A stretch of DNA of 64,000 bases, from contig CAYXEW010000001.1 of the NCBI GenBank assembly GCA_964464115.1, positions 8,740 to 72,739 on the forward strand, in the 5' to 3' direction. Made by a program: the position numbers and the translations under genes. Below, piece after piece: positions 1 to 64,000 of the stretch; positions within the stretch are counted from its first letter, which is position 1; every line of letters starts with the position of its first letter. A model generated the notes under the pieces. It did not search any database, had not been told where the DNA came from, and saw nothing but the letters and a program-made list of their open reading frames with translations. The stretch comes from an uncultured Verrucomicrobiota bacterium. GTDB taxonomy: Bacteria > Verrucomicrobiota > Kiritimatiellia > CAYTQP01 > CAYXEW01.

Positions 1-2274
1 TTTACCGTTTCTGATAACAATCTGAAAATGTTTTCCACGGAAGGTGCGCTGAACGTTTACTTCAGGCCAATCAGAAGGGAGGCATGGATCGAGCTTGAGA
101 CCTTCATAAGCCGGTTGAATGCCCAGAATGGCATGCGTCATGGCATAATAGTTCCAGACGGCGGAACCTGATAGCCAGGAAACGCGCCCGCTGCCGTATC
201 GGGGGCTGGAACTGCTGTGCGTGCTTTGGCAGACTACATAGGGCTCTACTTCCCGCACTTCGGCATTATCATTGAAATTGGCAGGCATGACAGCACTCAT
301 ATACTGCCATGCCAGATCATTCATTCCGAGCTCGGCAGCCGCCATCACCGCCCATCCCTGTGTATGGTTGAAAACACCGCCATTCTCTTTCATGCCGGGA
401 TTCATCAGCCGCGCCCGGCAGATCTCCGCATCGGTGGTAAGATACGGCGGCGTACATACCATGATGCCGTATTCTGTAAGCAGATGTTTATTCATGGACT
501 CCATAATCTGTTCAGCTCTTTCACCGGTGGCGTGACCACTCAAAACGGCCCACGTCTGAGGATTCATGAAAATCTTACCTTCTTCACTTTCATGTGATCC
601 GAATTTAAAGCCGTCGGCGCGATAGGCTCGCATAAACCATTCACCATCCCATGCGTGCGCGTCCAGAATGGCATCCAGCCCGGCCAGTTGTTCAGTTGCC
701 CAGCGGGCCTCATCCGTCTCGTTTAAGCGTTGCGCTATATCTGTATACTCCCGAAGTGCAAGGCGAAGCTGAAAGGCTACAAAAATGCTTTCTCCGTGTT
801 CTCCGAGGCGGATGCAGTCATTCCAGTCAGCCGCCAGGCCACAGGGGATGCCGTGTTTACCGCAGCGTTCCAGATTGAATTCTATGGCCCGGCGCAAGTG
901 GCCAAAGACGGTGTCTTCCCCTATGTCGGCGTAGGGCAGCACTTTGTTGTAAAAGTCCAGATCACCGGATTCTTTCACATATTCGGGTATGGCATTGAAA
1001 AACCACAGACCATCATCGGCACGGTAGTGGTCGGCTTCTTGTTCGTGTCCCGGCCGGTGTGCAAAGGGCTTGACCACAGGCATGGCACCGCCGTTAGCCA
1101 GCTGCCCCGTAATCATAAGCTCGAGGCGCTTGCGTGATTCTTCCAGGATGAGTCCCGCCGTACCGCAAATATCCTGTACGGTGTCGCGAAAGCCCAAACC
1201 ATCGCGTTCGCCCGCGTATACGAGGCTAGCCGTGCGTGACCAGTAAAAGGTCATTAAGTTATTATAGGGAGCCCAGGTATTTACCATACTGTTAAAGAGC
1301 TCATTCGGAGTCTCTGTGAACAGCGTGTTCAGTTTTGAGTGCCAGTAGTCCTTAACGCGGTCAAGGGCGGCATGCTGTTGAGCCGTATTTTCCATTTCTG
1401 AGACGGCTTCTTGTCCCTCTTTGACAGCCCGTCCGACACCAAATAGCAAGATGAATGAACGGCTCTCCCCGGCTGCCAGTTTCATATCCACCTGAAAGGC
1501 TCCGCAGGGGTTGTCACCACTGACAACGCTATTGCTGCAGCGTCCCTGTACCACCGCTTCCGGATCGCCGTAGGACCCGTAATCACCGAGAAACATTTCG
1601 CGGTCAGTGTCAAACCCGGACGCATCGGCCCCGTGAAGAATAAAAAACATATGACGTTTTTGATCTTTATTTTCAAAGTGTTCAGGGTCTTCCGGCATAT
1701 TGATATTGGAACCGAGATCAATCATGTTGCCTTCAACCTCTGCCTTGGCAATGTACTGGGTGTACTGCAGATTCATTCCGTCGTCGAGAGCGTTCCAGTT
1801 ATTCTGGGTTTCAATAAAAGGAAAAGCGCTGATGGTTCTCTCCCGGCTGTCTTCATTAGTCAGTGTGACCTGCCAGACCTCGTAGGTCTTGCCCATCGGG
1901 ATGAAATATGAGGTTTGCGTGCGGATATGGGCAAAAGCGGTGTCGAGGCAGGCATACCCTGTTCCGAAACGGCATTCGTATTCATAGGCCTCAATATCCT
2001 TTCTGACCGGCATCCAGCCGTTGGACCAGAAGTCTGCCGATTCATTATCGCGGAGATAGATGTATTTGCCTGGCATATCAGAGGTAGGTCCATTAAAGCG
2101 AAAACGAGACAGGCGCCCCTGTGCTGCCGATTTATAAAAGGTGTATCCGCCCGCATGATTGGTGATAACCGATCCGAAATCGGCACTGCCGAGATAATTA
2201 CTCCAGGGCCTTGGGGTGTCGGGTTTAGTAATTACATATTCTCTTTTATTGTCATCAAAATGTCCGTACTGCAT
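1..2274 (-). CDS. GH94 glycoside phosphorylase (cellobiose/chitobiose phosphorylase-like); the C-terminal end is cut by the window edge
   Basis: Reverse-strand translation from the ATG at 2274 reads MQYGHFDDNKREYVITKPDTPRPWSNYLGSADFGS..., which matches the N-terminus of characterised cellobiose phosphorylases almost residue for residue. The frame stays open to position 1. It is absent from the supplied ORF track because there is no stop codon inside the window. Confidence 0.8.
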   Translation of the reverse strand, partial: MQYGHFDDNKREYVITKPDTPRPWSNYLGSADFGSVITNHAGGYTFYKSAAQGRLSRFRFNGPTSDMPGKYIYLRDNESADFWSNGWMPVRKDIEAYEYECRFGTGYACLDTAFAHIRTQTSYFIPMGKTYEVWQVTLTNEDSRERTISAFPFIETQNNWNALDDGMNLQYTQYIAKAEVEGNMIDLGSNINMPEDPEHFENKDQKRHMFFILHGADASGFDTDREMFLGDYGSYGDPEAVVQGRCSNSVVSGDNPCGAFQVDMKLAAGESRSFILLFGVGRAVKEGQEAVSEMENTAQQHAALDRVKDYWHSKLNTLFTETPNELFNSMVNTWAPYNNLMTFYWSRTASLVYAGERDGLGFRDTVQDICGTAGLILEESRKRLELMITGQLANGGAMPVVKPFAHRPGHEQEADHYRADDGLWFFNAIPEYVKESGDLDFYNKVLPYADIGEDTVFGHLRRAIEFNLERCGKHGIPCGLAADWNDCIRLGEHGESIFVAFQLRLALREYTDIAQRLNETDEARWATEQLAGLDAILDAHAWDGEWFMRAYRADGFKFGSHESEEGKIFMNPQTWAVLSGHATGERAEQIMESMNKHLLTEYGIMVCTPPYLTTDAEICRARLMNPGMKENGGVFNHTQGWAVMAAAELGMNDLAWQYMSAVMPANFNDNAEVREVEPYVVCQSTHSSSSPRYGSGRVSWLSGSAVWNYYAMTHAILGIQPAYEGLKLDPCLPSDWPEVNVQRTFRGKHFQIVIRNGK

Positions 2275-2867
2275 CGCTCAACCTCTTTCATTGTCACATT
2301 GAGCGGAACCGTTTAGAACAGCTCACGGTGAATATCAACATCTTTCTGAACGCAAGTTGCTGTGACGGCCCGTGAACCCACTGCTTGCAGCCTTCGCTGC
2401 GGCACCGCAGGCATTGTCGCCACTTGTAGCGGTGGCACCGCTCTTGGAAGGCGAAGCCCCGCTATGCTACTCTTCCATTTTAGATGAATAGCTCAGCAGG
2501 AGCTTCGCCCTCCAATAATGAGTTCCGCAGCCTGCATTATTCACTATGAAGAGCAATGAGTACTAAATATTAGCTCTTTGTACTATTTTGTGGAAAGCGT
2601 GTACTATCTCTATAACATCAGCGAATAGCACTGAGTATGCCCAGCCATGTATACCTCATGATTCATCCTATATCCGGCATTCAACATGCAGCAAACGGCG
2701 TAAGTTCTTATGAATAAGGAGTTAGTTGATTGTATCATTCACCTGTTGGCGAGAGAATAGAGACAGGAACGGCCGAAGGAAATCGTGATCCGCTCTCGTC
2801 GCCCGCTATCGTCTACCGAACAGAGGAAGAGTCGGTGGACGCGAACGGCGACGCGAAAGGTTGACGA

Positions 2868-3311
2868 GTGGGAAAGCGCAAACCATGTTCCCCTCTTCCG
2901 CCAGGAGAGGGCCGGGAATCACAGAATCCGACGGATTCGCCAACAACAGCGTTGAACAGGAAGAGAAATAAGATGCCAATCATAGGGATATTCACGGTCA
3001 TCGGGATGATCTTTGTCACGGTCTTCTTCACCGGCGTGAGGTTCTGGATCAAGCGGCACGGTCGAGGCATACTTCTGCTCTACGCCAGCACCGTCGCGGC
3101 GGTCTGGTGGGCCGGGCACTACTGCAACCAACTCCCGATGGATGCCCGGGGTGATCTGCTTTGGCACAGGAGATACACTCTAACGATTATGATCATCGGG
3201 CCACTGGCCATTCTCCTTTCAGCCATAATTGGCTACGCAGTCAGAATGAAGAAATACTTCCAGTCCGGGGGAGCAACCGAAGATAAGAAGTCCCAACAAC
3301 CGGCTGCATGA
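2868..3311 (+). CDS. hypothetical small integral membrane protein (about 3 predicted TM helices); the true start may be the internal Met at about 2973
   Basis: 147-codon ORF with hydrophobic stretches (IIGIFTVIGMIFVTVFF, LLLYASTVAAVWWAG, IMIIGPLAILLSAIIGY). It is flanked by long AT-rich spacers, and I recognise no family. Confidence 0.35.
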   Translation: MGKRKPCSPLPPGEGRESQNPTDSPTTALNRKRNKMPIIGIFTVIGMIFVTVFFTGVRFWIKRHGRGILLLYASTVAAVWWAGHYCNQLPMDARGDLLWHRRYTLTIMIIGPLAILLSAIIGYAVRMKKYFQSGGATEDKKSQQPAA

Positions 3312-3318
3312 CGACATT

Positions 3319-3338
3319 GTGTTCCGCGCGCGGAACAC
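3319..3338. promoter_or_regulatory. perfect 20-bp palindrome GTGTTCCGCGCGCGGAACAC, followed directly by the 10-bp palindrome CATGCGCATG (3339-3348)
   Basis: Read directly from the sequence, 8 nt after the stop codon of the 2868-3311 ORF. No U-tract follows, so it is either a non-canonical terminator hairpin or a protein operator. Confidence 0.5.
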
Positions 3339-3727
3339 CATGCGCATGAGCCGAAGCGTTGGGTGAAAGAAAGCTTGCTGCATTTTGAACCACAAGGGTT
3401 TGCTGATTTTGCCGCATCTACTGCGTTACAAGGGCTTTGGCATAGTTACTATAGCCAATAGCCCTGAAGTCTTGCAGCTACAGCAAACTTAGCAACTGCC
3501 GAATGTAGGTTTAGTTACTGCTTCAATGGACCTTTCCATTAGCCGTCACTATTTTTCATCTTCCACAAAATTCTACGAGGAACCTAAATAGTGCAGCTAA
3601 AAATCGAATATGACTTGCGGTGTAACATTAAATGACCCTGACCGGCTGCGACTGGTTATGGAAAATGACTTTAATTAAGTGCCTTATTATGATAGTATAA
3701 AGATAGAGAGAGAGTAGAGGTGCTGAA

Positions 3728-3955
3728 ATGCATGCGATAACGACTAGTCATATATTCCATCCGTCTACGTGGTGGCGTGATTCGGTTGAGGGTGTTCGGC
3801 GTCTGGCTCACAACAGGGACCTGATGCTGACGATGGGGGCATTATTGCTGATTATTGTGTTGGCAGCCGTGATTATGATGCTGGCCCAAAGCGTTATGTC
3901 CAGTGATCCTACTCGGATTATTCCGCCCTATGATTACATCCACTGGCGGGTATGA
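3728..3955 (+). CDS. hypothetical small membrane protein
   Basis: 75-codon ORF with a single strong hydrophobic segment (LMLTMGALLLIIVLAAVIMMLA). Support is weak because it sits inside a 850-bp AT-rich spacer. Confidence 0.2.
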   Translation: MHAITTSHIFHPSTWWRDSVEGVRRLAHNRDLMLTMGALLLIIVLAAVIMMLAQSVMSSDPTRIIPPYDYIHWRV

Positions 3956-4166
3956 AGTCGGATGTTTGGCCCTAGAGGACACGGGGTTTTTGTGTTTGCG
4001 GTAGGGTACGCGTCGCGGGCTGGAGAATAGGCGGTTTCTTATAACCGTTTTAGGCGGGGATTGATGTGACTCCTTAACTTATGAAAACCACCTCTAACTC
4101 TTCCTTGATTTCATGCGGCAGATATAGGCTTAATGATTCGCTGTATGCTGAAACAGGTATTATATT

Positions 4167-4616
4167 ATGAGGGGTAAGCCGTTAATCGAGTGGCTTTGTT
4201 TTACGGTGTGCTGGCTGATTCTGTTAATTCCGCTCATCGGTATCACAAAGACTAAGCCGGCTACGTTTCCGCCGCCGATGGGATCGTCTGCTGTCAGTTT
4301 ATCTGAATACTGGTTTTCTTTTGAAAGCACCGATTCTCCCGAACGTATTGAATGGAGGGTGGGTTCCAATACGCTTTGGCAGATCAGAGAGCCCGGTGAG
4401 TTTCACGATGAATTGATTGAGCTCGGTGAATATGCGCACGGGAAGCCTCTCACTATCGCATGCTTTTGGGTCGATAAGGCACGCCGTGCCACCCGCATGA
4501 CCATTGAATCGACAGACGGCCGTCAGTGGTCCGAAGTATTCTGGACGAATGGCGATACACTGATGGCCGAGCCTTTTCTGCACGTGCCGAAGGGGGGGGT
4601 AGATCGTGATGGATAA
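4167..4616 (+). CDS. hypothetical membrane-anchored protein, translationally coupled to the downstream ABC-3 transporter genes
   Basis: An N-terminal TM segment (LCFTVCWLILLIPLIGI) is followed by a soluble domain of about 110 aa. Its stop codon overlaps the GTG/ATG start of the ATPase gene. At about 149 aa it is too small to be a periplasmic substrate-binding protein. Confidence 0.45.
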   Translation: MRGKPLIEWLCFTVCWLILLIPLIGITKTKPATFPPPMGSSAVSLSEYWFSFESTDSPERIEWRVGSNTLWQIREPGEFHDELIELGEYAHGKPLTIACFWVDKARRATRMTIESTDGRQWSEVFWTNGDTLMAEPFLHVPKGGVDRDG

Positions 4617-5334
4617 GCAGCAACACGGTCATCATCTGCTAGCCGTTCGTGATCTGCACGCTCATTACGGCAGAGTATGTGCACTGCGTGACTTGTCTTT
4701 TGAGACTGAATGCGGAAGATCTGTAGCCATCGTAGGGGGGAACGGAGCCGGTAAAACGACTCTGATGAAGGCAATAGTCGGTCTCGTGCACGCGACGACC
4801 GGTGTGATTTTGTGGAAGGGTATGCCGGTGGTTAAAAGTACTCCGGAGATTGCATATCTACCCCAGCGTCAGGATGTAGACTGGCGCTTTCCGATAACCG
4901 TGCGCGGCCTTGTTGAAATGGGGCGTTACCCTTTTACGCGCATTTGGCGAGGGATGACCGGTGCCGATCATGATGCTGTTGAAAAAGCGCTGTGCGATAT
5001 GCAGATAGAACACCTCGCGGCCAGACAAATTGGCGCGCTATCCGGTGGACAGCAACAACGCGCTTTTATAGCAAAAGCACTCGCTCAGGAAGCCCATGTT
5101 CTGCTTTTGGATGAACCCTTCACCGGCCTGGACCAGCCGTCCGCTAAATCACTGGCCTTGTTGATGAAAGTGCTGACGCAAAAGGGATGTCTGATTATGG
5201 CGTCGCATCACGATGTTCGCTCAGTGGAAGAACTGTTCGACGAAGTATTGCTGCTGAATCACAGTCTCATTGCTTTTGGTGCCCCCGGTGATGTCATGAC
5301 GGAAGAATACATAGGAAAGGCCTTTTCACTATGA
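4606..5334 (+). CDS. ABC transporter ATP-binding protein, metal (Zn/Mn, ZnuC/MntB-like) type
   Basis: Walker A GGNGAGKTTL, signature LSGGQQQRAFIAKAL and Walker B LLLDEPFTGLD. At about 242 aa it has the typical size of ZnuC-family ATPases. It overlaps the permease gene by 4 nt. Confidence 0.85.
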   Translation: MMDKQQHGHHLLAVRDLHAHYGRVCALRDLSFETECGRSVAIVGGNGAGKTTLMKAIVGLVHATTGVILWKGMPVVKSTPEIAYLPQRQDVDWRFPITVRGLVEMGRYPFTRIWRGMTGADHDAVEKALCDMQIEHLAARQIGALSGGQQQRAFIAKALAQEAHVLLLDEPFTGLDQPSAKSLALLMKVLTQKGCLIMASHHDVRSVEELFDEVLLLNHSLIAFGAPGDVMTEEYIGKAFSL

Positions 5335-6194
5335 TGGAATGGGTGGATCTGCTGCAGTACGAGTTCAGTGAGCGCGCTATTGGTGCGGCACTGATGATCG
5401 GTCTTATGAACGGGTATCTGGGAGCTTATATTGTTTTACAGCGTTCATCACTGTATGTCGGAGGATTGACGCATACACTGTTTCCAGGTATTGCGCTCGG
5501 CGCGATTCTGGCGGGGCTGAATCCCGGCAGTGCCTTGGTCGGTGCGCTGGTTATGGCATTGTTGCTCAGCCTGATGTCGACAGGTATCGCCTCGTTCTCA
5601 CGCATCGATAAAGAAACGGCACTCGCCATCTTGTATACCGCCTGTTTTGGCGGTGGCGTACTGTTGTTGAAACATATCGAGACCTACGTTGATATCGAAA
5701 GTTATCTGTTCGGTAATATTCTGGGCGTATCGGATGTCGATCTGTGGTTTGTGTACGGGGCCGGATGGTTCTCCATATCCGGCCTCATTCTTTTTCAGCG
5801 CCCCTTGCTTCTGTATATCTTTTCTAGGGAGGCGGCGGCCGCGCAGGGGTTGCCCGTGGAACGTATGGGGTATGCCCTGTCGGCCCTGTTAGTCCTGGTG
5901 ATGATTACGTCACTGCTGGCCGTAGGTGCTATTCTCACATTGGGACTGCTGATCGCGCCCGCCGCCATCATGTATCTTTTCAGTAATTCATCGCGCGTGA
6001 TCATGCTGGGGGGGGCACTTCTGGGTGCTGTATTATCAGTCCTCTGCGTTGTGCTCTCTTTCGTGCTGGATGCGCCGACGGGCCCCGTTATTGTATCAGT
6101 TTTGGGAGTTTTATTTGTGCTGGCTTTTGTGCTCAGCCCCGAAAATGGTTTGCTGGCCCACGTTCTAAAGAAGCGCTACATGAAACAAAACTAA
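5331..6194 (+). CDS. ABC-3 family metal transporter permease (ZnuB/MntC-like)
   Basis: 287 aa, polytopic and Gly/Ala/Leu-rich, of ABC-3 type. It is coupled to the preceding ATPase gene by an ATGA overlap. Confidence 0.8.
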   Translation: MMEWVDLLQYEFSERAIGAALMIGLMNGYLGAYIVLQRSSLYVGGLTHTLFPGIALGAILAGLNPGSALVGALVMALLLSLMSTGIASFSRIDKETALAILYTACFGGGVLLLKHIETYVDIESYLFGNILGVSDVDLWFVYGAGWFSISGLILFQRPLLLYIFSREAAAAQGLPVERMGYALSALLVLVMITSLLAVGAILTLGLLIAPAAIMYLFSNSSRVIMLGGALLGAVLSVLCVVLSFVLDAPTGPVIVSVLGVLFVLAFVLSPENGLLAHVLKKRYMKQN

Positions 6195-6218
6195 TTCATC
6201 CCTGTCGGCAATAGCCGT

Positions 6219-6377
6219 TCAGAGCACATCAAAGGCATCTTTTCCGGCATAGCAGATGGGGCATACCCAGGATTCCGGTATATCCTCAAACGAGGTCCCC
6301 GGCGGAATGCCGCGCTCAGGATCACCTTTTGACTGATCATACACATAGCCGCAACTGGTACAAACCATCTTTTCCAT
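6219..6377 (-). CDS. rubredoxin
   Basis: [52 protein letters not shown] carries both CxxC(G) knuckles of rubredoxin at the expected spacing. The start is the internal Met of the longer ORF 6219..6464, and an AAAAAGGAA ribosome-binding site lies upstream. Confidence 0.85.
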
Positions 6378-6557
6378 GGGATCATAATTCCTTTTTGCTG
6401 TCGTTAAAGTCCGTATGCTATACCCGCTGATTTCTAAAAGCAAGCAGAGATCTGGATGTATCATGAATAACTCCTTGACCGCTTATGTATTCTGGAGTTA
6501 AATCCATACTAGTTTTGAATTCGGGCAAGACCGGAGCCCGTACAAAGGAATAATACT

Positions 6558-6851
6558 ATGACAAAAAGAGATTTAGTCGTTCGAATTGCAGAGGAGACCG
6601 GGCTCATTCAACAAGACGTTTTTGCTGTTATTCAGAAATCACTAGATTACATTACGGAGTCTCTTGCCGAGGGGAAAAATGTGGAATTTCGTAATTTCGG
6701 TGTATTCGAAATACAGGTGCGGAAGCCGCGCCTCGGCCGCAATCCCAATAAACCTGAAGAAGTGGTCACCATTCCGGCCCGCAAAGTGGTCAAATTTAAA
6801 CCCGGCAAGATTATGAAGCAGAAAGTTACTGACGGTTCTGCAATAGAATGA
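6558..6851 (+). CDS. HU/IHF family nucleoid-associated DNA-binding protein
   Basis: Starts MTKRDLV..IAE. It has the FGxFE...R.GRNP..G arm motif (FRNFGVFEIQVRKPRLGRNPNKPEEV) and is about 97 aa. Confidence 0.85.
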   Translation: MTKRDLVVRIAEETGLIQQDVFAVIQKSLDYITESLAEGKNVEFRNFGVFEIQVRKPRLGRNPNKPEEVVTIPARKVVKFKPGKIMKQKVTDGSAIE

Positions 6852-8119
6852 TGGCCTCGGAAAGTGCACAACCCCTGCAGGGCATGTCTGATATCGCCAG
6901 CCCTGAAATATACCTCTGGCAGTTTCTGGAACAACGGGCACGCACCAGCTTTCACCAGTACGGCTATACGGAGGTCCGGACTCCGCTGCTGGAAAGAAAA
7001 AATGTGTTTGTACGGTCGCTCGGTGACGGCACTGATGTAGTGCAGAAGGAAATGTATGCCTTTGAAGACCGCGGCGGGCGTGAGATTGCGCTGCGCCCCG
7101 AAGGAACAGCGGGCACCATACGGCATCTGCTCGGCAAAGGTATGGAGGGGCGAAACGACCGCGTTTTTTATATGGGTCCCATGTTTCGCTGCGAACGACC
7201 ACAGGCCGGACGCAAGCGTCAATTTCACCAGATAGGCGTGGAGGCTGCGAGCGAACCGAATGCCATACTGGATGCAGAGTGCATCGAAATGCAGATGCGG
7301 CTGATGGAATGCTGGGGCCTGTCAGGCTGTGAGTTGCAGCTCAATACACGTGGTGTGGGTGAGGATAAACAGCACGTGGTTGACGGCCTTAAACTCGCCC
7401 TGAGCAATACGATAGCGTCAATGTGTGATGACTGTCGGTCGCGTTACGATCAGAATACATTGCGCATACTCGATTGCAAGAAGGAGAGCTGCAGAGCGAT
7501 CATAGCGGACCTGCCGCCCGTGACGGATTTCATGGCCGAAGAGACCCGCGCCTATCTGCAGGAAGTGACATCTGTACTGGATCTTTATGGTGTCGTGTAT
7601 AAGCTGAATCCGTTGCTCGTTCGCGGTCTGGACTATTATGAACATACGGTTTGGGAGATTACCCATCCATCATTGGGTGCACAGGATGCGTTGGCCGGCG
7701 GAGGGCGCTATCGAATTCAGTACGGTAAAGATGCATTTGAGGGGGTGGGCTTTGCCATGGGCGTAGAGCGCGTCTGTATGGCGCTGACGTCAATCGGAAT
7801 CACCGGTGAGCAGCACAAGCCATCCATGCAGATAGCACTGATATCCCTCGGCGAGCGCGCACTCAAAGAAAATGCCGTATTGTGCCGGACCTTGCGACGT
7901 GAAGGGTTTTCCTGCATTATGGAAACGACGCATCGGAGTATGAAGGCCCAGATGAGATCTGCCAATCGACACGATGTAAAGCTGGCGCTGATCCGCGGTG
8001 ATGATGAACTGAACAGGGGCACGTGCCTGATCAAACAAATGAATGAGGGATCGCAGCAGGAAGTGTCGCTGGATGTCCTGATACAGCAACTGAGGGAGCT
8101 GACAGGTACAGACAGCTGA
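6848..8119 (+). CDS. hisS: histidyl-tRNA synthetase
   Basis: Class II motifs GMSD and LRPEGTAGTIR, then GGGRY and AMGVERV, followed by a C-terminal anticodon-binding-like domain. It is 423 aa. Confidence 0.75.
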   Translation: MMASESAQPLQGMSDIASPEIYLWQFLEQRARTSFHQYGYTEVRTPLLERKNVFVRSLGDGTDVVQKEMYAFEDRGGREIALRPEGTAGTIRHLLGKGMEGRNDRVFYMGPMFRCERPQAGRKRQFHQIGVEAASEPNAILDAECIEMQMRLMECWGLSGCELQLNTRGVGEDKQHVVDGLKLALSNTIASMCDDCRSRYDQNTLRILDCKKESCRAIIADLPPVTDFMAEETRAYLQEVTSVLDLYGVVYKLNPLLVRGLDYYEHTVWEITHPSLGAQDALAGGGRYRIQYGKDAFEGVGFAMGVERVCMALTSIGITGEQHKPSMQIALISLGERALKENAVLCRTLRREGFSCIMETTHRSMKAQMRSANRHDVKLALIRGDDELNRGTCLIKQMNEGSQQEVSLDVLIQQLRELTGTDS

Positions 8120-8289
8120 AATGCCGATCTCCCGCCAGAGGCGACTGTACGCTTGCCCGCCGCGCCATGCATACTCGCTCGAAGATCCATGCTTATCCCG
8201 GTAAAGATAGTTGCAATGTCATGCCGTCCTCTCTAGAATGCGCGGCTGATTTTGGTGATAGAATAGAATGAAAAGAGGGAGAATGTCCC

Positions 8290-10065
8290 ATGATGCGAAC
8301 ACGTACATGCGGTGAACTTGAACAGAAAAATAGTGGCGAAAAAGTAGAACTGGCAGGTTGGGTGGATACGGTTCGCGATCATGGCGGGATCATTTTTATT
8401 GATTTGCGTGATCGATACGGTCTTACACAGGTTATCTTTGATCCGCGGGATTCACAGGCGGCTTGGGATACGGCGCAGGCTACACGCAGTGAATATGTGA
8501 TCAAGGTTGTCGGCGTGGTGGAGGCCCGTCCGGATGACATGGTGAACCCCAGGTTGCTGACCGGCGGTATAGAAGTGCGGTGCAGTAGTATTGAGGTGTT
8601 GAATAAAAGTCAGACACCTCCTTTTCCGCTGGATGAAAAAGAAGCTCAGAAGGTGTCTGAGGATCTGCGCCTGCAGTACCGCTACCTCGATATACGGCGC
8701 AAATCGGTACAGGAAAATCTGCAGGCTCGACACCGTATTACGCAGGCGGTTCGCAGCTATCTCGACAGCCAGTCGTTTCTCGAAGTGGAAACGCCAATTC
8801 TGAGTAAAAGCACACCGGAAGGAGCGCGCGATTATCTGGTTCCCAGCCGCGTTATGCCCGGCACGTTTTTTGCACTGCCCCAGGCTCCTCAGCAGTACAA
8901 ACAGCTCTTAATGGTGGGAGCTATCGATCGCTATTTTCAAATTGCCCGTTGCTTCAGGGATGAGGACCTGCGTTCCGATCGTCAGCCGGAATTCACCCAG
9001 ATTGATATGGAGATGTCGTTTATAGCACCAGGCGATGTATATGAAACAGTCGATGGCCTGATGACCGCCGTTATGGAGGCAGCGGGGCACGGTCCGCTTC
9101 AGACTCCCATACCCAGGCTGACCTATGACGAGGCGATGAGCCGTTTCGGTTCCGATAAACCGGACCTGCGGTTTGAAATGGAACTCTGTGATTTGAGCGA
9201 TATATTTAGCGCAACCGAATGTAAAGTATTTGCTGCGGTTTTAGCCGCTGGCGGTGTAGTCAAAGCTATTAATGCAAAGGGTTTGGCAGGTGTGTCGGCG
9301 CGAGTGATTGATGATTGGACGACGCTGGCCCGCGATGAAGGTCTTGGCGGACTTGCCTATATCAAAGTTCAGGAGGGCGGCAACTGGAAATCGCCCATTG
9401 TTAAATTCTTCTCTGATGGAGAAAAAGAGGCGCTGCAACAACGCCTTGACATCCAGGAAGGCGACCTGATCCTTTTCGCCGCCGATCAGCCGGCGACGGT
9501 TCACAATGCGCTCGGGCGTCTCAGACTGCTGGCCGCGGAAATGGGGCATCATATACCGGATGACACTTTTTGTTTTACATGGGTGACCGACTTTCCCCTG
9601 TTTGAAAAAAATGAAGAAGGGCGGATTCATGCAATGCATCATCCGTTTACGTCGCCGCACCGTGAGGACCTCGATCAACTGGAGGAGGCACCGCTGAGTG
9701 CCCGGGCACAGGCATACGATCTTGTCTTAAACGGCGTCGAAATTGGTGGCGGCAGCATCCGAATTCACGATCCTGAAGTTCAGCGTAAAATGTTCAGGGT
9801 GCTGGGTATGCGTGAAGAAGAGTACGGGACTCAGTTCGGCCACCTCCTCAAAGCATTATCCTATGGAGCCCCGCCTCATGGCGGCATAGCTTTCGGCCTT
9901 GATCGCCTCGTTATGTTGATGGTGGGAGGAAGCAGTATTCGTGACGTGATTGCCTTTCCGAAAACACAGAAGGCCATGGATCTCATGATAGAAGCGCCGG
10001 CCGGAGTCAGTGAAAAACAGTTGCGCGAAATTTACATCAAAAGTGCCTTACCCGATCAAGAGTAG
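8290..10065 (+). CDS. aspS: aspartyl-tRNA synthetase
   Basis: Begins MRTRTCGEL. It has the N-terminal OB fold, FRDEDLRSDRQPEFTQIDMEMSF, and the C-terminal GGGSIRIHD and GLDRLVMLM motifs. It is 591 aa. Confidence 0.9.
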   Translation: MMRTRTCGELEQKNSGEKVELAGWVDTVRDHGGIIFIDLRDRYGLTQVIFDPRDSQAAWDTAQATRSEYVIKVVGVVEARPDDMVNPRLLTGGIEVRCSSIEVLNKSQTPPFPLDEKEAQKVSEDLRLQYRYLDIRRKSVQENLQARHRITQAVRSYLDSQSFLEVETPILSKSTPEGARDYLVPSRVMPGTFFALPQAPQQYKQLLMVGAIDRYFQIARCFRDEDLRSDRQPEFTQIDMEMSFIAPGDVYETVDGLMTAVMEAAGHGPLQTPIPRLTYDEAMSRFGSDKPDLRFEMELCDLSDIFSATECKVFAAVLAAGGVVKAINAKGLAGVSARVIDDWTTLARDEGLGGLAYIKVQEGGNWKSPIVKFFSDGEKEALQQRLDIQEGDLILFAADQPATVHNALGRLRLLAAEMGHHIPDDTFCFTWVTDFPLFEKNEEGRIHAMHHPFTSPHREDLDQLEEAPLSARAQAYDLVLNGVEIGGGSIRIHDPEVQRKMFRVLGMREEEYGTQFGHLLKALSYGAPPHGGIAFGLDRLVMLMVGGSSIRDVIAFPKTQKAMDLMIEAPAGVSEKQLREIYIKSALPDQE

Positions 10066-10102
10066 GGGGATGATGGCGTCGCCGGATTCCCGATGCCGTT
10101 AT

Positions 10103-11062
10103 CTACTCGCCGGTGTATCCGCCCATCGCATGATACTTATCATATCGCTGCTGCAGTAGTGTTTCCACAGGGAGTTGCTGCAGCTCGGCGAGATGCTCAA
10201 GAAGTGCCTGTTTGACATTGGCCGTCGCCACTTCCCAGTCGGCGTGCGCGCCACCTTCCGGTTCTTTAATAATCGCGTCTGCCATTTTGTTCTTTTTGAG
10301 GTCAGTGGCTGTCAGCTTCAATGCTTCAGCAGCTTTGTCAGCATATGCACGGTCTTTCCATAGAATCGCTGCACAGCCCTCAGGGGATATGACCGAATAG
10401 TAGGCGTTTTCCATAACGAGCACCCTGTCTCCGACACCGATGCCGAGAGCTCCACCACTGCCGCCTTCACCCGTGATACAGACTATGATCGGCACTTTGA
10501 TCTTAAACATTTCGCGCAGATTAACGGCAATGGCTTCGGCGATGTGGCGTTCTTCCGATTCGATGCCGGGATAGGCTCCCGGCGTATCGATCAACGTGAT
10601 CAGCGGCAAGCCGAATTTATCAGCCATTTTCATCAGACGCAGTGCCTTGCGGTAACCTTCAGGATAGGCACATCCAAAATTGCATTCCAGGTTACCCTTG
10701 GTATCCCGTCCTTTCTGCGTACAGATGATCATCGTTTTGTGCCCATCCAATGTAGCGGGGCCTCCAATGATAGCGCGGTCATCCGCATGTATACGATCTC
10801 CGTGCAGTTCTGTAAAATCCGTTGTGATGCTCTTGATATAGTCAATAGGGTAGGGCCGCTTCGGATGACGAGCCACCAGCACTTTCTGCCAAGGTGTCAG
10901 GTTACTGTAGATTTCGCGCCGCAGCTCCAGTATCTTTTCTTCCATACGGGAAACTTCAAGGGATACATCAATGTCCTGCTTTTCACTGAAATCCCGCAAT
11001 TCCTGCATTTTTTTTTCGAGCTCAACAATGGGCTTTTCAAATGGTAGTGTAAATGTATTCAT
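10103..11062 (-). CDS. accA: acetyl-CoA carboxylase carboxyltransferase alpha subunit
   Basis: MNTFTLPFEKPIVELE... reads as AccA along its full length (PGAYPGIESEERHIAEAI, ITGEGGSGGALG). I place the start at the Met preceded by GGGAG, which gives 319 aa; the ORF track extends it to 11089. Confidence 0.88.
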   Translation of the reverse strand: MNTFTLPFEKPIVELEKKMQELRDFSEKQDIDVSLEVSRMEEKILELRREIYSNLTPWQKVLVARHPKRPYPIDYIKSITTDFTELHGDRIHADDRAIIGGPATLDGHKTMIICTQKGRDTKGNLECNFGCAYPEGYRKALRLMKMADKFGLPLITLIDTPGAYPGIESEERHIAEAIAVNLREMFKIKVPIIVCITGEGGSGGALGIGVGDRVLVMENAYYSVISPEGCAAILWKDRAYADKAAEALKLTATDLKKNKMADAIIKEPEGGAHADWEVATANVKQALLEHLAELQQLPVETLLQQRYDKYHAMGGYTGE

Positions 11063-11093
11063 GATCTGACTCCCGAGAACCTGTTTCATGCTG

Positions 11094-12107
11094 TTAATCC
11101 TGTATGACGACCTCCGTGCCGGAAGGTATTAGACTGAATAGTTCCTCTACATCGCTGTTCAACAGTCTCACGCAACCTGCACTCTCATATTTACCAATAG
11201 TTTCGGGTTCCCACGTACCGTGTATTCCGTACCCGCGCAGAGCGGTATCTTCTCTGGCAATGAGTTGTAGCCAATGAGTTCCCAACACGTTTTCGGGATC
11301 ACCATACGGCACCTGCTTGCCGTCAGAGCGCCACCATGGGGGGTGCACTATACGGTCGCCGACCGTAAACAGACCTTCAGGTGTTTTGCTGTATTTACCC
11401 GTACCGATACGGTACGTTTTGAAATAGCGATCATTCAGGTAAACGGTTAGTATATTGTCGCTTTTATCGACAGTGATGCGGAACGTACCTTGCAGTACCC
11501 TCAAAATATCACCCACACGAATCAGGTCGCCCTTTATGTTGTTGCTCTTTCTGAGCAATTCAATCGTTGTGCCGTAAGTGGATGCAATTTTGCCCAGTGA
11601 GTCACCGCTTTTGACAATATACTGCGTCTTTTCCGGCATCATATACGGATCCATTACAAGCGATGTATGGATCTCATCCAGCATCTTCGCAGCGTTTTGG
11701 GCGGCGGCGGTGCCTTCGGCTGATTCGAGGATTTGAAAACAGAGATTGCGCGACTCGAGCAGTTGCTGCTGATTCTTGAGTTCACGTGCCTGAATAAGCA
11801 GATTAGCAACCTCTGCGGGCTCAGCTGTCGGTATTGCTCCAACCGGTCGGGGTTCTGACGATACAGACACAGGGTTCACTGTTTCCAGTGCCGGTGCCGT
11901 CTCCGGCACTTCGCTGTGCACGGTAACTTCAGCGACTGTAAGAGCCTGTTCAACTGCCGACGTTTCGGGCTGATCCGCGCGTTTGCGCTCTTTAACGACA
12001 GCTACGCGCCAACCGATTAAGGCGGCCGCCAGCAGGAAAAAAACGATGAGAAGAAGCGTAGGACGTTTTCTTCTGTCGAAATTCTTTTTTACATAAATAT
12101 CTGTCAT
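11094..12107 (-). CDS. LysM domain-containing L,D-transpeptidase (YkuD family)
   Basis: A LysM motif (YIVKSGDSLGKIASTYGTTIELLRKSNNI) is followed by a YkuD catalytic region (HGT...SAGCVRL). There is an N-terminal TM anchor. Confidence 0.8.
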   Translation of the reverse strand: MTDIYVKKNFDRRKRPTLLLIVFFLLAAALIGWRVAVVKERKRADQPETSAVEQALTVAEVTVHSEVPETAPALETVNPVSVSSEPRPVGAIPTAEPAEVANLLIQARELKNQQQLLESRNLCFQILESAEGTAAAQNAAKMLDEIHTSLVMDPYMMPEKTQYIVKSGDSLGKIASTYGTTIELLRKSNNIKGDLIRVGDILRVLQGTFRITVDKSDNILTVYLNDRYFKTYRIGTGKYSKTPEGLFTVGDRIVHPPWWRSDGKQVPYGDPENVLGTHWLQLIAREDTALRGYGIHGTWEPETIGKYESAGCVRLLNSDVEELFSLIPSGTEVVIQD

Positions 12108-12190
12108 ATCTAACGGGAATGTATTGCTACTGTCAAAGGTGTACAGTAGCGTTGAAATATTAACTTGGCAAGACAGGATCAGTTTTAGTT

Positions 12191-12973
12191 ATGGTATCTT
12201 TTCTTAGAAATGTGATGTGGAATAATTCCGTCAGAGGAGCCGTCAAGGTGTTGCTCATCTGCAACATTGTTATCTTTTTATTTCAAACGCTGTTGGATGC
12301 GGCATCGGGCGGACTCTTTACCTATCTTTTCGGGCTCAGCGCTGAAGGTATCAGCCGGGGCTTTTACTGGCAATTCGTTACCTATCAGTTTTTGCACGGC
12401 AATCTCATGCATATCCTGTTTAATATGATGGCCCTCTACTTCCTGGGGCCGGTGACGCTGCAGACTGTAGGAAACCGGCACTTCCTCATCATCTATCTGA
12501 TGAGCGGTGTGTTAGGCGGCCTGGGTTGGATTCAGATGCATCCTTATTCGGGCTATTTTTGCGTGGGGGCTTCCGGATCGGTCGTGGGGGTTGTAGCCGC
12601 ATTCACCATACTGTTTCCCAATCGGCCTATGATGCTGCTCATTTTCCCTTTCCGTCCGTTTAAGGCCTGGGTACTTGCGGTCGGTATTTTGGTAATAGAA
12701 TTTTTGCTGATGCTCGCGCGGCCGGGAGGCGGTATAGCACACAGTGTCCATTTGATGGGGGGCATGGTCGGAGCTGTGTACACGTTGATTGTATTCAGAA
12801 GAGACTGGTTGATCCATCGTATGAGTGGTCGTCACCGCATGCGTCGCCCTCCGACAATTTCACGCGATGAAGTGGACCGCATTCTCGATAAAATCAGCCG
12901 CCAGGGCATAGGTTCACTGACACCCAGAGAGCGAGCTGTACTTAAAGACGCCAGCGAGAGAAGGCAGATATAG
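12191..12973 (+). CDS. rhomboid family intramembrane serine protease
   Basis: GASGSV on one helix and HLMGGMVGA on another supply the catalytic Ser/His dyad. The protein is polytopic, with a basic cytoplasmic tail of about 60 aa at the C-terminus. Confidence 0.8.
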   Translation: MVSFLRNVMWNNSVRGAVKVLLICNIVIFLFQTLLDAASGGLFTYLFGLSAEGISRGFYWQFVTYQFLHGNLMHILFNMMALYFLGPVTLQTVGNRHFLIIYLMSGVLGGLGWIQMHPYSGYFCVGASGSVVGVVAAFTILFPNRPMMLLIFPFRPFKAWVLAVGILVIEFLLMLARPGGGIAHSVHLMGGMVGAVYTLIVFRRDWLIHRMSGRHRMRRPPTISRDEVDRILDKISRQGIGSLTPRERAVLKDASERRQI

Positions 12974-13064
12974 ATCGCTCAGACGCGGAGTTGACAGGGT
13001 AGGCATTCAGCGTTTGGCTACTGTTGATTCCAGCCTGTATTATTCATGAGTTCAAAATGCAGGG

Positions 13065-13862
13065 CTAGGGCTGCACCGATTCCTGTCTGTCTGTTGGGAC
13101 CTTTAAAATAGTCAACGTAGCGATGGCAGCTCTCTTTTCCGCCTGGCGTCGGTTTCGGCCTTCGCCTCGTCCATAACGCGTCTCTCCAATATAGACGTCG
13201 ACCGTATAGTGCCTGTCATGTGGGGGCCCCATCTCTTCTGTCACCCTGTAATGTGGTGTATGGGGCAGGTGTTTTTGGCACCACTCCTGCAAGGCACCTT
13301 TTGGATTATGATACTCATCAGAATCCAATCCCGAATAATACGGAATAAAGAGTTGTTTGACGACTTTCTGCACCGCTTTATATCCGCCGTCTTCGTAGGC
13401 GGCCCCCAGAACAGATTCTACGGCATCCGACAACACAGCATCCGTCTGCCGGACACCCTTACCAAGTCGAATATAGTCCTGAATGCTGATTTCACGGCTG
13501 ATCTCCAACAGCGCATCCCGATTGGTAATACGGCTGCGTTGCCGGGTCATATCTCCTTCCGCGAGATCCGGGCAGGTCTTATAGAGATAAGCCGCTATCG
13601 CTGCTCCCAGCATGGCATCCCCGAGAAACTCGAGGCGCTGGTTGTCCGGCGTATCCTCACCCGTTTCATTGCTGAATGAGGGGTGAGTTAAAGCTGTCTG
13701 CAAAAGTTTGTTCTTCTTAAATCTGTAGCCCAGCCTTTTTTCCAGTTTTTTATAGTTGTCGGTCATTACAGCATATTTCGAGATCCATACTCGGTTAGGA
13801 GAATACGTCAACATGTATCGTCTACCGCATGACCGCCTTGTAATCCAGTCTTTTTTAAACAC
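13065..13862 (-). CDS. rnc: ribonuclease III
   Basis: Signature ERLEFLGDAMLG, with a C-terminal dsRBD (ALQEWCQ...GEGRNRRQAEKRAA). The biological start is probably the internal Met at 13766 (MTDNYKKLEKRLGY...). Confidence 0.85.
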   Translation of the reverse strand: MFKKDWITRRSCGRRYMLTYSPNRVWISKYAVMTDNYKKLEKRLGYRFKKNKLLQTALTHPSFSNETGEDTPDNQRLEFLGDAMLGAAIAAYLYKTCPDLAEGDMTRQRSRITNRDALLEISREISIQDYIRLGKGVRQTDAVLSDAVESVLGAAYEDGGYKAVQKVVKQLFIPYYSGLDSDEYHNPKGALQEWCQKHLPHTPHYRVTEEMGPPHDRHYTVDVYIGETRYGRGEGRNRRQAEKRAAIATLTILKVPTDRQESVQP

Positions 13863-14123
13863 TTAAAGCCAGTCTAATCTGCCTTATTTATATTGAAGCG
13901 TCGCTCGTTTTTTGCTTCTCTGCTTTTGATGGCAGGAAAACTGGAAATTGAGTTTGAAGGAACTTCTTACCATGTGATGTGTAGGGGCTGTTGTCAGAAA
14001 TCTGATTGTAAGGATGAAAAGAGAGTATGAGCTATTCCCTGACAGTCTGGAGAAGATGGCCGAACGAAACCGGTCGACGGATCCATGTTTTTGTTCTGTT
14101 GATCAATTAATGGGGGATGCTCT

Positions 14124-14651
14124 GTGGAATCTGAAAAAACCAAAAATGGATTAGGCGGTCAGCCTCCAAGTGAGAGAGTCAAGCGAATCGGTGGTTACCT
14201 TCACCGGGTGATCCCCATTGCTGACGGCGCGGGCAAAGTGCTAAACTACGCTCTCAGTCCGTTGATGGTTGAGTTTCGCCCCAGAGACCTCATGCAGGTC
14301 ATTGTGGGAGCCTCTATTTTGGCTGTCCCGGTAGCTTTTACAGAGGAAACATGGAACTTGGGAGATCAGTTACCTTTTTACAATGTGCTGGCGCTGAGTG
14401 CTCTCTCTCTTCTCTTCATTGCCCTTTTTGTGTATTTTAATTTCTATCGATTTGCCTTCAAAGGGCATGCGTTAGAGTATTGTAAGCGTGTGGCGGCCAC
14501 CTATACTTTTTCGCTGTTTCTAGTAGGTGTCATTTTGACCATCATTCAGAAATGTCCATGGGGTTCCGACAATATACTCGCAGTGAAGAGAATTCTCATA
14601 GTGTCCTTTCCGGCCTCCATGAGCGCTGCCGTCAGTGACACACTGAAATAG
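14124..14651 (+). CDS. hypothetical integral membrane protein (possibly of the DUF2391 / TIGR02587 type)
   Basis: 175 aa with three to four hydrophobic helices. I only vaguely recognise the family. Confidence 0.45.
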   Translation: MESEKTKNGLGGQPPSERVKRIGGYLHRVIPIADGAGKVLNYALSPLMVEFRPRDLMQVIVGASILAVPVAFTEETWNLGDQLPFYNVLALSALSLLFIALFVYFNFYRFAFKGHALEYCKRVAATYTFSLFLVGVILTIIQKCPWGSDNILAVKRILIVSFPASMSAAVSDTLK

Positions 14652-14748
14652 GAATACGTCGGATGAGCTGCTGCAGGACATCATCGTTAAAAGGCTCCAC
14701 TTGCCGACGCTTTCGCAGGTAGTGAACGGGGTTGTAAGAGATCCCCTA

Positions 14749-14778
14749 ATCAAAAAAACCGATTATTTAGTCGGCAAA
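14749..14778 (-). terminator. rho-independent terminator of the tRNA-Met gene
   Basis: On the minus strand the tRNA 3' end is followed by the hairpin CCGACTAAATAATCGG and a run of seven T residues. Confidence 0.55.
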
Positions 14779-14780
14779 AG

Positions 14781-14857
14781 TGGTAGCGGGGGCAGGATTT
14801 GAACCTGCGACCTTCAGGTTATGAGCCTGACGAGCTGCCTGGCTGCTCCACCCCGCA
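14781..14857 (-). tRNA. tRNA-Met (anticodon CAU), initiator type
   Basis: The reverse complement folds as a cloverleaf with CCA encoded and anticodon loop CUCAUAA. It is nearly identical to E. coli tRNA-fMet, including the A11:U24 pair. Position 1:72 is unpaired (U1 against U72), and GG/CC pairs are present in the anticodon stem. Confidence 0.85.
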
Positions 14858-14932
14858 ATCAGTTGGTTTTAAGCAAGGCCTCCGAAGATGCACCTTGCTT
14901 GAAATCTTTACAAGTACTTTTCCAAACCTTTT

Positions 14933-15508
14933 TTAGAATTGTACTGCTGGGGCCGTCTCTGCACCTTCCGCCGCTTCAAATGAAGCCCGCTTCTCAAATC
15001 CAAACATTCCCGCCAATACAGTATTTGGGAATTTTCTGATCGCTATGTTATAGCCCCTGACGGCTTCGTTGTAGCGCCGGCGCTCGACCGATATGCGATT
15101 TTCGGTACCTGCCAGTTCATGCTGAAGGCTGAGGAAGTTCTGATTCGATTTGAGTTCAGGATATTTTTCAACAACGACCATCAAACGTCCCAGTGCACCT
15201 TCCAGCATAGAAGCGGCTTGTGCTTTTTGACCGGGCGATTTTGCTTCACCCCATTGACTGCGCAGACGGGTTACCTCCGTCAGCACATCCTGTTCCTGTT
15301 TGGCAAAGCCTTTTACAGTGTTGACCAGATTAGGGATCAGGTCGTATCTGCGCTGGAGTACGGTTTCCACATTGGCCCAGGCGTTATCGACCGTCTCTTC
15401 CTGTTCTATAAAGCTGTTGTACTTACCTTTTACACAGCCATACGGCAGACCTAGTACCAGGAAAATGATTCCAATGGTAATCAGCAATTTAGTCATTTTA
15501 GGTGACAT
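14933..15508 (-). CDS. LemA family protein
   Basis: An N-terminal TM anchor is followed by the LemA core (AWANVETVLQRRYDLIPNLV...KYPELKSNQNF...ERRRYNEAV). Confidence 0.85.
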   Translation of the reverse strand: MSPKMTKLLITIGIIFLVLGLPYGCVKGKYNSFIEQEETVDNAWANVETVLQRRYDLIPNLVNTVKGFAKQEQDVLTEVTRLRSQWGEAKSPGQKAQAASMLEGALGRLMVVVEKYPELKSNQNFLSLQHELAGTENRISVERRRYNEAVRGYNIAIRKFPNTVLAGMFGFEKRASFEAAEGAETAPAVQF

Positions 15509-15520
15509 GGTGTTTCTCCT

Positions 15521-16219
15521 CTATATTTGATCTACTTTATCAACTAGTTTTTCTATCGTTTTTAAATACGTTGCAAAGAGTTCTTTTACGTTGAGATTGG
15601 ACGCTTTGACCGATTCGCTCTTCAGCGCGTTCACGCTTTTCAACACACTCAAGTCCAGTTCAGTATACTTTTCAAGGAGTTCGGAGGCCTCCTGTTTTTT
15701 TGCAGGAACATCGTCGGTGTAAAGCCGCACCACAGCCCGCGTCAAAATGAGGAATGTTCCGATGGAGTGGATCATGAGCTCTTTTATAGCTTTGTCCTTT
15801 TCCCGCGTCAACAGGTAACGCTGTCGCAACTGAATGAGTTTGCCTTTGAGTTCATGCTCAATCTCGAGGCGCAGGTTTTCCCGGCTGACGTCTACTTCTT
15901 TCAACACATCCAGCCCATAGAGCACTTTGTGAGAGTCCTGCATGTCGAGCAGTTCAATGGGAAAAACATCGGCAGACTGCTTCAGTCGTTCACGGGTAAA
16001 GAGAAGGGGCGGGGGATTTCCTTTTCGGTTCCACTGCAAACTTATTTTCTGCAGTTTATTCAACTCGGATATATTGAGGTCTTCAGCGACGATAAGGAGG
16101 TTGTAATCCGAGTGCCTGCCCGTGTAATCACCGGCCGCCGCCGATCCATACAGAATGACAGCCACTGTGTTGTCCGCCCAGGCCTGCTTGATTTTTTCTG
16201 TCATTTGTTCTGGTGTCAT
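15521..16219 (-). CDS. nucleotidyltransferase-domain protein (Pol-beta superfamily) with a C-terminal helical domain
   Basis: GS-x9-D motif in VILYGSAAAGDYTGRHSDYNLLIV. The second acidic residue of the usual DxD is Asn, so the protein may be non-catalytic. It is about 232 aa and sits between the TPM and LemA genes. Confidence 0.55.
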   Translation of the reverse strand: MTPEQMTEKIKQAWADNTVAVILYGSAAAGDYTGRHSDYNLLIVAEDLNISELNKLQKISLQWNRKGNPPPLLFTRERLKQSADVFPIELLDMQDSHKVLYGLDVLKEVDVSRENLRLEIEHELKGKLIQLRQRYLLTREKDKAIKELMIHSIGTFLILTRAVVRLYTDDVPAKKQEASELLEKYTELDLSVLKSVNALKSESVKASNLNVKELFATYLKTIEKLVDKVDQI

Positions 16220-16240
16220 ATTTCTTACTCCTTTTCTAAA

Positions 16241-17059
16241 TTACCATCGTCCCCCGGCTCCTCCGCCCCCGGACATACCGCCGCCAAAGCCGCCGCCACT
16301 GAATCCACCGCCGCCACCGCGTCCGCCGCGACCGGAACTGAGGATCATTAAAAAAAGAAAGGGGTGGCGAATCGCAAGGTACCCCAAACCTATGAAGACC
16401 AGAATGTCGATGATGGAAATGCCCCGTTTTTCCCGTTTGTCTGGCGGGGCTCCAGTCATTTCACCGTCCAGGCTGACATTATATTCCCGGGCCACCAGTT
16501 GGGCCGCTCGAACCGTCCCGTTGACCAGTCCTTCTGAATAGCGACCTTCTTTAAAAGCCGGAATGATAATCCTGTCAATAATGTCTCCGACGACAGCGTC
16601 CGGGAGGCCTCCCTCCAGGCCATAGCCCACTTCTATCCATATTTCCCGCTCTTGCTGAGCCATCAGAATCAGCAGTCCATTATCTTTACCTCGCTGCCCA
16701 ATACCCCAGCCTTCAAACAGGCGGGTGGCAACATCGCGTATTTCGCCGCCTTTGAGAGAGGGCAGGGTGACCAGTTTTATTTGACTGCCTGTTTTCTGCT
16801 CCAGTGTTCTGCTGACGCTCTTGATTACCGTTGCGTCCCTTTGCTGGACCACCCCGGCAAAGTCATACACATAGCCCGGTTTTTTACTGCGTATGAGTTG
16901 TTTTAGCAGTTGATCACTTTCGACCGCCCCGTTTGCACAGAAGGGCAGCGCACACAGTATCAAAACACTGCAGAAAGCTATGGACAGTCGAATCTTGTTT
17001 GACTTCATGGAACAGACCGTAGCATGGATGATACACGGCTTACAAAACAATATTTTCAA
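16241..17059 (-). CDS. TPM-domain (YgcG/DUF477-like) protein with a Gly-rich C-terminal tail
   Basis: Signal peptide, TPM fold region, a TM segment and a GGRGGGGGFSGGGFGGG tail. It partners with LemA as in the usual LemA-TPM gene pairs. Confidence 0.75.
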   Translation of the reverse strand: MKILFCKPCIIHATVCSMKSNKIRLSIAFCSVLILCALPFCANGAVESDQLLKQLIRSKKPGYVYDFAGVVQQRDATVIKSVSRTLEQKTGSQIKLVTLPSLKGGEIRDVATRLFEGWGIGQRGKDNGLLILMAQQEREIWIEVGYGLEGGLPDAVVGDIIDRIIIPAFKEGRYSEGLVNGTVRAAQLVAREYNVSLDGEMTGAPPDKREKRGISIIDILVFIGLGYLAIRHPFLFLMILSSGRGGRGGGGGFSGGGFGGGMSGGGGAGGRW

Positions 17060-17177
17060 CAGTCTCCGTCTGTATCAACATCGCCACAAGTTCGGTCCCG
17101 CCATTCTCTACCGAAAATATAACTATTATTTGTTATTGCGGATGGCTCAGCATATTTCGTAGTACTGCAATACGTAG

Positions 17178-18494
17178 ATGAAAAGCCCTACAGGAGAATA
17201 CATCATGAAATATCCGGAACTTTCAGAAAAAACAGTATTGGATCAGTACAGTGCGGCTCAAGATATTTACGGCGAACTGAACATCGATACCGAGGTGGCC
17301 ATTCAAACAGCTCTCGAGGCTCCCATTTCGCTGCACTGCTGGCAGGCGGACGATGTCACGGGTCTGGAGGGTATTTGTGAGGAAACCGCTGGCGGCGGTA
17401 TTATGGCAACTGGCAACTATCCGGGCAAGGCCCGCAACGGTGAGGAGATGCGGCAGGATTTTAACGAGGTCCTTTCACTGCTGCCGGGAACTCACAAGCT
17501 CAATATACACGCATCGTATGCTGAAAAAGGCGGCGATAAAGTCGATCGAGACGCCTATGAGCCCAAACACTTCACCCAGTGGATAGAATGGGCCAAAGAG
17601 CACAAACTGGGGCTGGACTTTAACACCACCAATTACGCTCACCCCAAAGCAAATGACGGAATGACCCTTTCACACCCCGACAGTGCCATTCGCGACTTCT
17701 GGGTGCAACATGGCATAGCCTGCCGTTCCATTGCCGAACATATGGGGAAAGAGCTGAATAACCCTTGTGTCCTTAATCATTGGCTCCCCGACGGGATGAA
17801 AGATGATCCGGCTGACCGCTGGTCGCCGCGTCAACGCCTCCTTGAATCGCTTGACCGCATACTGTCAAAAGAGCACGGAATTGACACAACGTGGTGCAAT
17901 GATGCCGTTGAAAGCAAGCTGTTTGGTATCGGGAGCGAGGCGTATGTGGTGGGGTCTTTTGAATTTTACTGTGGCTACGCCCTGAGCCGGAAAATCAAGC
18001 TGTGCCTGGATATGGGGCATTTCCATCCGACGGAGACTATTCATGATAAAATATCCTCACTGCTGTTGTTCCTCGATTCACTGCTCATCCATGTGAGCCG
18101 TCCGATCCGTTGGGATAGTGATCATGTTGTACTATTCAATGATGATGTCAGAGCCGTCTTCCAAGAGTTGATCAGGGGCGGGGCTCTGGACCGCGTAGCT
18201 CTGGCACTGGATTTCTTTGATGCGGGTATTAACCGTATTGCAGCCTATGTAATCGGAACGCGTGCCTCGCGCAAGGCTTTGCTGTATGCGCTGCTTGAGC
18301 CCGTCCAGATGATGCAGGAATTAGAGCGGAATAATCAGAATGGACCCAAACTTGCGGTAATGGAAGAGGCCAAGACACTCCCGTTCCCCTCTGTATGGAA
18401 TATGCTCTGTGTGCGTGCCGGCGTGCCGGCCGGTATGGGATGGCTGAATGAAATTGAGTCATACGAAAACAAAATCCTGTCTAAAAGGGTATAG
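17178..18494 (+). CDS. rhaA: L-rhamnose isomerase
   Basis: LHCWQADDVTGLE matches RhaA LSMHCWQGDDVSGFE. It is about 430 aa and resembles RhaA along its full length. There is no rhaB or rhaD in the window. Confidence 0.8.
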   Translation: MKSPTGEYIMKYPELSEKTVLDQYSAAQDIYGELNIDTEVAIQTALEAPISLHCWQADDVTGLEGICEETAGGGIMATGNYPGKARNGEEMRQDFNEVLSLLPGTHKLNIHASYAEKGGDKVDRDAYEPKHFTQWIEWAKEHKLGLDFNTTNYAHPKANDGMTLSHPDSAIRDFWVQHGIACRSIAEHMGKELNNPCVLNHWLPDGMKDDPADRWSPRQRLLESLDRILSKEHGIDTTWCNDAVESKLFGIGSEAYVVGSFEFYCGYALSRKIKLCLDMGHFHPTETIHDKISSLLLFLDSLLIHVSRPIRWDSDHVVLFNDDVRAVFQELIRGGALDRVALALDFFDAGINRIAAYVIGTRASRKALLYALLEPVQMMQELERNNQNGPKLAVMEEAKTLPFPSVWNMLCVRAGVPAGMGWLNEIESYENKILSKRV

Positions 18495-18502
18495 CCTGTA
18501 TG

Positions 18503-18553
18503 ATTCAATACATACTATTCGTTATGGCGGTTTTTATGAAGTATGAAGGATAG
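18503..18553 (+). repeat. copy A of a duplicated element of about 50 bp (the second copy is at 21252-21302)
   Basis: ATTCAATA-N11-TTATGGCG(G/T)TTTTTATGAAGTATG(A/C)AGG(A/T)TAG. About 39 of 51 positions are identical between the copies. Both contain a 9-codon ORF (MAVFMKYEG and MAFFMKYAG). Confidence 0.6.
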
Positions 18554-18646
18554 TTCTCTTCCTGAAAATCGTACGAAAGAGCGGCTGATAAAGGTCAGAC
18601 CGCTCTTTTTATTTGCCCGCCTTTAGGGAAAGACTATACTGATGCC

Positions 18647-20419
18647 ATGAGTTGGAAAAAAGAAAAACCGGTCTATGTGCTGGATGACACGCTCATTAAC
18701 AAGATCGCCGCCGGCGAAATTGTGGATCGTCCGGCATCGGTTGTGAAAGAGCTGATAGAAAATGCATTGGACGCTGGAGCCGATGATATCATTGTAAAAC
18801 TGGTTGACGGGGGATGCACATTAATAACCATCAGTGACAATGGTTCAGGGATGTCCCGGGATAATGCACTGCTGAGCATTCAACGCCATGCGACAAGCAA
18901 GATCAAGACGGCTGAAGATTTGCATAGCATACTGACAATGGGCTTCCGTGGGGAGGCCCTCGCAGCTGTTTCCAGCGTGTCACGCTTTCAACTGGTAACG
19001 CGTTGCGAATCGGAGGCAACCGGTGTTGACATCAGTATTCACGGAGGCAAAATACAGGAGGTCAATGAGGTCGGAAGGGATCGCGGAACGACTGTTACGG
19101 TTGGCCATCTATTCTATAATGTCCCGGCCCGTAAGAAATTTCTGAGAGCGGAACGAACTGAACTCAATCATGCCAAGCGAGTGTTTCTGCAGTATGCACT
19201 GGCCTATTGGCATGTACGTTTTCAGTTTATTGTTGATGAGCGGACTGTTTACAGCCTGCCCGCAGAAAAAGAACTACTCCACCGGTGCGAGGCATTGATG
19301 GGTAAAGAATTTACACGTGATATGAAGTCGGTGAAATGGAGGGGTGGGGGCATACGGGTAAATGGACTGGCCGGCACCGATCAGCGGCATCTTTCCGATC
19401 GATCTGATCAGTATTATTTCATTAATAGCCGACCGGTTGTCGCCCCGATATTGTACATAGCCATCAACGAAGCCTACCAGCAGATAGTGCCGAAGGGACG
19501 TCATCCGGCCCTGGTATTATTTATCGAGCTGCCGCCGGAGCTTATCGATGTAAATGTTCACCCCGCCAAAAAAGAAGTACGCTTCAAACGGCCTATTGAA
19601 ATGAGGGAAGCCGTGAAGACGGCGCTGCTACAGGCGCTTGGACAGTCCGGCGCGCGTTCAGGCGTAGCAGGACAGTCTGGTGGTATGCCGTTTTCGCCTA
19701 GAAAACCGGCAATACGAATGCCCGATATTCCGATCCTTCCTCCCTTTACATATCCTGGCAGTCAACTGGATTTGAGCCTGACGACGAAGAAGAATGAAAA
19801 GGAGCTCGACCGGGAATCAGAGCAGGGTTCTGTTGGAACCGCCTCGCCATGGTCATGGTGCAGGATCATCGGCCAGGCCGGTGGCACCTTTGTGCTGTTG
19901 GAAACAGAAGAAGGTATTGTGGTTATGGATCCGCGGGCGGCACATGAACGCGTTCTGTACGAAAAAATGAAAACAATGATGGAAGCGGGCATCAAAGAAG
20001 AACAGGGCCTGCTGATACCGGAGACCGTTGAGCTCGACTCAAATGCAGCGGCGCGGGTAAGTGAACACCTTGAAAAATTACAGCAGATGGGTTTTGGTAT
20101 TGATGAATTTGGAATAAATGCCTTTATCGTGGACCGTATTCCAGCCTGTCTTGATGACGTAAAAGCAGGCCCTATTATCGAGGATATTGCTCACGGATTA
20201 GAGCAGGGGACGGGCCGTGGCGAAGTGATTGAAGACCAATTGCTTAAATGGGTTAGCCAGTCTGCCGTCAGACATGAGGAATCGCTGACTATCAGAGAAA
20301 TCGAGCAGCTCGTCAATGATCTTGCCAGATGCGATATGCCCTATACGAGCCCGCGGGGAAAATCCTGTATTATCTTTATGGGCTACAACGAATTAAACCG
20401 CAAATTCGGCAGGGCGTGA
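18647..20419 (+). CDS. mutL: DNA mismatch repair protein MutL
   Basis: The N-terminal GHKL ATPase shows AAGEIVDRPASVVKELIENALDAGA. The protein is 590 aa and has the MutL C-terminal dimerisation region. Confidence 0.9.
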   Translation: MSWKKEKPVYVLDDTLINKIAAGEIVDRPASVVKELIENALDAGADDIIVKLVDGGCTLITISDNGSGMSRDNALLSIQRHATSKIKTAEDLHSILTMGFRGEALAAVSSVSRFQLVTRCESEATGVDISIHGGKIQEVNEVGRDRGTTVTVGHLFYNVPARKKFLRAERTELNHAKRVFLQYALAYWHVRFQFIVDERTVYSLPAEKELLHRCEALMGKEFTRDMKSVKWRGGGIRVNGLAGTDQRHLSDRSDQYYFINSRPVVAPILYIAINEAYQQIVPKGRHPALVLFIELPPELIDVNVHPAKKEVRFKRPIEMREAVKTALLQALGQSGARSGVAGQSGGMPFSPRKPAIRMPDIPILPPFTYPGSQLDLSLTTKKNEKELDRESEQGSVGTASPWSWCRIIGQAGGTFVLLETEEGIVVMDPRAAHERVLYEKMKTMMEAGIKEEQGLLIPETVELDSNAAARVSEHLEKLQQMGFGIDEFGINAFIVDRIPACLDDVKAGPIIEDIAHGLEQGTGRGEVIEDQLLKWVSQSAVRHEESLTIREIEQLVNDLARCDMPYTSPRGKSCIIFMGYNELNRKFGRA

Positions 20420-20428
20420 AAGTTTATT

Positions 20429-20505
20429 TGGCGTACCCAGCAGGAGTCGAACCTGCAACCTCCTGATCCGTAGTCAGGTGCTCTATCCAATTGAGCTATG
20501 GGTAC
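20429..20505 (-). tRNA. tRNA-Arg (anticodon ACG)
   Basis: The reverse complement GTACCCATAGCTCAATTGGATAGAGCACCTGACTACGGATCAGGAGGTTGCAGGTTCGACTCCTGCTGGGTACGCCA folds as a cloverleaf. The anticodon loop is CUACGGA and the CCA end is encoded. Confidence 0.9.
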
Positions 20506-20617
20506 ACAGAAAGTGAAGCGGGAATATAGTTAAGGGTGTAAACAATATCAAGAGATTTCCTTTACAAATCGCCACGGGATGTAATTATACAGGCATAGAC
20601 ATTTGGTGAAACCTAAT

Positions 20618-20975
20618 GGGGGCGACTGGCTTCGACGTGTAGGTTGAAGCATTTGTTGCGTGTCGAGGATATCGGTGGGCCTCGTAAATCATCCGGTAAA
20701 AACAATAAAAGCCAACCAAGAATTGGCCCTCGCAGCGTAACATAAGTCTGCGACGTCTCTACGTTGACGCCTGCTAGGCGATAGAGGCGACGACAGCAGG
20801 CTGGCTCCAAAGCCGGGCAGCCGGGCCGAGGAGTAAGATCTATTTCGTGGCCGCTGGTCCGATGATCAGTCTGTTCGTCGACAGTTCATCGGGCGAGATT
20901 AAATGACGGAATACACACGTAGATGCATATGTGACTCTTATGCGGACGGGGGTTCAATTCCCCCCGCCTCCACCA
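20618..20975 (+). ncRNA. ssrA: tmRNA (ssrA)
   Basis: The 5' end GGGGGCGACUGGCUUCGACG pairs with the 3' end CGCCUCCACCA to form a tRNA-Ala-like acceptor stem carrying the G3-U70 identity pair. A T-arm (GGGGGUUCAAUUCCCCC) and an internal tag ORF (...GCC AAC CAA GAA TTG GCC CTC GCA GCG TAA, peptide ...ANQELALAA) are present. Confidence 0.9.
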
Positions 20976-21002
20976 TTTGAAAAAAACAAACTGATCCTGT
21001 TG

Positions 21003-21036
21003 CCGATTCCTTAACGCGGGGTCGGTTTTTATCTTT
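21003..21036 (+). terminator. putative terminator after ssrA (a weak stem followed by TTTTTATCTTTT)
   Basis: The CCGA...TCGG stem is short, but a T-rich tract lies 28 nt after the tmRNA 3' end. Confidence 0.3.
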
Positions 21037-21251
21037 TGATTTATTAGCCTGTATTATGCACGCATTCAAAATATTGTAGCTGCGAGACGCCAGAGGTGCT
21101 GCTGTAATTTTCTACCGCAAGTCTCTGGCAACGAAGCAGATGCAGCATTTTCAACGCGCCCTCTGGGTAAAAAACGCCATTGACTCTTGTATTTAATTCC
21201 GTTATCGACTTCAAATTCAACTTTTACTCTCACTTATCATTATTAATTGCT

Positions 21252-21302
21252 ATTCAATATGTACCATTTCTTATGGCGTTTTTTATGAAGTATGCAGGTT
21301 AG
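21252..21302 (+). repeat. copy B of the duplicated element of about 50 bp (see 18503-18553)
   Basis: It lies inside the AT-rich spacer of the ssrA-adjacent insertion, about 350 bp upstream of the 21649 ORF. Confidence 0.6.
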
Positions 21303-21648
21303 ACTGATCTATTCATAAAAATGGATGAGAATGATTGTACCTCTTGGGTTTGGGATGGATATGGATTTTTGATCGTGAATAATTCAGGTTAGCGACTTAT
21401 GCTGTATAGAGCGTTTTGCAACATGCTCCGGATTCACTCCCGCTTCGGAAAATCTCATTCCCTTCCTGGCAATGTGAGTGAGACACCAAACGGAGAAAGT
21501 GCGAAGGGTTGGAACAAAGAGGGGGTGCCATCAGAAGGACTGCACTGTTGACAGCGCGGGGCGTCTTGCGGTAGAAACCAAGTTATTGGAGCATAGCTTT
21601 ATCCACGAGTGCAGGAAGCGAAAGTGTTACCCTTTTTAGACAAACTCT

Positions 21649-23145
21649 TTGTCATTATCAGATAGGAGAAACAAGGTGCGAGATTATCAGACAGAAGAAG
21701 CGGGAGCAAGTACAGCAAGGCTGGAAACCTTAATTAATGCGTTTTTAAGCAGGTGCAATAAAAGCGAAGTAAAGCTGCGTGCAGATTTAACGATACGAAA
21801 AGAACCAGGATTTACAAGAGCTTCAAGCGGCGCAAAGGTGTGGGAAATCAATCCTGGTGTACTTGATAGAGATGCTTTCCTGAATGAAATTGCTGACGAT
21901 GTTGGGCTTCATGCAGAAACACTTCGCTCAGAAGACTGGGCACCATTAAGGGATCAGATTTGGTTTGACGCAAAACTTGAATTAGCTGTGCGAGATGTGC
22001 CGTGGATACAAGAAACTGATATCCGTATAACCGATTTATATGATCCAAAAGTGCGCTTACTCGTAGGGTTGGGAGATGTCAGGGGCTCAGCTTCATACCA
22101 ATCGTTCTACGTTAATTTTTATCGAAATAGAGAGCTGTCGGAAGTCCAGGCTATTTTTAACACCGCGGGTTATCGATTGATACCCATACCTGTTCAAATG
22201 GAGGAAAAAGATCTTTCTAAAATGGGGCGAGTGTTGAACACAATTTTGGGTGATAACCGTATTATACGGATGGCTTTTACAAAACCAACTAAAGAAGCAG
22301 CAGTCAAAACCGGATTATTTAATGTGATCGATCCTGATACTTTAGATACGGGTGTAGTCAATACTGCGGCTATTGAGAGGGAAGGTTCAGAACGGCATTT
22401 TGTAAGGCGAACTACAGATGGTCTTGGAACTATTGCGAAGGCAAAGGAGAGTCTTGCCAAAACAGGGCGTACGCTTGGAAACAGTATTACGGGTATAATA
22501 GGTTTGCGTGGATTTGGTTCTGCAGTTTTAGGCAAACTTTTGACCGATTTAGAGGCGCCCAACGAAGTTCGTATAGCTGTTAGAGATGCCAGTTATCAAC
22601 ATGCAGTGGAAGTAATAGATTGGATTAAAAAGGCCTATGAGAAAAAAACCGGTAAACCAACACAAACGATCATTCGCATTCTAAAATATTCGGAGTTTGA
22701 TTTTGAACACGAATCACATCCTCTGAAACAAGTCGATGTTTTGTTTGATTGCACAAAAGTCGGCATGAATGATGATCACTATTCTCTGCGTTATTTAGGA
22801 TTCATCACTCCCACTATGATTGTATTCCATGCTGCTTATAGGGATAAAGATAAACAACCGCGTGTGCCGCCTATATTATGCAAGGCCAGAGCGTTTGGAG
22901 CCGTGGTCCATAATGGTATAGCTGATTGGCTGGGGCATCAATATATGCAGGTAACGGAAGATTTGAAACGGGCTTCGGGATTGATGCCGGATATGCCGGA
23001 GTGGAATGATGATAAGTGGGTAACTATTCGCAACCAGCTTGAAAACGTTGCTTTCAAGTGGGCCAATTTACAGGGATTAAAAGATGCTATGGATCTTTTG
23101 GGTGAGTCAGGTGTTGAAGGTCCTAAAGCAGACGGGCATGAATGA
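21649..23145 (+). CDS. hypothetical protein: an N-terminal region of about 270 aa with no family I recognise, fused to a shikimate/quinate-dehydrogenase-like NAD(P)-binding domain. Composition is foreign.
   Basis: The 498-codon ORF is AT-rich (about 40 % GC in the first 100 nt against about 50 % in the neighbouring mutL) and uses A/T-ending codons. A GTG start at 21676, 8 nt after AGGAG, is an alternative start. The C-terminal half aligns by eye with AroE-family motifs: GIIGLRGFGSAVLGKLL...RIAVRDAS (Rossmann loop and NRT-like strand), DVLFDCTKVGM (INATSVGM-like) and HNGIADWLGHQYMQ (NGLGMLxxQA-like). Confidence 0.6.
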   Translation: MSLSDRRNKVRDYQTEEAGASTARLETLINAFLSRCNKSEVKLRADLTIRKEPGFTRASSGAKVWEINPGVLDRDAFLNEIADDVGLHAETLRSEDWAPLRDQIWFDAKLELAVRDVPWIQETDIRITDLYDPKVRLLVGLGDVRGSASYQSFYVNFYRNRELSEVQAIFNTAGYRLIPIPVQMEEKDLSKMGRVLNTILGDNRIIRMAFTKPTKEAAVKTGLFNVIDPDTLDTGVVNTAAIEREGSERHFVRRTTDGLGTIAKAKESLAKTGRTLGNSITGIIGLRGFGSAVLGKLLTDLEAPNEVRIAVRDASYQHAVEVIDWIKKAYEKKTGKPTQTIIRILKYSEFDFEHESHPLKQVDVLFDCTKVGMNDDHYSLRYLGFITPTMIVFHAAYRDKDKQPRVPPILCKARAFGAVVHNGIADWLGHQYMQVTEDLKRASGLMPDMPEWNDDKWVTIRNQLENVAFKWANLQGLKDAMDLLGESGVEGPKADGHE

Positions 23146-23258
23146 GTTGTAGTAGCTACGATTTGGATCGTCCTGATGGGCCGGATTGTCAGTCTACTTC
23201 TAACGGCCCACCTTCCTCATGGAGCTGACATACTTCACCTTGCCATTATAGGATTTTA

Positions 23259-24125
23259 CTACAGCAACTTCGCCAGTAGTGCATGATCATCCTTTCCCAC
23301 GCTGTACTTTTCTGCTGGTACAACTTCCATTCCGTTTTCCCAGGTCGAGAAACGATAGAGGGTGGCAAAAGTGAATTCGGGAGCTTCTTTCCCCTGTCCT
23401 CCGACGACTTCGGCTCCGCGCCGGACGTTGTCCATCATCCAGGCCGGCAGGCGCAGGTGATAGGGGTTTCGCGCCACTTCACCTTTATGTAAAGACAGAG
23501 CGGTTAGCAGGGTGCCCACGTTATCTTCCGACAGCTCTACCATCATATTAGGCTGTTTCATGGGCCGCCAGAATTCTGTCTGTACAAGGTGTGTGGAAAA
23601 GTCGTTTTCCATGTCTGCCAGAGCGTCCATCACCAACTGGTGCACACCTTCGTGAGTTCGATTCCAGTCTTCAGCATGCGGAAAAAACAGTATGCTTGGA
23701 TGGATCTGTATAAGCAGCTGTTTGATGAGCTGGACAGCATCGAACCACGGGGCCGGTGTCTCCGATCGCGCCAACGGTGTTATATTGTCGAGACCTAAGT
23801 CTTGAGGAACAACCAGTTCAAACCCGAGAAAGCGGCATCCTTTTTTCACTTCGTCGAGTCGTCGCTCCCGCTGGTCTTTCCGGCTGCCCAGCGTGACGGC
23901 AACATTAATGACTCGGGCATGTATCTCTTTTTGAAATCTCAGCGGGAGTCCTCCGACAATGCATTCATCATCGGGATGCGGCGAAAACAGTAAAACAGGA
24001 CCTGCCGCCGGCGGTGGGGCACCGGTCTGAAGATTCCGTTTCCATTGTACATCAGCCACTATGCTGCGGCCCTCACGGAGAGCGGATGAAAACTGTTGGC
24101 AATAATCTAAAAACGATTTATTCAT
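23259..24125 (-). CDS. PIG-L/LmbE family deacetylase
   Basis: The hallmark SPHPDDE lies near the N-terminus. The protein is 288 aa and its composition matches the host genome. Confidence 0.75.
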   Translation of the reverse strand: MNKSFLDYCQQFSSALREGRSIVADVQWKRNLQTGAPPPAAGPVLLFSPHPDDECIVGGLPLRFQKEIHARVINVAVTLGSRKDQRERRLDEVKKGCRFLGFELVVPQDLGLDNITPLARSETPAPWFDAVQLIKQLLIQIHPSILFFPHAEDWNRTHEGVHQLVMDALADMENDFSTHLVQTEFWRPMKQPNMMVELSEDNVGTLLTALSLHKGEVARNPYHLRLPAWMMDNVRRGAEVVGGQGKEAPEFTFATLYRFSTWENGMEVVPAEKYSVGKDDHALLAKLL

Positions 24126-24133
24126 AATGCAGG

Positions 24134-25012
24134 TTAAGCCCTCGGGTGAAACTTCTGATGAATGGACTTCAAGCGGGCGGCGTCGACGTGGGTGTAAATC
24201 TGAGTGGTGGCGATATCGGCGTGACCGAGCATTTCCTGGATAACGCGAAGCGGTGCCCCGTTGGCCAGCAGATGGGTGGCGAAGGAGTGCCGCAGGGTAT
24301 GCGGTGTTACATTTTTACTAATTCCGGCTTTCAGCGCGTACGCTTTAATCAGCTTCCAGAGGCCTTTACGTGAAAACCCGGTTCCGCGGCAGGTGAGGAA
24401 AACAACATCCGTTTCTGCTTGAGCGTTTCGATCGTGGTTACAGTATTGCTGTATTGCCGACAGAGCGGAGGCATTAATGGGAATAATGCGTTCTTTACGG
24501 CCTTTGCCCATACATTTGATATAGCGATCATCAAAACGTATGTCTGAACGCTTCAGGAAGGCCAGCTCTGAGACGCGCATTCCACTACCGTAAAAGGTCT
24601 CCAGAATGGCCCTGTCCCGCAACCCGTTTCGCTTTTCAATGTCCGGTGTCTGCAGGAGCCTATCCACTTCTTTGGCCGTAAGCGTATCGGGCAGGATTTT
24701 CCAGAGTTTGGGGGACTCCATATTGTCTGCGATGTTCTGACTAATCAGGGATTCCTGCTGCAGGTAGCGAAAAAACATTTTGATGGCCACCAGACGACGG
24801 GAGAGCGAGGTCGTTTCCAGGCCCCTCTTCTTTTCCTCCATGAGGTAATCCAGGATATGGTGCCGTGTGACATCAGATGGTGTATAGATGCTGCGCTTTT
24901 GCAGAAAATGAAAAAAGGTCTTTAGATCCGAATTATAGGCGCTACTCGTGTTCGCACTCAGCCCCCGTTCCACATTCAGGTAATCGAGAAACTGGTCCAG
25001 CAATACCTGCAT
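24134..25012 (-). CDS. xerD: tyrosine site-specific recombinase XerD (chromosome dimer resolution)
   Basis: 292 aa. LDYLNVERGLSANTSSAYNSDL at the N-terminus, the R..HxxR..Y catalytic set, and a C-terminus (TTQIYTHV...HQKFHPRA) matching the XerD ending ...HHPRA. Confidence 0.8.
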   Translation of the reverse strand: MQVLLDQFLDYLNVERGLSANTSSAYNSDLKTFFHFLQKRSIYTPSDVTRHHILDYLMEEKKRGLETTSLSRRLVAIKMFFRYLQQESLISQNIADNMESPKLWKILPDTLTAKEVDRLLQTPDIEKRNGLRDRAILETFYGSGMRVSELAFLKRSDIRFDDRYIKCMGKGRKERIIPINASALSAIQQYCNHDRNAQAETDVVFLTCRGTGFSRKGLWKLIKAYALKAGISKNVTPHTLRHSFATHLLANGAPLRVIQEMLGHADIATTQIYTHVDAARLKSIHQKFHPRA

Positions 25013-25015
25013 GCG

Positions 25016-25909
25016 TTATACACTCAAAGGGTTGCCGGTCAGCAATTCATAGGCCTCGATGTATTTCCGGCTCGTCTTTTCTATAACTTCTGCAGGCAGG
25101 GCGGGGCAGGGCGGAGTTTTATTCCAGTCCAGCGCCTCCAGATAATCTCTCACAAATTGTTTGTCGAAGGATACAGGAGAGGTGCCTGGCTGATACTGTT
25201 CTCTGGGCCAAAACCGTGAACTGTCCGGTGTAAAAATTTCATCAATTAAAACCAGTTGATCATTCAGCATACCGAATTCAAACTTGGTGTCAGCCAGGAT
25301 AATACCCTTCTCAAGTGCCCGCTTGGCAGCTCTCACATACAGATCGAGGCTGATTTGGCGCAGCAGGACTCCAGTTTCCTGTCCGACCGTCTCACACATA
25401 ACTTCAAAGGAGATATTTTCATCGTGACCTGAATCGGCTTTTGATGATGGCGTAAAGATGGCCTCATCGAGTGGGTCCGCCATCCGGTAGCCTTCGCGGA
25501 GCGGTAGACCGCAGACGGAACCGCAGCGCTGGTATTCTTTCCATCCGGAACCAATCAAATAGCCCCGCACAATACACTCAACGGGCAGGGGGGAAACCTT
25601 TTTGACCAGCATCGAACGCCCTTTAAGCTGATCGGCATACGGCTGAAGCGATTCAGGAAAATCCGCTACCGAAACTGACACCATATGATGGGGGACAATA
25701 TCCTTCATTTGTTTAAACCACCACGCTGACAACTGTGTAAGCACCGCTCCTTTATAGGGTATGGGCTGATCCAGTACACAGTCAAATGCTGAAATCCTGT
25801 CCGTGGCTACAATGAGCAATTCATGGCCCAGATCATATACTTCCCGCACTTTTCCCGATTTGAATTTCGGGATTCCCGGAAGGTTTTCTATAGAAGGGTT
25901 TGGTGTCAT
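25016..25909 (-). CDS. purC: phosphoribosylaminoimidazole-succinocarboxamide synthase (SAICAR synthetase)
   Basis: GKVREVYDLGHELLIVATDRISAFD is the SAICAR synthetase signature. The protein is about 297 aa. Confidence 0.88.
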   Translation of the reverse strand: MTPNPSIENLPGIPKFKSGKVREVYDLGHELLIVATDRISAFDCVLDQPIPYKGAVLTQLSAWWFKQMKDIVPHHMVSVSVADFPESLQPYADQLKGRSMLVKKVSPLPVECIVRGYLIGSGWKEYQRCGSVCGLPLREGYRMADPLDEAIFTPSSKADSGHDENISFEVMCETVGQETGVLLRQISLDLYVRAAKRALEKGIILADTKFEFGMLNDQLVLIDEIFTPDSSRFWPREQYQPGTSPVSFDKQFVRDYLEALDWNKTPPCPALPAEVIEKTSRKYIEAYELLTGNPLSV

Positions 25910-25934
25910 GATGTACTCCTTGTCATGTATCTGA

Positions 25935-26264
25935 TCAGCGGCACTCAGCCGGCAGCTTTTTTCGCGCCGAAGGCAAACCTATTGCAAGATTGCAGTCAAA
26001 GCCGAGTTCTGTAATAGCGCGCTCAATGTTTTTGTCCGCCACCTTGACGCGGTTGTAGTCAACGGTGACCACACCGTTTGAAATATCGGTATCGACAGAT
26101 CGAACCTCCTGAATGCTTCGCAATTTTTTCACAATGAGTTGCGCACATGCGTCACTCTTCATGCCGGGCACATCAAATGATTTTACACGGTCGTCTTCCC
26201 TGTTTAGAAAACAGCCATTTAACAACAGTATCACGGTTAACATAAAAATAGTTGAATGCTTCAT
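25935..26264 (-). CDS. small lipoprotein with a degenerate heavy-metal-associated (HMA-like) fold
   Basis: Lipobox LLNGC. GMKSDACAQ occupies the position of the GMxCxxC motif but has only one Cys. The protein is about 109 aa. Confidence 0.4.
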   Translation of the reverse strand: MKHSTIFMLTVILLLNGCFLNREDDRVKSFDVPGMKSDACAQLIVKKLRSIQEVRSVDTDISNGVVTVDYNRVKVADKNIERAITELGFDCNLAIGLPSARKKLPAECR

Positions 26265-26405
26265 AATCTATATGGTTCCTGTTATGTTTTTATCCTCTAA
26301 GCACGTATAGCTCAGATACGGTGGCTCTGCATTCCTATTAATAACAGGCTCTTAATTTTTTTCCACATTTTATTTGAACAAGATTGGGATCTAAGCATAT
26401 TGTAT

Positions 26406-27983
26406 TCACTGAAGAGGCGAGTGTACGTTTTTCCCATAGGGTTCCTCACCCTGACCTCCTTGGCGTGCACCGCCTCTTCTTTTTTCACCCTTCATCTCAT
26501 CCATTATCCGAATCGCATCAGAAGCTTTCTTAGATGCCGCGGGGTACAAATCTCCAAATTGCTGAATAAACTCACGGTAGATACTACGCGCCGTATCATA
26601 GTCCCCGTTTTTTAAATAGCACAGGCCCAGGTTCAATCTGTACTGGGGGGGGGCATCACTGTTGGCATACAGTTCTTCATAGATTTCAATGGCTTCGGGT
26701 ATATGGTTGCGCTGTAAGTAGGCATTGGCCAGTCTCAATTTTGGATTCCAGTGCGATTTCAGCTCCCCGCTGATTGCTTCATACAACGGGATCGCTTTAC
26801 TCCATTCTCCCTGCATGTAATAGATGTCGGCTAAACCCATACCTGTCTCCAGCTCCGGGCGCGTTTTTCGTTCTTTTATAAAAAGGTGATAAAAAGCCAT
26901 CGTGCACAATACGCCTGCCAGGACTCCGCCGGTTATTAACACGCTGCCGGCAACGGCCGTCAGCCGTCGATTGAATAGTTGCTTCTTTTCTGAAAAGCGA
27001 TGAGCATAGAGATCGAGTGAAAGAGCCGTGAGGGATAGGGCCTGCGCCGGATATTGCAACTGATTCGATTGCATGGCAAACCTAACTGTATGACTCAAGT
27101 CTTCTGTCCGATACCGGTATTGCCAGGCTCTCGGGTTGCGGTTTAAATGATAAAGCATCCATTCTACAGCCAGAATAATGCTGTCGGGCAGTTCGGTACA
27201 AAGCAATTCCTGAAGATCGCAATAACCATTCACAGCGTAGCTGAGTAAATGTTCGCGCAGCACGTCGCTATCGGTTGCGGTATAAAGCAAATTGAAAAGC
27301 AGTATATGTTGAATGGGCTGGTGCTGAAGGTCCCGTTGAGTCATGAACTCATCAATGCAGCGTGTGATGATTGTTACCAGTTCCCTCAGTTCAAGTTTAA
27401 TTTCCGCCACGTTATCTGTGGCGCCGCCTTGCCTCTCGAGTATCCGCTGAAGGGCTTCCAGTTCGAGCAGCAGCATCACGCACAGGTCAACATCGACAGA
27501 TTCACTTGTGCTGTCTGTTTCGAGCCAGCCCTTTTCACCGGAGCGCCAGCAGAACTGGCAGGTGTGTTCGAAATCGTAACAGCGCATCAGCGCCTCAGCG
27601 TATGAAGTCCATCGTTCCAGCGCAGCCCGTTCGTCTGCCTCTGCAAAATAGCCCCCCTCAATGAGTATTTCGCAACCGGCGGCGAGGAGGGGATAGGGCG
27701 CGGAAAAATGGCGCAGGGGTTCCAACGGATCCGAATGATGTTGCAGGATAAACGTGTCCATCAATTGCCGGTAATCGGCGCTTTCGCAGGACACCGTTCG
27801 CAGCGCGCTCATAAAACTGAACGGATTGCCTTCCAGTCGCACTTCGCCGTCTGTCCTGTCAAAGGAGGCTGCCGAATGCAGCCATCGTTCCTGAGCGGCA
27901 TGATACACAGCTCGGTAGGACGCGGGAAGCAATTCGCTGTAATCAGCAACGGCGCCGTTAAGATGGTTTACAGTATTATCCAC
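26406..27983 (-). CDS. TPR-repeat protein with a TM segment
   Basis: The C-terminal third has tandem TPR-like repeats (AIPLYEAI...LANAYLQRNHIPEAIEIYEEL...LNLGLCYLKNGDYDTARSIYREF), preceded by the TM helix VAGSVLITGGVLAGVLCTMAFY. Confidence 0.6.
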   Translation of the reverse strand: MDNTVNHLNGAVADYSELLPASYRAVYHAAQERWLHSAASFDRTDGEVRLEGNPFSFMSALRTVSCESADYRQLMDTFILQHHSDPLEPLRHFSAPYPLLAAGCEILIEGGYFAEADERAALERWTSYAEALMRCYDFEHTCQFCWRSGEKGWLETDSTSESVDVDLCVMLLLELEALQRILERQGGATDNVAEIKLELRELVTIITRCIDEFMTQRDLQHQPIQHILLFNLLYTATDSDVLREHLLSYAVNGYCDLQELLCTELPDSIILAVEWMLYHLNRNPRAWQYRYRTEDLSHTVRFAMQSNQLQYPAQALSLTALSLDLYAHRFSEKKQLFNRRLTAVAGSVLITGGVLAGVLCTMAFYHLFIKERKTRPELETGMGLADIYYMQGEWSKAIPLYEAISGELKSHWNPKLRLANAYLQRNHIPEAIEIYEELYANSDAPPQYRLNLGLCYLKNGDYDTARSIYREFIQQFGDLYPAASKKASDAIRIMDEMKGEKRRGGARQGGQGEEPYGKNVHSPLQ

Positions 27984-28089
27984 GAATAAACGTTTGTTGG
28001 ATTAACATACATTTTTACTCACATATTCGGTAAGAGACTATATAGTACAGTCATGGACAGGTATATGAAAAAGAATTTCAATCGGTGAA

Positions 28090-28962
28090 TTGAGCATACG
28101 TGAGGTAGTTATGAAGGGAATAGTCAGAAGTACAGTACTCCTGCTGGCCGCTGTTACCATCGCATCAGAGGGTGCGGAGAGTCGTTTTGTCGTTCGTGGG
28201 AGTCGTGTCAACGTTCGAGCGCGTCCAGAGCAGCGGGCCGAGGTGGTAGGACAGTTAAATGAGGGGGACACCCTTGCGTATGTTGAAAGCCGGGAGCCGT
28301 GGATTGGCATACGGCCCCCTGAAGAGCTGTCGCTTTGGGTGTTCGGTGAGTTTGTGAACAATGGGCTGGTTACAGCAAACAAGCTGAATATACGCTCGGG
28401 AGCGGGCGTTAATTACACTGTGGTTGGAACATTGCACGCGGGCGATAAGGTGCGCGTTCGGGAATCCTTCGGCGACTGGGTGGGTATTGATCCCCCGAAA
28501 ACAGCGGTTCTGTGGGTTCACAGCGACTATGTTGAGCACATCCGCCCACCGGAACCCTTGCCGGTACTGGATCCGCCGGAGCTGGTTTTACCCACGGAAG
28601 ATGATCAGCCGGTTTTTCCTCTGATCGAGAGGGATGCTGAAAAAGAGCCCAATCGTGCGCCGCCGCCGATGCCTGATGAGTTGAACCTGATTCCGCTGAG
28701 CGGGCAGGGGAAGGAAGCCGAATATCGCGGTATTTTAAAAGAAACGTTTTTCCTGGGGCATCCACCCACGGCCTATCGTCTCATCAAAAAGGTTGATGAA
28801 CGACTGGTTAATATCTGTTATGTAAAGGGGAATCACAGTCAGTTAAAAAAGTTGAAAAATGTGTATCTGATCATTAAGGGGCGCGAGTACTGGGTGCAGG
28901 GGGATAGCCTTCCAGTCATTGTTCCCGAGCGCATAACGCCGCGCTACGACAGTTTGCGGTGA
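28090..28962 (+). CDS. secreted protein with two bacterial SH3 (SH3b) domains
   Basis: Signal peptide, then two repeats of the pattern V...VNVRA.P......VG.L..GD.L....S...W..I.PP....LWV. Confidence 0.55.
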   Translation: MSIREVVMKGIVRSTVLLLAAVTIASEGAESRFVVRGSRVNVRARPEQRAEVVGQLNEGDTLAYVESREPWIGIRPPEELSLWVFGEFVNNGLVTANKLNIRSGAGVNYTVVGTLHAGDKVRVRESFGDWVGIDPPKTAVLWVHSDYVEHIRPPEPLPVLDPPELVLPTEDDQPVFPLIERDAEKEPNRAPPPMPDELNLIPLSGQGKEAEYRGILKETFFLGHPPTAYRLIKKVDERLVNICYVKGNHSQLKKLKNVYLIIKGREYWVQGDSLPVIVPERITPRYDSLR

Positions 28963-29466
28963 TCAGCGCCGACCTTTGAAGAAATCCTGAAGTAAAGTGC
29001 GGCAGGGTTCTTCAAGGAGCCCCTGCTCGTAGACCGGGTGATGATTCAACTTCTTGCAGTCAAATGTGTTGAAGAGTGAAATGGCGCCCCCGCGGTTGGG
29101 GTCCGGAACGCCCCAGCAAACGCGCGGTATCCGCGCCGACAGAATAGCTCCAGCACACATAATGCAGGGCTCTTTGGTCACATACAGTACGGTTTCGAGA
29201 AGGCGCCAGTCACCGATTGCATTAGCGGCCTGTGTAATGGCTAGCACTTCTGCGTGGGCCGTCGGATCCTTCAGTGTTTCCACCTGATTGTGTGCTTTGG
29301 CAATGATTTCACCCTGATGCGTGATCACGGCACCGACGGGCACTTCCCCCAAGGCGGCTGCCCGCTCGGCCTCTTTCAAAGCCAGACCCATTATAAATTC
29401 ATCGACAGACCAGTTTTCCATAGTCATTGTATATACGTTCCATGATTCACATTTGTGTCGCGTCAA
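28963..29466 (-). CDS. tadA: tRNA-specific adenosine deaminase
   Basis: HAEVLAI...PCIMCAGA zinc-deaminase motifs in a TadA-like context. The true start is probably an internal Met (MENWS... or MGLALKEA...). Confidence 0.85.
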   Translation of the reverse strand: MTRHKCESWNVYTMTMENWSVDEFIMGLALKEAERAAALGEVPVGAVITHQGEIIAKAHNQVETLKDPTAHAEVLAITQAANAIGDWRLLETVLYVTKEPCIMCAGAILSARIPRVCWGVPDPNRGGAISLFNTFDCKKLNHHPVYEQGLLEEPCRTLLQDFFKGRR

Positions 29467-29529
29467 ACGACGCCGTATAATGTGTGAAACGAGTTTGCAT
29501 TGCCATTATAAAACATTATTTTAACCCCT

Positions 29530-30402
29530 ATGCGAAGAATACCCGACTGGATAAGATTGTCACTTCGTGCGGATGAACATTACAAGGATGTTCAGCAGCT
29601 CGTCTCAAGCCTTCAGTTGAACACTGTCTGCGAGAGTGCACGATGTCCCAATCGCCATGAATGCTGGAACAGCGGTACGGCGACCGTCATGATTCTGGGT
29701 AACAGATGCACGCGCGACTGCCGATTTTGCTCTGTGGAAAGCGGTCCACCGCACACTGTCGATGCGACTGAACCGGACCGGGTGGCCCGCGCCGCAGAGA
29801 AACTGGGTTTAAAACATGTCGTGATTACTAGTGTCACGCGGGATGACCTGCCGGATGGAGGCGCCCAGGTTTTTGCCGATACGATAGCAGCTGTTAAAGC
29901 CCGCGCTCCCCTGGCAACCGTCGAGGTACTGACTCCCGATTTTGGGGGCGACACAGAGGCAGTGAATATGGTGCTAAACGCCCGTCCGGATGTGTTTAAC
30001 CATAACCTGGAAACAGTGAAGCGGCTCCAGGTCTCTATTCGCCCATCGGCATCCTATACCACTTCGCTGAGCGTACTGACTCATGCGGCGTCACATCGTC
30101 CCCCCGTGCTGGTCAAAACAGGTTTAATGCTGGGACTCGGGGAGACGGAAGCTGAAGTCGAGGAGACGATGCGAGATCTCCATGCGGCGGGGTGTCGACT
30201 GCTGACGCTGGGGCAATACCTGCAACCTGACAAGGTCTGTATGCCCGTTCAGGAATATATAACACCGCAGCAATTTGAACGATTGGCAGCATGCGCGCGA
30301 GCCATCGGATTCTCTTCCGTCAAGGCGGGTCCGCTGGTGCGCTCATCCTATGAAGCCGAGTCCATGCATGCCGAGGCGGGAGAGAAGGGGGGGGAGCGTT
30401 GA
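29530..30402 (+). CDS. lipA: lipoyl synthase
   Basis: The auxiliary cluster CESARCPNRHEC and the radical-SAM motif CTRDCRFC are both present. Confidence 0.9.
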   Translation: MRRIPDWIRLSLRADEHYKDVQQLVSSLQLNTVCESARCPNRHECWNSGTATVMILGNRCTRDCRFCSVESGPPHTVDATEPDRVARAAEKLGLKHVVITSVTRDDLPDGGAQVFADTIAAVKARAPLATVEVLTPDFGGDTEAVNMVLNARPDVFNHNLETVKRLQVSIRPSASYTTSLSVLTHAASHRPPVLVKTGLMLGLGETEAEVEETMRDLHAAGCRLLTLGQYLQPDKVCMPVQEYITPQQFERLAACARAIGFSSVKAGPLVRSSYEAESMHAEAGEKGGER

Positions 30403-31133
30403 CAGCGATTGAGCCGCATCTGCGTATTCGCATCGACCGGGAACATATGTGCGTTATTATTCCCGCGTACAATGAGGCCGAGGGCATCACACATTTGATC
30501 GGCGAAGTCAGGAAGTACTGCTCTCATATTCTGGTTGTGGATGACGGCTCGCAAGACGGAACGGGTGAGGTTGCCGAGCGGGCGGGTGCCGAGGTCATAC
30601 GTCATAATAAAAATATGGGAAAAGGGGTATCTCTCGGGGACGGCTTTGCCCATGTGCGCGACCAGCGCTATGGGCTGGTTATAACGATGGATGGTGACGG
30701 CCAGCACAATCCTGCCGACATCCCTCAGTTTATTGAAACGTATCAGCGAACCGGTATTCCGATGGTGGTCGGAAACCGCATGGCAGATGTGCATGAAATG
30801 CCGTTTTCCAGGAGGCTTGTCAATTTTCTGATGAGCCGCATACTGAGCAATGTAATGCATCAGTACGTTCCGGATACGCAATGCGGTTTTCGTTTACTTC
30901 GTGGTGATATTATTCCAATTGTGATGACGCATTCAGCTCGTTTTGCTGCAGAATCCGAAATGCTGCTCTACGTTGCGGATCGCGGTATCCGCATTGGTTC
31001 CGTCAGGGTAAAAACGATTTATAATAAGAAGAAGAGCTCCATCCGTCCATTCCGTGATACGATACTCTTCATTCGTATGTTGAGACAGTACTCGAGGCAG
31101 AAGAAGAGGCGCCGGCGCCGGATGGCAAGATAA
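30399..31133 (+). CDS. GT2 polyprenyl-phosphate glycosyltransferase (DPM1/GtrB-like, soluble form)
   Basis: VIIPAYNEAEGI...VVDDGSQDGT...MDGDGQH. It overlaps the lipA stop by 4 nt. Confidence 0.75.
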   Translation: MTAIEPHLRIRIDREHMCVIIPAYNEAEGITHLIGEVRKYCSHILVVDDGSQDGTGEVAERAGAEVIRHNKNMGKGVSLGDGFAHVRDQRYGLVITMDGDGQHNPADIPQFIETYQRTGIPMVVGNRMADVHEMPFSRRLVNFLMSRILSNVMHQYVPDTQCGFRLLRGDIIPIVMTHSARFAAESEMLLYVADRGIRIGSVRVKTIYNKKKSSIRPFRDTILFIRMLRQYSRQKKRRRRRMAR

Positions 31134-31231
31134 TGTGTTGCCTATGCGTGTAAAGGTGTATGCGGAAAGCAGTATCTACAGGTCGAAAAAAACGTTTCAG
31201 AAACCTGAGAATAGGCAAATCCTGAAAGGCG

Positions 31232-32209
31232 TTATGGCATCGTGTCTGGACAACCGGCCCCCTGAGGGTTCCGTCTTTGCAGTCTGTGCAATGTTATTTC
31301 CGGGGGGCAGTTCAGGCGAAGGGGTACGGATGATATACCACAACCCGCCGAGGTGTATCCTTTGAGTCTGTCGCGGTATTGCCAGTTACCCCTGATCATT
31401 GACCGCTTTGACTTGACGTTTCCGATGATGGGAATCCCACCAGGCATACATAACTGACCACCGTGCGTATGACCACACAATACGAGATCCACGCCGCAAT
31501 AATATGCTTTACGGGCAATTTCAGAAGTGTGGGACAGCAAAACAGTACAGATGTCATGCTGAATTTTGTCGGCAGCTTTTTCGAGATTGTCGACGGCATA
31601 GAAATGCGGATCATCAATACCGGTGATCGCCAGATTGTCGTGTCCCCGAGTCAGCACCACCGATTCATTGAGTAACAGGTGTACCCCGTATTTTTCAAGC
31701 TCCAGCCCCAGTTCTATAAAATCATGATTGCCGAGGACCGCGTAAACCGGTTGATGAATATGATCTAGTAACGTGCGCAGCAGCCCTACGGCTTTATCAA
31801 ATGGTCCATATGTCAGAGCCCGGTAATCACCGGTCCAGACGCAGATGTCATAACTGAGATCACGGACCTGTTCAATAATCCGTTCGATGAGATGCTCCTC
31901 AAAATCAATATGTAGATCGCTTAAATGCAGGATCGTAAAATTTTCAAAAGAGGCGGGCAGTCGGTGCAGCACGATATCGTTTGTTCGCAATTCAAGCCGA
32001 TATATATTTTCTTTAGCCCGCCCATACAAACATATGAGTCGAAAAGCTTTTTCCAAAAGAACGTGTAGCGGTGTCAGGTTTTCGATGTGAAATTTCATGG
32101 TGCCCTGACCGAAAGCCTGTGATGCATGATCTTCCTGAATGTCGAGACGCTGCCGCAAATGCAGCCGACCGATGCGTTTAACGAGAGTCTCGTAGTCAGC
32201 TTTTTTCAT
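31232..32209 (-). CDS. calcineurin-like metallophosphoesterase (YaeI-like)
   Basis: The GD/GNHD/GHTH motif series is present: LSDLH, WTGDY, VLGNHDF, CGHTHGGQ. Confidence 0.8.
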   Translation of the reverse strand: MKKADYETLVKRIGRLHLRQRLDIQEDHASQAFGQGTMKFHIENLTPLHVLLEKAFRLICLYGRAKENIYRLELRTNDIVLHRLPASFENFTILHLSDLHIDFEEHLIERIIEQVRDLSYDICVWTGDYRALTYGPFDKAVGLLRTLLDHIHQPVYAVLGNHDFIELGLELEKYGVHLLLNESVVLTRGHDNLAITGIDDPHFYAVDNLEKAADKIQHDICTVLLSHTSEIARKAYYCGVDLVLCGHTHGGQLCMPGGIPIIGNVKSKRSMIRGNWQYRDRLKGYTSAGCGISSVPLRLNCPPEITLHRLQRRNPQGAGCPDTMP

Positions 32210-32481
32210 TGTACTGAATCAGACGAATGCCTGTTGCGGTTTTCGGCGGCAGGTTGCTGCGATCGCTGCGCCTGAACAGCTCTTTCCAAACGCGAAGGCC
32301 GGTGAATATAAGCTCCGCCGGGTTTGAGAGATTCTCTGTAACGGTGAATGTATAGGGGGTTGTTGTATCCTGTACAATCCTGATATTTCCACTGCAGATC
32401 GGGGCTGTGATAAAGGGCGCAGCGATGCCTCAGATTCAGTGCACAGCCGACGCACTTTTTAGTTGGTTTTTTTTCCGTCAT
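32206..32481 (-). CDS. hypothetical small Cys-rich protein, translationally coupled to the metallophosphoesterase gene
   Basis: 91-codon ORF whose stop overlaps the downstream start by 4 nt. CVGC...C...C suggests a Zn ribbon. Support is weak. Confidence 0.3.
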   Translation of the reverse strand: MTEKKPTKKCVGCALNLRHRCALYHSPDLQWKYQDCTGYNNPLYIHRYRESLKPGGAYIHRPSRLERAVQAQRSQQPAAENRNRHSSDSVQ

Positions 32482-32558
32482 CCTAAAATCCTCAACCTTC
32501 CAAACGCCTACACTATTAACCTATCACAACTGCATTCGGGTGGCAACTGCCTGATCCG

Positions 32559-35500
32559 TTATTCAGCAACTTCAGAGATATAGCGATGATAGAGGGTTGA
32601 AATGGTGTGCTGACTCTCTTTCAGTCGCTGGGACAGGTCATCAGGAGTGGCTCTGACACCCAGGCATCGCTTGGAGAGCGCTTTCAGAGCCTGTCTGTTT
32701 TTCGGCAGTTGATGTATCTGCTGGTCTTCGAGGATCTGGAGGTAGTGTTCAACCTTGCGTAGGAAAATATATTCGCGTTCTAGTGCAATCGCTTCATCAT
32801 TGTCAATAAGTCCGTGTTTGTTCAGACGTTTCAAAGCATCCATGGTGTGGTAGGAGACGATATCCGGGTGCGAAACGGCTTCGGTTAACTGAAGGCTTTG
32901 CACGATAAATTCGACATCCCGAATACCTCCCGGACCGTTTTTGATATCTCGATTGCTGTCAATGCCGTTCGTATGAACGTCGACAGCCGCTTTGCGCATG
33001 CGCACAATATTGGAACAGACAGCTTTGCGATCACGCGGTAGCTGAAAGAGCGGCCAGACCTCGTTCATCAGTTCAACGCCGAGATCTGTGCAGCCGGCGA
33101 CGGGCCGCATCTTCAGCATGGCCTGAATTTCCCAGAGGGCCGCTTTTTTTTCATAATACTGTACAATAAACGGAAGGGAAACGGCCAGGGCCCCGGAGGT
33201 TCCGTATGGGCGCAGTCGAAAATCGACGCGGTAGGCGCAACCATCTTTCATGTAGCGGCTGAGGTCAGAACTCAGCCGTTCCGTAATTTTGGGAAAGAGG
33301 GTTTGCGCATGCACGCCTTCAGGTAAATCCGCGTCATCATAGATGGCAATCAGGTCGATGTCTGAGCTGTAATTGAGTTCATGTCCGCCCAGTTTGCCGA
33401 GGGCGAGTATGCAATAGTGCTCGAGTAAAGCATACTCGGCCAGCTCCGGGTGCGTTGACTGAAATTGCGCCCATACCCGTTCCAGGGCGACCTGCACGAT
33501 GCTGTCGGCGAGCATGGAAAGTTCACTCGCAATTTGCACCAGCGGAAGCCCCAGGCACATATCGCGCGTACCGATACGAAGCATTTCCTTTTTTCTGAAT
33601 GTGCGCATGACGTTTAACCAGTCATCATATGCCCCCGCACTGTCGGCCAGTGTGTGTAATTCTTTTTCAAAAAAAGCGGAGTTGCGCTGTCGGTAGAGGA
33701 CGGAGGGGTCGGTGACCCAGTCAAAGAATTCAGTATGCTGAATCAGGGTTTCAGACAAAAACTGACTGCGCGAAAAGATGCTCAACATCAGGTGCAGCCG
33801 CTCCGGTTGAGCGAACAGCATGGCGTATTCCTCTTTAGCATCACGAATGCGGGATGAAGAAAACCGCTCCCAGTTATTGAGAGCCATGTCGGGATCGGGC
33901 TCCTGTTTTACATAATCGCAGGCCAATACCGCCAAATTGATAAACAGATCCCGCGTACGACCGCTTCCCGTCAGACGGACCAGGTTGTGATATGCCCTTT
34001 CGGGATTCATAAACCCGTGGTCTTTGAGTAACGATTCCATCAGGTTTGGATCCGGTTGATCGGCGAGCAGGAGGTCAGCTATATTGCCCCTGTAGGGCCC
34101 TGGAAGAGATTCGCGGCCGAGGTGTCGGGTGACAAAATGGCGGACGGTGGCGGTGCGTCTTTCAAATTCGACATAAAGCTGGCGCGCCGGATCCAGTTTA
34201 CCGCGGGCTTCATATCCCATACGGCGTGCCAGGTGCATAAATTCCTGTGACGAGACCCCGGGCAGGTAGAGATCTTTGGCATTACCTCTGAGCATACGGA
34301 GCGCATTGATTAATGTACGCAGAAAGTCATAAGCCCTTTCAATGTCTCTCTGCTCGCCTTTCTCCAGAACGCCGGTATCAGTTAATGCTTCCAGTGCCAG
34401 ATGAATGCGGGGGGTTCGCATGGATGCATTAAGGTGGGCGTGCATGACCTGCATGAGCTGCACAGAGTATTCGACATCGACCAGCGCACCCGGGCTGAAC
34501 TTGGCATTATAGATTCCAGGTTTCTGCTTTTCCCTGAACTGACGAGACCTCAAGTCCCTCAATTCCTGCGTTTCAATACGATTGGATTCATAAATAAATT
34601 CATCTCTAAGACGCTCCAGCCGCGTTCCGAGTGCCGGGTCGCCTCCAAAATGTCTCAACCGCACCAGCGACAGCAGTTCATAGGAATGGGCTTCGCCGCC
34701 GGGGCCATAATACTTGCAGAAACTTTCCATACTGACCGCTCGCGGACCGCTCTGACCATGTGGTCTCAGGCGCAAATCAATTGAAAATATACCTTCTCGC
34801 TTGGTGTGTATAAACTGCGTAATGCCTTTGACCAAGTTTGAGAAAAATTCGGCATTGTGAAGTACGTCATCCCCGTTGGTTTTCCCGCTATCGCTATAGA
34901 CAAAAAGCAATTCGATATCCGAGGCATAGCCGAGGGCAGCACCGCCCATCTTGCCGAGACCCAGCAGAGCGTATTGCGCCTTCATTCCGGCAATGGTCAT
35001 GGGGTCGCCGTGTCTGGAAGAAAGATCCGTGTAGATAATCGAGGTGGTCGTGCGGATGATCATCTCTGCAAGGGCTGTCAGTTTTTCTGCCAACTGGCGG
35101 AAATCGATTCTCCGACCCACGATATGATCCAAATCAATCAGAAATAGTTCACGATCCTTGAAGGCATTAAGTACCGCTTGTTTTTCACCAATGTCTGCAG
35201 CGTGATCTAATTGTTGCTGCAAATCTGCTTCCAGTATATCGGAGGACCGGCTAAATGGTTGGTCGTGGCTTTCCAGAGACAGCAGGGGTAACAGCACTTC
35301 ATATTGTGATCGAATAAAATCCTCCCATAGGTAATCACTGGTGCCCAGTACGCGGGCGAGATCGTCCATCGTGTGAGGATCGGCCACCGCCTTCATCCAT
35401 TTGTCGTGATCGGGAGCTTTGATGAGATCTTCGGTCAGTATTTCAAAGCGTGAGAGGGCGGCGTATGGATCGGGGGCCTTCTGCAGATGATAGGTAAATT

Positions 35501-36395
35501 GCTTTGTCAGCAAGACGCACATTTTCAGGCGTATTTCCTGTTTTTCAAATGTTCTGGATCGTCCCGAGATATTAAGGACCTCCATTTCGTCCTCAATTTG
35601 TCCCTCGGCTGTCCGGATAGAGAGTCTTTCTATGGACATGTCCTGTAACGCGAGCGCACTGGACAGCGCGTACAGAAAAGCGGGGGTATCTTGGGAGGTA
35701 ATGTTCAGTCTATAACGGTTTTCAGCCATTTCCGCAATATGGATATCAACGGGCTGCAACATGTTCGTGGTTGCAGAAGATGGGTGCTGCAGGGCATGGA
35801 CCACCCATTCGTTTACCTGTTTACGAGCTTTTTCGATGTCTGCCTGGCGGCCCTTTTCCAGAAGCTCGAAGATGGCGCTGATACGGACCGTCAACTCCTT
35901 TTCCCAGAGCGGTAAAGGCATAGACGATTCCAGGTGCCCTTTGAAGCAGTCTATGATACATCGGTGGTTCTTCATATTCTTTTGCGGGCTGTGCACGCGG
36001 CGGTGAGCGGTATGAACGGGCTTCAAGGCTGGGGACCGCTTGCTGTAAGTGAAGACATGCCCCGCCACGATGCTGAAGTCCATACCGGCCAGGATACCGC
36101 TCAGGACAGAAAAGACCCCGGGATAATTATAGGAAAGAAATGTGACAGAAGTAGAGGAGCCCTCATGTTCCACTTCTAGTTGTACGGGAATATCCGACGG
36201 CAGCGATGCGAGAGCCTGAATGTGCCGAGCTATTTCATCAAAGGTGAAATGCTCGATATAGTCTTCTCCCAGGCGTTCGATGTGCTGCTGGCAGAGATCC
36301 GCGCCCATCTCCGGGTATTCGTCCAGTATGCGTTGAAGTGTATCCTTCACTGTATCAGCTCTCTTTAAAGAATACTTAACCATCTGTAAACCCAT
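32559..36395 (-). CDS. glnE: GlnE-family glutamine synthetase adenylyltransferase/adenylyl-removase, with an N-terminal extension of about 300 aa containing two ACT-like domains
   Basis: Two GlnE-type nucleotidyltransferase motifs about 510 aa apart (LGLGKMGGAALGYASDIELLFVYSD and ILALGKLGGHELNYSSDIDLIAIYDD). N-terminal to them are two segments of ACT-fold pattern (SVTFLSYNYPGVFSVLSGILAGMDFSIVAGHVFTY and RLNITSQDTPAFLYALSSALALQDMSIERLSI). The total is 1278 aa against about 950 for canonical GlnE. Confidence 0.75.
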   Translation of the reverse strand: MGLQMVKYSLKRADTVKDTLQRILDEYPEMGADLCQQHIERLGEDYIEHFTFDEIARHIQALASLPSDIPVQLEVEHEGSSTSVTFLSYNYPGVFSVLSGILAGMDFSIVAGHVFTYSKRSPALKPVHTAHRRVHSPQKNMKNHRCIIDCFKGHLESSMPLPLWEKELTVRISAIFELLEKGRQADIEKARKQVNEWVVHALQHPSSATTNMLQPVDIHIAEMAENRYRLNITSQDTPAFLYALSSALALQDMSIERLSIRTAEGQIEDEMEVLNISGRSRTFEKQEIRLKMCVLLTKQFTYHLQKAPDPYAALSRFEILTEDLIKAPDHDKWMKAVADPHTMDDLARVLGTSDYLWEDFIRSQYEVLLPLLSLESHDQPFSRSSDILEADLQQQLDHAADIGEKQAVLNAFKDRELFLIDLDHIVGRRIDFRQLAEKLTALAEMIIRTTTSIIYTDLSSRHGDPMTIAGMKAQYALLGLGKMGGAALGYASDIELLFVYSDSGKTNGDDVLHNAEFFSNLVKGITQFIHTKREGIFSIDLRLRPHGQSGPRAVSMESFCKYYGPGGEAHSYELLSLVRLRHFGGDPALGTRLERLRDEFIYESNRIETQELRDLRSRQFREKQKPGIYNAKFSPGALVDVEYSVQLMQVMHAHLNASMRTPRIHLALEALTDTGVLEKGEQRDIERAYDFLRTLINALRMLRGNAKDLYLPGVSSQEFMHLARRMGYEARGKLDPARQLYVEFERRTATVRHFVTRHLGRESLPGPYRGNIADLLLADQPDPNLMESLLKDHGFMNPERAYHNLVRLTGSGRTRDLFINLAVLACDYVKQEPDPDMALNNWERFSSSRIRDAKEEYAMLFAQPERLHLMLSIFSRSQFLSETLIQHTEFFDWVTDPSVLYRQRNSAFFEKELHTLADSAGAYDDWLNVMRTFRKKEMLRIGTRDMCLGLPLVQIASELSMLADSIVQVALERVWAQFQSTHPELAEYALLEHYCILALGKLGGHELNYSSDIDLIAIYDDADLPEGVHAQTLFPKITERLSSDLSRYMKDGCAYRVDFRLRPYGTSGALAVSLPFIVQYYEKKAALWEIQAMLKMRPVAGCTDLGVELMNEVWPLFQLPRDRKAVCSNIVRMRKAAVDVHTNGIDSNRDIKNGPGGIRDVEFIVQSLQLTEAVSHPDIVSYHTMDALKRLNKHGLIDNDEAIALEREYIFLRKVEHYLQILEDQQIHQLPKNRQALKALSKRCLGVRATPDDLSQRLKESQHTISTLYHRYISEVAE

Positions 36396-36550
36396 CGGTC
36401 ACGGCAAATATTATTGTTATCATTGATTGGAATCCCCCGGTCGGTTCTGCCATGATGCGCCTCTGCAGAAGGTCCCGACCCTCTGACCTATGCGTCATGG
36501 AGGTGCGGGTTCAGAACTGAATACTATAACCGTTAAAGAGCTGACAGAAG

Positions 36551-39500
36551 ATGAAATGGATTTTACAGAAAATTATCGGCACTAAAAATGACCGCGATGT
36601 GAAAAAAATGCAGCCGCTGGTCGAGCAGATTAATGCGCTGGAAGAAGAATTTCAAACGTTTACAGAAGACGAATTGAAGGCCAAAACGGACGAGTTTCGT
36701 AAACGTTTACAGGACGGGGAGTCCATTGATGACATCCTGTGTGAAGCCTTTGCCGTTGTCAAGAATGCCTGTCGGCGCCTCAAAGGAACGGTGGTCGATG
36801 TAGCGGGGCAGGATATCGAATGGGATATGGTACCGTTTGATGTGCAGCTTATCGGAGGTATGTGTCTTCATCAGGGTAAAATTGCAGAGATGGCTACCGG
36901 AGAGGGAAAGACCCTGGTCGCGACGATGCCCGTGTATCTCAATGCCCTGACCGGAAAAGGAGTTCATGTCGTAACCGTCAATGATTATCTGGCGCGGCGC
37001 GATGCCATTTGGATGGGGACCGTCTACACGTATCTAGGTTTGACTGTCGGCTGTATTCAGCACGATATGAGGCCGGAAGAACGGAGTGCGGAATATCGGA
37101 AAGATATCACGTATGGAACCAACAGTGAGTTCGGTTTCGACTATTTAAGAGATAATATGGCTTACGCCGGCGAGGACCAGGTTCAGCCGAAGCACCACTA
37201 TGCGATCATTGACGAAATCGACAGCATCCTTATTGATGAAGCCCGGACGCCCCTCATCATCTCAGGTCCTGCGCCCTATGAGATCAAGCAGTATACGGAA
37301 CTCAAACCGGCCGTTGCGCGCCTGGTTAAAAAACAGCGGGATACCTGCAATCAGTTGGTGACGGATGCGCGCGCCTTGATCGAGACAGGAGCGGAGGAGG
37401 AGGCTCAGCACAAGCTGTATCAACTGGGGCAGGGCATGCCGAAACACAAACAATTCATGCGCATGCTCGAAGATCCCAAGATTCGCAAACTGTACGAAAA
37501 AGTGGACAGCATGATGCTTACGGACATGCACAAAGAAGAGGCGCGTGCGCTGCGTGAAGAACTCCTCTTCAATATCGACGAGAAAGGGCACGATGCACAT
37601 CTGACGGAAAAGGGGTGTGAAATCCTCAGTCCGCATGATCCCGAAGCCTATGTCTTGCCGGACATCGTCGAAGCGATGTCTGCACTCGATGGAAATGAAG
37701 CCCTGAAGGATGAGGAGCGCTTTGAACAGAAGCAGCGGTTGCAGGATCAGTTTGCCGAAAAGAGTGAAAAGATACACGCCGTCGATCAGTTGATTAAGGC
37801 TTTTTGTGTATTTGAGAAGGATGTCGAATATGTCGTACAGGAAAACCAGGTAATCATCGTCGATGAATTTACGGGCCGTCTCATGCCGGGTCGGCGCTGG
37901 AGCGATGGGTTGCATCAGGCCGTCGAGGCCAAGGAAGGTGTCAAAGTCGAGCAGGAAACGCAGACGCTGGCAACCATTACGATTCAGAACTACTTCCGGA
38001 TGTATGAAAAACTGGCAGGCATGACGGGTACTGCGGAAACGGAAGCCGATGAATTCATGCAGATATACGGTCTCGATGTTGTGGTAATCCCAACAAACAG
38101 GCCCGTCAGACGCCTCGATTTAAATGACCAGATTTACAAGACACAGCGTGAAAAATACAATGCCGTTGTCGATGAAGTGACCCGCTGCCATGAACGCAAA
38201 CAGCCGGTGCTGGTCGGCACAATATCGGTCGATGTATCCGAATTGATCAGTCGTATGCTGAAGAGAAAAAATATTCCTCACAATGTGCTCAATGCCAAGA
38301 ACCACGAGCGCGAGGCAGAAATTGTCATGAGAGCCGGGCAGCCCGGTGCTGTTACGATCGCCACCAATATGGCGGGGCGTGGAACGGATATTAAGCTGGG
38401 GCAGGGCGTTGTAAAACTGGCGCGTGACGTCATCGAGTCACAACAGTCACTCGACGACAAGATCGACGGGCGCCCTATGAAAAAAATACTGGAAGAGGAT
38501 CCCTGTGGCCTGTGTGTCATTGGATCTTCCCGCCATGAGTCCCGCAGAATCGACCGGCAGCTCAGGGGACGTTGTGCGCGACAGGGTGACCCGGGGGCTT
38601 CCCATTTTTTCATCTCTCTCGAAGATGACCTGATGCGTTTGTTCGGTTCGGAACGCATTTCGAGTATCATGGAAAAGCTGGGCATCGAAGAGGGCGAAGT
38701 GCTCGAACACCCGTGGCTGAACCGTTCGATTGAAACAGCCCAGCGCCGGGTTGAACAGCAGAACTTCTCTATTCGCAAGCGCACCCTGGAATACGATGAT
38801 GTTATGAATAAACAGCGCGAAGTTATTTACAGCTTCCGCAGTGAGGTACTGCAGGCAGATGAACTGCGGGAGCACCTCTACGATGTGTTGCAGGAAGTGA
38901 TTTTCACCAATGCTGAAGCAGTAACTCAGGGAGGCGATGAAGCGAGAAACGACTTTGTGCAATGGGTCGACAGCACGTTTCCCGTAGGCATCAAAGTAGA
39001 AGAATTACCCGCGGGAAAAGATGCCGATGCGGAAAGGCTGACAGACTTTGTGTTTGAACGCGTGAAGAGCGCTTACGATCTCAAAGCGGGTATGGAAGAT
39101 GCGAAAAACCTCAGCCGGATGGAACGGCAGATCATGTTGCAGTCCGTGGATACGCACTGGCAGGAATACCTGCGCAGTATGGATGCACTGCGGCAAGGTG
39201 TTTCATTGAGGGCTTATGGACAGCGGGATCCGCTCGTCGAATACAAAAAAGAAGCCTACACCATGTTCTCAGACCTGATGGATAAAATCTATGATGATAT
39301 CGCGGCAAGGGTGTTCAGGTCTGCCACCAATTATGAAGCGTTCACAAGGTTTCTGTCGAGCTTGCCCCAAAAGCTGGTACATGATGAAGTTCAGTCGCTC
39401 GGCGGCAGCCCCGCACCGGCCTCTGCCATGGGCCGCTCCAGGCCTGGGGCGGAGATGCCAGACGGCCCGTCTGTACAGAGCGGCCCCAGGGGTGCTAAAC

Positions 39501-39604
39501 AGCAGACTGTAACCCGTGAGGCCCCAAAAGTCGGACGGAATGATCCCTGCCCATGTGGGAGTGGACGCAAATACAAAAAGTGTTGTGGGGCAGGGGAGTT
39601 TTAG
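36551..39604 (+). CDS. secA: preprotein translocase ATPase SecA
   Basis: SecA along its full length, with DEAD motor motifs and a C-terminal Zn finger ([14 protein letters not shown]). Confidence 0.95.
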
Positions 39605-39879
39605 TTCAAAGGGTCGGCTCGGGCATCATAAGCTGATCTGTTTTCCCGAATGGGGCTGGCTCCCATCCTAATAATCTGTAACCGATATGATAATTGAGAA
39701 CGATAGACGCCTGTTCACTGTTGGTATTATACCTTACATTAATCCTATATACAGCAGTTGAAGTGCGGAAACTATTTCTGCACCCCGTGAACGCACAGCC
39801 TGAAAAACACACCGCTATTCTTTACAACCTGTAGCACTGTTTTCAGTATGTAGACTGTCGGATAAGGGCTTACCCGTCA

Positions 39880-40650
39880 CTACCATCTGCACGCTACCGG
39901 ATAATGGTCAGACAGCATATCCAAAGGCGGGTCTGTCAACGGCTTTACGGCCGGTTTACACATCATCATTTCTTCATTGCAGAGGATGTAATCAATCCTC
40001 ATTTCCTCAGAGTGGGCTTTGTCTTCGCGAAGCATGGTGGGAATTGTCTTTCTGAACACGGACGTATGTGCCGGATCGTGCAGGCCCGCATCGAGCAACA
40101 TTTGCATAGGGGTGTAATCTATGGCTCCGCATTTATTGAGGTACTTTCTCGTCAGCTTGGGATGTTGCTTAATGCGGTCGGTCATCGTAACGCTTTCGTA
40201 GTGTGCGCGATCAAGCGGTGACAGAGTGTTCAGGTCACCCATCAGCAGCAATGGACCCCGTATGTCCTTCATTGCGTTCAGCAGGGTCTGCACTTCCCTA
40301 ATCCTGTCATTGCTGTTCCATGGCGAAAGGTGCGTAATCAATATATTTATGTCGAGTATTTGGACATGAATTGCGGCGTGGACAAAAGGGGCGTGGAATG
40401 CTTTTACAGGTCGAATAGGATAGCGCGAAAAGAGACCTATCTGAAAGCCGCTGCTGATCGCTTCTGTAATCCATGCATATTCGTAGCCGCACCGATTAGC
40501 TCTCTTGACGGTATCTTGTATGGAGCCCCAACAGCACAATTCATTAAAACCTGTAATATCATAGGGATGTTCAAGAAGCCAGCGGCACATATCTGCCCAG
40601 CGCTCCTCTTCCCGGCAGCCATTATAGATGTTATACTGGAGAACGTTCAT
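39880..40650 (-). CDS. endonuclease/exonuclease/phosphatase (EEP) family protein
   Basis: An N-terminal NVLQYNI and a C-terminal SDHYPV bracket the EEP fold. Confidence 0.7.
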   Translation of the reverse strand: MNVLQYNIYNGCREEERWADMCRWLLEHPYDITGFNELCCWGSIQDTVKRANRCGYEYAWITEAISSGFQIGLFSRYPIRPVKAFHAPFVHAAIHVQILDINILITHLSPWNSNDRIREVQTLLNAMKDIRGPLLLMGDLNTLSPLDRAHYESVTMTDRIKQHPKLTRKYLNKCGAIDYTPMQMLLDAGLHDPAHTSVFRKTIPTMLREDKAHSEEMRIDYILCNEEMMMCKPAVKPLTDPPLDMLSDHYPVACRW

Positions 40651-40662
40651 AGAGGCCCGGCC

Positions 40663-43600
40663 CTAGCTGTTTTTCAGGGTCGCTAGCATATCCCGCAATT
40701 TCTGCCCCATTGCGCTATGTTCAAACTTGAGAAACAGCTTACCCATGAAGCGAGAAGAACGCAGTGATGAGGTGAACCAGTAAGCCAATCGAGAATTGGG
40801 AAACAGGTAGGTTGGTAATTCCGTCTGTGTAAACGGCATATTCCAGTCAATGCCTTTGAATGCCGTAATATTGGGCATCATAAGAGTCTGAATCCAAGCG
40901 CAAGCAGCTGGATCTAATTGACCTTCAGCCCACTCTTCCGCCATTCCCTGCCTTAAAATGGCCTGATTGACAGACTCCCATATGTGGCCGCTGCCATTAT
41001 GCAGCCATTCTTTCCAGATATCGCCCTCTTCATCGACACAGGCCCTGCCGGTGTCTTTACTCAGTATTGGCGAAAGCTGCAGTGCATTATCAAAAATTCG
41101 GGTTACGTCCTGAATAAAGCGCTCGGGATCCGTCTGCTGGAGTGTGGGGGCATTGTGCAATGCCGGGTTACATCGATACAGTTCGAGGGCCCGCAGGAAT
41201 GCAGTGTGTTCATTGGGGACAAAGCAGGGTCGCTGCAGAGAAAGCAGTGTCAGCATGCGGCCCACTTTTCGCTGGCGCTCCAGAAAGGAATGCGGCGTCA
41301 TCAGGTGATTGTGAAAACCGATGGCGTTTTCCAAGTGGCGCAGGACCATGCCGCGCAAATGCAGGCGATATCCAAATTCAATATCCTCATAAGCCGCGTA
41401 GCGGTAGCGCGTGCTGAAAAGAACTTCTTCACGTATGACGAATGATCTCTTCAGTGAGCAGTTAGAGGTGTAGAGGCGGTCAAAAGGGACGACGGCGTCA
41501 TGGCTCATATCGTTGTATTTAAACTGCTGGCCGCCCGAACCCGTTATGTGTTCCATAAAGACGGTCTCGGGTAAGTCCGGATGCCAGAGGGTCAGTCCGA
41601 CAAAGGCCGTGTCTTCCTGCGGGAATCGATCGTGGCCACGTATATGGGTCGACAGAAAGTCCTTGCGCGGCTCGATATCATCGCCGGTAATGAGGATGAT
41701 TTTGCCCGCGGCCTGTTGTATCGCCAGGTTTCGAGCCGCTGCGGGACCGCCTTGACCGCAGTTGTCCAATACGCGGACATTCAGCATACTGTGTCTGGAG
41801 GCCTCTCGCTGTACGGCCTCGAGGTCCCCGTGATCATTGACAATGACAATTTCATACGTCCGCGGATCGATCGTCTGTTGCCGGTAGGCGTTCAGCGTCT
41901 GACCCAGAACATCGACCCGATCTTTTGTCGGAATAATGACCGAAAGGTCTACCGTGTCAGGATAGTTTCGTTTACTGATTTCGACGAAGCGATCATCGTG
42001 CCAGTCTTCAAGGGTTTTCATGAGGCGCCCAGCGGCAGCATCCCATGAAAAATTTGAACGAACCTGTTCCAGTGCCCGCTGACCGGTTTCGATCACTTCA
42101 TCTCTGCGATCAAGAATGGATGTAAGCTGTTCTGTCAGGCTGTCTTCGCGCGGTTGACACCAGTAAGCACCTTCTCCGAGAAAATAGTGATTGTAGTCAT
42201 AGCAGTTTTTGACGGGTACTTCATCGTAGGGAAGGTCGAAAAACATGCCCGAACGGGCAAACTCCATGGGGCCTCCGAAAGCGGGCATCAATGTGGGCAC
42301 CCCGACAGCAGCAGCATCCAGGATTTTCATAGCAAAGCCCTCCCCGCGAAACGGGGCCAGCTGGATATCCATGGAGGCGTACAACCTGATCAGGTCTTGC
42401 TTACTGAGGAATTCCCTGTGCCAGACAATACGCGGAAATTGTGGTTGTTCGGCGATCCACTTCTTGAGCTGCGCATCACTGGCCCCGGCCCCGTAATCCT
42501 TGATATGCAGGACAACCGGATCCCGCTCGCTGTAGGCGCGACCCAGTGCTTTTATGGCGATGTCCGTTCCGTAGCGGTAGAGATCATGGGAATTCGTCAC
42601 CATCAGCATTTGCAGTTCATCGTTATTATTCTTCCCCGCAAGGGCATCGGCATCCGGGTACAGCGCATCGATTTCCGTTGAATAGCCGAGGGGTACCGTT
42701 TGGCAGGCCTTTTCCGGAATTCCTATTTCCAGCAATGCATCCCGGTTAAAACCGGATACCGGTATTTTACGGAATTCATTGACTTGGACATGGCGCATCC
42801 AGAGATCCAGCTTCCGCCCTTCCATTCGGTAACGATAGTTTGTGCAGAAGAACTCGGCATTGATGTCACCGAACAGTGGTTTCCTGTAATAGTCTGGCCA
42901 GTAATGGGTCCATTTGACATGATAGGTACTGCGAGGCTGCGCAGACATACAGGCCCGCAGCATATTCTGATGATGCCTCTCAATGGAGTCATCCAGCTTG
43001 GTGGACATGGGAATACTCAGTGAGACGCCGCGTCTGCGGAGGGCTCCCATGAGATCAACAGTAGCCCATGTGAAGGCATTGGCTTTTGTAAAATCGACAT
43101 TCAGGTGGAGTCCTTTTTCAGCGCTCGGTCGGTTGCTAGTCCTGCGAGCCGCTTTTTCATTGTGGATACGGTCCTGTTCTCCCAGTGTTTCCAAATCCCA
43201 CTCGTAGCGGTTATTCCAGCGCGACAAAAACTGTTGCCAGTTCTCTTCATCTTTTTCCGTTCTTCCTTCGGTGGCCTGACCGTAGTGATATATTTTACTG
43301 GCAGGCGTATACCAGACACCATATCCGGCCTGCCGTGAGCGAAGGCAAAAATCGACGTCTTCAAAGCCGTTTTGGTAGCTTTCATCGAGGCCGCCCAGTT
43401 CGTCGTATACCTTTTTAGCTATCATGACGCAGGCGAAGGTGACGCACTGAAATTGACGCTGGTAGAGAGCGGAGGGCGTATCGGGCGGCATTCCGGGATT
43501 CAGATGGAGGGGAAAGCCCTCTTTGTCAAACCCCATTCCTGCATGCTGAATCTTTCCTGAATCCGGATAGAGGTGGCAATTGGCCAATACCCCGACGCGA

Positions 43601-43947
43601 TCTGTTGACTCCATCACAGCGACCATGTTGTCGAGCCAGCCCGGCGTAACAAAGGTATCATTATTGAGCAGGCAGAGCAGTTCGCCTTTGGCTTCTTTTG
43701 CGCCCCTGTTATTGTTGGTACTGTAAGACTTCCGGGTGTCATTGCGGAACGTTCTGATGGGAATATCGCCAGCCAGTCCGGACAGGTCGGGCTGTTCACT
43801 TCCGGCATCGTCAATCAGGATGATCTCCCGGGATACGCGGCCTGAGCAATCAACGATGGATTTCACACAGGCTTCGGTTAACTCCCTGCAGTTATAATAA
43901 GGGATAATAATTGATACCTTTGGGGCATCCTGTCTTTCCAGTGCCAT
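40663..43947 (-). CDS. large multi-domain glycosyltransferase (an N-terminal GT2, a central GT4-like region and a C-terminal GT2)
   Basis: VSIIIPYYNC...LIDDAGS (GT2), a central Rossmann GT-B-like region, then LSVIIPTKDR...IVIVNDHGD (a second GT2). It is 1094 aa. Confidence 0.75.
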   Translation of the reverse strand: MALERQDAPKVSIIIPYYNCRELTEACVKSIVDCSGRVSREIILIDDAGSEQPDLSGLAGDIPIRTFRNDTRKSYSTNNNRGAKEAKGELLCLLNNDTFVTPGWLDNMVAVMESTDRVGVLANCHLYPDSGKIQHAGMGFDKEGFPLHLNPGMPPDTPSALYQRQFQCVTFACVMIAKKVYDELGGLDESYQNGFEDVDFCLRSRQAGYGVWYTPASKIYHYGQATEGRTEKDEENWQQFLSRWNNRYEWDLETLGEQDRIHNEKAARRTSNRPSAEKGLHLNVDFTKANAFTWATVDLMGALRRRGVSLSIPMSTKLDDSIERHHQNMLRACMSAQPRSTYHVKWTHYWPDYYRKPLFGDINAEFFCTNYRYRMEGRKLDLWMRHVQVNEFRKIPVSGFNRDALLEIGIPEKACQTVPLGYSTEIDALYPDADALAGKNNNDELQMLMVTNSHDLYRYGTDIAIKALGRAYSERDPVVLHIKDYGAGASDAQLKKWIAEQPQFPRIVWHREFLSKQDLIRLYASMDIQLAPFRGEGFAMKILDAAAVGVPTLMPAFGGPMEFARSGMFFDLPYDEVPVKNCYDYNHYFLGEGAYWCQPREDSLTEQLTSILDRRDEVIETGQRALEQVRSNFSWDAAAGRLMKTLEDWHDDRFVEISKRNYPDTVDLSVIIPTKDRVDVLGQTLNAYRQQTIDPRTYEIVIVNDHGDLEAVQREASRHSMLNVRVLDNCGQGGPAAARNLAIQQAAGKIILITGDDIEPRKDFLSTHIRGHDRFPQEDTAFVGLTLWHPDLPETVFMEHITGSGGQQFKYNDMSHDAVVPFDRLYTSNCSLKRSFVIREEVLFSTRYRYAAYEDIEFGYRLHLRGMVLRHLENAIGFHNHLMTPHSFLERQRKVGRMLTLLSLQRPCFVPNEHTAFLRALELYRCNPALHNAPTLQQTDPERFIQDVTRIFDNALQLSPILSKDTGRACVDEEGDIWKEWLHNGSGHIWESVNQAILRQGMAEEWAEGQLDPAACAWIQTLMMPNITAFKGIDWNMPFTQTELPTYLFPNSRLAYWFTSSLRSSRFMGKLFLKFEHSAMGQKLRDMLATLKNS

Positions 43948-43964
43948 GACGCAAACCTCTTCTT

Positions 43965-45179
43965 CTATTTCGCCGTACCTCTATATGTCACTTCCATGTC
44001 GGCCTCCAGATTGGCGATACCGTAAGCCGGCTTGTCTGAAATCGCCTCAAAGGCAATACTTTCAGAACCGCCGATTGTTTCCGGCATATCCTTTTTTATT
44101 TCTGCGAGTCCCATACCCAGCCGGAAAGGGCCGGGGCAGATATTCATACGAATGTTCACCTTTACGGCTATGCGCTCGCCCGCTTTCATGGGGCGAATGG
44201 GGGTGTGCGCAGAGCGGGAATTATAGTCGTAGGCCGTAAAGCCCATCATGGTTTTGAGTTGAATACTAATGAGCGGCTCTTCTATATCAACATGGACCGT
44301 GAACTCCGCTCTAATAAAGTATTCTTCACCCGTGCGCGGGTGGATCACCTCGACACCTTTGTCATCGGTCAATACCATTTTTTCAAATGACATACGCGGC
44401 CCCGGCGCATAATCCGAGCCGGAGTTTTCCGGTGCGTCGGTCGTACTCAGTCTGGCCAGATAGGTGTCGGTTACTTCTTTGGGGTCACCGGTGCAAATCA
44501 TGTAACCCTTGTCCAACAGGATAGCCTCATCGCAGAGCATTTGAACGGCATTCAAATCATGGGATACAAATAGGATGCTGGTACCGTTCTTCTTCAATTC
44601 CTCGATGCGGCGAAAGCAGCGGGACTGGAAGCCGATATCGCCCACTGACAAGATCTCATCGATGAGTAACAGGGTGGGGTTTACTTCAATAGCAACCGCA
44701 AATGCCAGGCGTGCAAACATGCCGGAGGAGTATGTCTTGACGGGATAATCGATGTGTTTTCCGATGTCGGCAAAGGCGATAATGCGGTCCAGTTTTTCTT
44801 CCAGTTCATGGGGCTGGTAGCCATAGATGGATCCCGAGAGCATGACATTTTCCCGGCCGGTAAAATCGGGATTAAAACCCGCTCCCAGTTCGAGCAGTGC
44901 CGCGACGTTGCCCTCCACGTGAATAGATCCGACCGTCGGTTCCAGCAAACCGGCAACCATTTGCATGAGCGTCGACTTTCCACTGCCGTTTTTGCCGATA
45001 ATGCCGAGCACCCGGCCGGCTTTCAGCTCAAAGGATACATCCCGCAGAGCCCAAAATTCATTGGCGGTCGGCATCTTTAAAAAAGGGAACAGATAGCGCA
45101 TTCGATTGCCTGCTTTCAAATCAGGATACGACTTTCCCAAGTGTTCCGCTTTTACCAGCAGGTTCAGGCTACAAGACAT
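43965..45179 (-). CDS. wzt: Wzt/TagH-type polysaccharide ABC exporter ATPase with a C-terminal glycan-binding beta-sandwich domain
   Basis: GIIGKNGSGKSTL, LSGGM-type signature and Walker B, then a C-terminal extension of about 150 aa. I place the start at MSCSLNLL (ATG at 45179, GAGG upstream), 7 nt after the wzm stop; the track ORF extends further 5'. Confidence 0.8.
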   Translation of the reverse strand: MSCSLNLLVKAEHLGKSYPDLKAGNRMRYLFPFLKMPTANEFWALRDVSFELKAGRVLGIIGKNGSGKSTLMQMVAGLLEPTVGSIHVEGNVAALLELGAGFNPDFTGRENVMLSGSIYGYQPHELEEKLDRIIAFADIGKHIDYPVKTYSSGMFARLAFAVAIEVNPTLLLIDEILSVGDIGFQSRCFRRIEELKKNGTSILFVSHDLNAVQMLCDEAILLDKGYMICTGDPKEVTDTYLARLSTTDAPENSGSDYAPGPRMSFEKMVLTDDKGVEVIHPRTGEEYFIRAEFTVHVDIEEPLISIQLKTMMGFTAYDYNSRSAHTPIRPMKAGERIAVKVNIRMNICPGPFRLGMGLAEIKKDMPETIGGSESIAFEAISDKPAYGIANLEADMEVTYRGTAK

Positions 45180-46041
45180 CGGCGAACCTCCGTTTAACGG
45201 CCTTGAACCATCCGGCGACCAGTAACAGCAATAGAATATTGCCCAGCATCTGGTATATCCACATACGCATTTGCAACGGTACGCCGAGAATACAGTTTTC
45301 ACGAATTTGCAGCACGGCCACCGCCACCGGATTGATCCACAGGATTACGCGCCAGGCTTCCGGAATAAAATTGGCAGGATAGATGATCGGTGTCAGGAAA
45401 AAGAGGATATTCATCAGCAGGCCTATGCCGTGACTGAGATCTCTGATAAAAACGCCTGCGGCCGCCAGAAAGAGGGCCGCACTGAGTGTGAAAAGGGTCA
45501 GTGGAAGCCAGATGAGGGGAAGGTAAAGGGCGGTCAGCGGAATATAGCCGAGCACATAGTAAATCAGCACAAAGAGTAACCCGGTGGAGATGAGCGCATG
45601 AAAAAGGGAAGACCCCAGCACTACCGCCGGCAGTAGCTGTACGGGAAAGGCAATACGTTTCACGTAGTTGGGAGACTGCAGTATCAGGGCGGGAGCCCGT
45701 GAAACCGTTTCCACAAAACAGTTAAAAGGAATGAGACCACAGAAAAACATAACAACAAAATAGGCCGGCTGATCCTGCGCGCCCCAGCGCATTTTAAAAA
45801 AATAGCCAAAGACGAGGGTATAGGTTGCCAGCAATGTGAGAGGCGTAATAAGGCTCCACAGCAGGCCGAGCCCCGAGCCGCGGTAGCGTGCGGCAATTTC
45901 CCGGCGCGTAAGGGCCAAGAGAAGCCCCCTGTGTTTGATAAAGGAACCCATTGTTTCAAATGAGGAACGGAATATGGCAACTAGAGTATTCATCGTCGCG
46001 GTGATTTCCTCAGACAGGTCGACCGTTCCGGGAATACCCAT
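45169..46041 (-). CDS. wzm: ABC-2 type polysaccharide exporter permease (Wzm)
   Basis: ABC-2 permease with 6 TM helices. It lies immediately upstream of, and is coupled to, wzt. Confidence 0.8.
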   Translation of the reverse strand: MGIPGTVDLSEEITATMNTLVAIFRSSFETMGSFIKHRGLLLALTRREIAARYRGSGLGLLWSLITPLTLLATYTLVFGYFFKMRWGAQDQPAYFVVMFFCGLIPFNCFVETVSRAPALILQSPNYVKRIAFPVQLLPAVVLGSSLFHALISTGLLFVLIYYVLGYIPLTALYLPLIWLPLTLFTLSAALFLAAAGVFIRDLSHGIGLLMNILFFLTPIIYPANFIPEAWRVILWINPVAVAVLQIRENCILGVPLQMRMWIYQMLGNILLLLLVAGWFKAVKRRFADVL

Positions 46042-46268
46042 GCCGGCACATCTGCATTATTACCATGCGAGAGAACCCGATCACTTTTTACGCTCAGCTC
46101 CAAATTCATCGGTCGAAAATAGGCAAGCACCCCTGGATTGTCAAGCTATTCCCCCGCCGCCGTTGAGCCTTTTCACCGATCGCCGGTATGCATTTTTGTG
46201 CTTGTTTAGTGAACCTAAAAAGGCAACTGTATCTGGGTGCCCCAAGTGAGGTGCATTGATCTGCGTTT

Positions 46269-47216
46269 ATGGAAAAAACAACTACAGCTTATGCCCCGGC
46301 GGTGTCGATTGTCATTCCCACGTTGAATGCAGCTTCATATATGGAACCGCTACTCCGAGCAATTACCACCCAGCACTACGACAACCTCAGGGAAATTATC
46401 GTGCTGGATTCGCAATCGACGGACCGCACCTGTGAACTGGCCGCGCTGTATGAGAATGTTCGGGTGGAGACCGTTGAACAGTTTTCCCACGGAGGTTCAC
46501 GGAATATGGGGACGGTTATGAGCACCGGTGATATCGTCGTTTTTCTGAGTCAGGATGCACTGCCGGCCAACAAGCACTGGTTGGAAAATCTCATCAAACC
46601 GTTTCAGGACGCTGATGTCGCTGCTGCTTTTTCCCGTCAGGTGCCGCGTCCTGATGCCAACCCCATGGAACGCTATTTTCTGTTGACGCACTTTCCTGAG
46701 AAAAACAGGCGTTACGGTCCTGCGCCCGATGGGCGAGAACTGTATTTTCAGGACGATGTCTTCTTTTCCAACGTCAGCTCGGCCCTCCGGCGCCATCTGG
46801 CTCTGGATTTCCCTTTTTCAGATGATATCATTATGAGCGAAGATCAGCAATTTGCCCGCGATGTGCAGCGGGAAGGTTTTGCGGTGGCATATGCGGCAGA
46901 ATCAGTGGTCTGTCACTCGCATAAGTACACGCTTCGCACCGTCTTTCAGCGCTATTTTGACAGTGTCTATTCCCTGACCCAAGTTTTTCCGTCGCATGGT
47001 TTTACGCACAGCATTCGTCTCGGAGCGCGCTATGCCTTCGCCGAATGTTTATACATTCTGCGCGTCAGACCATTCTGGTTTCCTTACTATCTGCTGTATG
47101 CGCTGAACCGCGCGGCAGCCGTTTTTCTGGCGCACTGGGCAGATCGTATACCGCTGTGGCTGGTAAAAAAAATGAGTATGCACAAGTATTACTGGGATCA
47201 TGAACAGAGAATGTGA
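46269..47216 (+). CDS. GT2 family glycosyltransferase
   Basis: VSIVIPTLNAASYM...IVLDSQSTDRT...SQDA. Confidence 0.8.
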   Translation: MEKTTTAYAPAVSIVIPTLNAASYMEPLLRAITTQHYDNLREIIVLDSQSTDRTCELAALYENVRVETVEQFSHGGSRNMGTVMSTGDIVVFLSQDALPANKHWLENLIKPFQDADVAAAFSRQVPRPDANPMERYFLLTHFPEKNRRYGPAPDGRELYFQDDVFFSNVSSALRRHLALDFPFSDDIIMSEDQQFARDVQREGFAVAYAAESVVCHSHKYTLRTVFQRYFDSVYSLTQVFPSHGFTHSIRLGARYAFAECLYILRVRPFWFPYYLLYALNRAAAVFLAHWADRIPLWLVKKMSMHKYYWDHEQRM

Positions 47217-49563
47217 GAATATAACAGCTCTGCCGACTAACGGGCCTGAAGTGAGCGTCATTCTCGTAAACTATAACGGGAAAAAGTGGCTGGAGAACTG
47301 CCTGAGAAGTCTCCGCCGTACACGAGATGTGTCTTTTGATATTATTCTGATCGACAATGCATCCGTTGACGGAAGTCTCGACTGGCTCCGGGAACACGCG
47401 CCGGACATCCAGGTGCTGTCTCAGGATGTCAATATAGGATTTGGGCGCGCTAATGCGATCGGTGTAAGCGAAGCGCGCGGTTCCTATGTCGCGTTTCTGA
47501 ATACGGATACTGCGGTGGACCCCGATTGGCTGTCGGCACTGCTGCATGGCCTCAGAGAAGATGAATCCATCGGCGCCGTGACATCGTTGATGACCTCGAT
47601 GGATCATCCTGAGATGATCAATGCTGCGGGCGGGGGAATGACGTGGACCGGTTACAGTTACAGGCGTTACTGCAACTGGTTTATTGACGATTATGCTGCA
47701 CTGCATGGTGACAGTTGCGCTGATGTATTCTTTGCTTCCGGAGCTGCCATGCTGATGAAAAAGGAGACGTTTCTGGAAGTGGGCGGCTTTGATGACGCCA
47801 TGTTCATGTATCATGAGGATGTCGATCTTGGATGGCGCTTATGGCTGGCCGGTGTTCGGGTCGCCGTCTGTCCTGCATCACGCGTACGGCATGCCGACAC
47901 CGGTTTCGAACAGGCTGCTGAAGCGATGTCTTTTTCCGAGGTGATGGGTGCGCGCCACAATGTCAGAACGCTCCTGAAGTGCTTTGAATGGCGGCAGGCC
48001 TTGATAGCCCTCTTTTATATAGCCATGATGTATGCCTATAAAAAACGCTTTGGCTTATTGTTTAAAGTCGCGTTATGGAATCTATATAAGGGGCCTTCAA
48101 CTATGGCAGAACGCCGGCGCATTCAAAAGGGTCGCGTTCGATGCGACCGGGAACTGCTGGACCGCTCTAGAATTGATCCATATGCGGCATTTCCGAGTCC
48201 GCTCTACCGCTTTAAGCCGGATGTGCCGCCCGAAGGACTCCTGATGAGCCACCACCTCTACCCGGGCGAAGATTCAGCTCTGGGGCGACTCGGGGAAGGG
48301 TGGTCAGCAAAGGTTGAGACAGATGGAAAGCCCTGTCGTATGATGGCGGATGCAGCCCACTGCGTCATGCTGGCCCGGCCCGGTCAGAAGGGGGCACTAC
48401 ATATCCATTTCAAGGGACTCAATGTGCACGGTACCACAACGCTGTATCTACACTGCAATGAACAATTTCTGAAAACAGATATACGCGATGGCCAATGGCA
48501 CGAGATGCAGATAAATGTGAATGTGCCGGAATCGGGACTGCTACAGATAAGAATGGGTCTTCAGGAACAGCATACAGTTCGATCGATTCACCGCACGCAT
48601 CTGAGCGTGAAATGCATCGTTTTTGAGCCCGATGAATCGGTTGAGGTAAAAACCCGGCCCGTTACTACCGCCGTTGTCATACCGCATATGAACAAGGGTG
48701 GTCCAATAGCTGAAGTAATCCGAGCCCTCGAACGCCAGACCGTGCTGCCCACTGAAGTGATTATTGTCGATGACGGTTCGCGTGTCCAACCTTTGGAAGA
48801 GCTGAAAGAAGTGGTTTCCAAACCTTGGAAGATACCCGTGCAACTCATTTGCCAGGCACATGCCGGACCCTCTGTCGCCCGGAACAGAGGGGTCGACGCT
48901 GCCAGCTCTGACATCGTGCTTTTTATTGGTGATGACATTTGTCCTGGGGAATGCTGGCTCGAACATCATCTGCGCACCCACGAGGAGTTGGGGCCGGGCC
49001 ATGCTGTTTGCGGTTATACGGTGTGGGACGATGACCGTATGCGCGTATCACCGCTTTTGAACTATGTGAATGAACACGGCGAGCAGTTTGGTTATGCGTA
49101 TTTCACGCAGCGCGGTGCTTTGCCTTTTACCTGCTTTTACACCAGCAATATATCGATAGCCCGCGATCTGCTGGAAATCTATCGCTTTGATCCGTGGTTT
49201 ACCGATGCCTGCTGGGAAGACTGTGAACTGGGCTATCGGCTGTGTTGTGCAGGAGTGCGCATCATCTACGAAGAGCGCGCCTCTGCGCGTCACTATCATC
49301 CCATGAATGCGACCGCTTTTTACCGCCGCCAGCAAAAAGCGGGGCGCCTCTATGCGACCATGGTGCGCGAGCGCTGGCCGCGCTTACAGGCCCATTTTTA
49401 TAATCCGTCTGAGCGCATGTTAGAGCGCTTGAAACGGTTTGAATGGTTGATTGAGGTCGGTGTCAAAACAATCTGTCTTGTGGATCGTTTTAATATTCCG
49501 CTGCCAAAGGCCGTATACCGTTATTCACTGGCGCTGGTCTATTGCCTCAGTATGCGGGAGTGA
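47200..49563 (+). CDS. tandem double-GT2 glycosyltransferase
   Basis: Two separate GT2 cores: VSVILVNYNGKKWL...ILIDNASVDGS...NTD at the N-terminus, and AVVIPHMNKGGPI...IIVDDGS...GDD at about residue 490. It is 787 aa. Confidence 0.8.
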   Translation: MNRECENITALPTNGPEVSVILVNYNGKKWLENCLRSLRRTRDVSFDIILIDNASVDGSLDWLREHAPDIQVLSQDVNIGFGRANAIGVSEARGSYVAFLNTDTAVDPDWLSALLHGLREDESIGAVTSLMTSMDHPEMINAAGGGMTWTGYSYRRYCNWFIDDYAALHGDSCADVFFASGAAMLMKKETFLEVGGFDDAMFMYHEDVDLGWRLWLAGVRVAVCPASRVRHADTGFEQAAEAMSFSEVMGARHNVRTLLKCFEWRQALIALFYIAMMYAYKKRFGLLFKVALWNLYKGPSTMAERRRIQKGRVRCDRELLDRSRIDPYAAFPSPLYRFKPDVPPEGLLMSHHLYPGEDSALGRLGEGWSAKVETDGKPCRMMADAAHCVMLARPGQKGALHIHFKGLNVHGTTTLYLHCNEQFLKTDIRDGQWHEMQINVNVPESGLLQIRMGLQEQHTVRSIHRTHLSVKCIVFEPDESVEVKTRPVTTAVVIPHMNKGGPIAEVIRALERQTVLPTEVIIVDDGSRVQPLEELKEVVSKPWKIPVQLICQAHAGPSVARNRGVDAASSDIVLFIGDDICPGECWLEHHLRTHEELGPGHAVCGYTVWDDDRMRVSPLLNYVNEHGEQFGYAYFTQRGALPFTCFYTSNISIARDLLEIYRFDPWFTDACWEDCELGYRLCCAGVRIIYEERASARHYHPMNATAFYRRQQKAGRLYATMVRERWPRLQAHFYNPSERMLERLKRFEWLIEVGVKTICLVDRFNIPLPKAVYRYSLALVYCLSMRE

Positions 49564-49577
49564 GCACCTGAACGCAA

Positions 49578-50756
49578 TTAATGATTCATACGCCTGGGCA
49601 GAGCCATAATACTGAAAAGATAAGAGCAGACCCCGAGCTGTGTGCCGTTAACGAAGCATAATAATCCGAATAAAAGCGGACGCGCCATGTCGAGATCACC
49701 AAAGCCCCTGACAAACCAGATAATGACGACGTACATGCAGAGCAGTACTCCGATCAGCAACAGGCTTCCGGCCAGCAGCGCACCCACTTCAAAAGACAGC
49801 TTTTCGTACAGCCAGGCCACGACCGGGTCATGCCGTATACCGGTCAGGTGGGCAAATGCCTTCGCGAGCATGCCGACACTCATAAACTGCATACTTACAA
49901 TATTGAGTACCCCCATAATCAGCATGAAGTGAATATCGATCCGGCGAGATGCAATCATGACCGGACCGAGCGCCAGTGGCAATATCAGGACGAGACTGAT
50001 GATCCAGAGGGTGATGCCGGGAATGACAAAAACCGTACTGGGGCTGTGCATCATCATAAAACGCAAATGCCGCCAGCCGTCGCGGAATGTGCGGAGTTTT
50101 GATTCACCTTCCCGCGGATGGTATTCAATATCGACAAACTGAATGCGCAAATTCTTGTAGATGGCCTTAATAATCATCTCACTGGCAAATTCCATACCGG
50201 TTGTGATACAGTCGAGAGCCCGGTATGCACTTTTTGTGATTGCCCGGTAGCCGCTGTGAGCGTCTTCTATATCTTTTCGGTGCCACATAAGCTGCACCAT
50301 TTTGGTCAGCAAGGGGTTGCCCAGATGCTGATGCAGAAAGGGCATGGCTTTGGGTTTGACGCCCTGCAGCCGGTTGCCAAGCACAAAATCTGCCCGGCCG
50401 TCCAGTACGGGCTGTAGAATATCCTGTATACGTGACAAATCATAAGTGGTATCGCCATCTGCCATCACCAGAATGGAATAGCGGGATTCTTCAAAACCTT
50501 TGCGAATGGCTGAACCATAACCCTTTCGGCATTCCCGGACAATAACGGCCCCAGCTTCTTTGGCGCATTCGATGGAACGGTCTGTGGAACCGTTATCGGA
50601 GACGATCACTTCAAACGGAATCTGCATGGCGGTGAGGGCCTCGCGGGCATCCGTCACCACTCTGGCAATGGACTGCTCCTCATTGAGGCAGGGAATGACC
50701 ACCGATACGCCAACATGTTCATCCGGCCCTGTTGACTGCTGTGCTGCGTTGTTCAT
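49578..50756 (-). CDS. membrane-anchored GT2 polyprenyl-phosphate glycosyltransferase (GtrB/ArnC/Ppm1-like) with a C-terminal module of about four TM helices
   Basis: VSVVIPCLNEEQSI...VSDNGSTDRS...ADGD. The C-terminal 150 aa or so are strongly hydrophobic with about four TM helices, and could be a fused GtrA-like flippase. Confidence 0.75.
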   Translation of the reverse strand: MNNAAQQSTGPDEHVGVSVVIPCLNEEQSIARVVTDAREALTAMQIPFEVIVSDNGSTDRSIECAKEAGAVIVRECRKGYGSAIRKGFEESRYSILVMADGDTTYDLSRIQDILQPVLDGRADFVLGNRLQGVKPKAMPFLHQHLGNPLLTKMVQLMWHRKDIEDAHSGYRAITKSAYRALDCITTGMEFASEMIIKAIYKNLRIQFVDIEYHPREGESKLRTFRDGWRHLRFMMMHSPSTVFVIPGITLWIISLVLILPLALGPVMIASRRIDIHFMLIMGVLNIVSMQFMSVGMLAKAFAHLTGIRHDPVVAWLYEKLSFEVGALLAGSLLLIGVLLCMYVVIIWFVRGFGDLDMARPLLFGLLCFVNGTQLGVCSYLFSIMALPRRMNH

Positions 50757-50762
50757 GATTGT

Positions 50763-52748
50763 TTACTCCGCTGACAGGCGGTACAGAATAAAATGACCGC
50801 CTCTTTTTTTAGTACCCTTCGGCACGCTCCTTTTGGGATGGTGCTGTATGTGGGAATATAGCGGATGATGACTGTGCTCAGAAGCCCTAATTGTGGTAAA
50901 ATCCGGCGGGCCGTTGAGTGACAGGTAAAAGGTGTTGGTTGTCTGTGCTGCCAGATGTTGTGCGAGACTCTCCACCGCTTCGGGATCATCGCATTCTTCG
51001 AGATGCAGTTCATAGCTTCGGTGGCCGTAGAGAAACCGCAGCGGGGCGGCAAAGCCGGGTTGATCGCACAGGATGAACGCGTCAGCCGGCAGCGCTTCAT
51101 TCACCTCATGATACCAGGCTGTGAGGCCGGGCCAGTCCCGGTTGCGGGCCATGGCGGCTGTTTGCCGGACCGTGAATCCCGTTAAAAGTAGAAAGGCAGC
51201 AATATAAACCATGGTTGCATAGGTGGGTTTCCGCCGCCCGGCCAGCTGAGCGAGCAGGGCGGTGGTCGCACAATAGCCGATAATGATCAGGGGTAGAATG
51301 ACGGGCACAAAGCGCCTCGTAAGCCACATCATGAACTGGTCATTGAATATGTTCAGCGTCAGGACAGCCATGACCAGCATGGAGCAAAATGACCAGATGC
51401 GCAGTGAGGTCTCCCGGCAGCGAAGCAGGATGATAGCGATGCCGGCAATACCCATGGCGAGCCCCACGAATCCAAACAGCACCTTGAGACGAACAAAGTT
51501 CCAGGCATTGTGATCGCTGAGCGCTTCAAAAATCCAGTACATCGGCGTATTTTCAGCCTGCTGGAAAAGGTCCATGAATTCATCGTTGCGCAGCACAAAC
51601 TGCGGTCGGATAAACCATCCCCACAGGGCATACAGGATGAATGCCGCGGTATACAGAAAACGGGTTTTATAAATGCCGCTGAGAAGTATATCGCGCTGTC
51701 GCTGCTTTAACAGCAAGGCGGCTCCGATAATCACAAGGCCCGTCACGGTGAAACCTTTGAGGAAAGGCAGGACGAGGCCGGGGAGCGGATGGTAATAGGG
51801 TGCCAGTATGCGCATATGCAGCCACGCGTGAATACCCAGCATCGAGGTTAGGGAAAAAGTAATGAGATATGCATAATGTTGTTTGGTGACCAGCGTGTGC
51901 CAGAGAAGGAGCGCCAACAGGGGGACGAGGATGAGGATGGTGTCGTAGCGCGTCATCCATGCCAGACCCAACGCGATACCGGCCAGCGTGGCCGCAAAGA
52001 TACGATGCCTGGATCGTTCTACTTCGCAGAGCCAGAACGCACCCGTGAGGAGCAGGAACTGAGTCAGCAGCTCCGCGGTCGGAAAACGGCTCTGCCACAA
52101 CTGTGCCGGATTCAGCATCAGTGCCGCTGATGCCAGTAGACCTGCTTTCCATCCATAGGTGCGGCTGATGAGCGCATACAGAATGAGAATGGAGCCGATC
52201 TGCAGTATGGCGTTGACAGACAGCGCCCCTCCGATTCCGAAAAAATCATACGCTACGGCGAGCAGTGATGGAAAAAAATGGTAAAACTGTGGTGACAGGC
52301 GTTGGTTCGGCAGCAGCCGCATACCCAGAAAGGGTTCCGTGATAGAGTACAGGTCCCGACTGACCGCGCGTAGCTGATCGGGTGGCAGGGCCGTATAGTC
52401 ATCGGCATTGAGCTGTATGTTACCATCTCTGGCAATGGAGGCGGCCGTGTGCAGATAAACGCCCGGATCCCATCCCCCGAGCAGAAGCTCGCCGGCAGGC
52501 AGTGATAACCGGAGGCTTATCATAATAAGTGCTGCCAGAATCCATCCCGTCCACCGGTTTCGGTCGACGGGGATGAGAACTTTTTTCCTGACAGCCAGCG
52601 TGATCAGAAATGTCGTGAGGCCACCCCCCGCAGTCAGCGCAACCCAACCGTTAAACTGCCCCGCCTCCGCCAGAACATAGGCCGTGTATCCGGCCCCGGC
52701 GACCAGCCCGAATAAGAGGAGGGGTATATATGTCATCAGTGCACTCAC
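50763..52748 (-). CDS. polytopic GT-C fold glycosyltransferase (ArnT/PMT/GT39-GT83-like)
   Basis: 661 aa with more than 10 TM helices and a periplasmic C-terminal domain. Its stop is 4 nt from the GtrB-like gene, the classic donor-synthase plus GT-C transferase pairing. Confidence 0.6.
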   Translation of the reverse strand: MSALMTYIPLLLFGLVAGAGYTAYVLAEAGQFNGWVALTAGGGLTTFLITLAVRKKVLIPVDRNRWTGWILAALIMISLRLSLPAGELLLGGWDPGVYLHTAASIARDGNIQLNADDYTALPPDQLRAVSRDLYSITEPFLGMRLLPNQRLSPQFYHFFPSLLAVAYDFFGIGGALSVNAILQIGSILILYALISRTYGWKAGLLASAALMLNPAQLWQSRFPTAELLTQFLLLTGAFWLCEVERSRHRIFAATLAGIALGLAWMTRYDTILILVPLLALLLWHTLVTKQHYAYLITFSLTSMLGIHAWLHMRILAPYYHPLPGLVLPFLKGFTVTGLVIIGAALLLKQRQRDILLSGIYKTRFLYTAAFILYALWGWFIRPQFVLRNDEFMDLFQQAENTPMYWIFEALSDHNAWNFVRLKVLFGFVGLAMGIAGIAIILLRCRETSLRIWSFCSMLVMAVLTLNIFNDQFMMWLTRRFVPVILPLIIIGYCATTALLAQLAGRRKPTYATMVYIAAFLLLTGFTVRQTAAMARNRDWPGLTAWYHEVNEALPADAFILCDQPGFAAPLRFLYGHRSYELHLEECDDPEAVESLAQHLAAQTTNTFYLSLNGPPDFTTIRASEHSHHPLYSHIQHHPKRSVPKGTKKRGGHFILYRLSAE

Positions 52749-54208
52749 TGTTCAGGTGTTTCCCCGGCTTTAAACTTCGCGGCATATTGGTGGAGGATGG
52801 AAGGCGGGCAGTAGACACCGTTTTCGACACAACTGTCAAAGATGTCAGCCGCATAGGCGCTGCTTTCTTGCGGATAGTGAAGGCCGTGACCGAATGCCAT
52901 GTATTTTGCTGTCACGCTGATGAGTTTCTTTCTCCATTGTTGCATAGCGCCTGACGCCGACCATGTGGCCAGTGTAAACACGATGAGTAAAACACTGAAT
53001 ACGGCGGACAAAATGCTTTTTCGACTGAAGAACGCGGGGTAGAGTCGGAGAAGGACCGCCAGTGTGACGGTCAAGAATAAGACCGAATTGATGCGGTAGC
53101 GAACCTCGAGAGCCTGAGCAACACCGAAACCGGACCGGCCGACTGCCGTAGCGGCAGCCGTCAGCAACAGGTAAATCAAAAAGGCATAGAGCCCCGGCAC
53201 CTTTCGGTAACCGTGCTGAATCGTGATGAATCCGAAAAGAAAAAGCAGCAGGGCACCCAGTGCCAGCGCAGCCTGACCATTGAGAAAGATGGAGCCCAGG
53301 AAGAGCAGTATATAGTGAATGATACGAACGGGTTGGAAAAGGCTTTCCTGAACATCCGGATGATGTTCGGGATGGGCGTAGTTATAAAAGTAGGCTGTTG
53401 CGAGGAACAGTCCGAGCAGTACCAGCAAGATGAGGTCCATTACACGATGGCGACCATCTACTCCGTTGCGGAGCCAAACAGCATCCCCCCATAAGAGCAT
53501 AAATGTTCCCAATATGGCAGGCACCGTAAAGATGCCTGATCCAGTCGAAAAGGATGCCAGAAAAGCACTGATACAAAACAATATACGTACATAGCTTGCG
53601 CGTGATGAGAAAAACAGGATGCAGGCTGTAAACGAGAAAAAAAGCGCAGCATTAAATTGTACGGCCGTCGTGCTCCACATCATGTTAATCCATGCAAAAG
53701 GAGCAAAGAGCATGGCCCCCATCAATGGCAGTTGAACCGGTGAAACACTTTTTCTCAAATGCATGAGAAGTGCTGCGTAGAGCGCTGCCAGGTAGCCCGT
53801 CCCCGAAATCGTTATCCATTTTAATTGGACACTGCCGGAAAGAGATGAGCACAGCTCCGCAGTCAAACGGGTCAGCAGTATGCGATGCTCATTATGAAGA
53901 TGAAAAAGCGATGTTAGCGTAAAGCGCTCCTGAAGGGGGCGGTTCATATAGAGAAGGATCGCGTCAAAGTCATCCCAGGATGGAATATTTATAGCGTAGC
54001 GAGCGATGAGGAAGAAGTGGACAAAAGGAAACAGCAGTATCAGAACACAGATAGCCGCATGGCGTGTCCTGCGGGGCAGTTTATGAGCATAAAAGCCCCA
54101 TAGACAGGCCAACGCGATGCAGACTGCTGTCAGACTCAATGAGGTAAGTACCGGCAGTGTGCTTGAAAATAGTAGAAAATTTGTAAAATGAACGTACAAA
54201 AGCACCAT
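52745..54208 (-). CDS. second polytopic membrane protein (GT-C-like or glycan polymerase-like), translationally coupled to the GT-C gene
   Basis: 487 aa with more than 10 TM helices. Its stop overlaps the downstream start by 4 nt. Confidence 0.5.
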   Translation of the reverse strand: MVLLYVHFTNFLLFSSTLPVLTSLSLTAVCIALACLWGFYAHKLPRRTRHAAICVLILLFPFVHFFLIARYAINIPSWDDFDAILLYMNRPLQERFTLTSLFHLHNEHRILLTRLTAELCSSLSGSVQLKWITISGTGYLAALYAALLMHLRKSVSPVQLPLMGAMLFAPFAWINMMWSTTAVQFNAALFFSFTACILFFSSRASYVRILFCISAFLASFSTGSGIFTVPAILGTFMLLWGDAVWLRNGVDGRHRVMDLILLVLLGLFLATAYFYNYAHPEHHPDVQESLFQPVRIIHYILLFLGSIFLNGQAALALGALLLFLFGFITIQHGYRKVPGLYAFLIYLLLTAAATAVGRSGFGVAQALEVRYRINSVLFLTVTLAVLLRLYPAFFSRKSILSAVFSVLLIVFTLATWSASGAMQQWRKKLISVTAKYMAFGHGLHYPQESSAYAADIFDSCVENGVYCPPSILHQYAAKFKAGETPEQ

Positions 54209-54320
54209 CCAATAAATTAAAAAAACAAGCTAAGCATAGTGCATATGACAGGATCAATCGGAACCTTAAAAATAATAATTATTTTATAGACAAAATGCAT
54301 TTATTGTTTATAATGTAATT

Positions 54321-54749
54321 ATGAGTTTCAGTATATTACTTGTTGAAAAAGAAAACGTACTCGGATCGCGGGTAATGGAATGGTGTCAAGCCCCGAATAC
54401 GACTCTACAACACATACCAAGTCTTACGGACGGAATTGACTGGTTGCATCAGCATACCTGTCATTTGCTTATCCTCGATATGGACTCACATGAAATGAGG
54501 CAATTGCTGGCGCTCAAACTGATTAACAGCAGCTTTCCCGAATTAAACGTCATCGCGGTTGGCTGCCGCCACTCATTGGCATTGCGCTGTGAAGCGAAAA
54601 ATATGGGGTGCGTTGAAGTGCTCTCAAAGCCGGTCGATACGGATACGTTGAAAGCGGCGCTGGAACACTTCCGTCAAGGTGATTCGTTATGCGGGTCAGA
54701 AGAGACCATTCCTTGTTTGGATTTTACAACAATAGGAGTGCCAGTATGA
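54321..54749 (+). CDS. receiver-like (CheY-fold) protein with a degenerate acidic pocket
   Basis: ILLVEKEN...LLILDMD...VIAVG...K follows the receiver topology, but the N-terminal DD pair is replaced (EKE). Confidence 0.45.
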   Translation: MSFSILLVEKENVLGSRVMEWCQAPNTTLQHIPSLTDGIDWLHQHTCHLLILDMDSHEMRQLLALKLINSSFPELNVIAVGCRHSLALRCEAKNMGCVEVLSKPVDTDTLKAALEHFRQGDSLCGSEETIPCLDFTTIGVPV

Positions 54750-55135
54750 AAACGAGAGTATTGCTGATAGAAGACCATACGTCGGTGCGTGCCGGTGTAG
54801 AGCATGACTTGCAGCAGATTGATTGTGAAACGATCGATGCTGTAACCGAGGATGATTGCATTCGGGTTTTGGCTCACGGCGATGCAGATGTCGTTCTGCT
54901 CGATGCTTTCACAGGAGAAATAGACGGGCTGACTGTTTTACAGCATATTCATACTTTTTATCCAGATATACCTATGATTGTCGTTGCGGGTGAGGAATCC
55001 TTTATCATGGGGCTGCCCCCCTCCAGGGAGGAGACCACAGATCTGCGGGGCAACCGGCAGTCAGGTCTCGAATCGGTAATATGGGAAATCGAACACTTCC
55101 TGGATCCGCTAATGACGGGCACCGATGGCAAGTGA
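54746..55135 (+). CDS. single-domain response regulator (receiver only)
   Basis: MKTRVLLIEDH...VVLLDAFTGEIDG...MIVVAGEES. An AGGAG ribosome-binding site is present, and the ATG overlaps the upstream stop (ATGA). Confidence 0.7.
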   Translation: MKTRVLLIEDHTSVRAGVEHDLQQIDCETIDAVTEDDCIRVLAHGDADVVLLDAFTGEIDGLTVLQHIHTFYPDIPMIVVAGEESFIMGLPPSREETTDLRGNRQSGLESVIWEIEHFLDPLMTGTDGK

Positions 55136-55259
55136 GTCATGGCAGGGGGATTTTCCTCGGCATCGGTGCATCGGCATGCAGCTTAAGTAGTTGACCGTCA
55201 GGTGAAAACGCTATTGATTTCTAGGTCCTCGTAGAATTTCGTTTCACCGCCATGAGCAA

Positions 55260-55487
55260 ATGGATGTAAATAACTTGTATAGACCTGCATCATCGCTTAC
55301 TATGCCGCGCATGAGTAAACAATTAATCGCAGCTTTATTACTGATAGCACTGGTGGTGGCTGTCGCACTGTTCAACCAGGGCCATATGAAGCTGGACCTG
55401 CTGGCCACTGAATTCAAGATCCTTAAATCAGCCGCACTATTGTTTTTTACGGCCGTTGGTATCGTCATCGGCGCCCTGATTAAGTAG
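55260..55487 (+). CDS. LapA/DUF1049-like small inner-membrane protein
   Basis: MSKQLIAALLLIALVVAVALFNQGHMKLDLLATEFKILKSAALLFFTAVGIVIGALI follows the LapA (YciS) pattern of TM1, NQ, ...LL...L..LL..F..G...G.LI. The start is likely the internal ATG at 55302 or 55311. Confidence 0.5.
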   Translation: MDVNNLYRPASSLTMPRMSKQLIAALLLIALVVAVALFNQGHMKLDLLATEFKILKSAALLFFTAVGIVIGALIK

Positions 55488-55603
55488 TCCGTACGCATAT
55501 GCTGCTCCGGTGCTGAAAATCTTCACGTTTTTCTTTTATCCTCATTCATCATGGTGATAATGGGTGCTCCTATGATATACAGTTACAGTGTGGATGTTGA
55601 TAA

Positions 55604-56566
55604 ATGAGAATATTGTCAGGTATACAGCCGTCGGGAAAACTGCATCTCGGCAACTATTTCGGCATGATGCTGCCAGCCATTGAACTGCAGGAGCAAGGTG
55701 AGGCATTCCTCTTTATTGCGGATTATCACGCCCTGACGACGGTTCACGATGCGGCGGCCATGAGGCAGGGGGCGCAGGATGTGGCTCTGGATTTTTTAGC
55801 CTGCGGACTCGATAGTGAAAAGACTGCTTTTTACAGGCAGAGTGACGTCCCCGAGGTGACGGAACTGATGTGGCTATTGTCTATCCTGACACCCATGGGA
55901 CTGCTTGAACGCTGTCATTCCTATAAAGACAAAATCGCCAAAGGAATTCCTGCAAGTCATGCACTGTTTTCCTATCCCGTTCTTATGGCGGCCGACATTC
56001 TTTCAGTTCAGTCCAATGTCGTGCCGGTGGGGCGGGATCAGAAACAGCACGTGGAAGTTACGCGCGATATGGCCATCAAATTCAATAACACATTCGGCGA
56101 TGTATTTACTATTCCGGAGCCGGTGATTCGTGAAAGTGTGGCGGTGGTGCCGGGCATCGATGGTCAGAAAATGTCAAAATCTTACCACAATACCATCGAA
56201 ATTTTCGGCGAGCGAAAGGCTGTCAAAAAAAGTGTCATGAGCATTGTGACAGACAGCACACCGCTGGAAGACCCGAAAGATCCGGATACGTGCAATGTAT
56301 TTGCCCTGTACAAGCTATTCAGCAGCGAGGCTGAACAGGCGGATTTAGCCGCCCGATACCGGGCGGGCGGTTTTGGATATGGAACGGCCAAAAAGGAGCT
56401 GCTCGCCAAGATACAGGACTATTTTGAACCCATGCGACAAAAGCGTGAAGAGCTTGCGGCAAAACCTGAATACATTGAATCCGTTCTTCGCAGAGGGGCT
56501 GAACGGGCTCGTGCCTGCGCGGCTCGCACGCTCTCAGAAGCCAGAAAGGCTGCAGGTTTATCATGA
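55604..56566 (+). CDS. trpS: tryptophanyl-tRNA synthetase
   Basis: GIQPSGKLHLGNY (the HIGH region) and KMSKS are both present. It is 320 aa. Confidence 0.9.
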   Translation: MRILSGIQPSGKLHLGNYFGMMLPAIELQEQGEAFLFIADYHALTTVHDAAAMRQGAQDVALDFLACGLDSEKTAFYRQSDVPEVTELMWLLSILTPMGLLERCHSYKDKIAKGIPASHALFSYPVLMAADILSVQSNVVPVGRDQKQHVEVTRDMAIKFNNTFGDVFTIPEPVIRESVAVVPGIDGQKMSKSYHNTIEIFGERKAVKKSVMSIVTDSTPLEDPKDPDTCNVFALYKLFSSEAEQADLAARYRAGGFGYGTAKKELLAKIQDYFEPMRQKREELAAKPEYIESVLRRGAERARACAARTLSEARKAAGLS

Positions 56567-57309
56567 CTTCCGAGACAGTCAACACCGATTACAAAGTGCA
56601 GCTTGAAGTCTTCGAAGGTCCGCTCGACCTGTTGCTGTACCTGATCAAAAAAGACGAAGTCGATGTTTATGATATACCGATAGTCAAGATCACAGAGCAA
56701 TACATGGAATATCTCGATATGATGAAGATGCTCGATCTGAACATAGCGGGAGATTTTCTGGTAATGGCCGCCACACTGATGATGATCAAGAGCCGTATGC
56801 TCTTACCCGTGGAAGACCGCAAAGAGCTGGATGAGGAAGACGAAGAGGACCCCCGCTGGGATTTGGTCCGCCAGCTCGTCGCCTATAAAAAATTCAAGGA
56901 TGCGGCGCTGCATCTGGAAGATCTGGAACTGCTAAGGCAGGATGTGTTCAAGCGTGACGGCGAGCCGGTGGTTCACGTGGAGGACGATCTGGAGAGCACG
57001 ATGCAGGATGTGGGTATTTTTGACCTGATTACAGCCTTTAACGAAGCGTTGCGCAGGATCAAAGAAGAACAGCTCAGTGAGATTTTTTCGGAACGATTTA
57101 CCGTAAGTGAAAAAATTGACAGCATTCTGTCGATGATCCGTACAGATAAGAAAAAGATATCGATCAGCAACCTGTTTGTAAAAATGCAATCCAGAACTGA
57201 AATCGTATGTACTTTTCTCGCTGTACTGGAACTCTTGAAGCTGAGCCAGATCCGGCTGTTTCAGGATCACCACTTTGGCGAAATTGTAATTGAACCCTGT
57301 GAAGTTTAG
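56563..57309 (+). CDS. scpA: segregation and condensation protein A
   Basis: LEVFEGPLDLLLYLIKKDEVDVYDIPI at the N-terminus. Confidence 0.85.
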   Translation: MTSETVNTDYKVQLEVFEGPLDLLLYLIKKDEVDVYDIPIVKITEQYMEYLDMMKMLDLNIAGDFLVMAATLMMIKSRMLLPVEDRKELDEEDEEDPRWDLVRQLVAYKKFKDAALHLEDLELLRQDVFKRDGEPVVHVEDDLESTMQDVGIFDLITAFNEALRRIKEEQLSEIFSERFTVSEKIDSILSMIRTDKKKISISNLFVKMQSRTEIVCTFLAVLELLKLSQIRLFQDHHFGEIVIEPCEV

Positions 57310-57358
57310 CACTGCAAATGAACGGGATTAGCATAGCATAGGGAAACGGGAGACAGGC

Positions 57359-58024
57359 ATGAACAAGGTAGATGTGCTGCCGGAGTTAAAAGAAATTATC
57401 GGCTCGATGCTGTTTGCAGCCAAGAACAGCTTGGATGCTCACAGCATTAAAAAGGTGCTGCAGCAGACGGCTGAAGAAGCGGGCGGCCGCGCTGAGGAAT
57501 ATGCGAAAGCGTCTGAGTCGATGATTGAAGAGGTCCTGGAAAACTATGCCGCTCAAATCAACGGGGCTGCCATGGGTTTTCGTATCACGCATGTGGCCGG
57601 CGGTTATCAGTTGGAGAATGATCCCTCCTGCGGTCACTGGTTGCGCATCTTCCTCGATAAAAGCAAGCCGAACCGGCTGTCAAAACCGGCGCTGGAAACG
57701 CTGGCTGTTATCGCCTACCGCCAACCATGCACGCGCGCCGATATCGAGGAAATCAGGGGCGTGGCCGTTTCGCATATGGTTAAAAACCTGCTGGAAATGC
57801 AGCTGGTTAAAATTGTCGGCAGAAGTGATTTACCGGGGAGGCCTTGGCTGTTTGGCACAACGCACCTATTTCTCGAGCACTTCGGACTAAGGAGTCTTGA
57901 CGATCTGCCAAATATGAAAGAATTGAAGTTTTACAAGCCTGAAAAGCAGGATAAAAAGCCAGATCCGCAGGCAGAATTGAATTTGGCTGAAGAACAGGAA
58001 GCGAGCGTGCAGGATGAGTCTTGA
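57359..58024 (+). CDS. scpB: segregation and condensation protein B
   Basis: Tandem winged-helix ScpB pattern (SIKKVL...GGYQL... and LETLAVIAYRQPCTRADIEEIRGV). It follows scpA. Confidence 0.85.
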   Translation: MNKVDVLPELKEIIGSMLFAAKNSLDAHSIKKVLQQTAEEAGGRAEEYAKASESMIEEVLENYAAQINGAAMGFRITHVAGGYQLENDPSCGHWLRIFLDKSKPNRLSKPALETLAVIAYRQPCTRADIEEIRGVAVSHMVKNLLEMQLVKIVGRSDLPGRPWLFGTTHLFLEHFGLRSLDDLPNMKELKFYKPEKQDKKPDPQAELNLAEEQEASVQDES

Positions 58025-59075
58025 TGAGCTGCGCCGAGCCATTGACGGCATTGATGAGAAAATTCTCGACCTTTTGAACGAGCGGACGCGCGTTGTTTTC
58101 GATGTCGGCAGGCATAAAGAAGACAACGGTAAGGCCTTCTACGTTCCCGCCCGGGAAAAGGAAGTGTATGAGAGGCTGGCAACGATGAACAAAGGCCCCA
58201 TCAGCAATGAAGCACTGCACGCGATTTACCGTGAAATCATGTCCTCCGCATTGTCACAGGAAAAAGACCTGTCCATAGCCTATCTGGGGCCGGAGGCCAC
58301 CTTCACGCATCAGGCGGCGCGGGCCAAGTTTGGCGGAAGCGTGCAGTACCGGGCCTGTGAAACGATAACGGATGTCTTTGCTGCAGTGGAGTCGGAAAAT
58401 GTCGATTACGGTGTTATCCCGGTCGAAAATTCAACAGATGGCGCCGTCACCCATACGCTGGATAAATTTACAGATACCACCGTGAACATCTGTGCCGAAA
58501 TTTACCTCAACATTACCCATTGCCTGCTGGCGCGAGATGATCGGCAGAGCATAGAGCGTCTCTACAGTAAAGAAGAGGTCTTTGGTCAGTGCCGTCACTG
58601 GTTACATGAAACAATGGCCGGGGTTGAGTTGAAACCTGTTTCCAGTACGGCAAAAGCAGCGGAAATGGCTGCATCCGAAGCGGGAACCGGAGCGTTGGCG
58701 TCAAAACTGGCCGGTGAGCTGTATGATCTGCAAATTCTGGAAGAGGGTATTCAGGACCGGGGGGGGAATACGACCCGCTTTCTTGTCATAGGCCGTCACT
58801 ACGGTCCGGCAACCGAAAAAGACAAGACGTCGTTGCTGTTCAGCGTTAAGCATACTGTCGGGGCGTTGTACGATGCCTTGAGCGTTTTCAAGAAACATGC
58901 GATCAACATGTCTAAAATCGAATCCCGCCCCAGTAAACAGCAGCTCTGGGAATACTGCTTTTTTGTCGACATTGAGGGGCACGCAGAAGACGAGCTGGTC
59001 AAGACAGCACTCGATGAATTATCGATACACTGTTCCATGCTTAAAATACTGGGATCTTATCCGGCCGTTGCGTAA
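58014..59075 (+). CDS. pheA: bifunctional chorismate mutase/prephenate dehydratase
   Basis: An N-terminal CM_2 region (LDELRRAIDGIDEKILDLLNER), then the PDT domain (IAYLGPEATFTHQAA...ESRPS) and a C-terminal ACT domain. Confidence 0.85.
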   Translation: MSLDELRRAIDGIDEKILDLLNERTRVVFDVGRHKEDNGKAFYVPAREKEVYERLATMNKGPISNEALHAIYREIMSSALSQEKDLSIAYLGPEATFTHQAARAKFGGSVQYRACETITDVFAAVESENVDYGVIPVENSTDGAVTHTLDKFTDTTVNICAEIYLNITHCLLARDDRQSIERLYSKEEVFGQCRHWLHETMAGVELKPVSSTAKAAEMAASEAGTGALASKLAGELYDLQILEEGIQDRGGNTTRFLVIGRHYGPATEKDKTSLLFSVKHTVGALYDALSVFKKHAINMSKIESRPSKQQLWEYCFFVDIEGHAEDELVKTALDELSIHCSMLKILGSYPAVA

Positions 59076-59153
59076 TGGTTTGGCTCTTCCGTGAAGAACC
59101 TTGTTTGACATCCAGAATTAGGAATGACACCGTTTTCTGAAACCTTTTTGTAA

Positions 59154-59181
59154 GGCTGGAACGGTCGCAGACCTTCCAGCC
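59154..59181 (+). terminator. stem-loop GGCUGGAA-N12-UUCCAGCC after pheA, a possible terminator or processing hairpin with no U-tract
   Basis: Read directly from the sequence. There is an 8-bp perfect stem. Confidence 0.35.
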
Positions 59182-59476
59182 GCATACGGCGCGATGGCCT
59201 TCGGCCATTAGCGCCCTACGAAGGAGCCATCTCCACTTCGCTTCGGCTGTTGCCATGGATTTGCGGCAGGAAACTACAGCGGCACCCTGGCGCCCATGCA
59301 AAGCGTGGCAAGTTCGCAGCCCTGTCCCACTTATGCGGGATACAGCATTTTGAACACGTGAAGAATACAGGCTAAAACCATTGCAGAGACTGTGTTTTTT
59401 GTGTATAGGTGGTCACACTTTTTGGTTTATGTTATGAATTGGTTAGAAATAGTTAAACATCGATGAGAGGGCGGTT

Positions 59477-61471
59477 ATGAGTAAAGTTGATATTTCAAGG
59501 ATCAGGAATTTTGCAATACTGGGGCATACCGGAAGTGGTAAGACGACGCTCCTTGATTCTATACTTCACAAAACAGGTATCAATGATCGCCTCGGATCGG
59601 TGGAAAATGGTTCGAGTATGTGTGACTGGACTGAAGAGGAGAAGGGACATCATATTTCAGTGTGGGCGAAACCTTTCAGCGGTTACTACAAGGCACATAA
59701 CGGCAGTGAATTTGACATGGTCATACTGGATACACCGGGTTATGCGGACTTTACCGGTCAAATGCTGGCGGCTACCCGCGCCGCTGACAGCGCATTGATC
59801 ACGATTGACTGTACCAGTGGCATCGAGGTGGGCACTCAGCGTGCATGGAGACGTTGCGACAAGCTGGATATGCCGCGCGCCATTGCTATTACCGGCATTC
59901 ACAAAGAGAATGCCAACTTTGACGCAGCCCTGAATATCGTTCAAGAGTTGTGGGGCAAACGGTGTGTTCCGTTAACGTTACCCGGTGAAGGTGAGACCGT
60001 ATACAGTGTACTCGAAAAGAACGACATTCCGCAGGAACTGGTTGAGCTTGCTGCCGAAACCGACGACACCCTGCTGGAAAAATTCTTCGATGGCATAACC
60101 TTGACCAAAGAAGAAATTCTGCTCGGCTTGCGCGGCGCGATCAACAACGGCAACTTTATACCCGTTTTCGCGGTGGCCTGCAAAGCAGAACTCGGCACCG
60201 ATGAAATGCTCGACAATATTGCCATGATGTTTCCGTCTCCCGCTGAGCGTAAAATCAGAGATGTGGAAGGAAACATTATTAATGCAGCGACTGACGCACC
60301 CTTTACGGGCATGATTTGGCGCACCGTCACCGATCCTTTTGTCGGTCACATGTCTTATATTCGAGTTCTCGGGGGAACACTTAAAGCCGATAGCGAAGTA
60401 TTCAATGCTACGAAGGGACACAAAGAGCGTATTCCCAGCCTGTACATCATCAATGGTAAAAAACAGGAAAAGGTGACAGAGGCTGTGGCGGGAGAAATCG
60501 TAGCCCTCGCAAAACTCAAGGATACGGAGACAAATGATACACTCTGTGCGGTGGGGCAGCAGGTGCATATGGAACCCATTCATTTCCCCCAGCCAGTCGT
60601 CGTTTATGCAGTGGAACCCAAAACACGCGGAGATGATGATAAAATGGCGGGTGGATTACAGCGTGTCGCCGAAGAGGATCCGACCATCAGTGTCGGCCGC
60701 AATGAAGATACCCACGAGCTGACCCTGTCGGGAATGGGGGATATCCAAATTAATATTGCGGTCGAAAATATGAAAAAACACAGTAATGTGGATGTCGTAC
60801 TCAATACGCCCAAAGTGCCTTATAAAGAGACCATCACTTCGACGGGTGAAGGTCATTACAAACATAAAAAGCAGTCCGGCGGCCGCGGGCAGTACGGCGA
60901 AGTTTATTTACGCGTTGAACCCAAACAGCCCGATGATGAGGAATGGTTCCTGAATCAGATTGTGGGTGGTGCGATCCCGAGTGGTTTTGTGCCGGCCGTC
61001 CAGAAAGGTCTGGTGGAAGGTATGACGAAAGGCGCCCTGGCAGGATATCCTGTAGTCAATGCCAGAGTCGCTCTCTATGACGGCTCCTATCACGATGTCG
61101 ACTCGTCGGAAATTGCCTTTAAAATTGCGGGAGCGCGGGCTTTCAATGAGGCGATGGGTAAAGCTAAGCCGGTCCTGCTAGAACCGATCATGAAAGTGCG
61201 CGTGATGATTCCCGATGAATATATGGGAGACGTGAGCGGCGACCTCAATCAGCGGCGAGGCCGTATTCTGGGCATGGGTATTGAAGAGGGTCTGCAGGTT
61301 ATTACGGCAGAAGTGCCCCGATCTGAAATCTTTTCCTATTCATCTCAATTGCGCAGTCTGACACACGGGCGGGGCACCTTCGAGATGGAATTCGAACGCT
61401 ATGACACCGTGCCCGCCAATGTGGCTCAGAAAATAATAGCCCAGGCGAAGCAGGATGAAGAGAACGTATAA
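59477..61471 (+). CDS. elongation factor G paralogue (EF-G-like translational GTPase)
   Basis: G-domain motifs AILGHTGSGKTTL and DTPGYADF. Five-domain EF-G architecture, 664 aa. Confidence 0.85.
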   Translation: MSKVDISRIRNFAILGHTGSGKTTLLDSILHKTGINDRLGSVENGSSMCDWTEEEKGHHISVWAKPFSGYYKAHNGSEFDMVILDTPGYADFTGQMLAATRAADSALITIDCTSGIEVGTQRAWRRCDKLDMPRAIAITGIHKENANFDAALNIVQELWGKRCVPLTLPGEGETVYSVLEKNDIPQELVELAAETDDTLLEKFFDGITLTKEEILLGLRGAINNGNFIPVFAVACKAELGTDEMLDNIAMMFPSPAERKIRDVEGNIINAATDAPFTGMIWRTVTDPFVGHMSYIRVLGGTLKADSEVFNATKGHKERIPSLYIINGKKQEKVTEAVAGEIVALAKLKDTETNDTLCAVGQQVHMEPIHFPQPVVVYAVEPKTRGDDDKMAGGLQRVAEEDPTISVGRNEDTHELTLSGMGDIQINIAVENMKKHSNVDVVLNTPKVPYKETITSTGEGHYKHKKQSGGRGQYGEVYLRVEPKQPDDEEWFLNQIVGGAIPSGFVPAVQKGLVEGMTKGALAGYPVVNARVALYDGSYHDVDSSEIAFKIAGARAFNEAMGKAKPVLLEPIMKVRVMIPDEYMGDVSGDLNQRRGRILGMGIEEGLQVITAEVPRSEIFSYSSQLRSLTHGRGTFEMEFERYDTVPANVAQKIIAQAKQDEENV

Positions 61472-61565
61472 GCAGCTATGAATAAGGCGGTGGTAGAGCA
61501 GGGTACATCCTCTCCGGTGGATAAACGCCGTGCACACCGTAAACATGTGAAACAGGAAGTGAGTT

Positions 61566-62327
61566 ATGAGCGGTCATAATAAGTGGTCTACCATTAAGCA
61601 TAAAAAAGCCGCTGCCGATGCAAAGCGGGGCAAAGTATTCAGCAAAATCGCCCGCGAAATTGTCGTGGCGGTTCAGACGGGAGGCGGCGAAGAGGATAAG
61701 AACCCGAGTTTACGACTGTTGATGCAGAAAGCCCGCAGTGTAAATATGCCGGCGGACAATGTCGAACGCGCTGTCAAGAAGGGAACCGGAGAGCTTCAGG
61801 ATGACGTCATCATGGAGGAACTCGTATACGAGGGCTACGCGCCTGGCGGCGTGGGCGTGGTGGTTCTTGCCGTCACGGACAACAAGAACCGAACCGCTGC
61901 GGAGGTGCGCCACGCTTTTACTAGGCATAACAACAATATGGCGGGGCAGGGCAGCGTTTCCCGACTGTTTAACAGAAAGGGACTGATCGAAATTGATGCC
62001 GCAAAAGCGGATGAGGAAAAGGTCATGGAAATTGCCCTCGAGGCCGGGGCGGAAGATATGCAGAGCAGTCCCGCTCAGTATACGGTTACGACCGATCCTT
62101 CGACCTACGTCGGCGTAGTGGATGCCCTGAATAATGCCGGGATCGAAATTGCCAACGCGGAAGTAACGCTTTTACCGGAAACGACCATCCCCGTAACGGA
62201 TAAATCGCAGGCTTCAGCTATTTTGAGGTTTATTGACACTCTCGATGAATTAGATGATGTACAGGATGTCTTTTCCAACTATGAAATAGATGACGAGTTG
62301 ATGGAACAGATATCTGCTGATGAATAG
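61566..62327 (+). CDS. yebC: YebC/PmpR family transcriptional regulator
   Basis: MSGHNKWSTIKHKKAAADAKRGKVFSKIAREI is the canonical YebC N-terminus. Confidence 0.9.
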   Translation: MSGHNKWSTIKHKKAAADAKRGKVFSKIAREIVVAVQTGGGEEDKNPSLRLLMQKARSVNMPADNVERAVKKGTGELQDDVIMEELVYEGYAPGGVGVVVLAVTDNKNRTAAEVRHAFTRHNNNMAGQGSVSRLFNRKGLIEIDAAKADEEKVMEIALEAGAEDMQSSPAQYTVTTDPSTYVGVVDALNNAGIEIANAEVTLLPETTIPVTDKSQASAILRFIDTLDELDDVQDVFSNYEIDDELMEQISADE

Positions 62328-62829
62328 GCGCAGAAGAGTCCTGGGGGTGGATACGTCGCTGCGTTCGTCCGGCGTCGGAGTCGTCGAGGCGGACGGCAAC
62401 AGGTTTCGGGCGCTCCATTACGGCCGCATACACAACCCGGCCTCCCGCCTTCATTCTCATTGTCTGCGTCATATAAAACAATCTTTAGAGGTAATTCTGA
62501 GTACATGGATGCCCGATGAGGTAGTGGTGGAAGGTACCTTTTTTTCCAAAAACGCCAATACCGCCATGATACTGGGAGAAGCGCGCGGGGTGGTGATTGC
62601 GGAATGTGCATCACGGGATATTCCCGTCTACGAATACTCACCACGCAAGGTGAAGCTGGCGGTCGTGGGGACTGGCACCGCCAGTAAACAGCAGGTCGCC
62701 CACATGATTCAGCGCATGATGGGTCTGATAGAAGTTCCTCAGAATGATGCCGCCGATGCCCTTGCCATCGCCATGTGTCATCTGCATAATAGTAACGCGA
62801 TATTGGGTACGACGGGTAAGCAGATTTAA
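62320..62829 (+). CDS. ruvC: crossover junction endodeoxyribonuclease RuvC
   Basis: LGVDTSLRSSGVGVVE (the GIDPG-like motif) with a catalytic Asp/Glu set. It is adjacent to yebC, as is usual. Confidence 0.88.
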   Translation: MNRRRRVLGVDTSLRSSGVGVVEADGNRFRALHYGRIHNPASRLHSHCLRHIKQSLEVILSTWMPDEVVVEGTFFSKNANTAMILGEARGVVIAECASRDIPVYEYSPRKVKLAVVGTGTASKQQVAHMIQRMMGLIEVPQNDAADALAIAMCHLHNSNAILGTTGKQI

Positions 62830-62850
62830 GCAGACCGGAGAAAAAAAGCG

Positions 62851-63732
62851 ATGAGCGCTCACATTCTGGACGGAAAAAAGATAGCAGCCGATATCCGGCA
62901 AGAGATTAAGGATTCCGTGACAAAACTGAGGAAGGAACGATCAATCGTCCCGGGGCTCGGGGTCTTACTGGTAGGGGAGAACCCCGCATCCCGTTCATAT
63001 GTCACGGCTAAAGAGCGGGCCTGTGAAGAGGCCGGCATCTACTCGGAGGAAATCCTGCTGCCGGCATCTGCCGGCATAAACGAGATGCTGGATGTCGTAT
63101 CCTCTATGAATGCAAACGACAGTATTCACGGCATACTCGTTCAATTACCATTGCCGAGTGCTGATGCAGAACAGGAAGTCATAGAGCATATTGTTCCAGA
63201 AAAAGATGTAGACGGTTTTCATCCGGTGAATGTCGGACGTATGATGCTTGGGTTGCCGTCCTTTCTGCCATGTACGCCCCACGGCATTCTACAGATTCTC
63301 AAACACGTCCGTGTCTCAACATCAGGCGCTCATGCCGTTGTCGTGGGTCGGAGTAACATCGTCGGGCGCCCTCTGGCAAATATGCTGTCACAAAAATCAG
63401 ATACGGGTAATGCCACGGTGACGGTCTGTCACACCCACACAAAAGAGCTGGCCGCGATAACGCGGCAGGCGGATATACTCATTGCCGCCGCCGGGCGGCC
63501 CGCTATGATTACTGGAGATATGGTAAAAGAGGGGGCTGTCGTGATAGATGTCGGTGTGAACCGCGTTGAGGATCCCTCTAAAAAACAGGGGTACCGTCTG
63601 GTGGGGGATGTCGATTTCGATAGTGTCAAAGATGTGGCCTCCGCTCTTACACCGGTACCGGGCGGTGTCGGGCCTATGACGATTACCATGCTTCTCTTCA
63701 ATACGCTTGAAGCGGCCCGTCGCATATCCTAG
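62851..63732 (+). CDS. folD: bifunctional methylenetetrahydrofolate dehydrogenase/cyclohydrolase
   Basis: ILDGKKIA...PGLGVLLVGENPASRSYV...HGILVQLPLP...VVVGRSNIVGRP. Confidence 0.9.
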   Translation: MSAHILDGKKIAADIRQEIKDSVTKLRKERSIVPGLGVLLVGENPASRSYVTAKERACEEAGIYSEEILLPASAGINEMLDVVSSMNANDSIHGILVQLPLPSADAEQEVIEHIVPEKDVDGFHPVNVGRMMLGLPSFLPCTPHGILQILKHVRVSTSGAHAVVVGRSNIVGRPLANMLSQKSDTGNATVTVCHTHTKELAAITRQADILIAAAGRPAMITGDMVKEGAVVIDVGVNRVEDPSKKQGYRLVGDVDFDSVKDVASALTPVPGGVGPMTITMLLFNTLEAARRIS

Positions 63733-63741
63733 ATTGGCATT

Positions 63742-64000
63742 ATGAGAATTCTAAATCGCTATCTTACTCACGATTTACTCATCACGTTTCTGATGGCTTT
63801 CTGTGTCATAACGTTGGTGATGTCAATCGGCGTCATTTTCCAAGCCATTGATTATATTGCACGCGGGGCTTCAGCGGGTGCCATCCTTAAACTGTTTTTT
63901 TATAACATGCCGTTTCTGATGTCGTTCACTCTTCCTATGAGCTTGCTGGTCGCCGTGCTGTTGCTGTTTGGTAAGCTGTCGATGGAGGGTGAACTGGTGG
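63742..64000 (+). CDS. LptF/LptG family LPS export permease; only the N-terminal end lies in the window
   Basis: MRILNRYLTHDLLITFLMAFCVITLVMS matches the characteristic YjgP/YjgQ N-terminus. The frame stays open to the window end. Confidence 0.6.
   Translation, partial: MRILNRYLTHDLLITFLMAFCVITLVMSIGVIFQAIDYIARGASAGAILKLFFYNMPFLMSFTLPMSLLVAVLLLFGKLSMEGELV

Follow-up and report, generated by a model that had tools for sequence, protein, structure and literature searches.

Two intergenic segments of the 64-kb window (the whole stretch of 64,000 nucleotides that was analysed), copy A after rhaA and copy B downstream of the tmRNA gene, have about an even chance of being diverged copies of one intergenic repeat, about 72 nt long and specific to the lineage, that serves as the "tail" module of a mosaic family built from heads, bodies, and tails. 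Our verdict is that the element is an ordinary small dispersed repeat of the MITE/ERIC type, putatively mobile. A first-pass annotation of this DNA had listed a small mobile repeat among several options, and this is the option that fits best, as the tail is one of three modules that the spacer holding copy B shares with four other intergenic regions. Duplication would have spread the modules, or else non-autonomous transposition or recombination in the manner of MITE, ERIC, or BOX elements, and the AU-rich imperfect inverted repeat of the tail, once transcribed from the + strand, would form a stem-loop. In the 3'-UTR of rhaA, the copy A hairpin may at most modulate 3'-end stability or processing, and the ATG...TAG mini-ORF carried by the repeat would be a by-product of the sequence that is not translated.

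A repeat search of the window aligned the two copies over 51 nt with 43 of 51 bases identical (84%), and in a window-versus-window blastn comparison the pair was the top-ranked non-self match (E = 8.6e-8), bearing out both the sequence and the coordinates of the duplicated element of about 50 bp that had been described earlier. A search for the 24-nt core TTATGGCGKTTTTTATGAAGTATG that tolerated three mismatches returned these two sites of the window and no others, and none of 100 shuffled controls gave any match; no third full copy of the 72-nt repeat is present in the 64-kb window. A stretch previously set apart as 11 variable nucleotides still matches at 6 of 11 positions, so the element forms one continuous block. 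Nor does the repeat end at the TAG codon, as had been proposed, since similarity continues for about 20 nt beyond it with a single 4-nt indel, giving approximately 77% identity over 71 columns. Identity within the core is 27/30 over the mini-ORF (30 nt that include the 5' arm of the hairpin) and 16/21 over the 21 nt preceding its ATG, and the conserved core contains reiterated TATG/TATGAAG motifs. The 72-nt module has its inverted repeat in the interior rather than at the termini, and its two ends do not form an inverted pair. Coordinates of all features are collected in Table 1.

Table 1. Coordinates of the repeat copies, related modules, predicted structures, and neighbouring features in the window
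Feature	Position	Strand	Remarks
Copy A of repeat	ungapped core 18503-18553, gapped to 18573	+	between rhaA stop codon and rhaA terminator
Copy B of repeat	ungapped core 21252-21302, gapped to 21326	+	start 277 nt past tmRNA 3' end
Mini-ORF, copy A (MAVFMKYEG, stop)	18524-18553	+	ATG GCG GTT TTT ATG AAG TAT GAA GGA TAG
Mini-ORF, copy B (MAFFMKYAG, stop)	21273-21302	+	ATG GCG TTT TTT ATG AAG TAT GCA GGT TAG
Copy A stem-loop (predicted)	18518-18577	+	MFE -17.3 kcal/mol, z -2.5
Copy B stem-loop (predicted)	21261-21340	+	MFE -20.2 kcal/mol, z -2.4
Head module, full (TAGCCTGTATTATGCACGCATTCAAAATATTGTAGC)	21045-21080	+	10 nt past tmRNA terminator
Head, inverted copy (TAACCTGAATTATTCACGATCAAAAATCCATA)	21360-21391	-	
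Further head copies	13031(+), 59374(-), 2528(+)		
Head fragment (TAGCCTGTATGATTCA)	18492-18507	+	overlaps rhaA stop codon, adjoins copy A
Body module, hairpin-forming, ~110 nt	21075-21185	+	other copies 3482-3372(-), 59300-59233(-)
Partial inverted copies of tail 3' portions	2469-2596	-	either side of head 2528
rhaA stop codon	18492-18494		
Intrinsic terminator, strong (GC-rich stem + U-tract; predicted)	18577-18613	+	MFE structure; 121-nt z -5.2; adjoins copy A 3' side
tmRNA gene (ssrA)	20618-20975		3' end opens the "islet spacer" of the first-pass annotation, from which the gene was absent

The evidence for a family comes from an unbiased all-versus-all comparison that covered all 31 intergenic regions (8.5 kb) at a threshold of E < 0.01, accompanied by length-matched coding controls. 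Six inter-region matches were obtained among the intergenic regions, compared to 0-2 (mean 0.3) in the controls, and all six were confined to five regions, with the spacer downstream of tmRNA taking part in five of them. This spacer has its head in common with the regions at 12974-13064 and 59076-59476, its body with those at 3312-4166 and 59076-59476, and its tail, which is the ~72-nt repeat, with 18495-18646. The three regions sharing the 33-nt head or the 110-nt hairpin body with it lie between core genes. Within the spacer itself, the full head and the inverted head enclose a 347-nt block in which copy B and the body module lie. Another head is flanked by partial, inverted tail copies that represent 3' portions of that module, with 23 of 27 bases matching copy B (2469-2495 against 21303-21329) and 20 of 24 matching copy A (2573-2596 against 18558-18581), at an alignment score of 17.5 where the 99th percentile of the background is 13. 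In total, the 64 kb contain two full and two partial tails, six heads, and three bodies.

Several smaller observations concern how such modules might move. Four of the six heads start directly after TA, which is suggestive only, and the reverse complement of the tail resembles the head weakly (11-12 of 16 bases; nhmmer E 7.5). No direct repeat indicating a target-site duplication was seen when the flanks of either copy were read, and no transposase was found among the 22 window proteins scanned. A candidate third copy, inverted and located at the right-hand border of ORF498 (23215-23250), was discarded, its score of 9-9.5 lying within the background (mean 8.4, 95th percentile 11).

Counting against a family, only two copies of the tail module lie in the window, just 2.75 kb apart and in direct orientation, and a local duplication would yield the same two-copy, direct-repeat picture. 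The pair could thus be the relic of a one-off local rearrangement in which a spacer of about 70 nt was doubled as a block of mutL, tRNA-Arg, and tmRNA came to separate rhaA from the region downstream, one possible route being Campbell-type recombination via short homology, the copies having since drifted to 77-84% identity as functionless and immobile sequence. The arrangement suits such an event: the copies number exactly two, point the same way at a spacing of 2,749 nt, and flank those three genes, and no third full copy was found in the window or in the public collections scanned. The nearest MutL is 50% identical, and in these nearest relatives the mutL loci (L044 and L045) are not syntenic with rhaA or ssrA; as the order that places mutL next to rhaA and tmRNA is missing from them, it is specific to this lineage, which also fits a local event. 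However, two other modules of the copy B spacer recur in three further, distant intergenic regions, partial inverted tail copies are present at 2469-2596, and a head fragment adjoins copy A. As a single local event leaves this network of modules in both orientations unexplained, a local relic is considered unlikely, and the dispersed-repeat family is preferred.

The family reading also changes the view of the DNA around copy B. Only ORF498 is compositionally foreign (GC3 34% compared to 51-57%), and mutL, tRNA-Arg, and tmRNA between the two copies have native composition. Because copy B, between the inverted heads at 21045 and 21391, is surrounded by repeats that flank core genes where they recur, the spacer that holds it is probably native DNA by sequence context, rather than imported. 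The earlier remark that a foreign islet carries a copy of a native element is weakened accordingly: ORF498 is compositionally foreign, but the spacer probably is not. The stretch downstream of ssrA in this uncultured Kiritimatiellia-like lineage would then be a mosaic of native short repeats and not an import. Two further readings were examined and rejected. In the first, the copies would be attL and attR on either side of an element inserted at the tmRNA gene; a single instance of the ssrA 3' end is present in the window, the sole nearby recombinase is XerD (360.9 bits, cutoff 329.6), and the enclosed genes are native in composition. In the second, the repeat would travel with ORF498; the sole homologue of this ORF (P0122, 42% identity) lacks a similar upstream sequence.

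The two copies are placed quite differently relative to neighbouring genes, and the two downstream genes are unrelated. With the rhaA stop codon on one side and a strong terminator on the other, copy A would belong to the rhaA 3'-UTR and be co-transcribed with rhaA. The modelled terminator is positioned to end the rhaA transcript, cutting copy A off from mutL. The first-pass annotation had located copy A 95 bp upstream of mutL; the distance to the mutL ATG (18647) is close to that, at 93 nt. Copy B had been placed about 350 bp ahead of ORF498, which agrees with the 346 nt to a TTG at 21649, but the GTG at 21676, preceded by AGGAGA and 373 nt away, is the more likely start. No terminator was found between copy B and ORF498.

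Each copy precedes a + strand gene, which raised the possibility of a protein-binding site at the DNA level, or of a promoter propagated as a mobile unit ahead of mutL and ORF498. Putative mobile promoters have been defined by homologous intergenic segments ahead of unrelated genes (PMC3488235), a signature that the two copies fit, and the reiterated motifs of the conserved core would suit a binding site. However, no sigma-70-type -35/-10 pair (at least 9 of 12 matches) was found on either strand within 18503-18573 or 21252-21326, just upstream of them, or adjoining them, in a scan that recovered the canonical promoters of the tRNA-Arg and tmRNA genes. Besides the terminator, a promoter-like site (18613-18640) that is separate from the repeat intervenes between copy A and mutL, and the distances from copy to downstream start codon differ fourfold (93 nt compared to about 350-370 nt). 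A regulatory site or mobile promoter is therefore very unlikely. Other motifs, checked by eye, were also unmatched: CsrA (GGA in the loop in copy A only), sigma-54, the LexA box, dif, IHF, and integron attC.

Both copies can fold, according to the structure predictions, into an AU-rich stem-loop that beats shuffled sequences on the + strand only, with modest z-scores. The predicted main stem of copy A pairs 18527-18541 with 18558-18572, G-U pairs included, and a short outer stem pairs 18518-18522 with 18573-18577, leaving the TAG of the mini-ORF in the apical region. In copy B the predicted main stem pairs 21277-21289 with 21312-21323, and imperfect pairing extends out to GUAC/GUAC; the segment 21255-21346 is an imperfect palindrome at the DNA level too (E 7e-4). 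Owing to the G-U pairs, the + strand hairpin is predicted to be much stabler than its minus strand counterpart in both copies (minus strand MFE -6.3, z -0.4 for copy A; MFE -12.4, z -1.7 for copy B). Searches with Rfam at the gathering threshold returned tmRNA and two tRNAs in the window and nothing else, and neither copy was matched even at E <= 10.

These folds raise the alternative that the stem-loop is a functional RNA under selection, one that governs processing or stability in a 3'-UTR or 5'-UTR or that makes up the body of an sRNA (copy A from about 18510 to the terminator at 18613), and that was duplicated because its function was needed at both sites. Strand specificity, the better conservation of the 5' arm region, the location of copy A in a gap that is probably transcribed and then terminated, and two 3'-arm substitutions between the copies that keep or create pairs are all consistent with this. 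The comparison involves two sequences, however, and their main stems contain no double compensatory change; the consensus fold is weak at -4 kcal/mol, and the extended outer stems were rejected as a sign of selection on structure, given that random flanks equal them in 32-36% of trials. Neither copy has a promoter-like site upstream or an Rfam match, copy B has no terminator after it, and the placement of the copies among their neighbour genes differs considerably. We regard selection on the stem-loop as distinctly improbable, and favour a structured but ordinary repeat.

The mini-ORF was read correctly in the first-pass annotation, with ATG and TAG in register in both copies, and it spans the 5' arm and apex of the hairpin. 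It might be translated as a 9-codon leader peptide that opens the hairpin (attenuation or translational coupling), or as part of a hydrophobic type I toxin-like peptide of 17-40 amino acids on a repeated module. In favour of translation, both frames are open further 5', to an ATG at 18500 in copy A (MIQYILFVMAVFMKYEG, then stop) and to a TTG at 21180 in copy B (40 aa), and the 17 shared codons encode the similar hydrophobic peptides IQYILFVMAVFMKYEG and IQYVPFLMAFFMKYAG. The possible start codons are inconsistent, however, giving ORFs of 9 or 17 aa in copy A and 9 or 40 aa in copy B: the ATG at 18500 corresponds to GCT in copy B, whose sole upstream start is the TTG, 93 nt off. No Shine-Dalgarno sequence was found in the 20 nt upstream of either mini-ORF ATG, unlike rhaA and ORF498, which both have AGGAGA. 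Across the 17 shared in-frame codons the copies differ at eight sites, distributed 3/2/3 over the codon positions, the mini-ORF outlasts eight random substitutions in 29% of simulations, and an ORF of this kind is present in 4% of intergenic 51-mers; the conservation that had been proposed for it is thus within neutral expectation, and similarity runs past its stop codon. The 40-aa frame of copy B has no homologue among 1.84 billion proteins.

A leader peptide or attenuator, as suggested earlier, fares no better. Folding of the copies with their downstream sequence, proposed as a check for alternative terminator and antiterminator structures, showed the copy A hairpin and the terminator coexisting in both the MFE and centroid structures with no alternative pairing, copy B has no terminator, and the genes downstream are unrelated. 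The 9-codon mini-ORF is most likely incidental, neither a gene nor a leader peptide, and its translation is hardly credible. A broader proposal has only a slim chance: heads, bodies, and tails would make up a Kiritimatiellia family of structured, strand-specific RNA modules that has not been described before, with the tail as a translation-sensitive hairpin whose conserved 9-codon ORF over the 5' arm and apex lets ribosome passage, or a hydrophobic micropeptide, control what becomes of the RNA, both downstream of ssrA and at the 3' ends of genes. Practical consequences of these results are few, but they avert the annotation of a 9-codon "gene" or "attenuator" upstream of mutL.

The Correia/NEMIS elements of Neisseria are MITEs with terminal inverted repeats, TA duplication, and hairpins cleaved by RNase III. 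The modules described here are similar in having heads inverted around the 347-nt block at 21045-21391, in the TA preceding four of the six heads, and in adjoining core genes, and by analogy their hairpin RNA may be an RNase substrate (PMC10969869). They differ in that no target-site duplication was found, the inverted heads occur at one locus only, and the 72-nt repeat lacks terminal inverted repeats, is unlike Correia/NEMIS in sequence, and has no transposase partner among the window proteins scanned. BOX elements of Streptococcus pneumoniae and BIMEs of E. coli are modular mosaic intergenic repeats that favour the 3' flanks of genes. As in these systems, in a comparison that draws on published work (PMC3184786), short modules with hairpin potential vary in order, number, and orientation across intergenic loci; the sequences are unrelated, any module grammar read from the five loci here would be tentative, and the stems of REP/BIME are GC-rich whereas these are AU-rich.

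ERIC/IRU sequences, transcribed intergenic imperfect palindromes of about 127 bp, resemble the repeat in being short, non-coding, palindromic, and predicted to form an RNA hairpin, and copy A, between a stop codon and a terminator, is also in a presumably transcribed intergenic position. ERICs at gene 3' ends alter transcript levels via RNase E (PMC10969869), and enterobacterial repeat units can contain fortuitous ORFs (PMC2759123). The present repeat has no sequence similarity to ERIC/IRU, is about 72 rather than 127 nt long, is AU-rich, was seen in two copies only, and comes from another phylum (Kiritimatiellia-like). The type I toxin-antitoxin repeats of E. coli (SIB/Ibs and LDR/Ldr) also combine a repeated intergenic module with a very short hydrophobic ORF, but the repeat here lacks a consistent start codon, a Shine-Dalgarno sequence, an antisense promoter or terminator, a coding signature, and homologues. 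If abundant genome-wide, the modules would constitute the first small-repeat family described for this group, though the kind is well known in other bacteria, and the head, body, and tail sequences could serve as probes for repeat content and for assembly breaks across a poorly sampled lineage.

Copies in other genomes, a check that had been proposed with the original observation, were sought in public collections, and only chance matches were obtained. An 18-mer core gave 43 matches in 185,579 GTDB species genomes, all judged to be chance, with flank identities of at most 16/32 bases upstream and 7/14 downstream of the core. In the JGI metagenomes, a 22-base pattern of the repeat had no matches and a hairpin-shaped pattern had five, all chance, and a pattern scan of IMG/VR gave nine, also chance and most of them from one phage gene. 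On these sequence searches the repeat is lineage-specific, and its host, a Kiritimatiellia-like MAG, lacks close relatives. Look-ups for identical proteins with RhaA (from two start codons), MutL, and the long ORF498 frame had no matches. A Logan contig break at 21320 was set aside as a weak sign of a high-copy repeat, as the contigs are only 2-5 kb long and break within ordinary coding DNA too. Two Logan contigs from SRR7048222 are 100% identical to parts of the window and add approximately 0.9 kb.

The duplicated intergenic element described in the first-pass annotation was recovered at 18503-18553 (copy A) and 21252-21302 (copy B), with 43 of 51 nucleotides identical, and in a repeat search no direct-repeat family of the window was larger than this 51-nt pair. 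The two copies also formed the top non-self match in window-versus-window blastn (E = 8.6e-8), and their 24-nt core occurred exactly twice in the window with three mismatches permitted (0/100 shuffles); no third full copy was found in the 64 kb. Gapped alignment and an nhmmer profile extended the similarity about 20 nt beyond the TAG with one 4-nt indel, giving spans of 18503-18573 and 21252-21326 at ~77% identity over 71 columns.

Copy A follows the rhaA stop codon and is itself followed by a strong intrinsic terminator (about 18577-18613), and a separate promoter-like site precedes mutL; this arrangement would place the copy in the rhaA 3'-UTR, insulated from mutL. That site is the sole promoter-like site before mutL, and as it ends 6 nt from the ATG, with no Shine-Dalgarno sequence, mutL mRNA may be leaderless or nearly so. 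Canonical sigma-70-like promoters stand ahead of tRNA-Arg and the tmRNA gene (TTGATA-17-TATATT and TTTACA-16-AATTAT). The tmRNA gene (ssrA), absent from the first-pass annotation of the element, forms the left edge of the spacer holding copy B.

The nine-codon ATG-to-TAG frame noted in each copy (the mini-ORF) reads as described, but its meaning as a gene or leader peptide was not supported. The frame is open upstream in both copies, as MIQYILFVMAVFMKYEG from ATG 18500 in A and as 40 aa from TTG 21180 in B, which might suggest a translated mini-ORF or an attenuator; we regard this as highly improbable. No Shine-Dalgarno sequence precedes either mini-ORF ATG, whereas rhaA and ORF498, the low-GC orphan downstream of copy B, each have one. 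Possible start codons are not common to the two copies, the 17 shared codons differ at eight sites distributed 3/2/3 over codon positions, similarity persists past the stop codon, and the 40-aa frame had no match in 1.84 billion proteins. About 4% of intergenic 51-mers in the window hold an ATG ORF of at least nine codons, and in simulation a frame of this type outlasted eight random substitutions in 29% of cases. From these patterns the mini-ORF is treated as incidental.

In both copies a conserved (G)KTTTTTATGAAG base-pairs with a segment further downstream that is less well conserved (CTTCCTGAAAAT in A, TTCATAAAAAT in B), placing the TAG in the apical region of a predicted stem-loop. Folding energies were -17.3 kcal/mol (z -2.5) for the plus strand and -6.3 (z -0.4) for the minus strand of copy A, and -20.2 kcal/mol (z -2.4) and -12.4 (z -1.7) for copy B, the strand difference being due to G-U pairs. 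Outer-stem extensions were not better than random flanks and no double compensatory change separates the two main stems, so the structure is considered only plausible. An RNA element under selection, or an sRNA, would account for the plus-strand folds, yet given those stems we judge it distinctly unlikely. Copy B was also found as a DNA palindrome (21255-21346). A DNA-binding site or mobile promoter seems to us improbable. A perfect 13-nt inverted repeat (TAAAAAACGCCAT / ATGGCGTTTTTTA; 21168-21180 and 21273-21285; E 0.75 in a small intergenic search) joins the copy B core to a site ~90 nt upstream, with no equivalent partner in copy A; it resembles bidirectional terminator stem halves parted by an AT-rich insert and may be due to chance. 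An independently assembled Logan contig (SRR7048222_327810) is 100% identical to 21320-26462, and its end falls within the 3' arm of the hairpin in copy B. This could reflect a repeat or variation there, although Logan contigs here are 2-5 kb and are interrupted in ordinary coding sequence as well.

When the 31 intergenic regions (8.5 kb) were each compared with all the others, six inter-region matches had E < 0.01, against 0-2 in length-matched coding controls. All six were confined to five regions, and five of the six involved the spacer downstream of ssrA, which holds three shared modules: head, body and tail, the last being copy B. The head (33 nt, consensus TAGCCTGTATTNTTCACGNGTTCAAAATGCTGTA) lies in intergenic DNA beside core genes, often right at gene 3' ends, with TA preceding four of six copies, and has no properly spaced -35/-10 pair; at one locus two heads (21045 and 21391) are inverted around a 347-nt block. 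The three body copies are 62-79% identical and fold as a long hairpin in which three base pairs show compensatory changes between copies (RNAalifold consensus); the body has no Rfam match and may represent either a structured RNA or a palindromic repeat. Partial inverted copies of the 3' part of the tail lie on both sides of head 2528. Beside that head is a 73-nt imperfect palindrome (2444-2515) whose centre resembles the reversed 3' part of copy B. Other palindromes were a GC-rich 28-nt one resembling a bidirectional terminator (3315-3342), just past an ORF ending at 3311, and an imperfect 86-nt one within a long ORF (49286-49369).

Coordinates of genes, signals and shared modules
Feature	Position	Strand	Remark
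RhaA	17205 (or 17178)-18494
Promoter-like site TTGCCC-16-TATACT	18613-18640		ahead of mutL
MutL	18647-20419
tRNA-Arg(ACG)	20429-20505	-	between mutL and the islet
tmRNA gene	20618-20975	+	standard one-piece; tag peptide ANQELALAA
tmRNA terminator	21002-21036
ORF498	21676-23145	+	489 aa from GTG; low-GC orphan
Head	21045-21080	+
Head	13031-13063	+
Head	59374-59340	-
Head	2528-2559	+
Head, inverted copy	21391-21360	-
Head fragment	18492-18507	+	abuts copy A
Body	21075-21185	+	~110 nt
Body	3482-3372	-
Body	59300-59233	-

We give about even weight to copies A and B being a small intergenic repeat of the MITE/ERIC/BOX kind that is lineage-specific, modular and hairpin-forming, with copy A residing in the rhaA 3'-UTR and with the mini-ORF as a fortuitous product of the repeat sequence. 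Core and hairpin-shaped patterns met chance matches only in 185,579 species genomes, JGI metagenomes and IMG/VR, which makes the element appear lineage-specific within the reach of these searches; MutL finds its best matches among Kiritimatiellia/Verrucomicrobiota MAG proteins, none above 50% identity, and relatives' mutL loci are not syntenic with this one. A relic of a one-off local duplication would agree with two full copies in the window, but the partial tail copies at head 2528 leave this rather unlikely. Of the earlier suggestions, a small mobile repeat fits best. Membership of the MITEs proper is not established: neither copy shows a target-site duplication, the 72-nt module lacks its own terminal inverted repeats, and no transposase was detected among 22 window proteins scanned. 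Once transcribed, such repeats in other bacteria undergo RNase III or RNase E processing, affect transcript stability and occasionally supply promoters (PMC10969869, PMC3184786, PMC2229807), and fortuitous ORFs have been described in them (PMC2759123). The observation is real, and its explanation is ordinary, the repeat type being already known from other bacteria.

The idea that a foreign islet carries a native element was weakened. Since the copy B spacer shares modules with other regions, and further heads occupy gaps flanked by core genes (rhomboid / RNase III and PheA / EF-G), copy B would most simply belong to a native mosaic spacer, not imported DNA. A nearby "phage integrase family" gene (24134-25012, minus strand) was ruled out as an island integrase; its 360.9 bits exceed the NCBIfam XerD equivalog cutoff of 329.6, indicating a housekeeping chromosome-dimer resolvase rather than an integrated element. 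The only clearly foreign piece here is ORF498 (GC 42.8%; GC3 34% versus 51-57% in mutL and rhaA), whose start is most likely GTG 21676, preceded by AGGAGA. Neither Pfam nor PADLOC gave a match to it, and residues 198-415 showed only a sub-threshold resemblance of the Rossmann / shikimate-dehydrogenase-like type. Among 5.8 billion proteins it has a single distant homologue (P0122; 714 aa, 42% identity), encoded on a JGI contig beside an IS240-type transposase.

Follow-up and report, generated by a model that had tools for sequence, protein, structure and literature searches.

A gene of probable horizontal origin for a shikimate-dehydrogenase-like protein beside ssrA in a PVC-type bacterial genome

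One gene stands apart in the 64-kb stretch of DNA analysed here (the window): the ORF at 21676-23145, which lies between the tmRNA gene ssrA and an LmbE-like gene. Its horizontal origin is well supported, because it is the only composition and codon outlier, its homologues are sparsely distributed, its composition matches that of its relatives, and the family is found on integrative elements. The best explanation as a whole, to which we give a probability of roughly three in four, is that this 1.47-kb ORF would have been acquired horizontally into an otherwise native stretch of a PVC-type genome (deep-branching, Kiritimatiellia- or Verrucomicrobiota-like) and would encode an oxidoreductase module. 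The donor would be an unsampled one of about 40% GC, and the product would begin with an N-terminal domain of ~125 aa peculiar to the family and continue with an entire shikimate/quinate-dehydrogenase fold. The window copy is module-sized, with clean domain boundaries, and comes with neither the other domains of its giant relatives nor a mobility gene. The lack of GC amelioration, and this alone, suggests that the acquisition may have been recent.

The features of the locus are listed in Table 1. The tmRNA gene encodes the tag ANQELALAA and terminates in CCA, and both ARAGORN and Rfam RF00023 place its end at 20975, as the preliminary description had it. The terminator-like hairpin that follows is probably the terminator of ssrA itself, closing its transcription unit. 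The single ORF of ~1.5 kb reported beyond the spacer is likewise present: its frame spans 21649-23145 and is the sole long ORF in 20976-23258, with GTG 21676 as the likely start (preceded by the ribosome-binding site AGGAGA at 21665-21670) and TTG 21649 as an alternative. The tRNA-Arg(ACG) gene belongs to the native left-hand context, its 3' end pointing to mutL and away from the ORF.

Table 1. Features of the ssrA-xerD locus, in window coordinates.
Feature	Position	Strand	Basis
tRNA-Arg(ACG)	20429..20505	-	ARAGORN; Rfam tRNA, 69.7 bits
ssrA (tmRNA), full length	20618..20975	+	ARAGORN; Rfam RF00023, 186.4 bits, model positions 1-374 of 374
Terminator-like hairpin and T-run (intrinsic type)	21002..21036	+	Terminator scan: 9-pair stem with 5 G-C pairs, then TTTTATCTTT
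Repeated intergenic element, host-type	21046..21302	+	Motif counts and alignment within the window
Leader 5' of the ORF	21303..21675	+	GC 0.448; no family or Rfam match
Anomalous ORF, 489 aa, stand-alone shikimate-dehydrogenase-like module	21676..23145	+	Intact; foreign composition
ORF, N-terminal domain (residues 1 to about 125)	21676..22050	+	Conserved across the family; confidently modelled
ORF, two-domain shikimate/quinate-dehydrogenase-fold core (residues about 126-440)	22051..22995	+	Fold and motifs
Convergent intergenic spacer, ORF stop to stop of LmbE-like gene	23146..23258		No att fragment
PIG-L/LmbE-family deacetylase gene, right-hand flank	23259..24125	-	Pfam PF02585, E = 3e-10
Chromosomal XerD recombinase	24134..25012	-	TIGR02225, 360.9 bits vs cut-off 329.6

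With the 64-kb window and its 48 other ORFs as the reference for the host, the ORF has a GC content of 0.426 and a GC3 of 0.345. The means for the 49 ORFs of the window are 0.511 ± 0.025 for GC and 0.556 ± 0.050 for GC3, and the GC3 of the other 48 runs from 0.49 to 0.67 (minimum 0.490), which makes this ORF the sole outlier. Its neighbours have host composition: GC is 0.504 in mutL, 0.521 in the LmbE-like gene (GC3 0.536) and 0.512 in xerD (GC3 0.608), and ssrA is equally native. The ORF also has the lowest codon adaptation in the window (z = -2.9), and its codon-usage distance to the pooled host genes is z = +3.9 relative to ORFs of at least 250 aa. Both the low GC and the unusual codon usage had been proposed from the sequence by eye, and the computed values bear them out, as they do the hand estimates for mutL (about 50%), the LmbE-like gene and xerD (about 52%). 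On a larger scale, the lowest-GC 2.2-kb stretch of the 64 kb begins at 20901, with a GC of 0.426 where the mean is 0.506 ± 0.021, the next lowest elsewhere being 0.461. A two-boundary GC model places the left edge near 20975 (support 20885-21195) and the right edge near 22855 (support 22785-23295), and improves the log-likelihood by 19.

The values for the ORF are those of its relatives. The homologous modules at two loci, L085 and L086, have GC 0.42-0.44 and GC3 0.32-0.34 in loci of ~0.40 GC, and the codon distance of the ORF is 0.115-0.176 to the genes of its closest relatives, compared with 0.24 to the host. Its composition and codon usage are thus atypical for the host and typical of its relatives, as in a horizontally acquired gene. 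We find it very unlikely that the gene is instead native and old, and AT-rich through gene-specific constraints or low expression. Such a reading would suit a gene that is intact, on average under purifying selection and flanked by no mobility genes. However, it would have to account for a GC3 that falls ~0.15 short of the minimum among the other 48 ORFs, and for ordinary values at GC1 and GC2, so that the GC deficit sits at silent sites. It is also opposed by the distribution of the family: the host's relatives yielded no homologue, and the known ones share the same low GC and occur in low-GC genomes and on mobile elements.

The preliminary description had placed the change of character across the whole of 20976-23258, including a spacer said to be of low complexity and high AT content. 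The spacer proved neither low in complexity nor unusually rich in AT for this genome. Its compression ratio is 0.374, against 0.373 ± 0.004 for the window, it contains no tandem repeats, and its GC of 0.419 is inside the range of the other intergenic gaps of the window (0.23-0.58, several near 0.41-0.42). Because this GC is ordinary for intergenic DNA, the change-point at 20975 is weakened as a boundary. The spacer also contains an element (21046-21302) that recurs at four further intergenic positions of the window. Within it, motif A (21046-21072, 27 nt) has three occurrences in the window, motif B (21252-21302, 51 nt) matches 18503-18553 in the rhaA-mutL spacer at 84% identity, and the core AGCCTGTATNATNCA occurs five times in the window against 0.06 expected. 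The ends of the element, AGCCTGTAT and ATGCAGGTT, are imperfect inverted repeats and pair with each other in the minimum-free-energy fold (z = -2.2). No excess of RNA structure was detected in the leader at 21303-21690 (z = +0.19), no Rfam family matches the spacer at E <= 1, and its small ORFs have no Pfam match. Given that the repeat is common to native intergenic sites, the foreign DNA does not start at the end of ssrA, unless the repeat came later. The ORF is the only feature whose anomaly is demonstrable, and what stands of the wider claim is 21676-23145.

The host-type repeats directly to the left of the segment also bear on whether it could be an assembly chimera, or a binning artefact of a metagenome-assembled genome. 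The source appears to be a single contig seen once, and the neighbouring proteins are all singletons at 90% identity clustering, which is what such an error might look like. However, the segment is internal to the contig, native genes lie within 0.7 kb and 0.1 kb on either side, and this protein is on record in both NCBI and Logan. An artefact is accordingly the least credible of the explanations considered, and we regard it as highly improbable.

The family is very small. An exhaustive HMMER search of 1.84 billion representative proteins found seven members, i.e. the ORF product and six relatives, and a word-indexed search of 5.8 billion clusters found the ORF product and one other protein only; the same two were returned when the word-indexed search was repeated with the family profile. 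No match was found by tblastn in plasmids, phages or viral contigs, and family-profile scans of viral and metagenome contigs gave no confirmed relative. One relative, P0002, is a stand-alone protein whose gene adjoins a DDE transposase. The closest relatives (54-67% identical) are internal modules of much larger proteins, P0126 (3148 aa), P0127 (2376 aa) and P0125 (a 1199-aa fragment). The distribution is patchy, with homologues in unrelated backgrounds or on mobile elements; the association with mobile elements comes from two well-resolved loci and one transposase neighbour.

The giant proteins are encoded in ~40% GC DNA and combine a Zn-dependent alcohol dehydrogenase (Zn-ADH), a class II aldolase, a second Zn-ADH, and a GNAT-like stretch with a shikimate-dehydrogenase-like module, the last being an internal or C-terminal domain. 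The 489-aa module is colinear with the window protein from end to end, and has equal GC and GC3. Present in the giants only, and not in the window gene, are a signal-peptide-like N-terminus, both Zn-ADH domains, the class II aldolase, the GNAT-like stretch and a C-terminal extension of ~340 aa. The read-through sequence beyond the stop of the ORF was considered as a vestige of this extension and rejected (a 13-aa likeness to P0126, scoring 26 where the null gives 25 ± 3.6). A shikimate-dehydrogenase domain is likewise embedded in a multi-enzyme chain in the fungal pentafunctional AROM protein. There, its partners are DHQ synthase, EPSP synthase, shikimate kinase and dehydroquinase, whereas in the giants they are Zn-ADH and class II aldolase. 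Unlike fungal AROM, the giants are bacterial, borne on mobile elements and begin with a signal-peptide-like sequence.

The best-resolved setting is locus L087, where the order is tRNA-Ser(GGA), four genes, an HTH_17 gene, an integrase gene, the giant gene, and a 27-bp copy of the 3' end of the tRNA. The copy is perfect and lies 74 nt past the stop of the giant gene (score 27, where the null reaches 12 at most), and the att repeats bound an island of 10.9 kb at tRNA-Ser. Locus L085 has the same succession of HTH_17, integrase and giant gene. Given that the integrases of the two loci are 52% identical and the HTH_17 proteins 45% identical, the excisionase, integrase and giant form a conserved unit. 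At the window gene, the excisionase-integrase pair that lies upstream of the giants is absent.

An AlphaFold2 model of the 489-aa protein has a pLDDT of 79.7, with poor confidence in the loops at 137-144 and 217-247. It predicts a core with a two-domain fold, comprising an alpha/beta substrate domain and a Rossmann domain, as in the shikimate/quinate dehydrogenase superfamily, and a helical tail of 50 aa at the C-terminus. A profile search against the PDB matched shikimate dehydrogenases, with TxPxK, VNT and TDG aligned. The core carries the motifs GSAS (138-140), TKPTK (K206), VNT (N229), TDG (D248), GLRGFG (276-281, the glycine-rich loop) and GHQ (420-422). Of these, K206, D248, S138/S140, N229 and Q422 do not vary within the family, and they line up with the corresponding motifs in 3don and 1nvt. 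The protein has the residues characteristic of the superfamily: the catalytic Lys (of TxPxK) and Asp (of NTDG), and, for substrate binding, S-x-S, Asn, Thr and Gln. K206 and D248 presumably correspond to K65 and D102 of E. coli AroE.

The protein nevertheless differs from the known members of the superfamily (AroE, YdiB, SDH-like and 7cok). The structure-based identity is 16%, and the 125-aa N-terminal domain and the 50-aa tail are additional; the N-terminal domain (residues 1 to about 125) has no structural match and no sequence match. Curated AroE models fall far below their cut-offs (24.3 vs 252 bits for NF001319; 21.5 vs 200.2 for TIGR00507), and Pfam identified no domain at E <= 0.1. On these scores the protein should not be annotated as AroE. 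A role in anti-phage defence, or an origin in a phage, was also considered and rejected: the PADLOC defence models gave no match at E <= 0.1, PHROG gave none, and tblastn found nothing in phage or plasmid records.

The frame of the ORF is intact, with no frameshift, and every residue invariant in the family is present. Compared with the module of P0125, dN is 0.27 and dN/dS about 0.14, the latter with saturated synonymous sites (pS about 0.70), as is the case against every sampled relative. The gene appears to be under purifying selection on average. From the fold and motifs, the protein is probably an intact and functional NAD(P)-dependent oxidoreductase. Three considerations point to a cyclitol or sugar acid, not necessarily shikimate, as the most likely substrate: the fold, the domains that accompany the module in the giants, and 5-ketofructose reductase, a superfamily member of solved structure whose substrate is not shikimate. 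The structure of that enzyme (PDB 7cok) demonstrates that the shikimate-dehydrogenase fold can serve non-shikimate substrates (PMC7954740).

The preliminary description interpreted the region as an islet at the 3' end of the tmRNA gene. Two things define a tDNA island, a tyrosine integrase of neither the Xer nor the integron type and a displaced piece of the tDNA 3' end that marks the far end (Islander; Hudson, Lau and Williams 2015, PMC4383910), and tmRNA genes are the tDNA target most enriched for islands (PMC4383910). The intact tRNA or tmRNA gene that Islander expects at one end is present as full-length ssrA. No tyrosine integrase was found inside 20976-23258, where no other ORF has a family match, and tblastn with the L085 and L087 integrases identified only the native XerD, at 26-28% identity. 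This XerD was considered as a hidden island integrase and ruled out, being above the XerD equivalog cut-off and native in GC3; the preliminary description had already recognised its native composition and XerD hallmarks.

A displaced fragment was sought by comparing the last 76 nt of ssrA plus 15 nt with 21040-26500 on both strands. The best score was 10.5; shuffled sequences averaged 10.0 ± 1.1 and reached at most 13.5. Matches to the ssrA 3' end at the right boundary and in the rest of the window were at chance level only, and a repeat finder and a T-arm motif scan gave no att (candidate pairs D7 and I7 were at chance level). The same att method, applied as a positive control, recovers the perfect 27-bp repeat in L087. 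There is no transposase in 20976-23258, nor a transposase remnant. Remnants of island genes were searched for by tblastn against 20901-23400, using as queries the four longest relatives, the P0128 and P0129 fragments, and all called proteins of L001, L085, L086, L087 and L088; nothing was found beyond the ORF. The earlier statement that the region has no integrase, no transposase and no convincing att duplication is confirmed.

The locus resembles Islander-type islands in having DNA of foreign composition immediately 3' of an intact tmRNA gene, and in belonging to a family that is carried elsewhere by such an island, in L087. It differs from them in having no integrase and no displaced ssrA fragment, only one gene, and a host-type repeat in between, and would not be called under the Islander definition. 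Thus the foreign cargo gene remains from the proposed islet, and its integration at ssrA does not. What connects the gene to ssrA is proximity, and a claim of ssrA-targeted integration is not supported.

Comparison with other genomes gave no example of the same arrangement. A scan of genome contigs for the LmbE-like protein gave 80 loci, at up to 59% identity and none with a tmRNA. The three contigs with the closest MutL (50% identity) share a TPR-ExbB-ExbD-ExbD-MutL-infA synteny with each other and not with the window, and contain no tRNA or tmRNA. A metagenome scan for the tag ANQELALAA gave a further 80 loci, with a best tmRNA identity of 72% and none with the neighbour genes of the window. 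The ssrA-LmbE-xerD arrangement is found in 0/(80 + 3 + 80) fetched loci, the host lineage being poorly sampled.

Two routes of entry have to be weighed, and insertion into the ssrA-LmbE spacer by a route other than ssrA fits the evidence equally well as a decayed element targeted to ssrA. It is possible, and we suggest it tentatively, that an element with a tyrosine integrase entered the 3' end of ssrA, and that deletions then took the integrase, excisionase, attR and perhaps more cargo, leaving a one-gene remnant. The GC change-point coincides with the end of ssrA, although the ordinary GC of the spacer makes it a weaker boundary, and the native-type repeat at 21046-21302 separates ssrA from the ORF. 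Precedent favours such an event, given the enrichment of islands at tmRNA genes, the element at tRNA-Ser in L087 with its 27-bp att, the excisionase-integrase pair of L085, and the shared orientation of tDNA and cargo gene in L087 and in the window. However, the att duplicate is not above chance, 20901-23400 holds no trace of an integrase, excisionase or other island gene, and neither side of the ORF retains anything of the other giant domains. In addition, the ORF ends at natural module boundaries, where deletion might have truncated it at random.

Entry into the spacer could also have been unrelated to ssrA, by transposon delivery, by illegitimate recombination after transformation, or by recombination between host repeats; the proximity of ssrA would then be a coincidence, or the spacer merely tolerant of insertions. 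The host-type repeat on the left of the ORF and the missing att sites agree with this, as do the DDE transposase beside the stand-alone relative P0002 and a crude tblastn check in which 0/28 metagenomic contigs with the same tmRNA tag had a tyrosine recombinase within 4 kb 3' of ssrA. Against it, no terminal inverted repeats or target-site duplication were found flanking the ORF, there is no remnant of a transposase, and the high prior for acquisition next to tDNA (PMC4383910) applies here too. A 14-nt inverted repeat (21231-21244 / 23005-23018, 93%) was considered as transposon-like ends and rejected, since it is at chance level and its right arm is inside the ORF. We suggest an entry unrelated to ssrA no more firmly than one at ssrA.

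An islet beside a tDNA is ordinary biology, and the locus carries a caution: composition alone flagged the right gene, and the story of a tmRNA hot spot was not upheld without att sites or an integrase. The value lies in the cargo, which belongs to a family of seven members in 1.84 billion representatives and to no Pfam family. On the model, this family would pair a confidently predicted N-terminal domain, which matched no known fold, with an active site of shikimate-dehydrogenase type. In the two complete giants (2,376 and 3,148 residues) the module is part of multi-enzyme proteins that small integrative elements of one family carry as their conserved cargo. The window gene might be a fission product, or the free-standing ancestor, of one module of an undescribed giant mobile cargo that begins with a signal-peptide-like sequence, fuses enough enzymes for a whole pathway and diverges in step with an excisionase-integrase pair of its own on small elements that integrate at tRNA genes. 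This is a speculative proposal, and we think it unlikely on balance. If it were true, a single module would have spread into a PVC-type host of 51% GC, compared with relatives in ~40% GC DNA, and would have become fixed beside ssrA as an independent enzyme. The 489-aa protein, a soluble-looking enzyme, is in any case a cheap experimental handle, and could reveal the chemistry of the giant mobile proteins.

The ORF 3' of the tmRNA gene ssrA had been picked out in the preliminary description as an outlier in composition and codon usage, and computed values bear this out. The comparison set was the 49 non-overlapping ORFs of at least 120 aa within the 64-kb window (GC 0.511 ± 0.025, GC3 0.556 ± 0.050). 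The ORF has GC 0.426 and GC3 0.345, and GC3 is at least 0.490 in every other window ORF. Its GC1 and GC2 are ordinary, and the deficit is therefore located at silent sites. Its codon-adaptation value is the lowest (z = -2.9, with the pooled other ORFs as reference), and its synonymous-codon distance is the largest among ORFs of at least 250 aa (z = +3.9). The 2.2-kb stretch from 20901 has the lowest GC in the 64 kb (0.426, the runner-up elsewhere being 0.461), and in a two-boundary likelihood model the GC edges fall at about 20975 and 22855, with broad support intervals. There is a second, milder dip (0.417 at 15400-15799), overlapping a 232-aa ORF at 15521-16219 (-) that has a weak nucleotidyltransferase-domain match and an unusually low GC2 (0.288); since its GC3 is normal (0.562), this ORF is probably not foreign.

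ARAGORN, Rfam and ORF calls confirm the coordinates originally given for the tmRNA-ORF-LmbE-xerD region. The likeliest start of the ORF is the GTG at 21676, six bases past AGGAGA, giving a protein of 489 aa.

Features of the window, of the L087 island (NCBI GCA_964570585.1, CAZMYR010000002.1, 6235-17231) and of the protein relatives
Sequence	Feature	Position	Strand	Remarks
Window	mutL	18647-20419
Window	tRNA-Arg(ACG)	20429-20505		strand opposite to tmRNA, just after mutL
Window	ssrA (tmRNA)	20618-20975	+	full-length, tag ANQELALAA; ARAGORN and Rfam agree (186 bits, model positions 1-374 of 374)
Window	terminator-like hairpin and T-run	21002-21036		closes tmRNA unit
Window	long ORF	21649-23145	+	first long ORF 3' of tmRNA
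Window	PIG-L/LmbE-family gene	23259-24125	-	convergent with the long ORF
Window	xerD	24134-25012		after LmbE-family gene; purC next
Window	repeat element	2529-2543	+
Window	repeat element	13032-13058	+
Window	repeat element	18493-18553	+	contiguous, 61 nt
Window	repeat element	21046-21302	+	ends 257 nt apart
Window	repeat element	59347-59373	-
L087	tRNA-Ser(GGA)	6235-6324
L087	att repeat	6298-6324
L087	trypsin-like, 246-aa, HTH_31, HTH_17 (excisionase-type) genes			in this order after tRNA-Ser
L087	tyrosine integrase	8815-9873		after HTH_17 gene
L087	giant gene (P0127, 2376 aa)	10001-17131		after integrase
L087	tRNA 3'-end copy (att repeat)	17205-17231		perfect, 27 bp
P0125	module	residues 371-855 of 1199		67% identity to the ORF
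P0126	module	residues 2317-2801 of 3148		64% identity to the ORF
P0127	module	residues 1866-2351 of 2376		54% identity to the ORF

Searches of Pfam, PADLOC and PHROGs with the ORF protein gave no match, and NCBIfam gave only weak aroE matches (E = 1e-5, 24 bits against a cut-off of 252, residues 198-415). A profile of the family matches solved shikimate dehydrogenases, with 3don first (1.5e-9), followed by 1nvt and 2egg. The TxPxK, (A/V)VNT and NTDG motifs of these enzymes align with the family profile, placing K206, N229 and D248 in the ORF, and all three are invariant in the family, as are S138/S140, T202, T247, a GLRGFG loop and Q422. Other matches of the protein are shikimate/quinate dehydrogenases, shikimate-dehydrogenase-like proteins and the shikimate-dehydrogenase domain of AROM. 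The protein is a divergent member of the shikimate-dehydrogenase-fold superfamily, with a family-specific N-terminal domain and a predicted active site that is apparently intact. The name AroE was rejected, the curated AroE tests having failed. 5-Ketofructose reductases have been described as relatives of shikimate dehydrogenases (PMC7954740), and one of them (7cok) is a solved member of this fold with a substrate other than shikimate. Comparison with the P0125 module gives dN 0.27 and pS about 0.70, so that synonymous sites are saturated, with dN/dS about 0.14, implying long divergence under purifying selection.

A word-indexed search of 5.8 billion clusters returned only the ORF itself and one JGI protein, P0002 (714 aa, 42% identity), and 1.84 billion representatives, scanned exhaustively with HMMER, yielded seven proteins, namely the query, P0125, P0126, P0127, P0002, a fragment (P0128) and a distant kinase-SDH fusion (P0129, 26% identity). 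In P0125, P0126 and P0127 the homologous module is part of a longer protein. P0126 and P0127 are giants of 2376-3148 aa with a signal-peptide-like start, and at its 5' end the P0125 contig carries on a P0126-like frame at 83% identity, showing P0125 also to be a piece of a giant gene. The giants contain a Zn-dependent alcohol-dehydrogenase domain resembling threonine or scyllo-inosose dehydrogenases (P0126 has a second Zn-ADH) and a class II aldolase/epimerase domain, with a weak GNAT-like stretch immediately before the module (a marginal Pfam match, in the P0125 fragment); all of these domains fall below curated equivalog cut-offs. A conserved motif, HCHSTYSHSPGN, lies between the domains of the giants. 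The start and end of the ORF coincide with those of the module, and P0127 also ends about 25 residues past it, indicating natural domain boundaries. No trace of the other giant domains was found on either side of the ORF.

In both complete giants, the module is embedded in an integrase-linked multi-enzyme gene. The P0127 locus, L087, amounts to a complete tDNA island of 10.9 kb, whose main cargo is the giant gene; the 27-bp repeat of the island has a score of 27, and shuffled sequences reach at most 12. A serine recombinase gene adjoins attR. In L085, which encodes P0126, the giant gene (6555-16001) directly follows HTH_17 and integrase genes, themselves preceded by MerR- and primase-type genes. 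The order HTH_17, integrase, giant is thus the same in two unrelated contigs (L085 5116-16001, L087 8578-17131). Identity is 52% between the integrases (E = 8e-133) and 45% between the HTH_17 proteins, and excisionase-integrase-giant is therefore a conserved unit and not a coincidence. The giant gene may thus be the constant cargo of a family of elements. The P0002 gene adjoins a DDE transposase. The modules in L085 and in the P0125 locus L086 have GC 0.42-0.44 and GC3 0.32-0.34 within loci of about 0.40 GC, values that match the ORF although the window genome has a GC of 0.51, and the codon-usage distance of the ORF is 0.115-0.176 to genes of these loci against 0.24 to the host. No reading other than horizontal acquisition explains the composition of the ORF, its rarity and the company of its relatives on mobile elements, and the proposal of a foreign one-gene islet is to that extent supported.

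The islet had been drawn to include the spacer as low-complexity foreign DNA, and this part does not stand. No tandem repeats were found between ssrA and the ORF, compressibility equals the window mean, and the GC (0.419) is similar to that of several native intergenic gaps (0.408, 0.421, 0.421). Positions 21046-21302 are composed of a repeat belonging to the host genome, whose core, AGCCTGTATNATNCA, has five copies in the window (0.06 expected), all of them intergenic; a 27-nt form is present three times. In four of the five cases a gene of the same orientation ends shortly before the copy (an unnamed ORF at 1915-2316, rhomboid, rhaA and ssrA). The 51 nt at 21252-21302, motif B of the repeat, match 18503-18553, between rhaA and mutL, at 84% identity. 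The ends of the ssrA-side copy are imperfect inverted repeats, paired in the predicted fold (z = -2.2). The element may be MITE- or REP-like, or a 3'-UTR motif. The spacer also holds two nested perfect 13-nt inverted-repeat pairs (21109-21121/21565-21577 and 21168-21180/21273-21285; by rough estimate, about 0.003 expected per pair in 650 bp), the inner of which includes the core of repeat motif B. With an ordinary spacer and a host repeat at 21046-21302, the foreign interval is arguably about 21.3-23.2 kb rather than 20976-23258.

The definition used in mapping tDNA islands calls for a tDNA, a displaced piece of it marking the opposite end and, between the two, a tyrosine integrase other than Xer (PMC4383910). 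A duplicate of the ssrA 3' end was sought toward the right boundary, in 21040-26500, and no partner scored above chance (best score 10.5; null 10.0 ± 1.1); the same procedure readily recovers the L087 repeat. With tblastn, the family-associated integrases and excisionases and all other island proteins had no match in 20901-23400, and further right only XerD, at 26-28% identity. XerD is above its curated equivalog threshold and has host-like GC3, confirming the earlier view of it as native, and the reported absence of an integrase and an att duplication also holds. Integration at the tmRNA hot spot is thus unsupported, both the displaced ssrA fragment and the non-Xer integrase having been looked for and neither detected. 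It is possible, if rather doubtful, that the ORF is the remnant of an ssrA-targeted island from which deletions removed all else, the repeat having arrived later: tDNA and cargo have the same orientation as in L087, but simple integration at ssrA would give foreign DNA from inside or immediately after the gene, and here the host-type repeat separates the ssrA terminator from the ORF. Insertion into a permissive spacer by another route is on a par with this.

Judging by sequence, the host of this acquired gene is a deep-branching PVC-type lineage, and a very poorly sampled one. For its MutL, the protein collection offers no match above 50% identity (the named matches are from Kiritimatiellia or Verrucomicrobiota MAGs); for its LmbE-like protein, the highest identity across 185,579 species-representative genomes is 59%; and all neighbouring proteins checked are singleton clusters at 90% identity. 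No tmRNA lies near any of the 80 loci returned for the LmbE-like protein. The three Kiritimatiellia-type contigs with the best MutL matches (L082, L083, L084) share a synteny with each other and not with the window: their order is TPR-TPR-ExbB-ExbD-ExbD-(498 aa)-MutL-(199 aa)-infA, and in the window (10000-20419 compared) mutL is preceded by rhaA and followed by tRNA-Arg and ssrA. Among 80 metagenome contigs with the same tmRNA tag (L089-L168), the best tmRNA identity is 72% and none carries the neighbouring genes. Of 59 such contigs, nine break off within 100 nt of the 3' end of the tmRNA and three within 100 nt of its 5' end; assembly breaks are thus mildly over-represented directly behind ssrA. 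In the 28 contigs that extend at least 1.5 kb beyond the 3' end, a crude three-query tblastn found no tyrosine recombinase within 4 kb.

As a horizontally acquired gene near a tDNA, the object in the window belongs to a known class. Of more interest is a by-product of the analysis, namely a very rare and unannotated family of shikimate-dehydrogenase-like modules, with an N-terminal domain that has no fold match.

Follow-up and report, generated by a model that had tools for sequence, protein, structure and literature searches.

Among the genes of the window, i.e. the whole 64-kb stretch of DNA analysed here, one stands apart from its housekeeping neighbours (AspRS, LemA, RhaA, MutL, XerD, PurC, GlnE and SecA) and raises the question of what it encodes, where it came from and whether it serves defence, metabolism or nothing at all. 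The host is Kiritimatiellota-like, as judged from the named matches of AspRS and MutL. The uninterrupted open reading frame at 21649–23145 (+ strand), from which a 498-aa protein had originally been predicted, was confirmed, but the better product is shorter. The public gene call and the ribosome-binding site favour a GTG start at 21676, direct reading of the sequence placing a Shine–Dalgarno motif, AGGAGA, six bases 5′ of this codon (21664–21669, + strand); the coding sequence then spans 21676–23145 (+ strand) and specifies 489 aa (P0001). The TTG start at 21649 is the poorer candidate: it has no ribosome-binding site and lies upstream of the point where homology begins.

The islet downstream of ssrA

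The gene occupies a 2.2-kb islet of low GC content that directly follows the tmRNA gene. The latter (ssrA, 20618–20975, + strand; ARAGORN and Rfam RF00023, 186 bits; tag peptide ANQELALAA) forms the left edge of the islet, and the 3′ ends of ssrA genes are classical targets of integration. Beyond it lies a terminator-like hairpin with a T-run (21002–21036, + strand), and the fine GC profile begins to fall at about this point. An AT-rich leader devoid of recognisable content follows (21037–21663), with a GC content of about 0.42 overall and a minimum of 0.33. More specifically, (i) Rfam at a permissive threshold gave no match over 20976–21700; (ii) the small ORFs of the leader had no PHROG match; (iii) the leader contains no remnant of the domains that flank the module in the giant genes described below; and (iv) promoter and terminator scans did not rise above shuffled sequence, the ssrA terminator excepted.

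The window gene is compositionally foreign and horizontally acquired, in agreement with the foreign islet originally proposed: its GC content is 0.428 and its GC3 0.343, versus 0.49–0.52 and 0.51–0.61, respectively, for nine neighbouring genes, and its GC3 matches that of a related module from Omnitrophota (locus L004, GC3 0.344). The search for att sites, as direct repeats of the ssrA 3′ end on either side of the islet, yielded only short chance repeats, so the islet boundaries are set by GC content alone. No integrase remains at the islet. The closest MutL relatives (Kiritimatiellia, about 50% identity) share no synteny downstream of mutL, and the empty-site comparison gave nothing. As to the "defence/accessory hot spot" of the original prediction, the gene does follow ssrA, a classic site of island insertion, but no defence gene lies nearby and the PADLOC search came back empty.

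Domain layout and relationship to shikimate dehydrogenases

P0001 begins with a domain (aa 1–112; 21676–22011, + strand) for which a helix, three strands and two to three helices are predicted, and which harbours a highly conserved segment, QIWLDGKLEFAVRDVPW. This domain is modelled confidently (pLDDT 89); it gave no significant match in the PDB or BFVD and no sequence match in the libraries searched. A zincin-like metallopeptidase (SprT/IrrE) was considered for it and rejected, the required fold match and HExxH metal site not being found. Next comes the substrate-binding subdomain of the shikimate dehydrogenase (SDH) fold (aa 125–248; 22048–22419, + strand), delineated by AroE alignments and a PDB profile search. 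Its landmarks, all on the + strand, are GSASY (aa 137–141), the counterpart of AroE HSxSP; T202 and K206 of TxPxK, K206 being the catalytic Lys predicted by AroE alignment (22291–22293); N229 of GAVNT; and T247 and D248 of NTDG, D248 being the catalytic Asp predicted in the same way (22417–22419). The AF2 model is poor over this subdomain (pLDDT 24–60). The original prediction had found some 270 N-terminal residues unlike the AroE substrate domain; TxPxK (FTKPTK, 201–206), GxVNT (226–230) and TDG (247–249) argue instead that residues ~125–248 form that very subdomain, which leaves 112 residues unrecognised.

The Rossmann NAD(P)-binding domain (aa 249–413; 22420–22914, + strand), supported by alignments, the PDB profile search and Foldseek, displays GLRGFG (276–281), VRD (302–304) in place of AroE NRT, DCTKVGM (358–364) and Y388. 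The four Rossmann motifs originally aligned by eye were borne out by hhalign profile–profile comparison, PDB hmmsearch and Foldseek: GIIGLRGFG for GAGGA, VRIAVRD for I.NRT, DVLFDCTKVGM for DiiINtTsVGM and HNGIADWLGHQ for NGlgML..Q. The C-terminal return of the SDH fold (aa 414–442; 22915–23001, + strand) contains G414 and Q422, equivalent to AroE G237 and Q244, and then EDLKR. Finally, a family-specific helical extension (aa 443–475; 23002–23100, + strand), like the N-terminal domain unassigned, is closed by GLKDAMDLL, a conserved module-end motif.

Alignment of the seven-member family profile with that of 30 AroE sequences by hhalign (99.9%, E 3.8e-32, 247 columns) matched aa 159–442 of P0001 to AroE positions 30–276 (of 294). 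The first ~30 AroE positions, which include the HSxSP region, lie outside this match, and the pairing of S138 and S140 of GSASY with HSxSP comes only from MAFFT and from intermediate sequences (GSSSPP in P0009 and P0024). The best PDB hmmsearch match was a shikimate dehydrogenase (3don, E 7.8e-11), in two stretches covering both subdomains, and the top Foldseek matches were YdiB, AroE and quinate dehydrogenase (E 5e-9 to 1e-6). Pfam Shikimate_dh_N matched the homologue P0002 below threshold (E 8.7e-4), and P0001 alone had no Pfam SDH match at E < 10. Identity as an AroE/YdiB equivalog was rejected: all NCBIfam scores fall far under the curated cut-offs (21.5 bits vs 200.2 for TIGR00507, 24.3 bits vs 252 for NF001319), and the NRT motif, whose Arg and Thr bind the 2′-phosphate of NADP in AroE, is absent.

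Residues invariant in P0001, AroE and the distant homologues include T202, P204, K206, N229, D248, G249, G276, G279, T360, G363, Y388 and G414. The predicted catalytic pair, K206 and D248, is invariant in the family, in the distant homologues and in AroE; the equivalent E. coli residues are presumably K65 and D102, in the numbering of an AroE sequence that aligned consistently with six database AroEs. N229, T247, Y388 and Q422 align with substrate contacts of AroE, Tyr215 and Gln244 for the last two, and are family-invariant. Asn59 of AroE is replaced, NVT reading AFT in P0001, with Phe or Leu in the family. Of 122 positions at which the other six members agree throughout, P0001 retains 116 (95%), a share within the 84–98% range of those members. 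Judged from its sequence, P0001 is apparently a complete and intact, though highly divergent, enzyme core of the SDH superfamily.

We consider it probable that horizontal transfer brought in a copy of a ~480-aa enzyme cassette, which here stands alone as a gene for an NAD(P)-dependent oxidoreductase. The cassette would consist of the 112-aa N-terminal domain without detectable relatives, a divergent AroE/YdiB-superfamily core and a short helical C-terminal cap, and the enzyme would most likely be cytoplasmic. Lys206 and Asp248 would catalyse the passage of hydride between the nicotinamide and a substrate carrying a secondary alcohol or ketone, possibly a hydroxy-carboxylate akin to shikimate or quinate, with Ser138/Ser140, Asn229, Thr247, Tyr388 and Gln422 holding it in place. 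The complete SDH-type core, with its predicted Lys/Asp dyad and most of the predicted substrate-contact residues, favours the specialised oxidoreductase that was one of the options first put forward. An Asp stands where AroE NRT has its Thr, which would favour NAD(H) over NADP(H) as the cofactor, a weak indication because the NRT-equivalent position varies within the family (VRD, VRN, ETD, DIW). The N-terminal domain probably acts in substrate gating or partner binding.

Other branches of the same fold superfamily also appeared in the searches: the PDB profile search matched the carmabin TAD (9e4x/9e4s, E 2e-4), and Foldseek matched TAD and acyl-ACP reductase (AAR) structures (E 3e-7 to 2e-4), as would be the case if P0001 belonged to the TAD/AAR branch and reduced thioesters or performed amidation. 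Both TAD and AAR, however, depend on an invariant catalytic cysteine (10.1101/2024.10.28.620694), and no Cys occurs among the 116 invariant columns of the family. The SDH matches are stronger and span both subdomains, the Lys/Asp dyad is conserved, and no carrier-protein or NRPS context was seen. Membership of this branch was rejected on the missing conserved Cys, and an activity of this kind is improbable in the extreme.

Relatives in giant proteins and the origin of the window gene

The module is extremely rare. Only three matches were found among 5.8 billion proteins and six close ones among 1.84 billion cluster representatives, which upholds the near-orphan status first attributed to P0001. 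Seven other copies were recovered, six of them full length and one a contig-end fragment; a metagenome contig scan and an IMG/VR scan yielded no further relatives. Five of these seven copies are cassettes in giant proteins, from 1,199 to more than 2,740 aa long, of Omnitrophota, "Planctomycetia" and unclassified MAGs or metagenomes, with the module internal or C-terminal (P0004, P0005, P0006 and the giant ORFs of loci L006 and L007). When the giant proteins were compared with the window by tblastn, the ORF coincided exactly with the module, and no trace of the flanking domains was detected. L007 contains ten RSE[AV]R motifs, against a chance expectation of 0.007, and two of them enclose the module; P0009 and P0024 carry distant SDH-like modules between GLEE motifs. 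The giant chains contain Zn-ADH-like domains, a class II aldolase, a possible PHP-like segment, a GNAT-like segment and the SDH-like cassette; PDB searches with other segments of P0005 yielded nothing beyond a faint similarity to PHP phosphoesterases (E 0.17). Judged by eye, P0005, P0006 and the L006 giant each start with a Sec-type signal peptide.

Separately, we observed a widespread C-terminal "GGIDL" tail, located behind the module in both P0002 and the L006 giant; it matches no Pfam or NCBIfam model, and no relevant literature was found on it.

Mobile elements accompany the relatives. The giant genes of L004 and L005 have orthologous integrases (52% identity) directly upstream, that of L005 is also preceded by a tRNA-Ser and followed by a serine recombinase, and an IS240-type transposase adjoins P0002; neighbours of the homologues include recombinases, SMC, a peptidase and a glycosidase-like protein. 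This travelling company, the NAD-binding fold and the foreign low-GC islet directly after the tmRNA gene would all suit a single-gene anti-phage or conflict effector that binds or depletes NAD(P) from a defence islet by ssrA, the other option of the original prediction. However, P0001 matched 0 families in PADLOC (PADLOC-DB v2) at E ≤ 10 and no PHROG, it has no relative in IMG/VR, and the examined regions of the window contain no defence genes, the surroundings being housekeeping. Furthermore, the predicted active site, with its Lys/Asp dyad, is of the reversible-dehydrogenase type and not that of an NADase (TIR, SIR2, SEFIR), and most homologues are cassettes in multi-enzyme giants predicted to be exported (five of the seven), not residents of defence islands. 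We regard such an effector as very unlikely. Note that no full-length match to a characterised family with a housekeeping neighbourhood emerged, so that the broader notion of a novel accessory gene survives.

A lone gene behind a 630-bp featureless leader could also be silent cargo. It might even be a non-functional relic of a decayed giant-gene integrative element at ssrA, its ORF open but unused: there are no partner genes, the leader is AT-rich, att repeat and integrase are both absent, and the start and end of the ORF are the exact boundaries of a module of a larger gene; moreover, every protein of the genome is a singleton. Yet the 1,470-bp frame is intact, with a good ribosome-binding site and start codon of its own and a stop that falls cleanly at the module end, and the share of family-invariant residues kept, every catalytic position included, is on a par with that of the embedded modules. 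Random deletion would rarely be so precise while also supplying translation signals, and tblastn detected no fragments of neighbouring domains. On balance we think a relic unlikely.

The signal peptides of the giants, the repeated motifs that bracket their modules and the tail that follows two of these modules invite a different reading, in which the giants are exported, possibly processed at the linkers, and deliver enzymes to the prey or host of predatory or parasitic Omnitrophota, the module manipulating host metabolism and the stand-alone copy being a captured effector, a decoy or an immunity-like derivative. Omnitrophota giant proteins with metabolic-enzyme-like domains in predicted extracellular regions are on record (10.1101/2023.11.21.568195). 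Against this, the window protein has neither signal peptide nor tail and would thus work within the cell that makes it, the giants found here are of 1.2–3.1 kaa and not of the >30-kaa archaeovorin type, and the word "shikimate" does not occur in two Omnitrophota giant-protein papers. We find this reading unlikely, too.

Beyond the favoured interpretation, a cytoplasmic oxidoreductase, we put forward a wider scenario as speculation, with considerable reserve. Exported, integrase-associated "enzyme polyproteins" of Omnitrophota and neighbouring phyla would form an undescribed class, in which the ~480-aa unit is a self-contained cassette, modules are separated by lineage-specific RSE[AV]R, GLEE and DAAM linkers that may be cleaved by proteases, and the "GGIDL" tail is sometimes terminal. 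The window gene would have escaped from such a chain into a Kiritimatiellota chromosome at ssrA and been domesticated there, its N-terminal domain redirecting the SDH core to a non-shikimate substrate.

Significance and comparison with known systems

If P0001 is active, it represents a new and very rare clade of shikimate/quinate dehydrogenases that has an extra domain of unknown fold and is unlinked to aromatic amino-acid synthesis, and it would widen the substrates and architectures known for an enzyme family that has been studied in depth. The gene, moreover, offers a clean case of a single domain cassette crossing phyla, with an Omnitrophota-like composition in a Kiritimatiellota-like genome, and surviving independently. 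The finding opens no new defence mechanism. Its by-products may outweigh the gene itself: the motif-bracketed multi-enzyme giants and the widespread C-terminal tail, for which neither Pfam nor NCBIfam has a model, suggest that uncultured PVC-related bacteria export or process proteins in ways not yet studied.

Compared to the SDH superfamily (AroE, YdiB and quinate dehydrogenase; PF08501 with PF01488/PF18317), the P0001 family shares the substrate-binding subdomain, the Rossmann domain and the C-terminal return, together with TxPxK, GxVNT, TDG, the glycine-rich loop, xTxVGM, the Tyr and NG...Q. It differs in being only 20–25% identical to AroE, under every curated Pfam and NCBIfam threshold, and in its additions, namely the unmatched 112-aa domain and a conserved lead-in helix before the core, an insertion of about 25 aa in the Rossmann domain and the ~45-aa helical extension after the core. 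P0001 also has VRD for NRT and has lost AroE Asn59, and the family occurs outside any aromatic amino-acid context, as a giant-protein cassette or a lone islet gene.

Five SDH-like modules (P0007, P0008, P0009, P0011 and P0024) are intermediate between AroE and the P0001 family (E 1e-16 to 1e-9). Like the latter, they have the lead-in W....GI...DL..P..F.LHLG, an enlarged Rossmann region and a C-terminal extension, and are embedded in multi-domain proteins with repeated linker motifs on both sides; unlike it, they lack the aa 1–95 part of the N-terminal domain and read TQPHK and TNTDG or TNSDG. The TAD of NRPSs and the cyanobacterial acyl-ACP reductase resemble the family in fold superfamily and as NAD(P)-binding units of about 400 aa in larger multi-domain proteins, but theirs is a catalytic Cys acting on a carrier-protein thioester, whereas the P0001 family keeps the SDH Lys/Asp dyad. 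Finally, the Omnitrophota giants of the literature (archaeovorins, dockerin-type) differ from the giants described here in size, as noted above, and from the window gene in that the latter encodes a 489-aa stand-alone protein in another phylum. Their phylum is nonetheless that of two of our loci, and they share with the giants found here great length, signal peptides, metabolic-enzyme-like domains and neighbourhoods rich in mobile DNA.

The gene and its islet

The frame at 21649–23145 (+) is open throughout, in agreement with the original prediction of a 498-aa protein, but no ribosome-binding site (RBS) precedes the TTG at 21649, and GTG 21676 is the better start. This GTG follows an AGGAGA (21664–21669) at a spacing of six bases, opens the public gene call P0001 (489 aa) and, in tblastn comparisons, coincides with the onset of similarity to relatives; we therefore adopted the coding sequence 21676–23145 and number residues accordingly. 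The gene is compositionally foreign (GC 0.428, GC3 0.343) relative to nine adjacent genes (GC 0.49–0.52, GC3 0.51–0.61), as the islet originally proposed here should be. The low-GC stretch runs from around 21035, just past the ssrA terminator, to near 23250; tRNA-Arg (20429–20505, minus strand) and the tmRNA gene ssrA (20618–20975) lie directly upstream, and a search for an att-like repeat of the tmRNA 3' end detected none. The 630-bp leader separating the ssrA terminator from the gene (21037–21663) is featureless, with zero Rfam, PHROG or protein-remnant matches; its GC drops to a minimum of 0.33 at 21200–21400, next to a GC-richer patch of 0.52 at 21400–21600. A perfect 13-nt inverted repeat (21109–21121/21565–21577) is present in it.

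The wider region is housekeeping, with AspRS, LemA, a TPM-domain protein, RhaA and MutL encoded 5' of the islet, a PIG-L deacetylase, XerD and PurC 3' of it, and GlnE, SecA and glycosyltransferases farther along. The recombinase scores 360.9 bits against an XerD equivalog cut-off of 329.6 and has a host-like GC3; it is thus the chromosomal XerD, which rules it out as the islet integrase. The named best matches of AspRS (66–68% identity) and MutL (45–49%) come mostly from Kiritimatiellia/Kiritimatiellae, some carrying 'Verrucomicrobia' or 'Spartobacteria' MAG labels, and identify the host, on this sequence evidence, as a Kiritimatiellota-like bacterium of the PVC group that branches deeply. At 90% identity, all proteins checked from the genome are singletons, and the synteny around mutL is not shared by the relatives compared. 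The window also encodes a 1094-aa fused GT2 + GT4 glycosyltransferase (40663–43947, minus strand), which also matches Pfam's 'GT4 in conflict systems' weakly, adjoining a Wzt-type ABC ATPase with a Wzt_C domain (43965–45302, minus strand); the region 40663–45302 probably serves O-antigen or glycan export, unconnected to the islet gene. P0001 itself has zero matches in PADLOC; the idea of a defence function is unsupported, and we regard an anti-phage effector acting on NAD as very improbable.

Relationship to shikimate dehydrogenase

Searched alone against Pfam, P0001 gave no match of note, and profile methods were decisive for its assignment. With an HMM built from the first three homologues, the best solved-structure match was the shikimate dehydrogenase (SDH) 3don (E 7.8e-11), through one stretch in the substrate-binding subdomain and another in the Rossmann domain. 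The hhalign comparison of the seven-member family alignment with 30 ordinary AroE sequences gave a probability of 99.9% and an E-value of 3.8e-32 over 247 columns, aligning P0001 residues 159–442 with AroE positions 30–276 of 294. YdiB, AroE and quinate dehydrogenase ranked first (E 5e-9 to 1e-6) in a Foldseek search with the full-length AF2 model, which is poor over the substrate subdomain. On these profile and fold matches, P0001 is assigned to the SDH fold superfamily. Its scores of 21–42 bits, against cut-offs of 200–430, exclude it from AroE, YdiB and the other curated equivalogs. The four Rossmann motifs named originally were all correct; the view that the N-terminal 270 residues or so do not resemble the AroE substrate domain was wrong for residues ~125–248, since the SDH similarity covers both subdomains, and holds for residues 1–112, which have no significant match.

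The columns that MAFFT aligned as invariant among AroE and distant homologues comprise (i) G133; (ii) T202, P204 and K206, corresponding to TxPxK in AroE, with K206 at the position of the catalytic Lys (K65 in E. coli AroE); (iii) N229, the Asn of GAVNT; (iv) D248 and G249, from TDG, with D248 at the position of the catalytic Asp (D102); (v) G276 and G279 of the glycine-rich loop; (vi) T360 and G363 of TxVGM; and (vii) Y388, the conserved Tyr (Y215), L401 and G414, the last belonging to the NG motif. Q422 corresponds to AroE Q244. The E. coli numbering follows an AroE sequence whose alignment agreed with that of six AroE entries from databases. The GSASY stretch (137–141) may be the counterpart of AroE HSxSP, the two being bridged by GSSSPP in P0009 and P0024, two intermediate proteins; we hold this equivalence as tentative because the stretch falls outside the hhalign range. 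Where AroE has NRT, P0001 has VRD, and D304 hints at NAD rather than NADP, at a position that varies across the family.

We infer, and consider rather probable, that P0001 is a cytoplasmic NAD(P)-dependent oxidoreductase in which the Lys206/Asp248 dyad would act on a hydroxy-carboxylate resembling shikimate or quinate; the homology and the conserved residues are demonstrated, and the activity, the substrate and the cofactor are predictions. A thioester enzyme of the terminal amidation domain/acyl-ACP reductase type is scarcely credible: that branch depends on an invariant Cys (10.1101/2024.10.28.620694), whereas the P0001 family has none, and this identity was rejected.

Within this putative oxidoreductase, the N-terminal domain and the C-terminal cap may modify substrate access or mediate interactions. 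Residues 1–112 are conserved among close family members, with a near-invariant segment (QIWLDGKLEFAVRDVPW), and modelled alone they adopt a confident fold (pLDDT 88.7, pTM 0.83) with the predicted order helix, three strands, two to three helices. Foldseek found nothing significant for it in BFVD (best E 0.085). SprT/IrrE-type zincins recurred among the weak matches, but across the family the domain lacks HExxH and any conserved His or Cys; we therefore did not class it with the zincins. The C-terminal extension (residues 443–475) is helical, ~45 aa long and ends in GLKDAMDLL, a motif found family-wide.

The family and its giant proteins

The family is extremely rare: three matches among 5.8 billion proteins, six close ones among 1.84 billion cluster representatives, four loci among representative genomes of 185,579 species and zero relatives in JGI metagenome and IMG/VR scans, with eight copies in total, including that of the window. 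In the window copy the SDH-like module is the whole, stand-alone protein. In four relatives it is a cassette of a giant protein: P0005 (locus L004, Omnitrophota MAG; 3,148 aa, module 2317–2800), P0006 (locus L005, 'Planctomycetia' MAG; 2,376 aa, module 1866–2362), the Omnitrophota protein of L006 (5645–11707; 2,020 aa, module 1452–1924) and that of L007, an unclassified MAG contig (64 to 8285, running off the contig end; >2,740 aa, module ~714–1236, counted from nt 64). P0004 (1,199 aa, module 372–863, 66% identical to P0001) is probably truncated at its N terminus, and P0002 (L002 1829–3973, JGI metagenome; 714 aa, module 147–~650) carries additional sequence at its N terminus as well as a C-terminal tail. 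P0003 (277 aa, ENA metagenome) starts at an Illumina adapter (L003 1–60, translated ...VTGVQTCALPI*) and is thus not a short member of the family but part of a longer homologue cut off by the contig end.

Genes for tyrosine recombinases, orthologous at 52% identity, directly precede the giant genes of L004 (1801–2874) and L005 (3220–4278); in L005 there is also a tRNA-Ser upstream (640–729) and a large serine recombinase downstream (11592–13064). Integrative elements therefore appear to carry the giant genes. An IS240/rve transposase adjoins P0002. The GC3 of the L004 module (0.344) matches that of the window gene (0.343). By tblastn, window ORF and module coincide exactly, the stop codon sitting where P0005 runs on (...ADGHE|VMRAD...), and flanking-domain remnants of the giants are absent around the gene. 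That this copy is a decaying relic is improbable, if not negligibly so. P0001 keeps 116 of the 122 columns (95%) invariant in the other six members, which themselves retain 84–98% when each is left out in turn; of its six changes, four are conservative (L97F, I298V, F350L, T437M), the others being E403K and K406A. The gene moreover has an RBS and a start codon of its own and stops cleanly; taken together, these features speak for a gene that is functional or was so until recently, although they do not prove expression.

Companion domains vary from giant to giant: Zn-ADH (ADH_N) and class II aldolase domains in P0005 and P0006 (Pfam), a URO-D-like domain in the L006 giant, a weak PHP-like hint in P0005 (E 0.17) and, by eye, a GNAT-like RGRGIG segment immediately N-terminal to the module in P0004, P0005 and P0006. 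Sec-type signal peptides, also recognized by eye, head P0005, P0006 and the L006 giant. An effector cassette of exported giant proteins, aimed at prey or host, is an unlikely alternative as to biological role, and one compatible with the same chemistry. Several giants (P0006, P0007, P0009, P0024) open by eye with a signal-peptide-like segment and then an 'ALRP'-type motif (ASALRPTGLEE, ALALRARSGGLEE, DALALRPIAAK), perhaps a signature of export or processing specific to the lineage.

A C-terminal tail of ~65 aa follows the module in P0002 (aa ~650–714) and the L006 giant (aa 1949–2020), with the consensus GGIDL...(K/R)xGxGVxMQFDPAMIERIKREGFDGLEFxIxSIxPxxNLPLLLGL. In a profile search, at least ~60 of the 150 matches listed were to the very C-terminal end of other protein clusters, 66–1766 aa in length (e.g. 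P0010, P0012–P0023). Neither Pfam nor NCBIfam has a model that matches the tail, and the literature searched for 'GGIDL' yielded nothing relevant; it has the look of a domain for sorting, secretion or anchoring that has yet to be catalogued. Short linker motifs recur far beyond chance and bracket SDH-like modules: RSE[AV]R ten times in the L007 giant (0.007 expected; sites at aa 702 and 1238), GLE[ED] seven times in P0009 (0.26 expected; sites 267 and 656, module 306–661) and GLEE at 206 and 579 on either side of the P0024 module (228–527); the L006 giant, too, has recurrent motifs, of the DAAM/DAM type. Such an arrangement is suggestive of beads-on-a-string chains or polyproteins, which may be processed at the motifs.

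Comparison with known systems

The Omnitrophota giant-protein literature describes very long proteins and neighbourhoods rich in mobile DNA and, in one paper, metabolic-enzyme-like domains (10.1101/2023.11.21.568195); the term 'shikimate' is absent from those papers that we searched. The enzymology of P0001 is probably conventional; what is unusual is the rarity of the family, its unmatched N-terminal domain, the escape of a cassette across phyla and the polyprotein-like organisation of its relatives. Outside the family, its closest relatives are SDH-like modules, themselves uncharacterised, that belong to further giant proteins (P0007–P0011, P0024).
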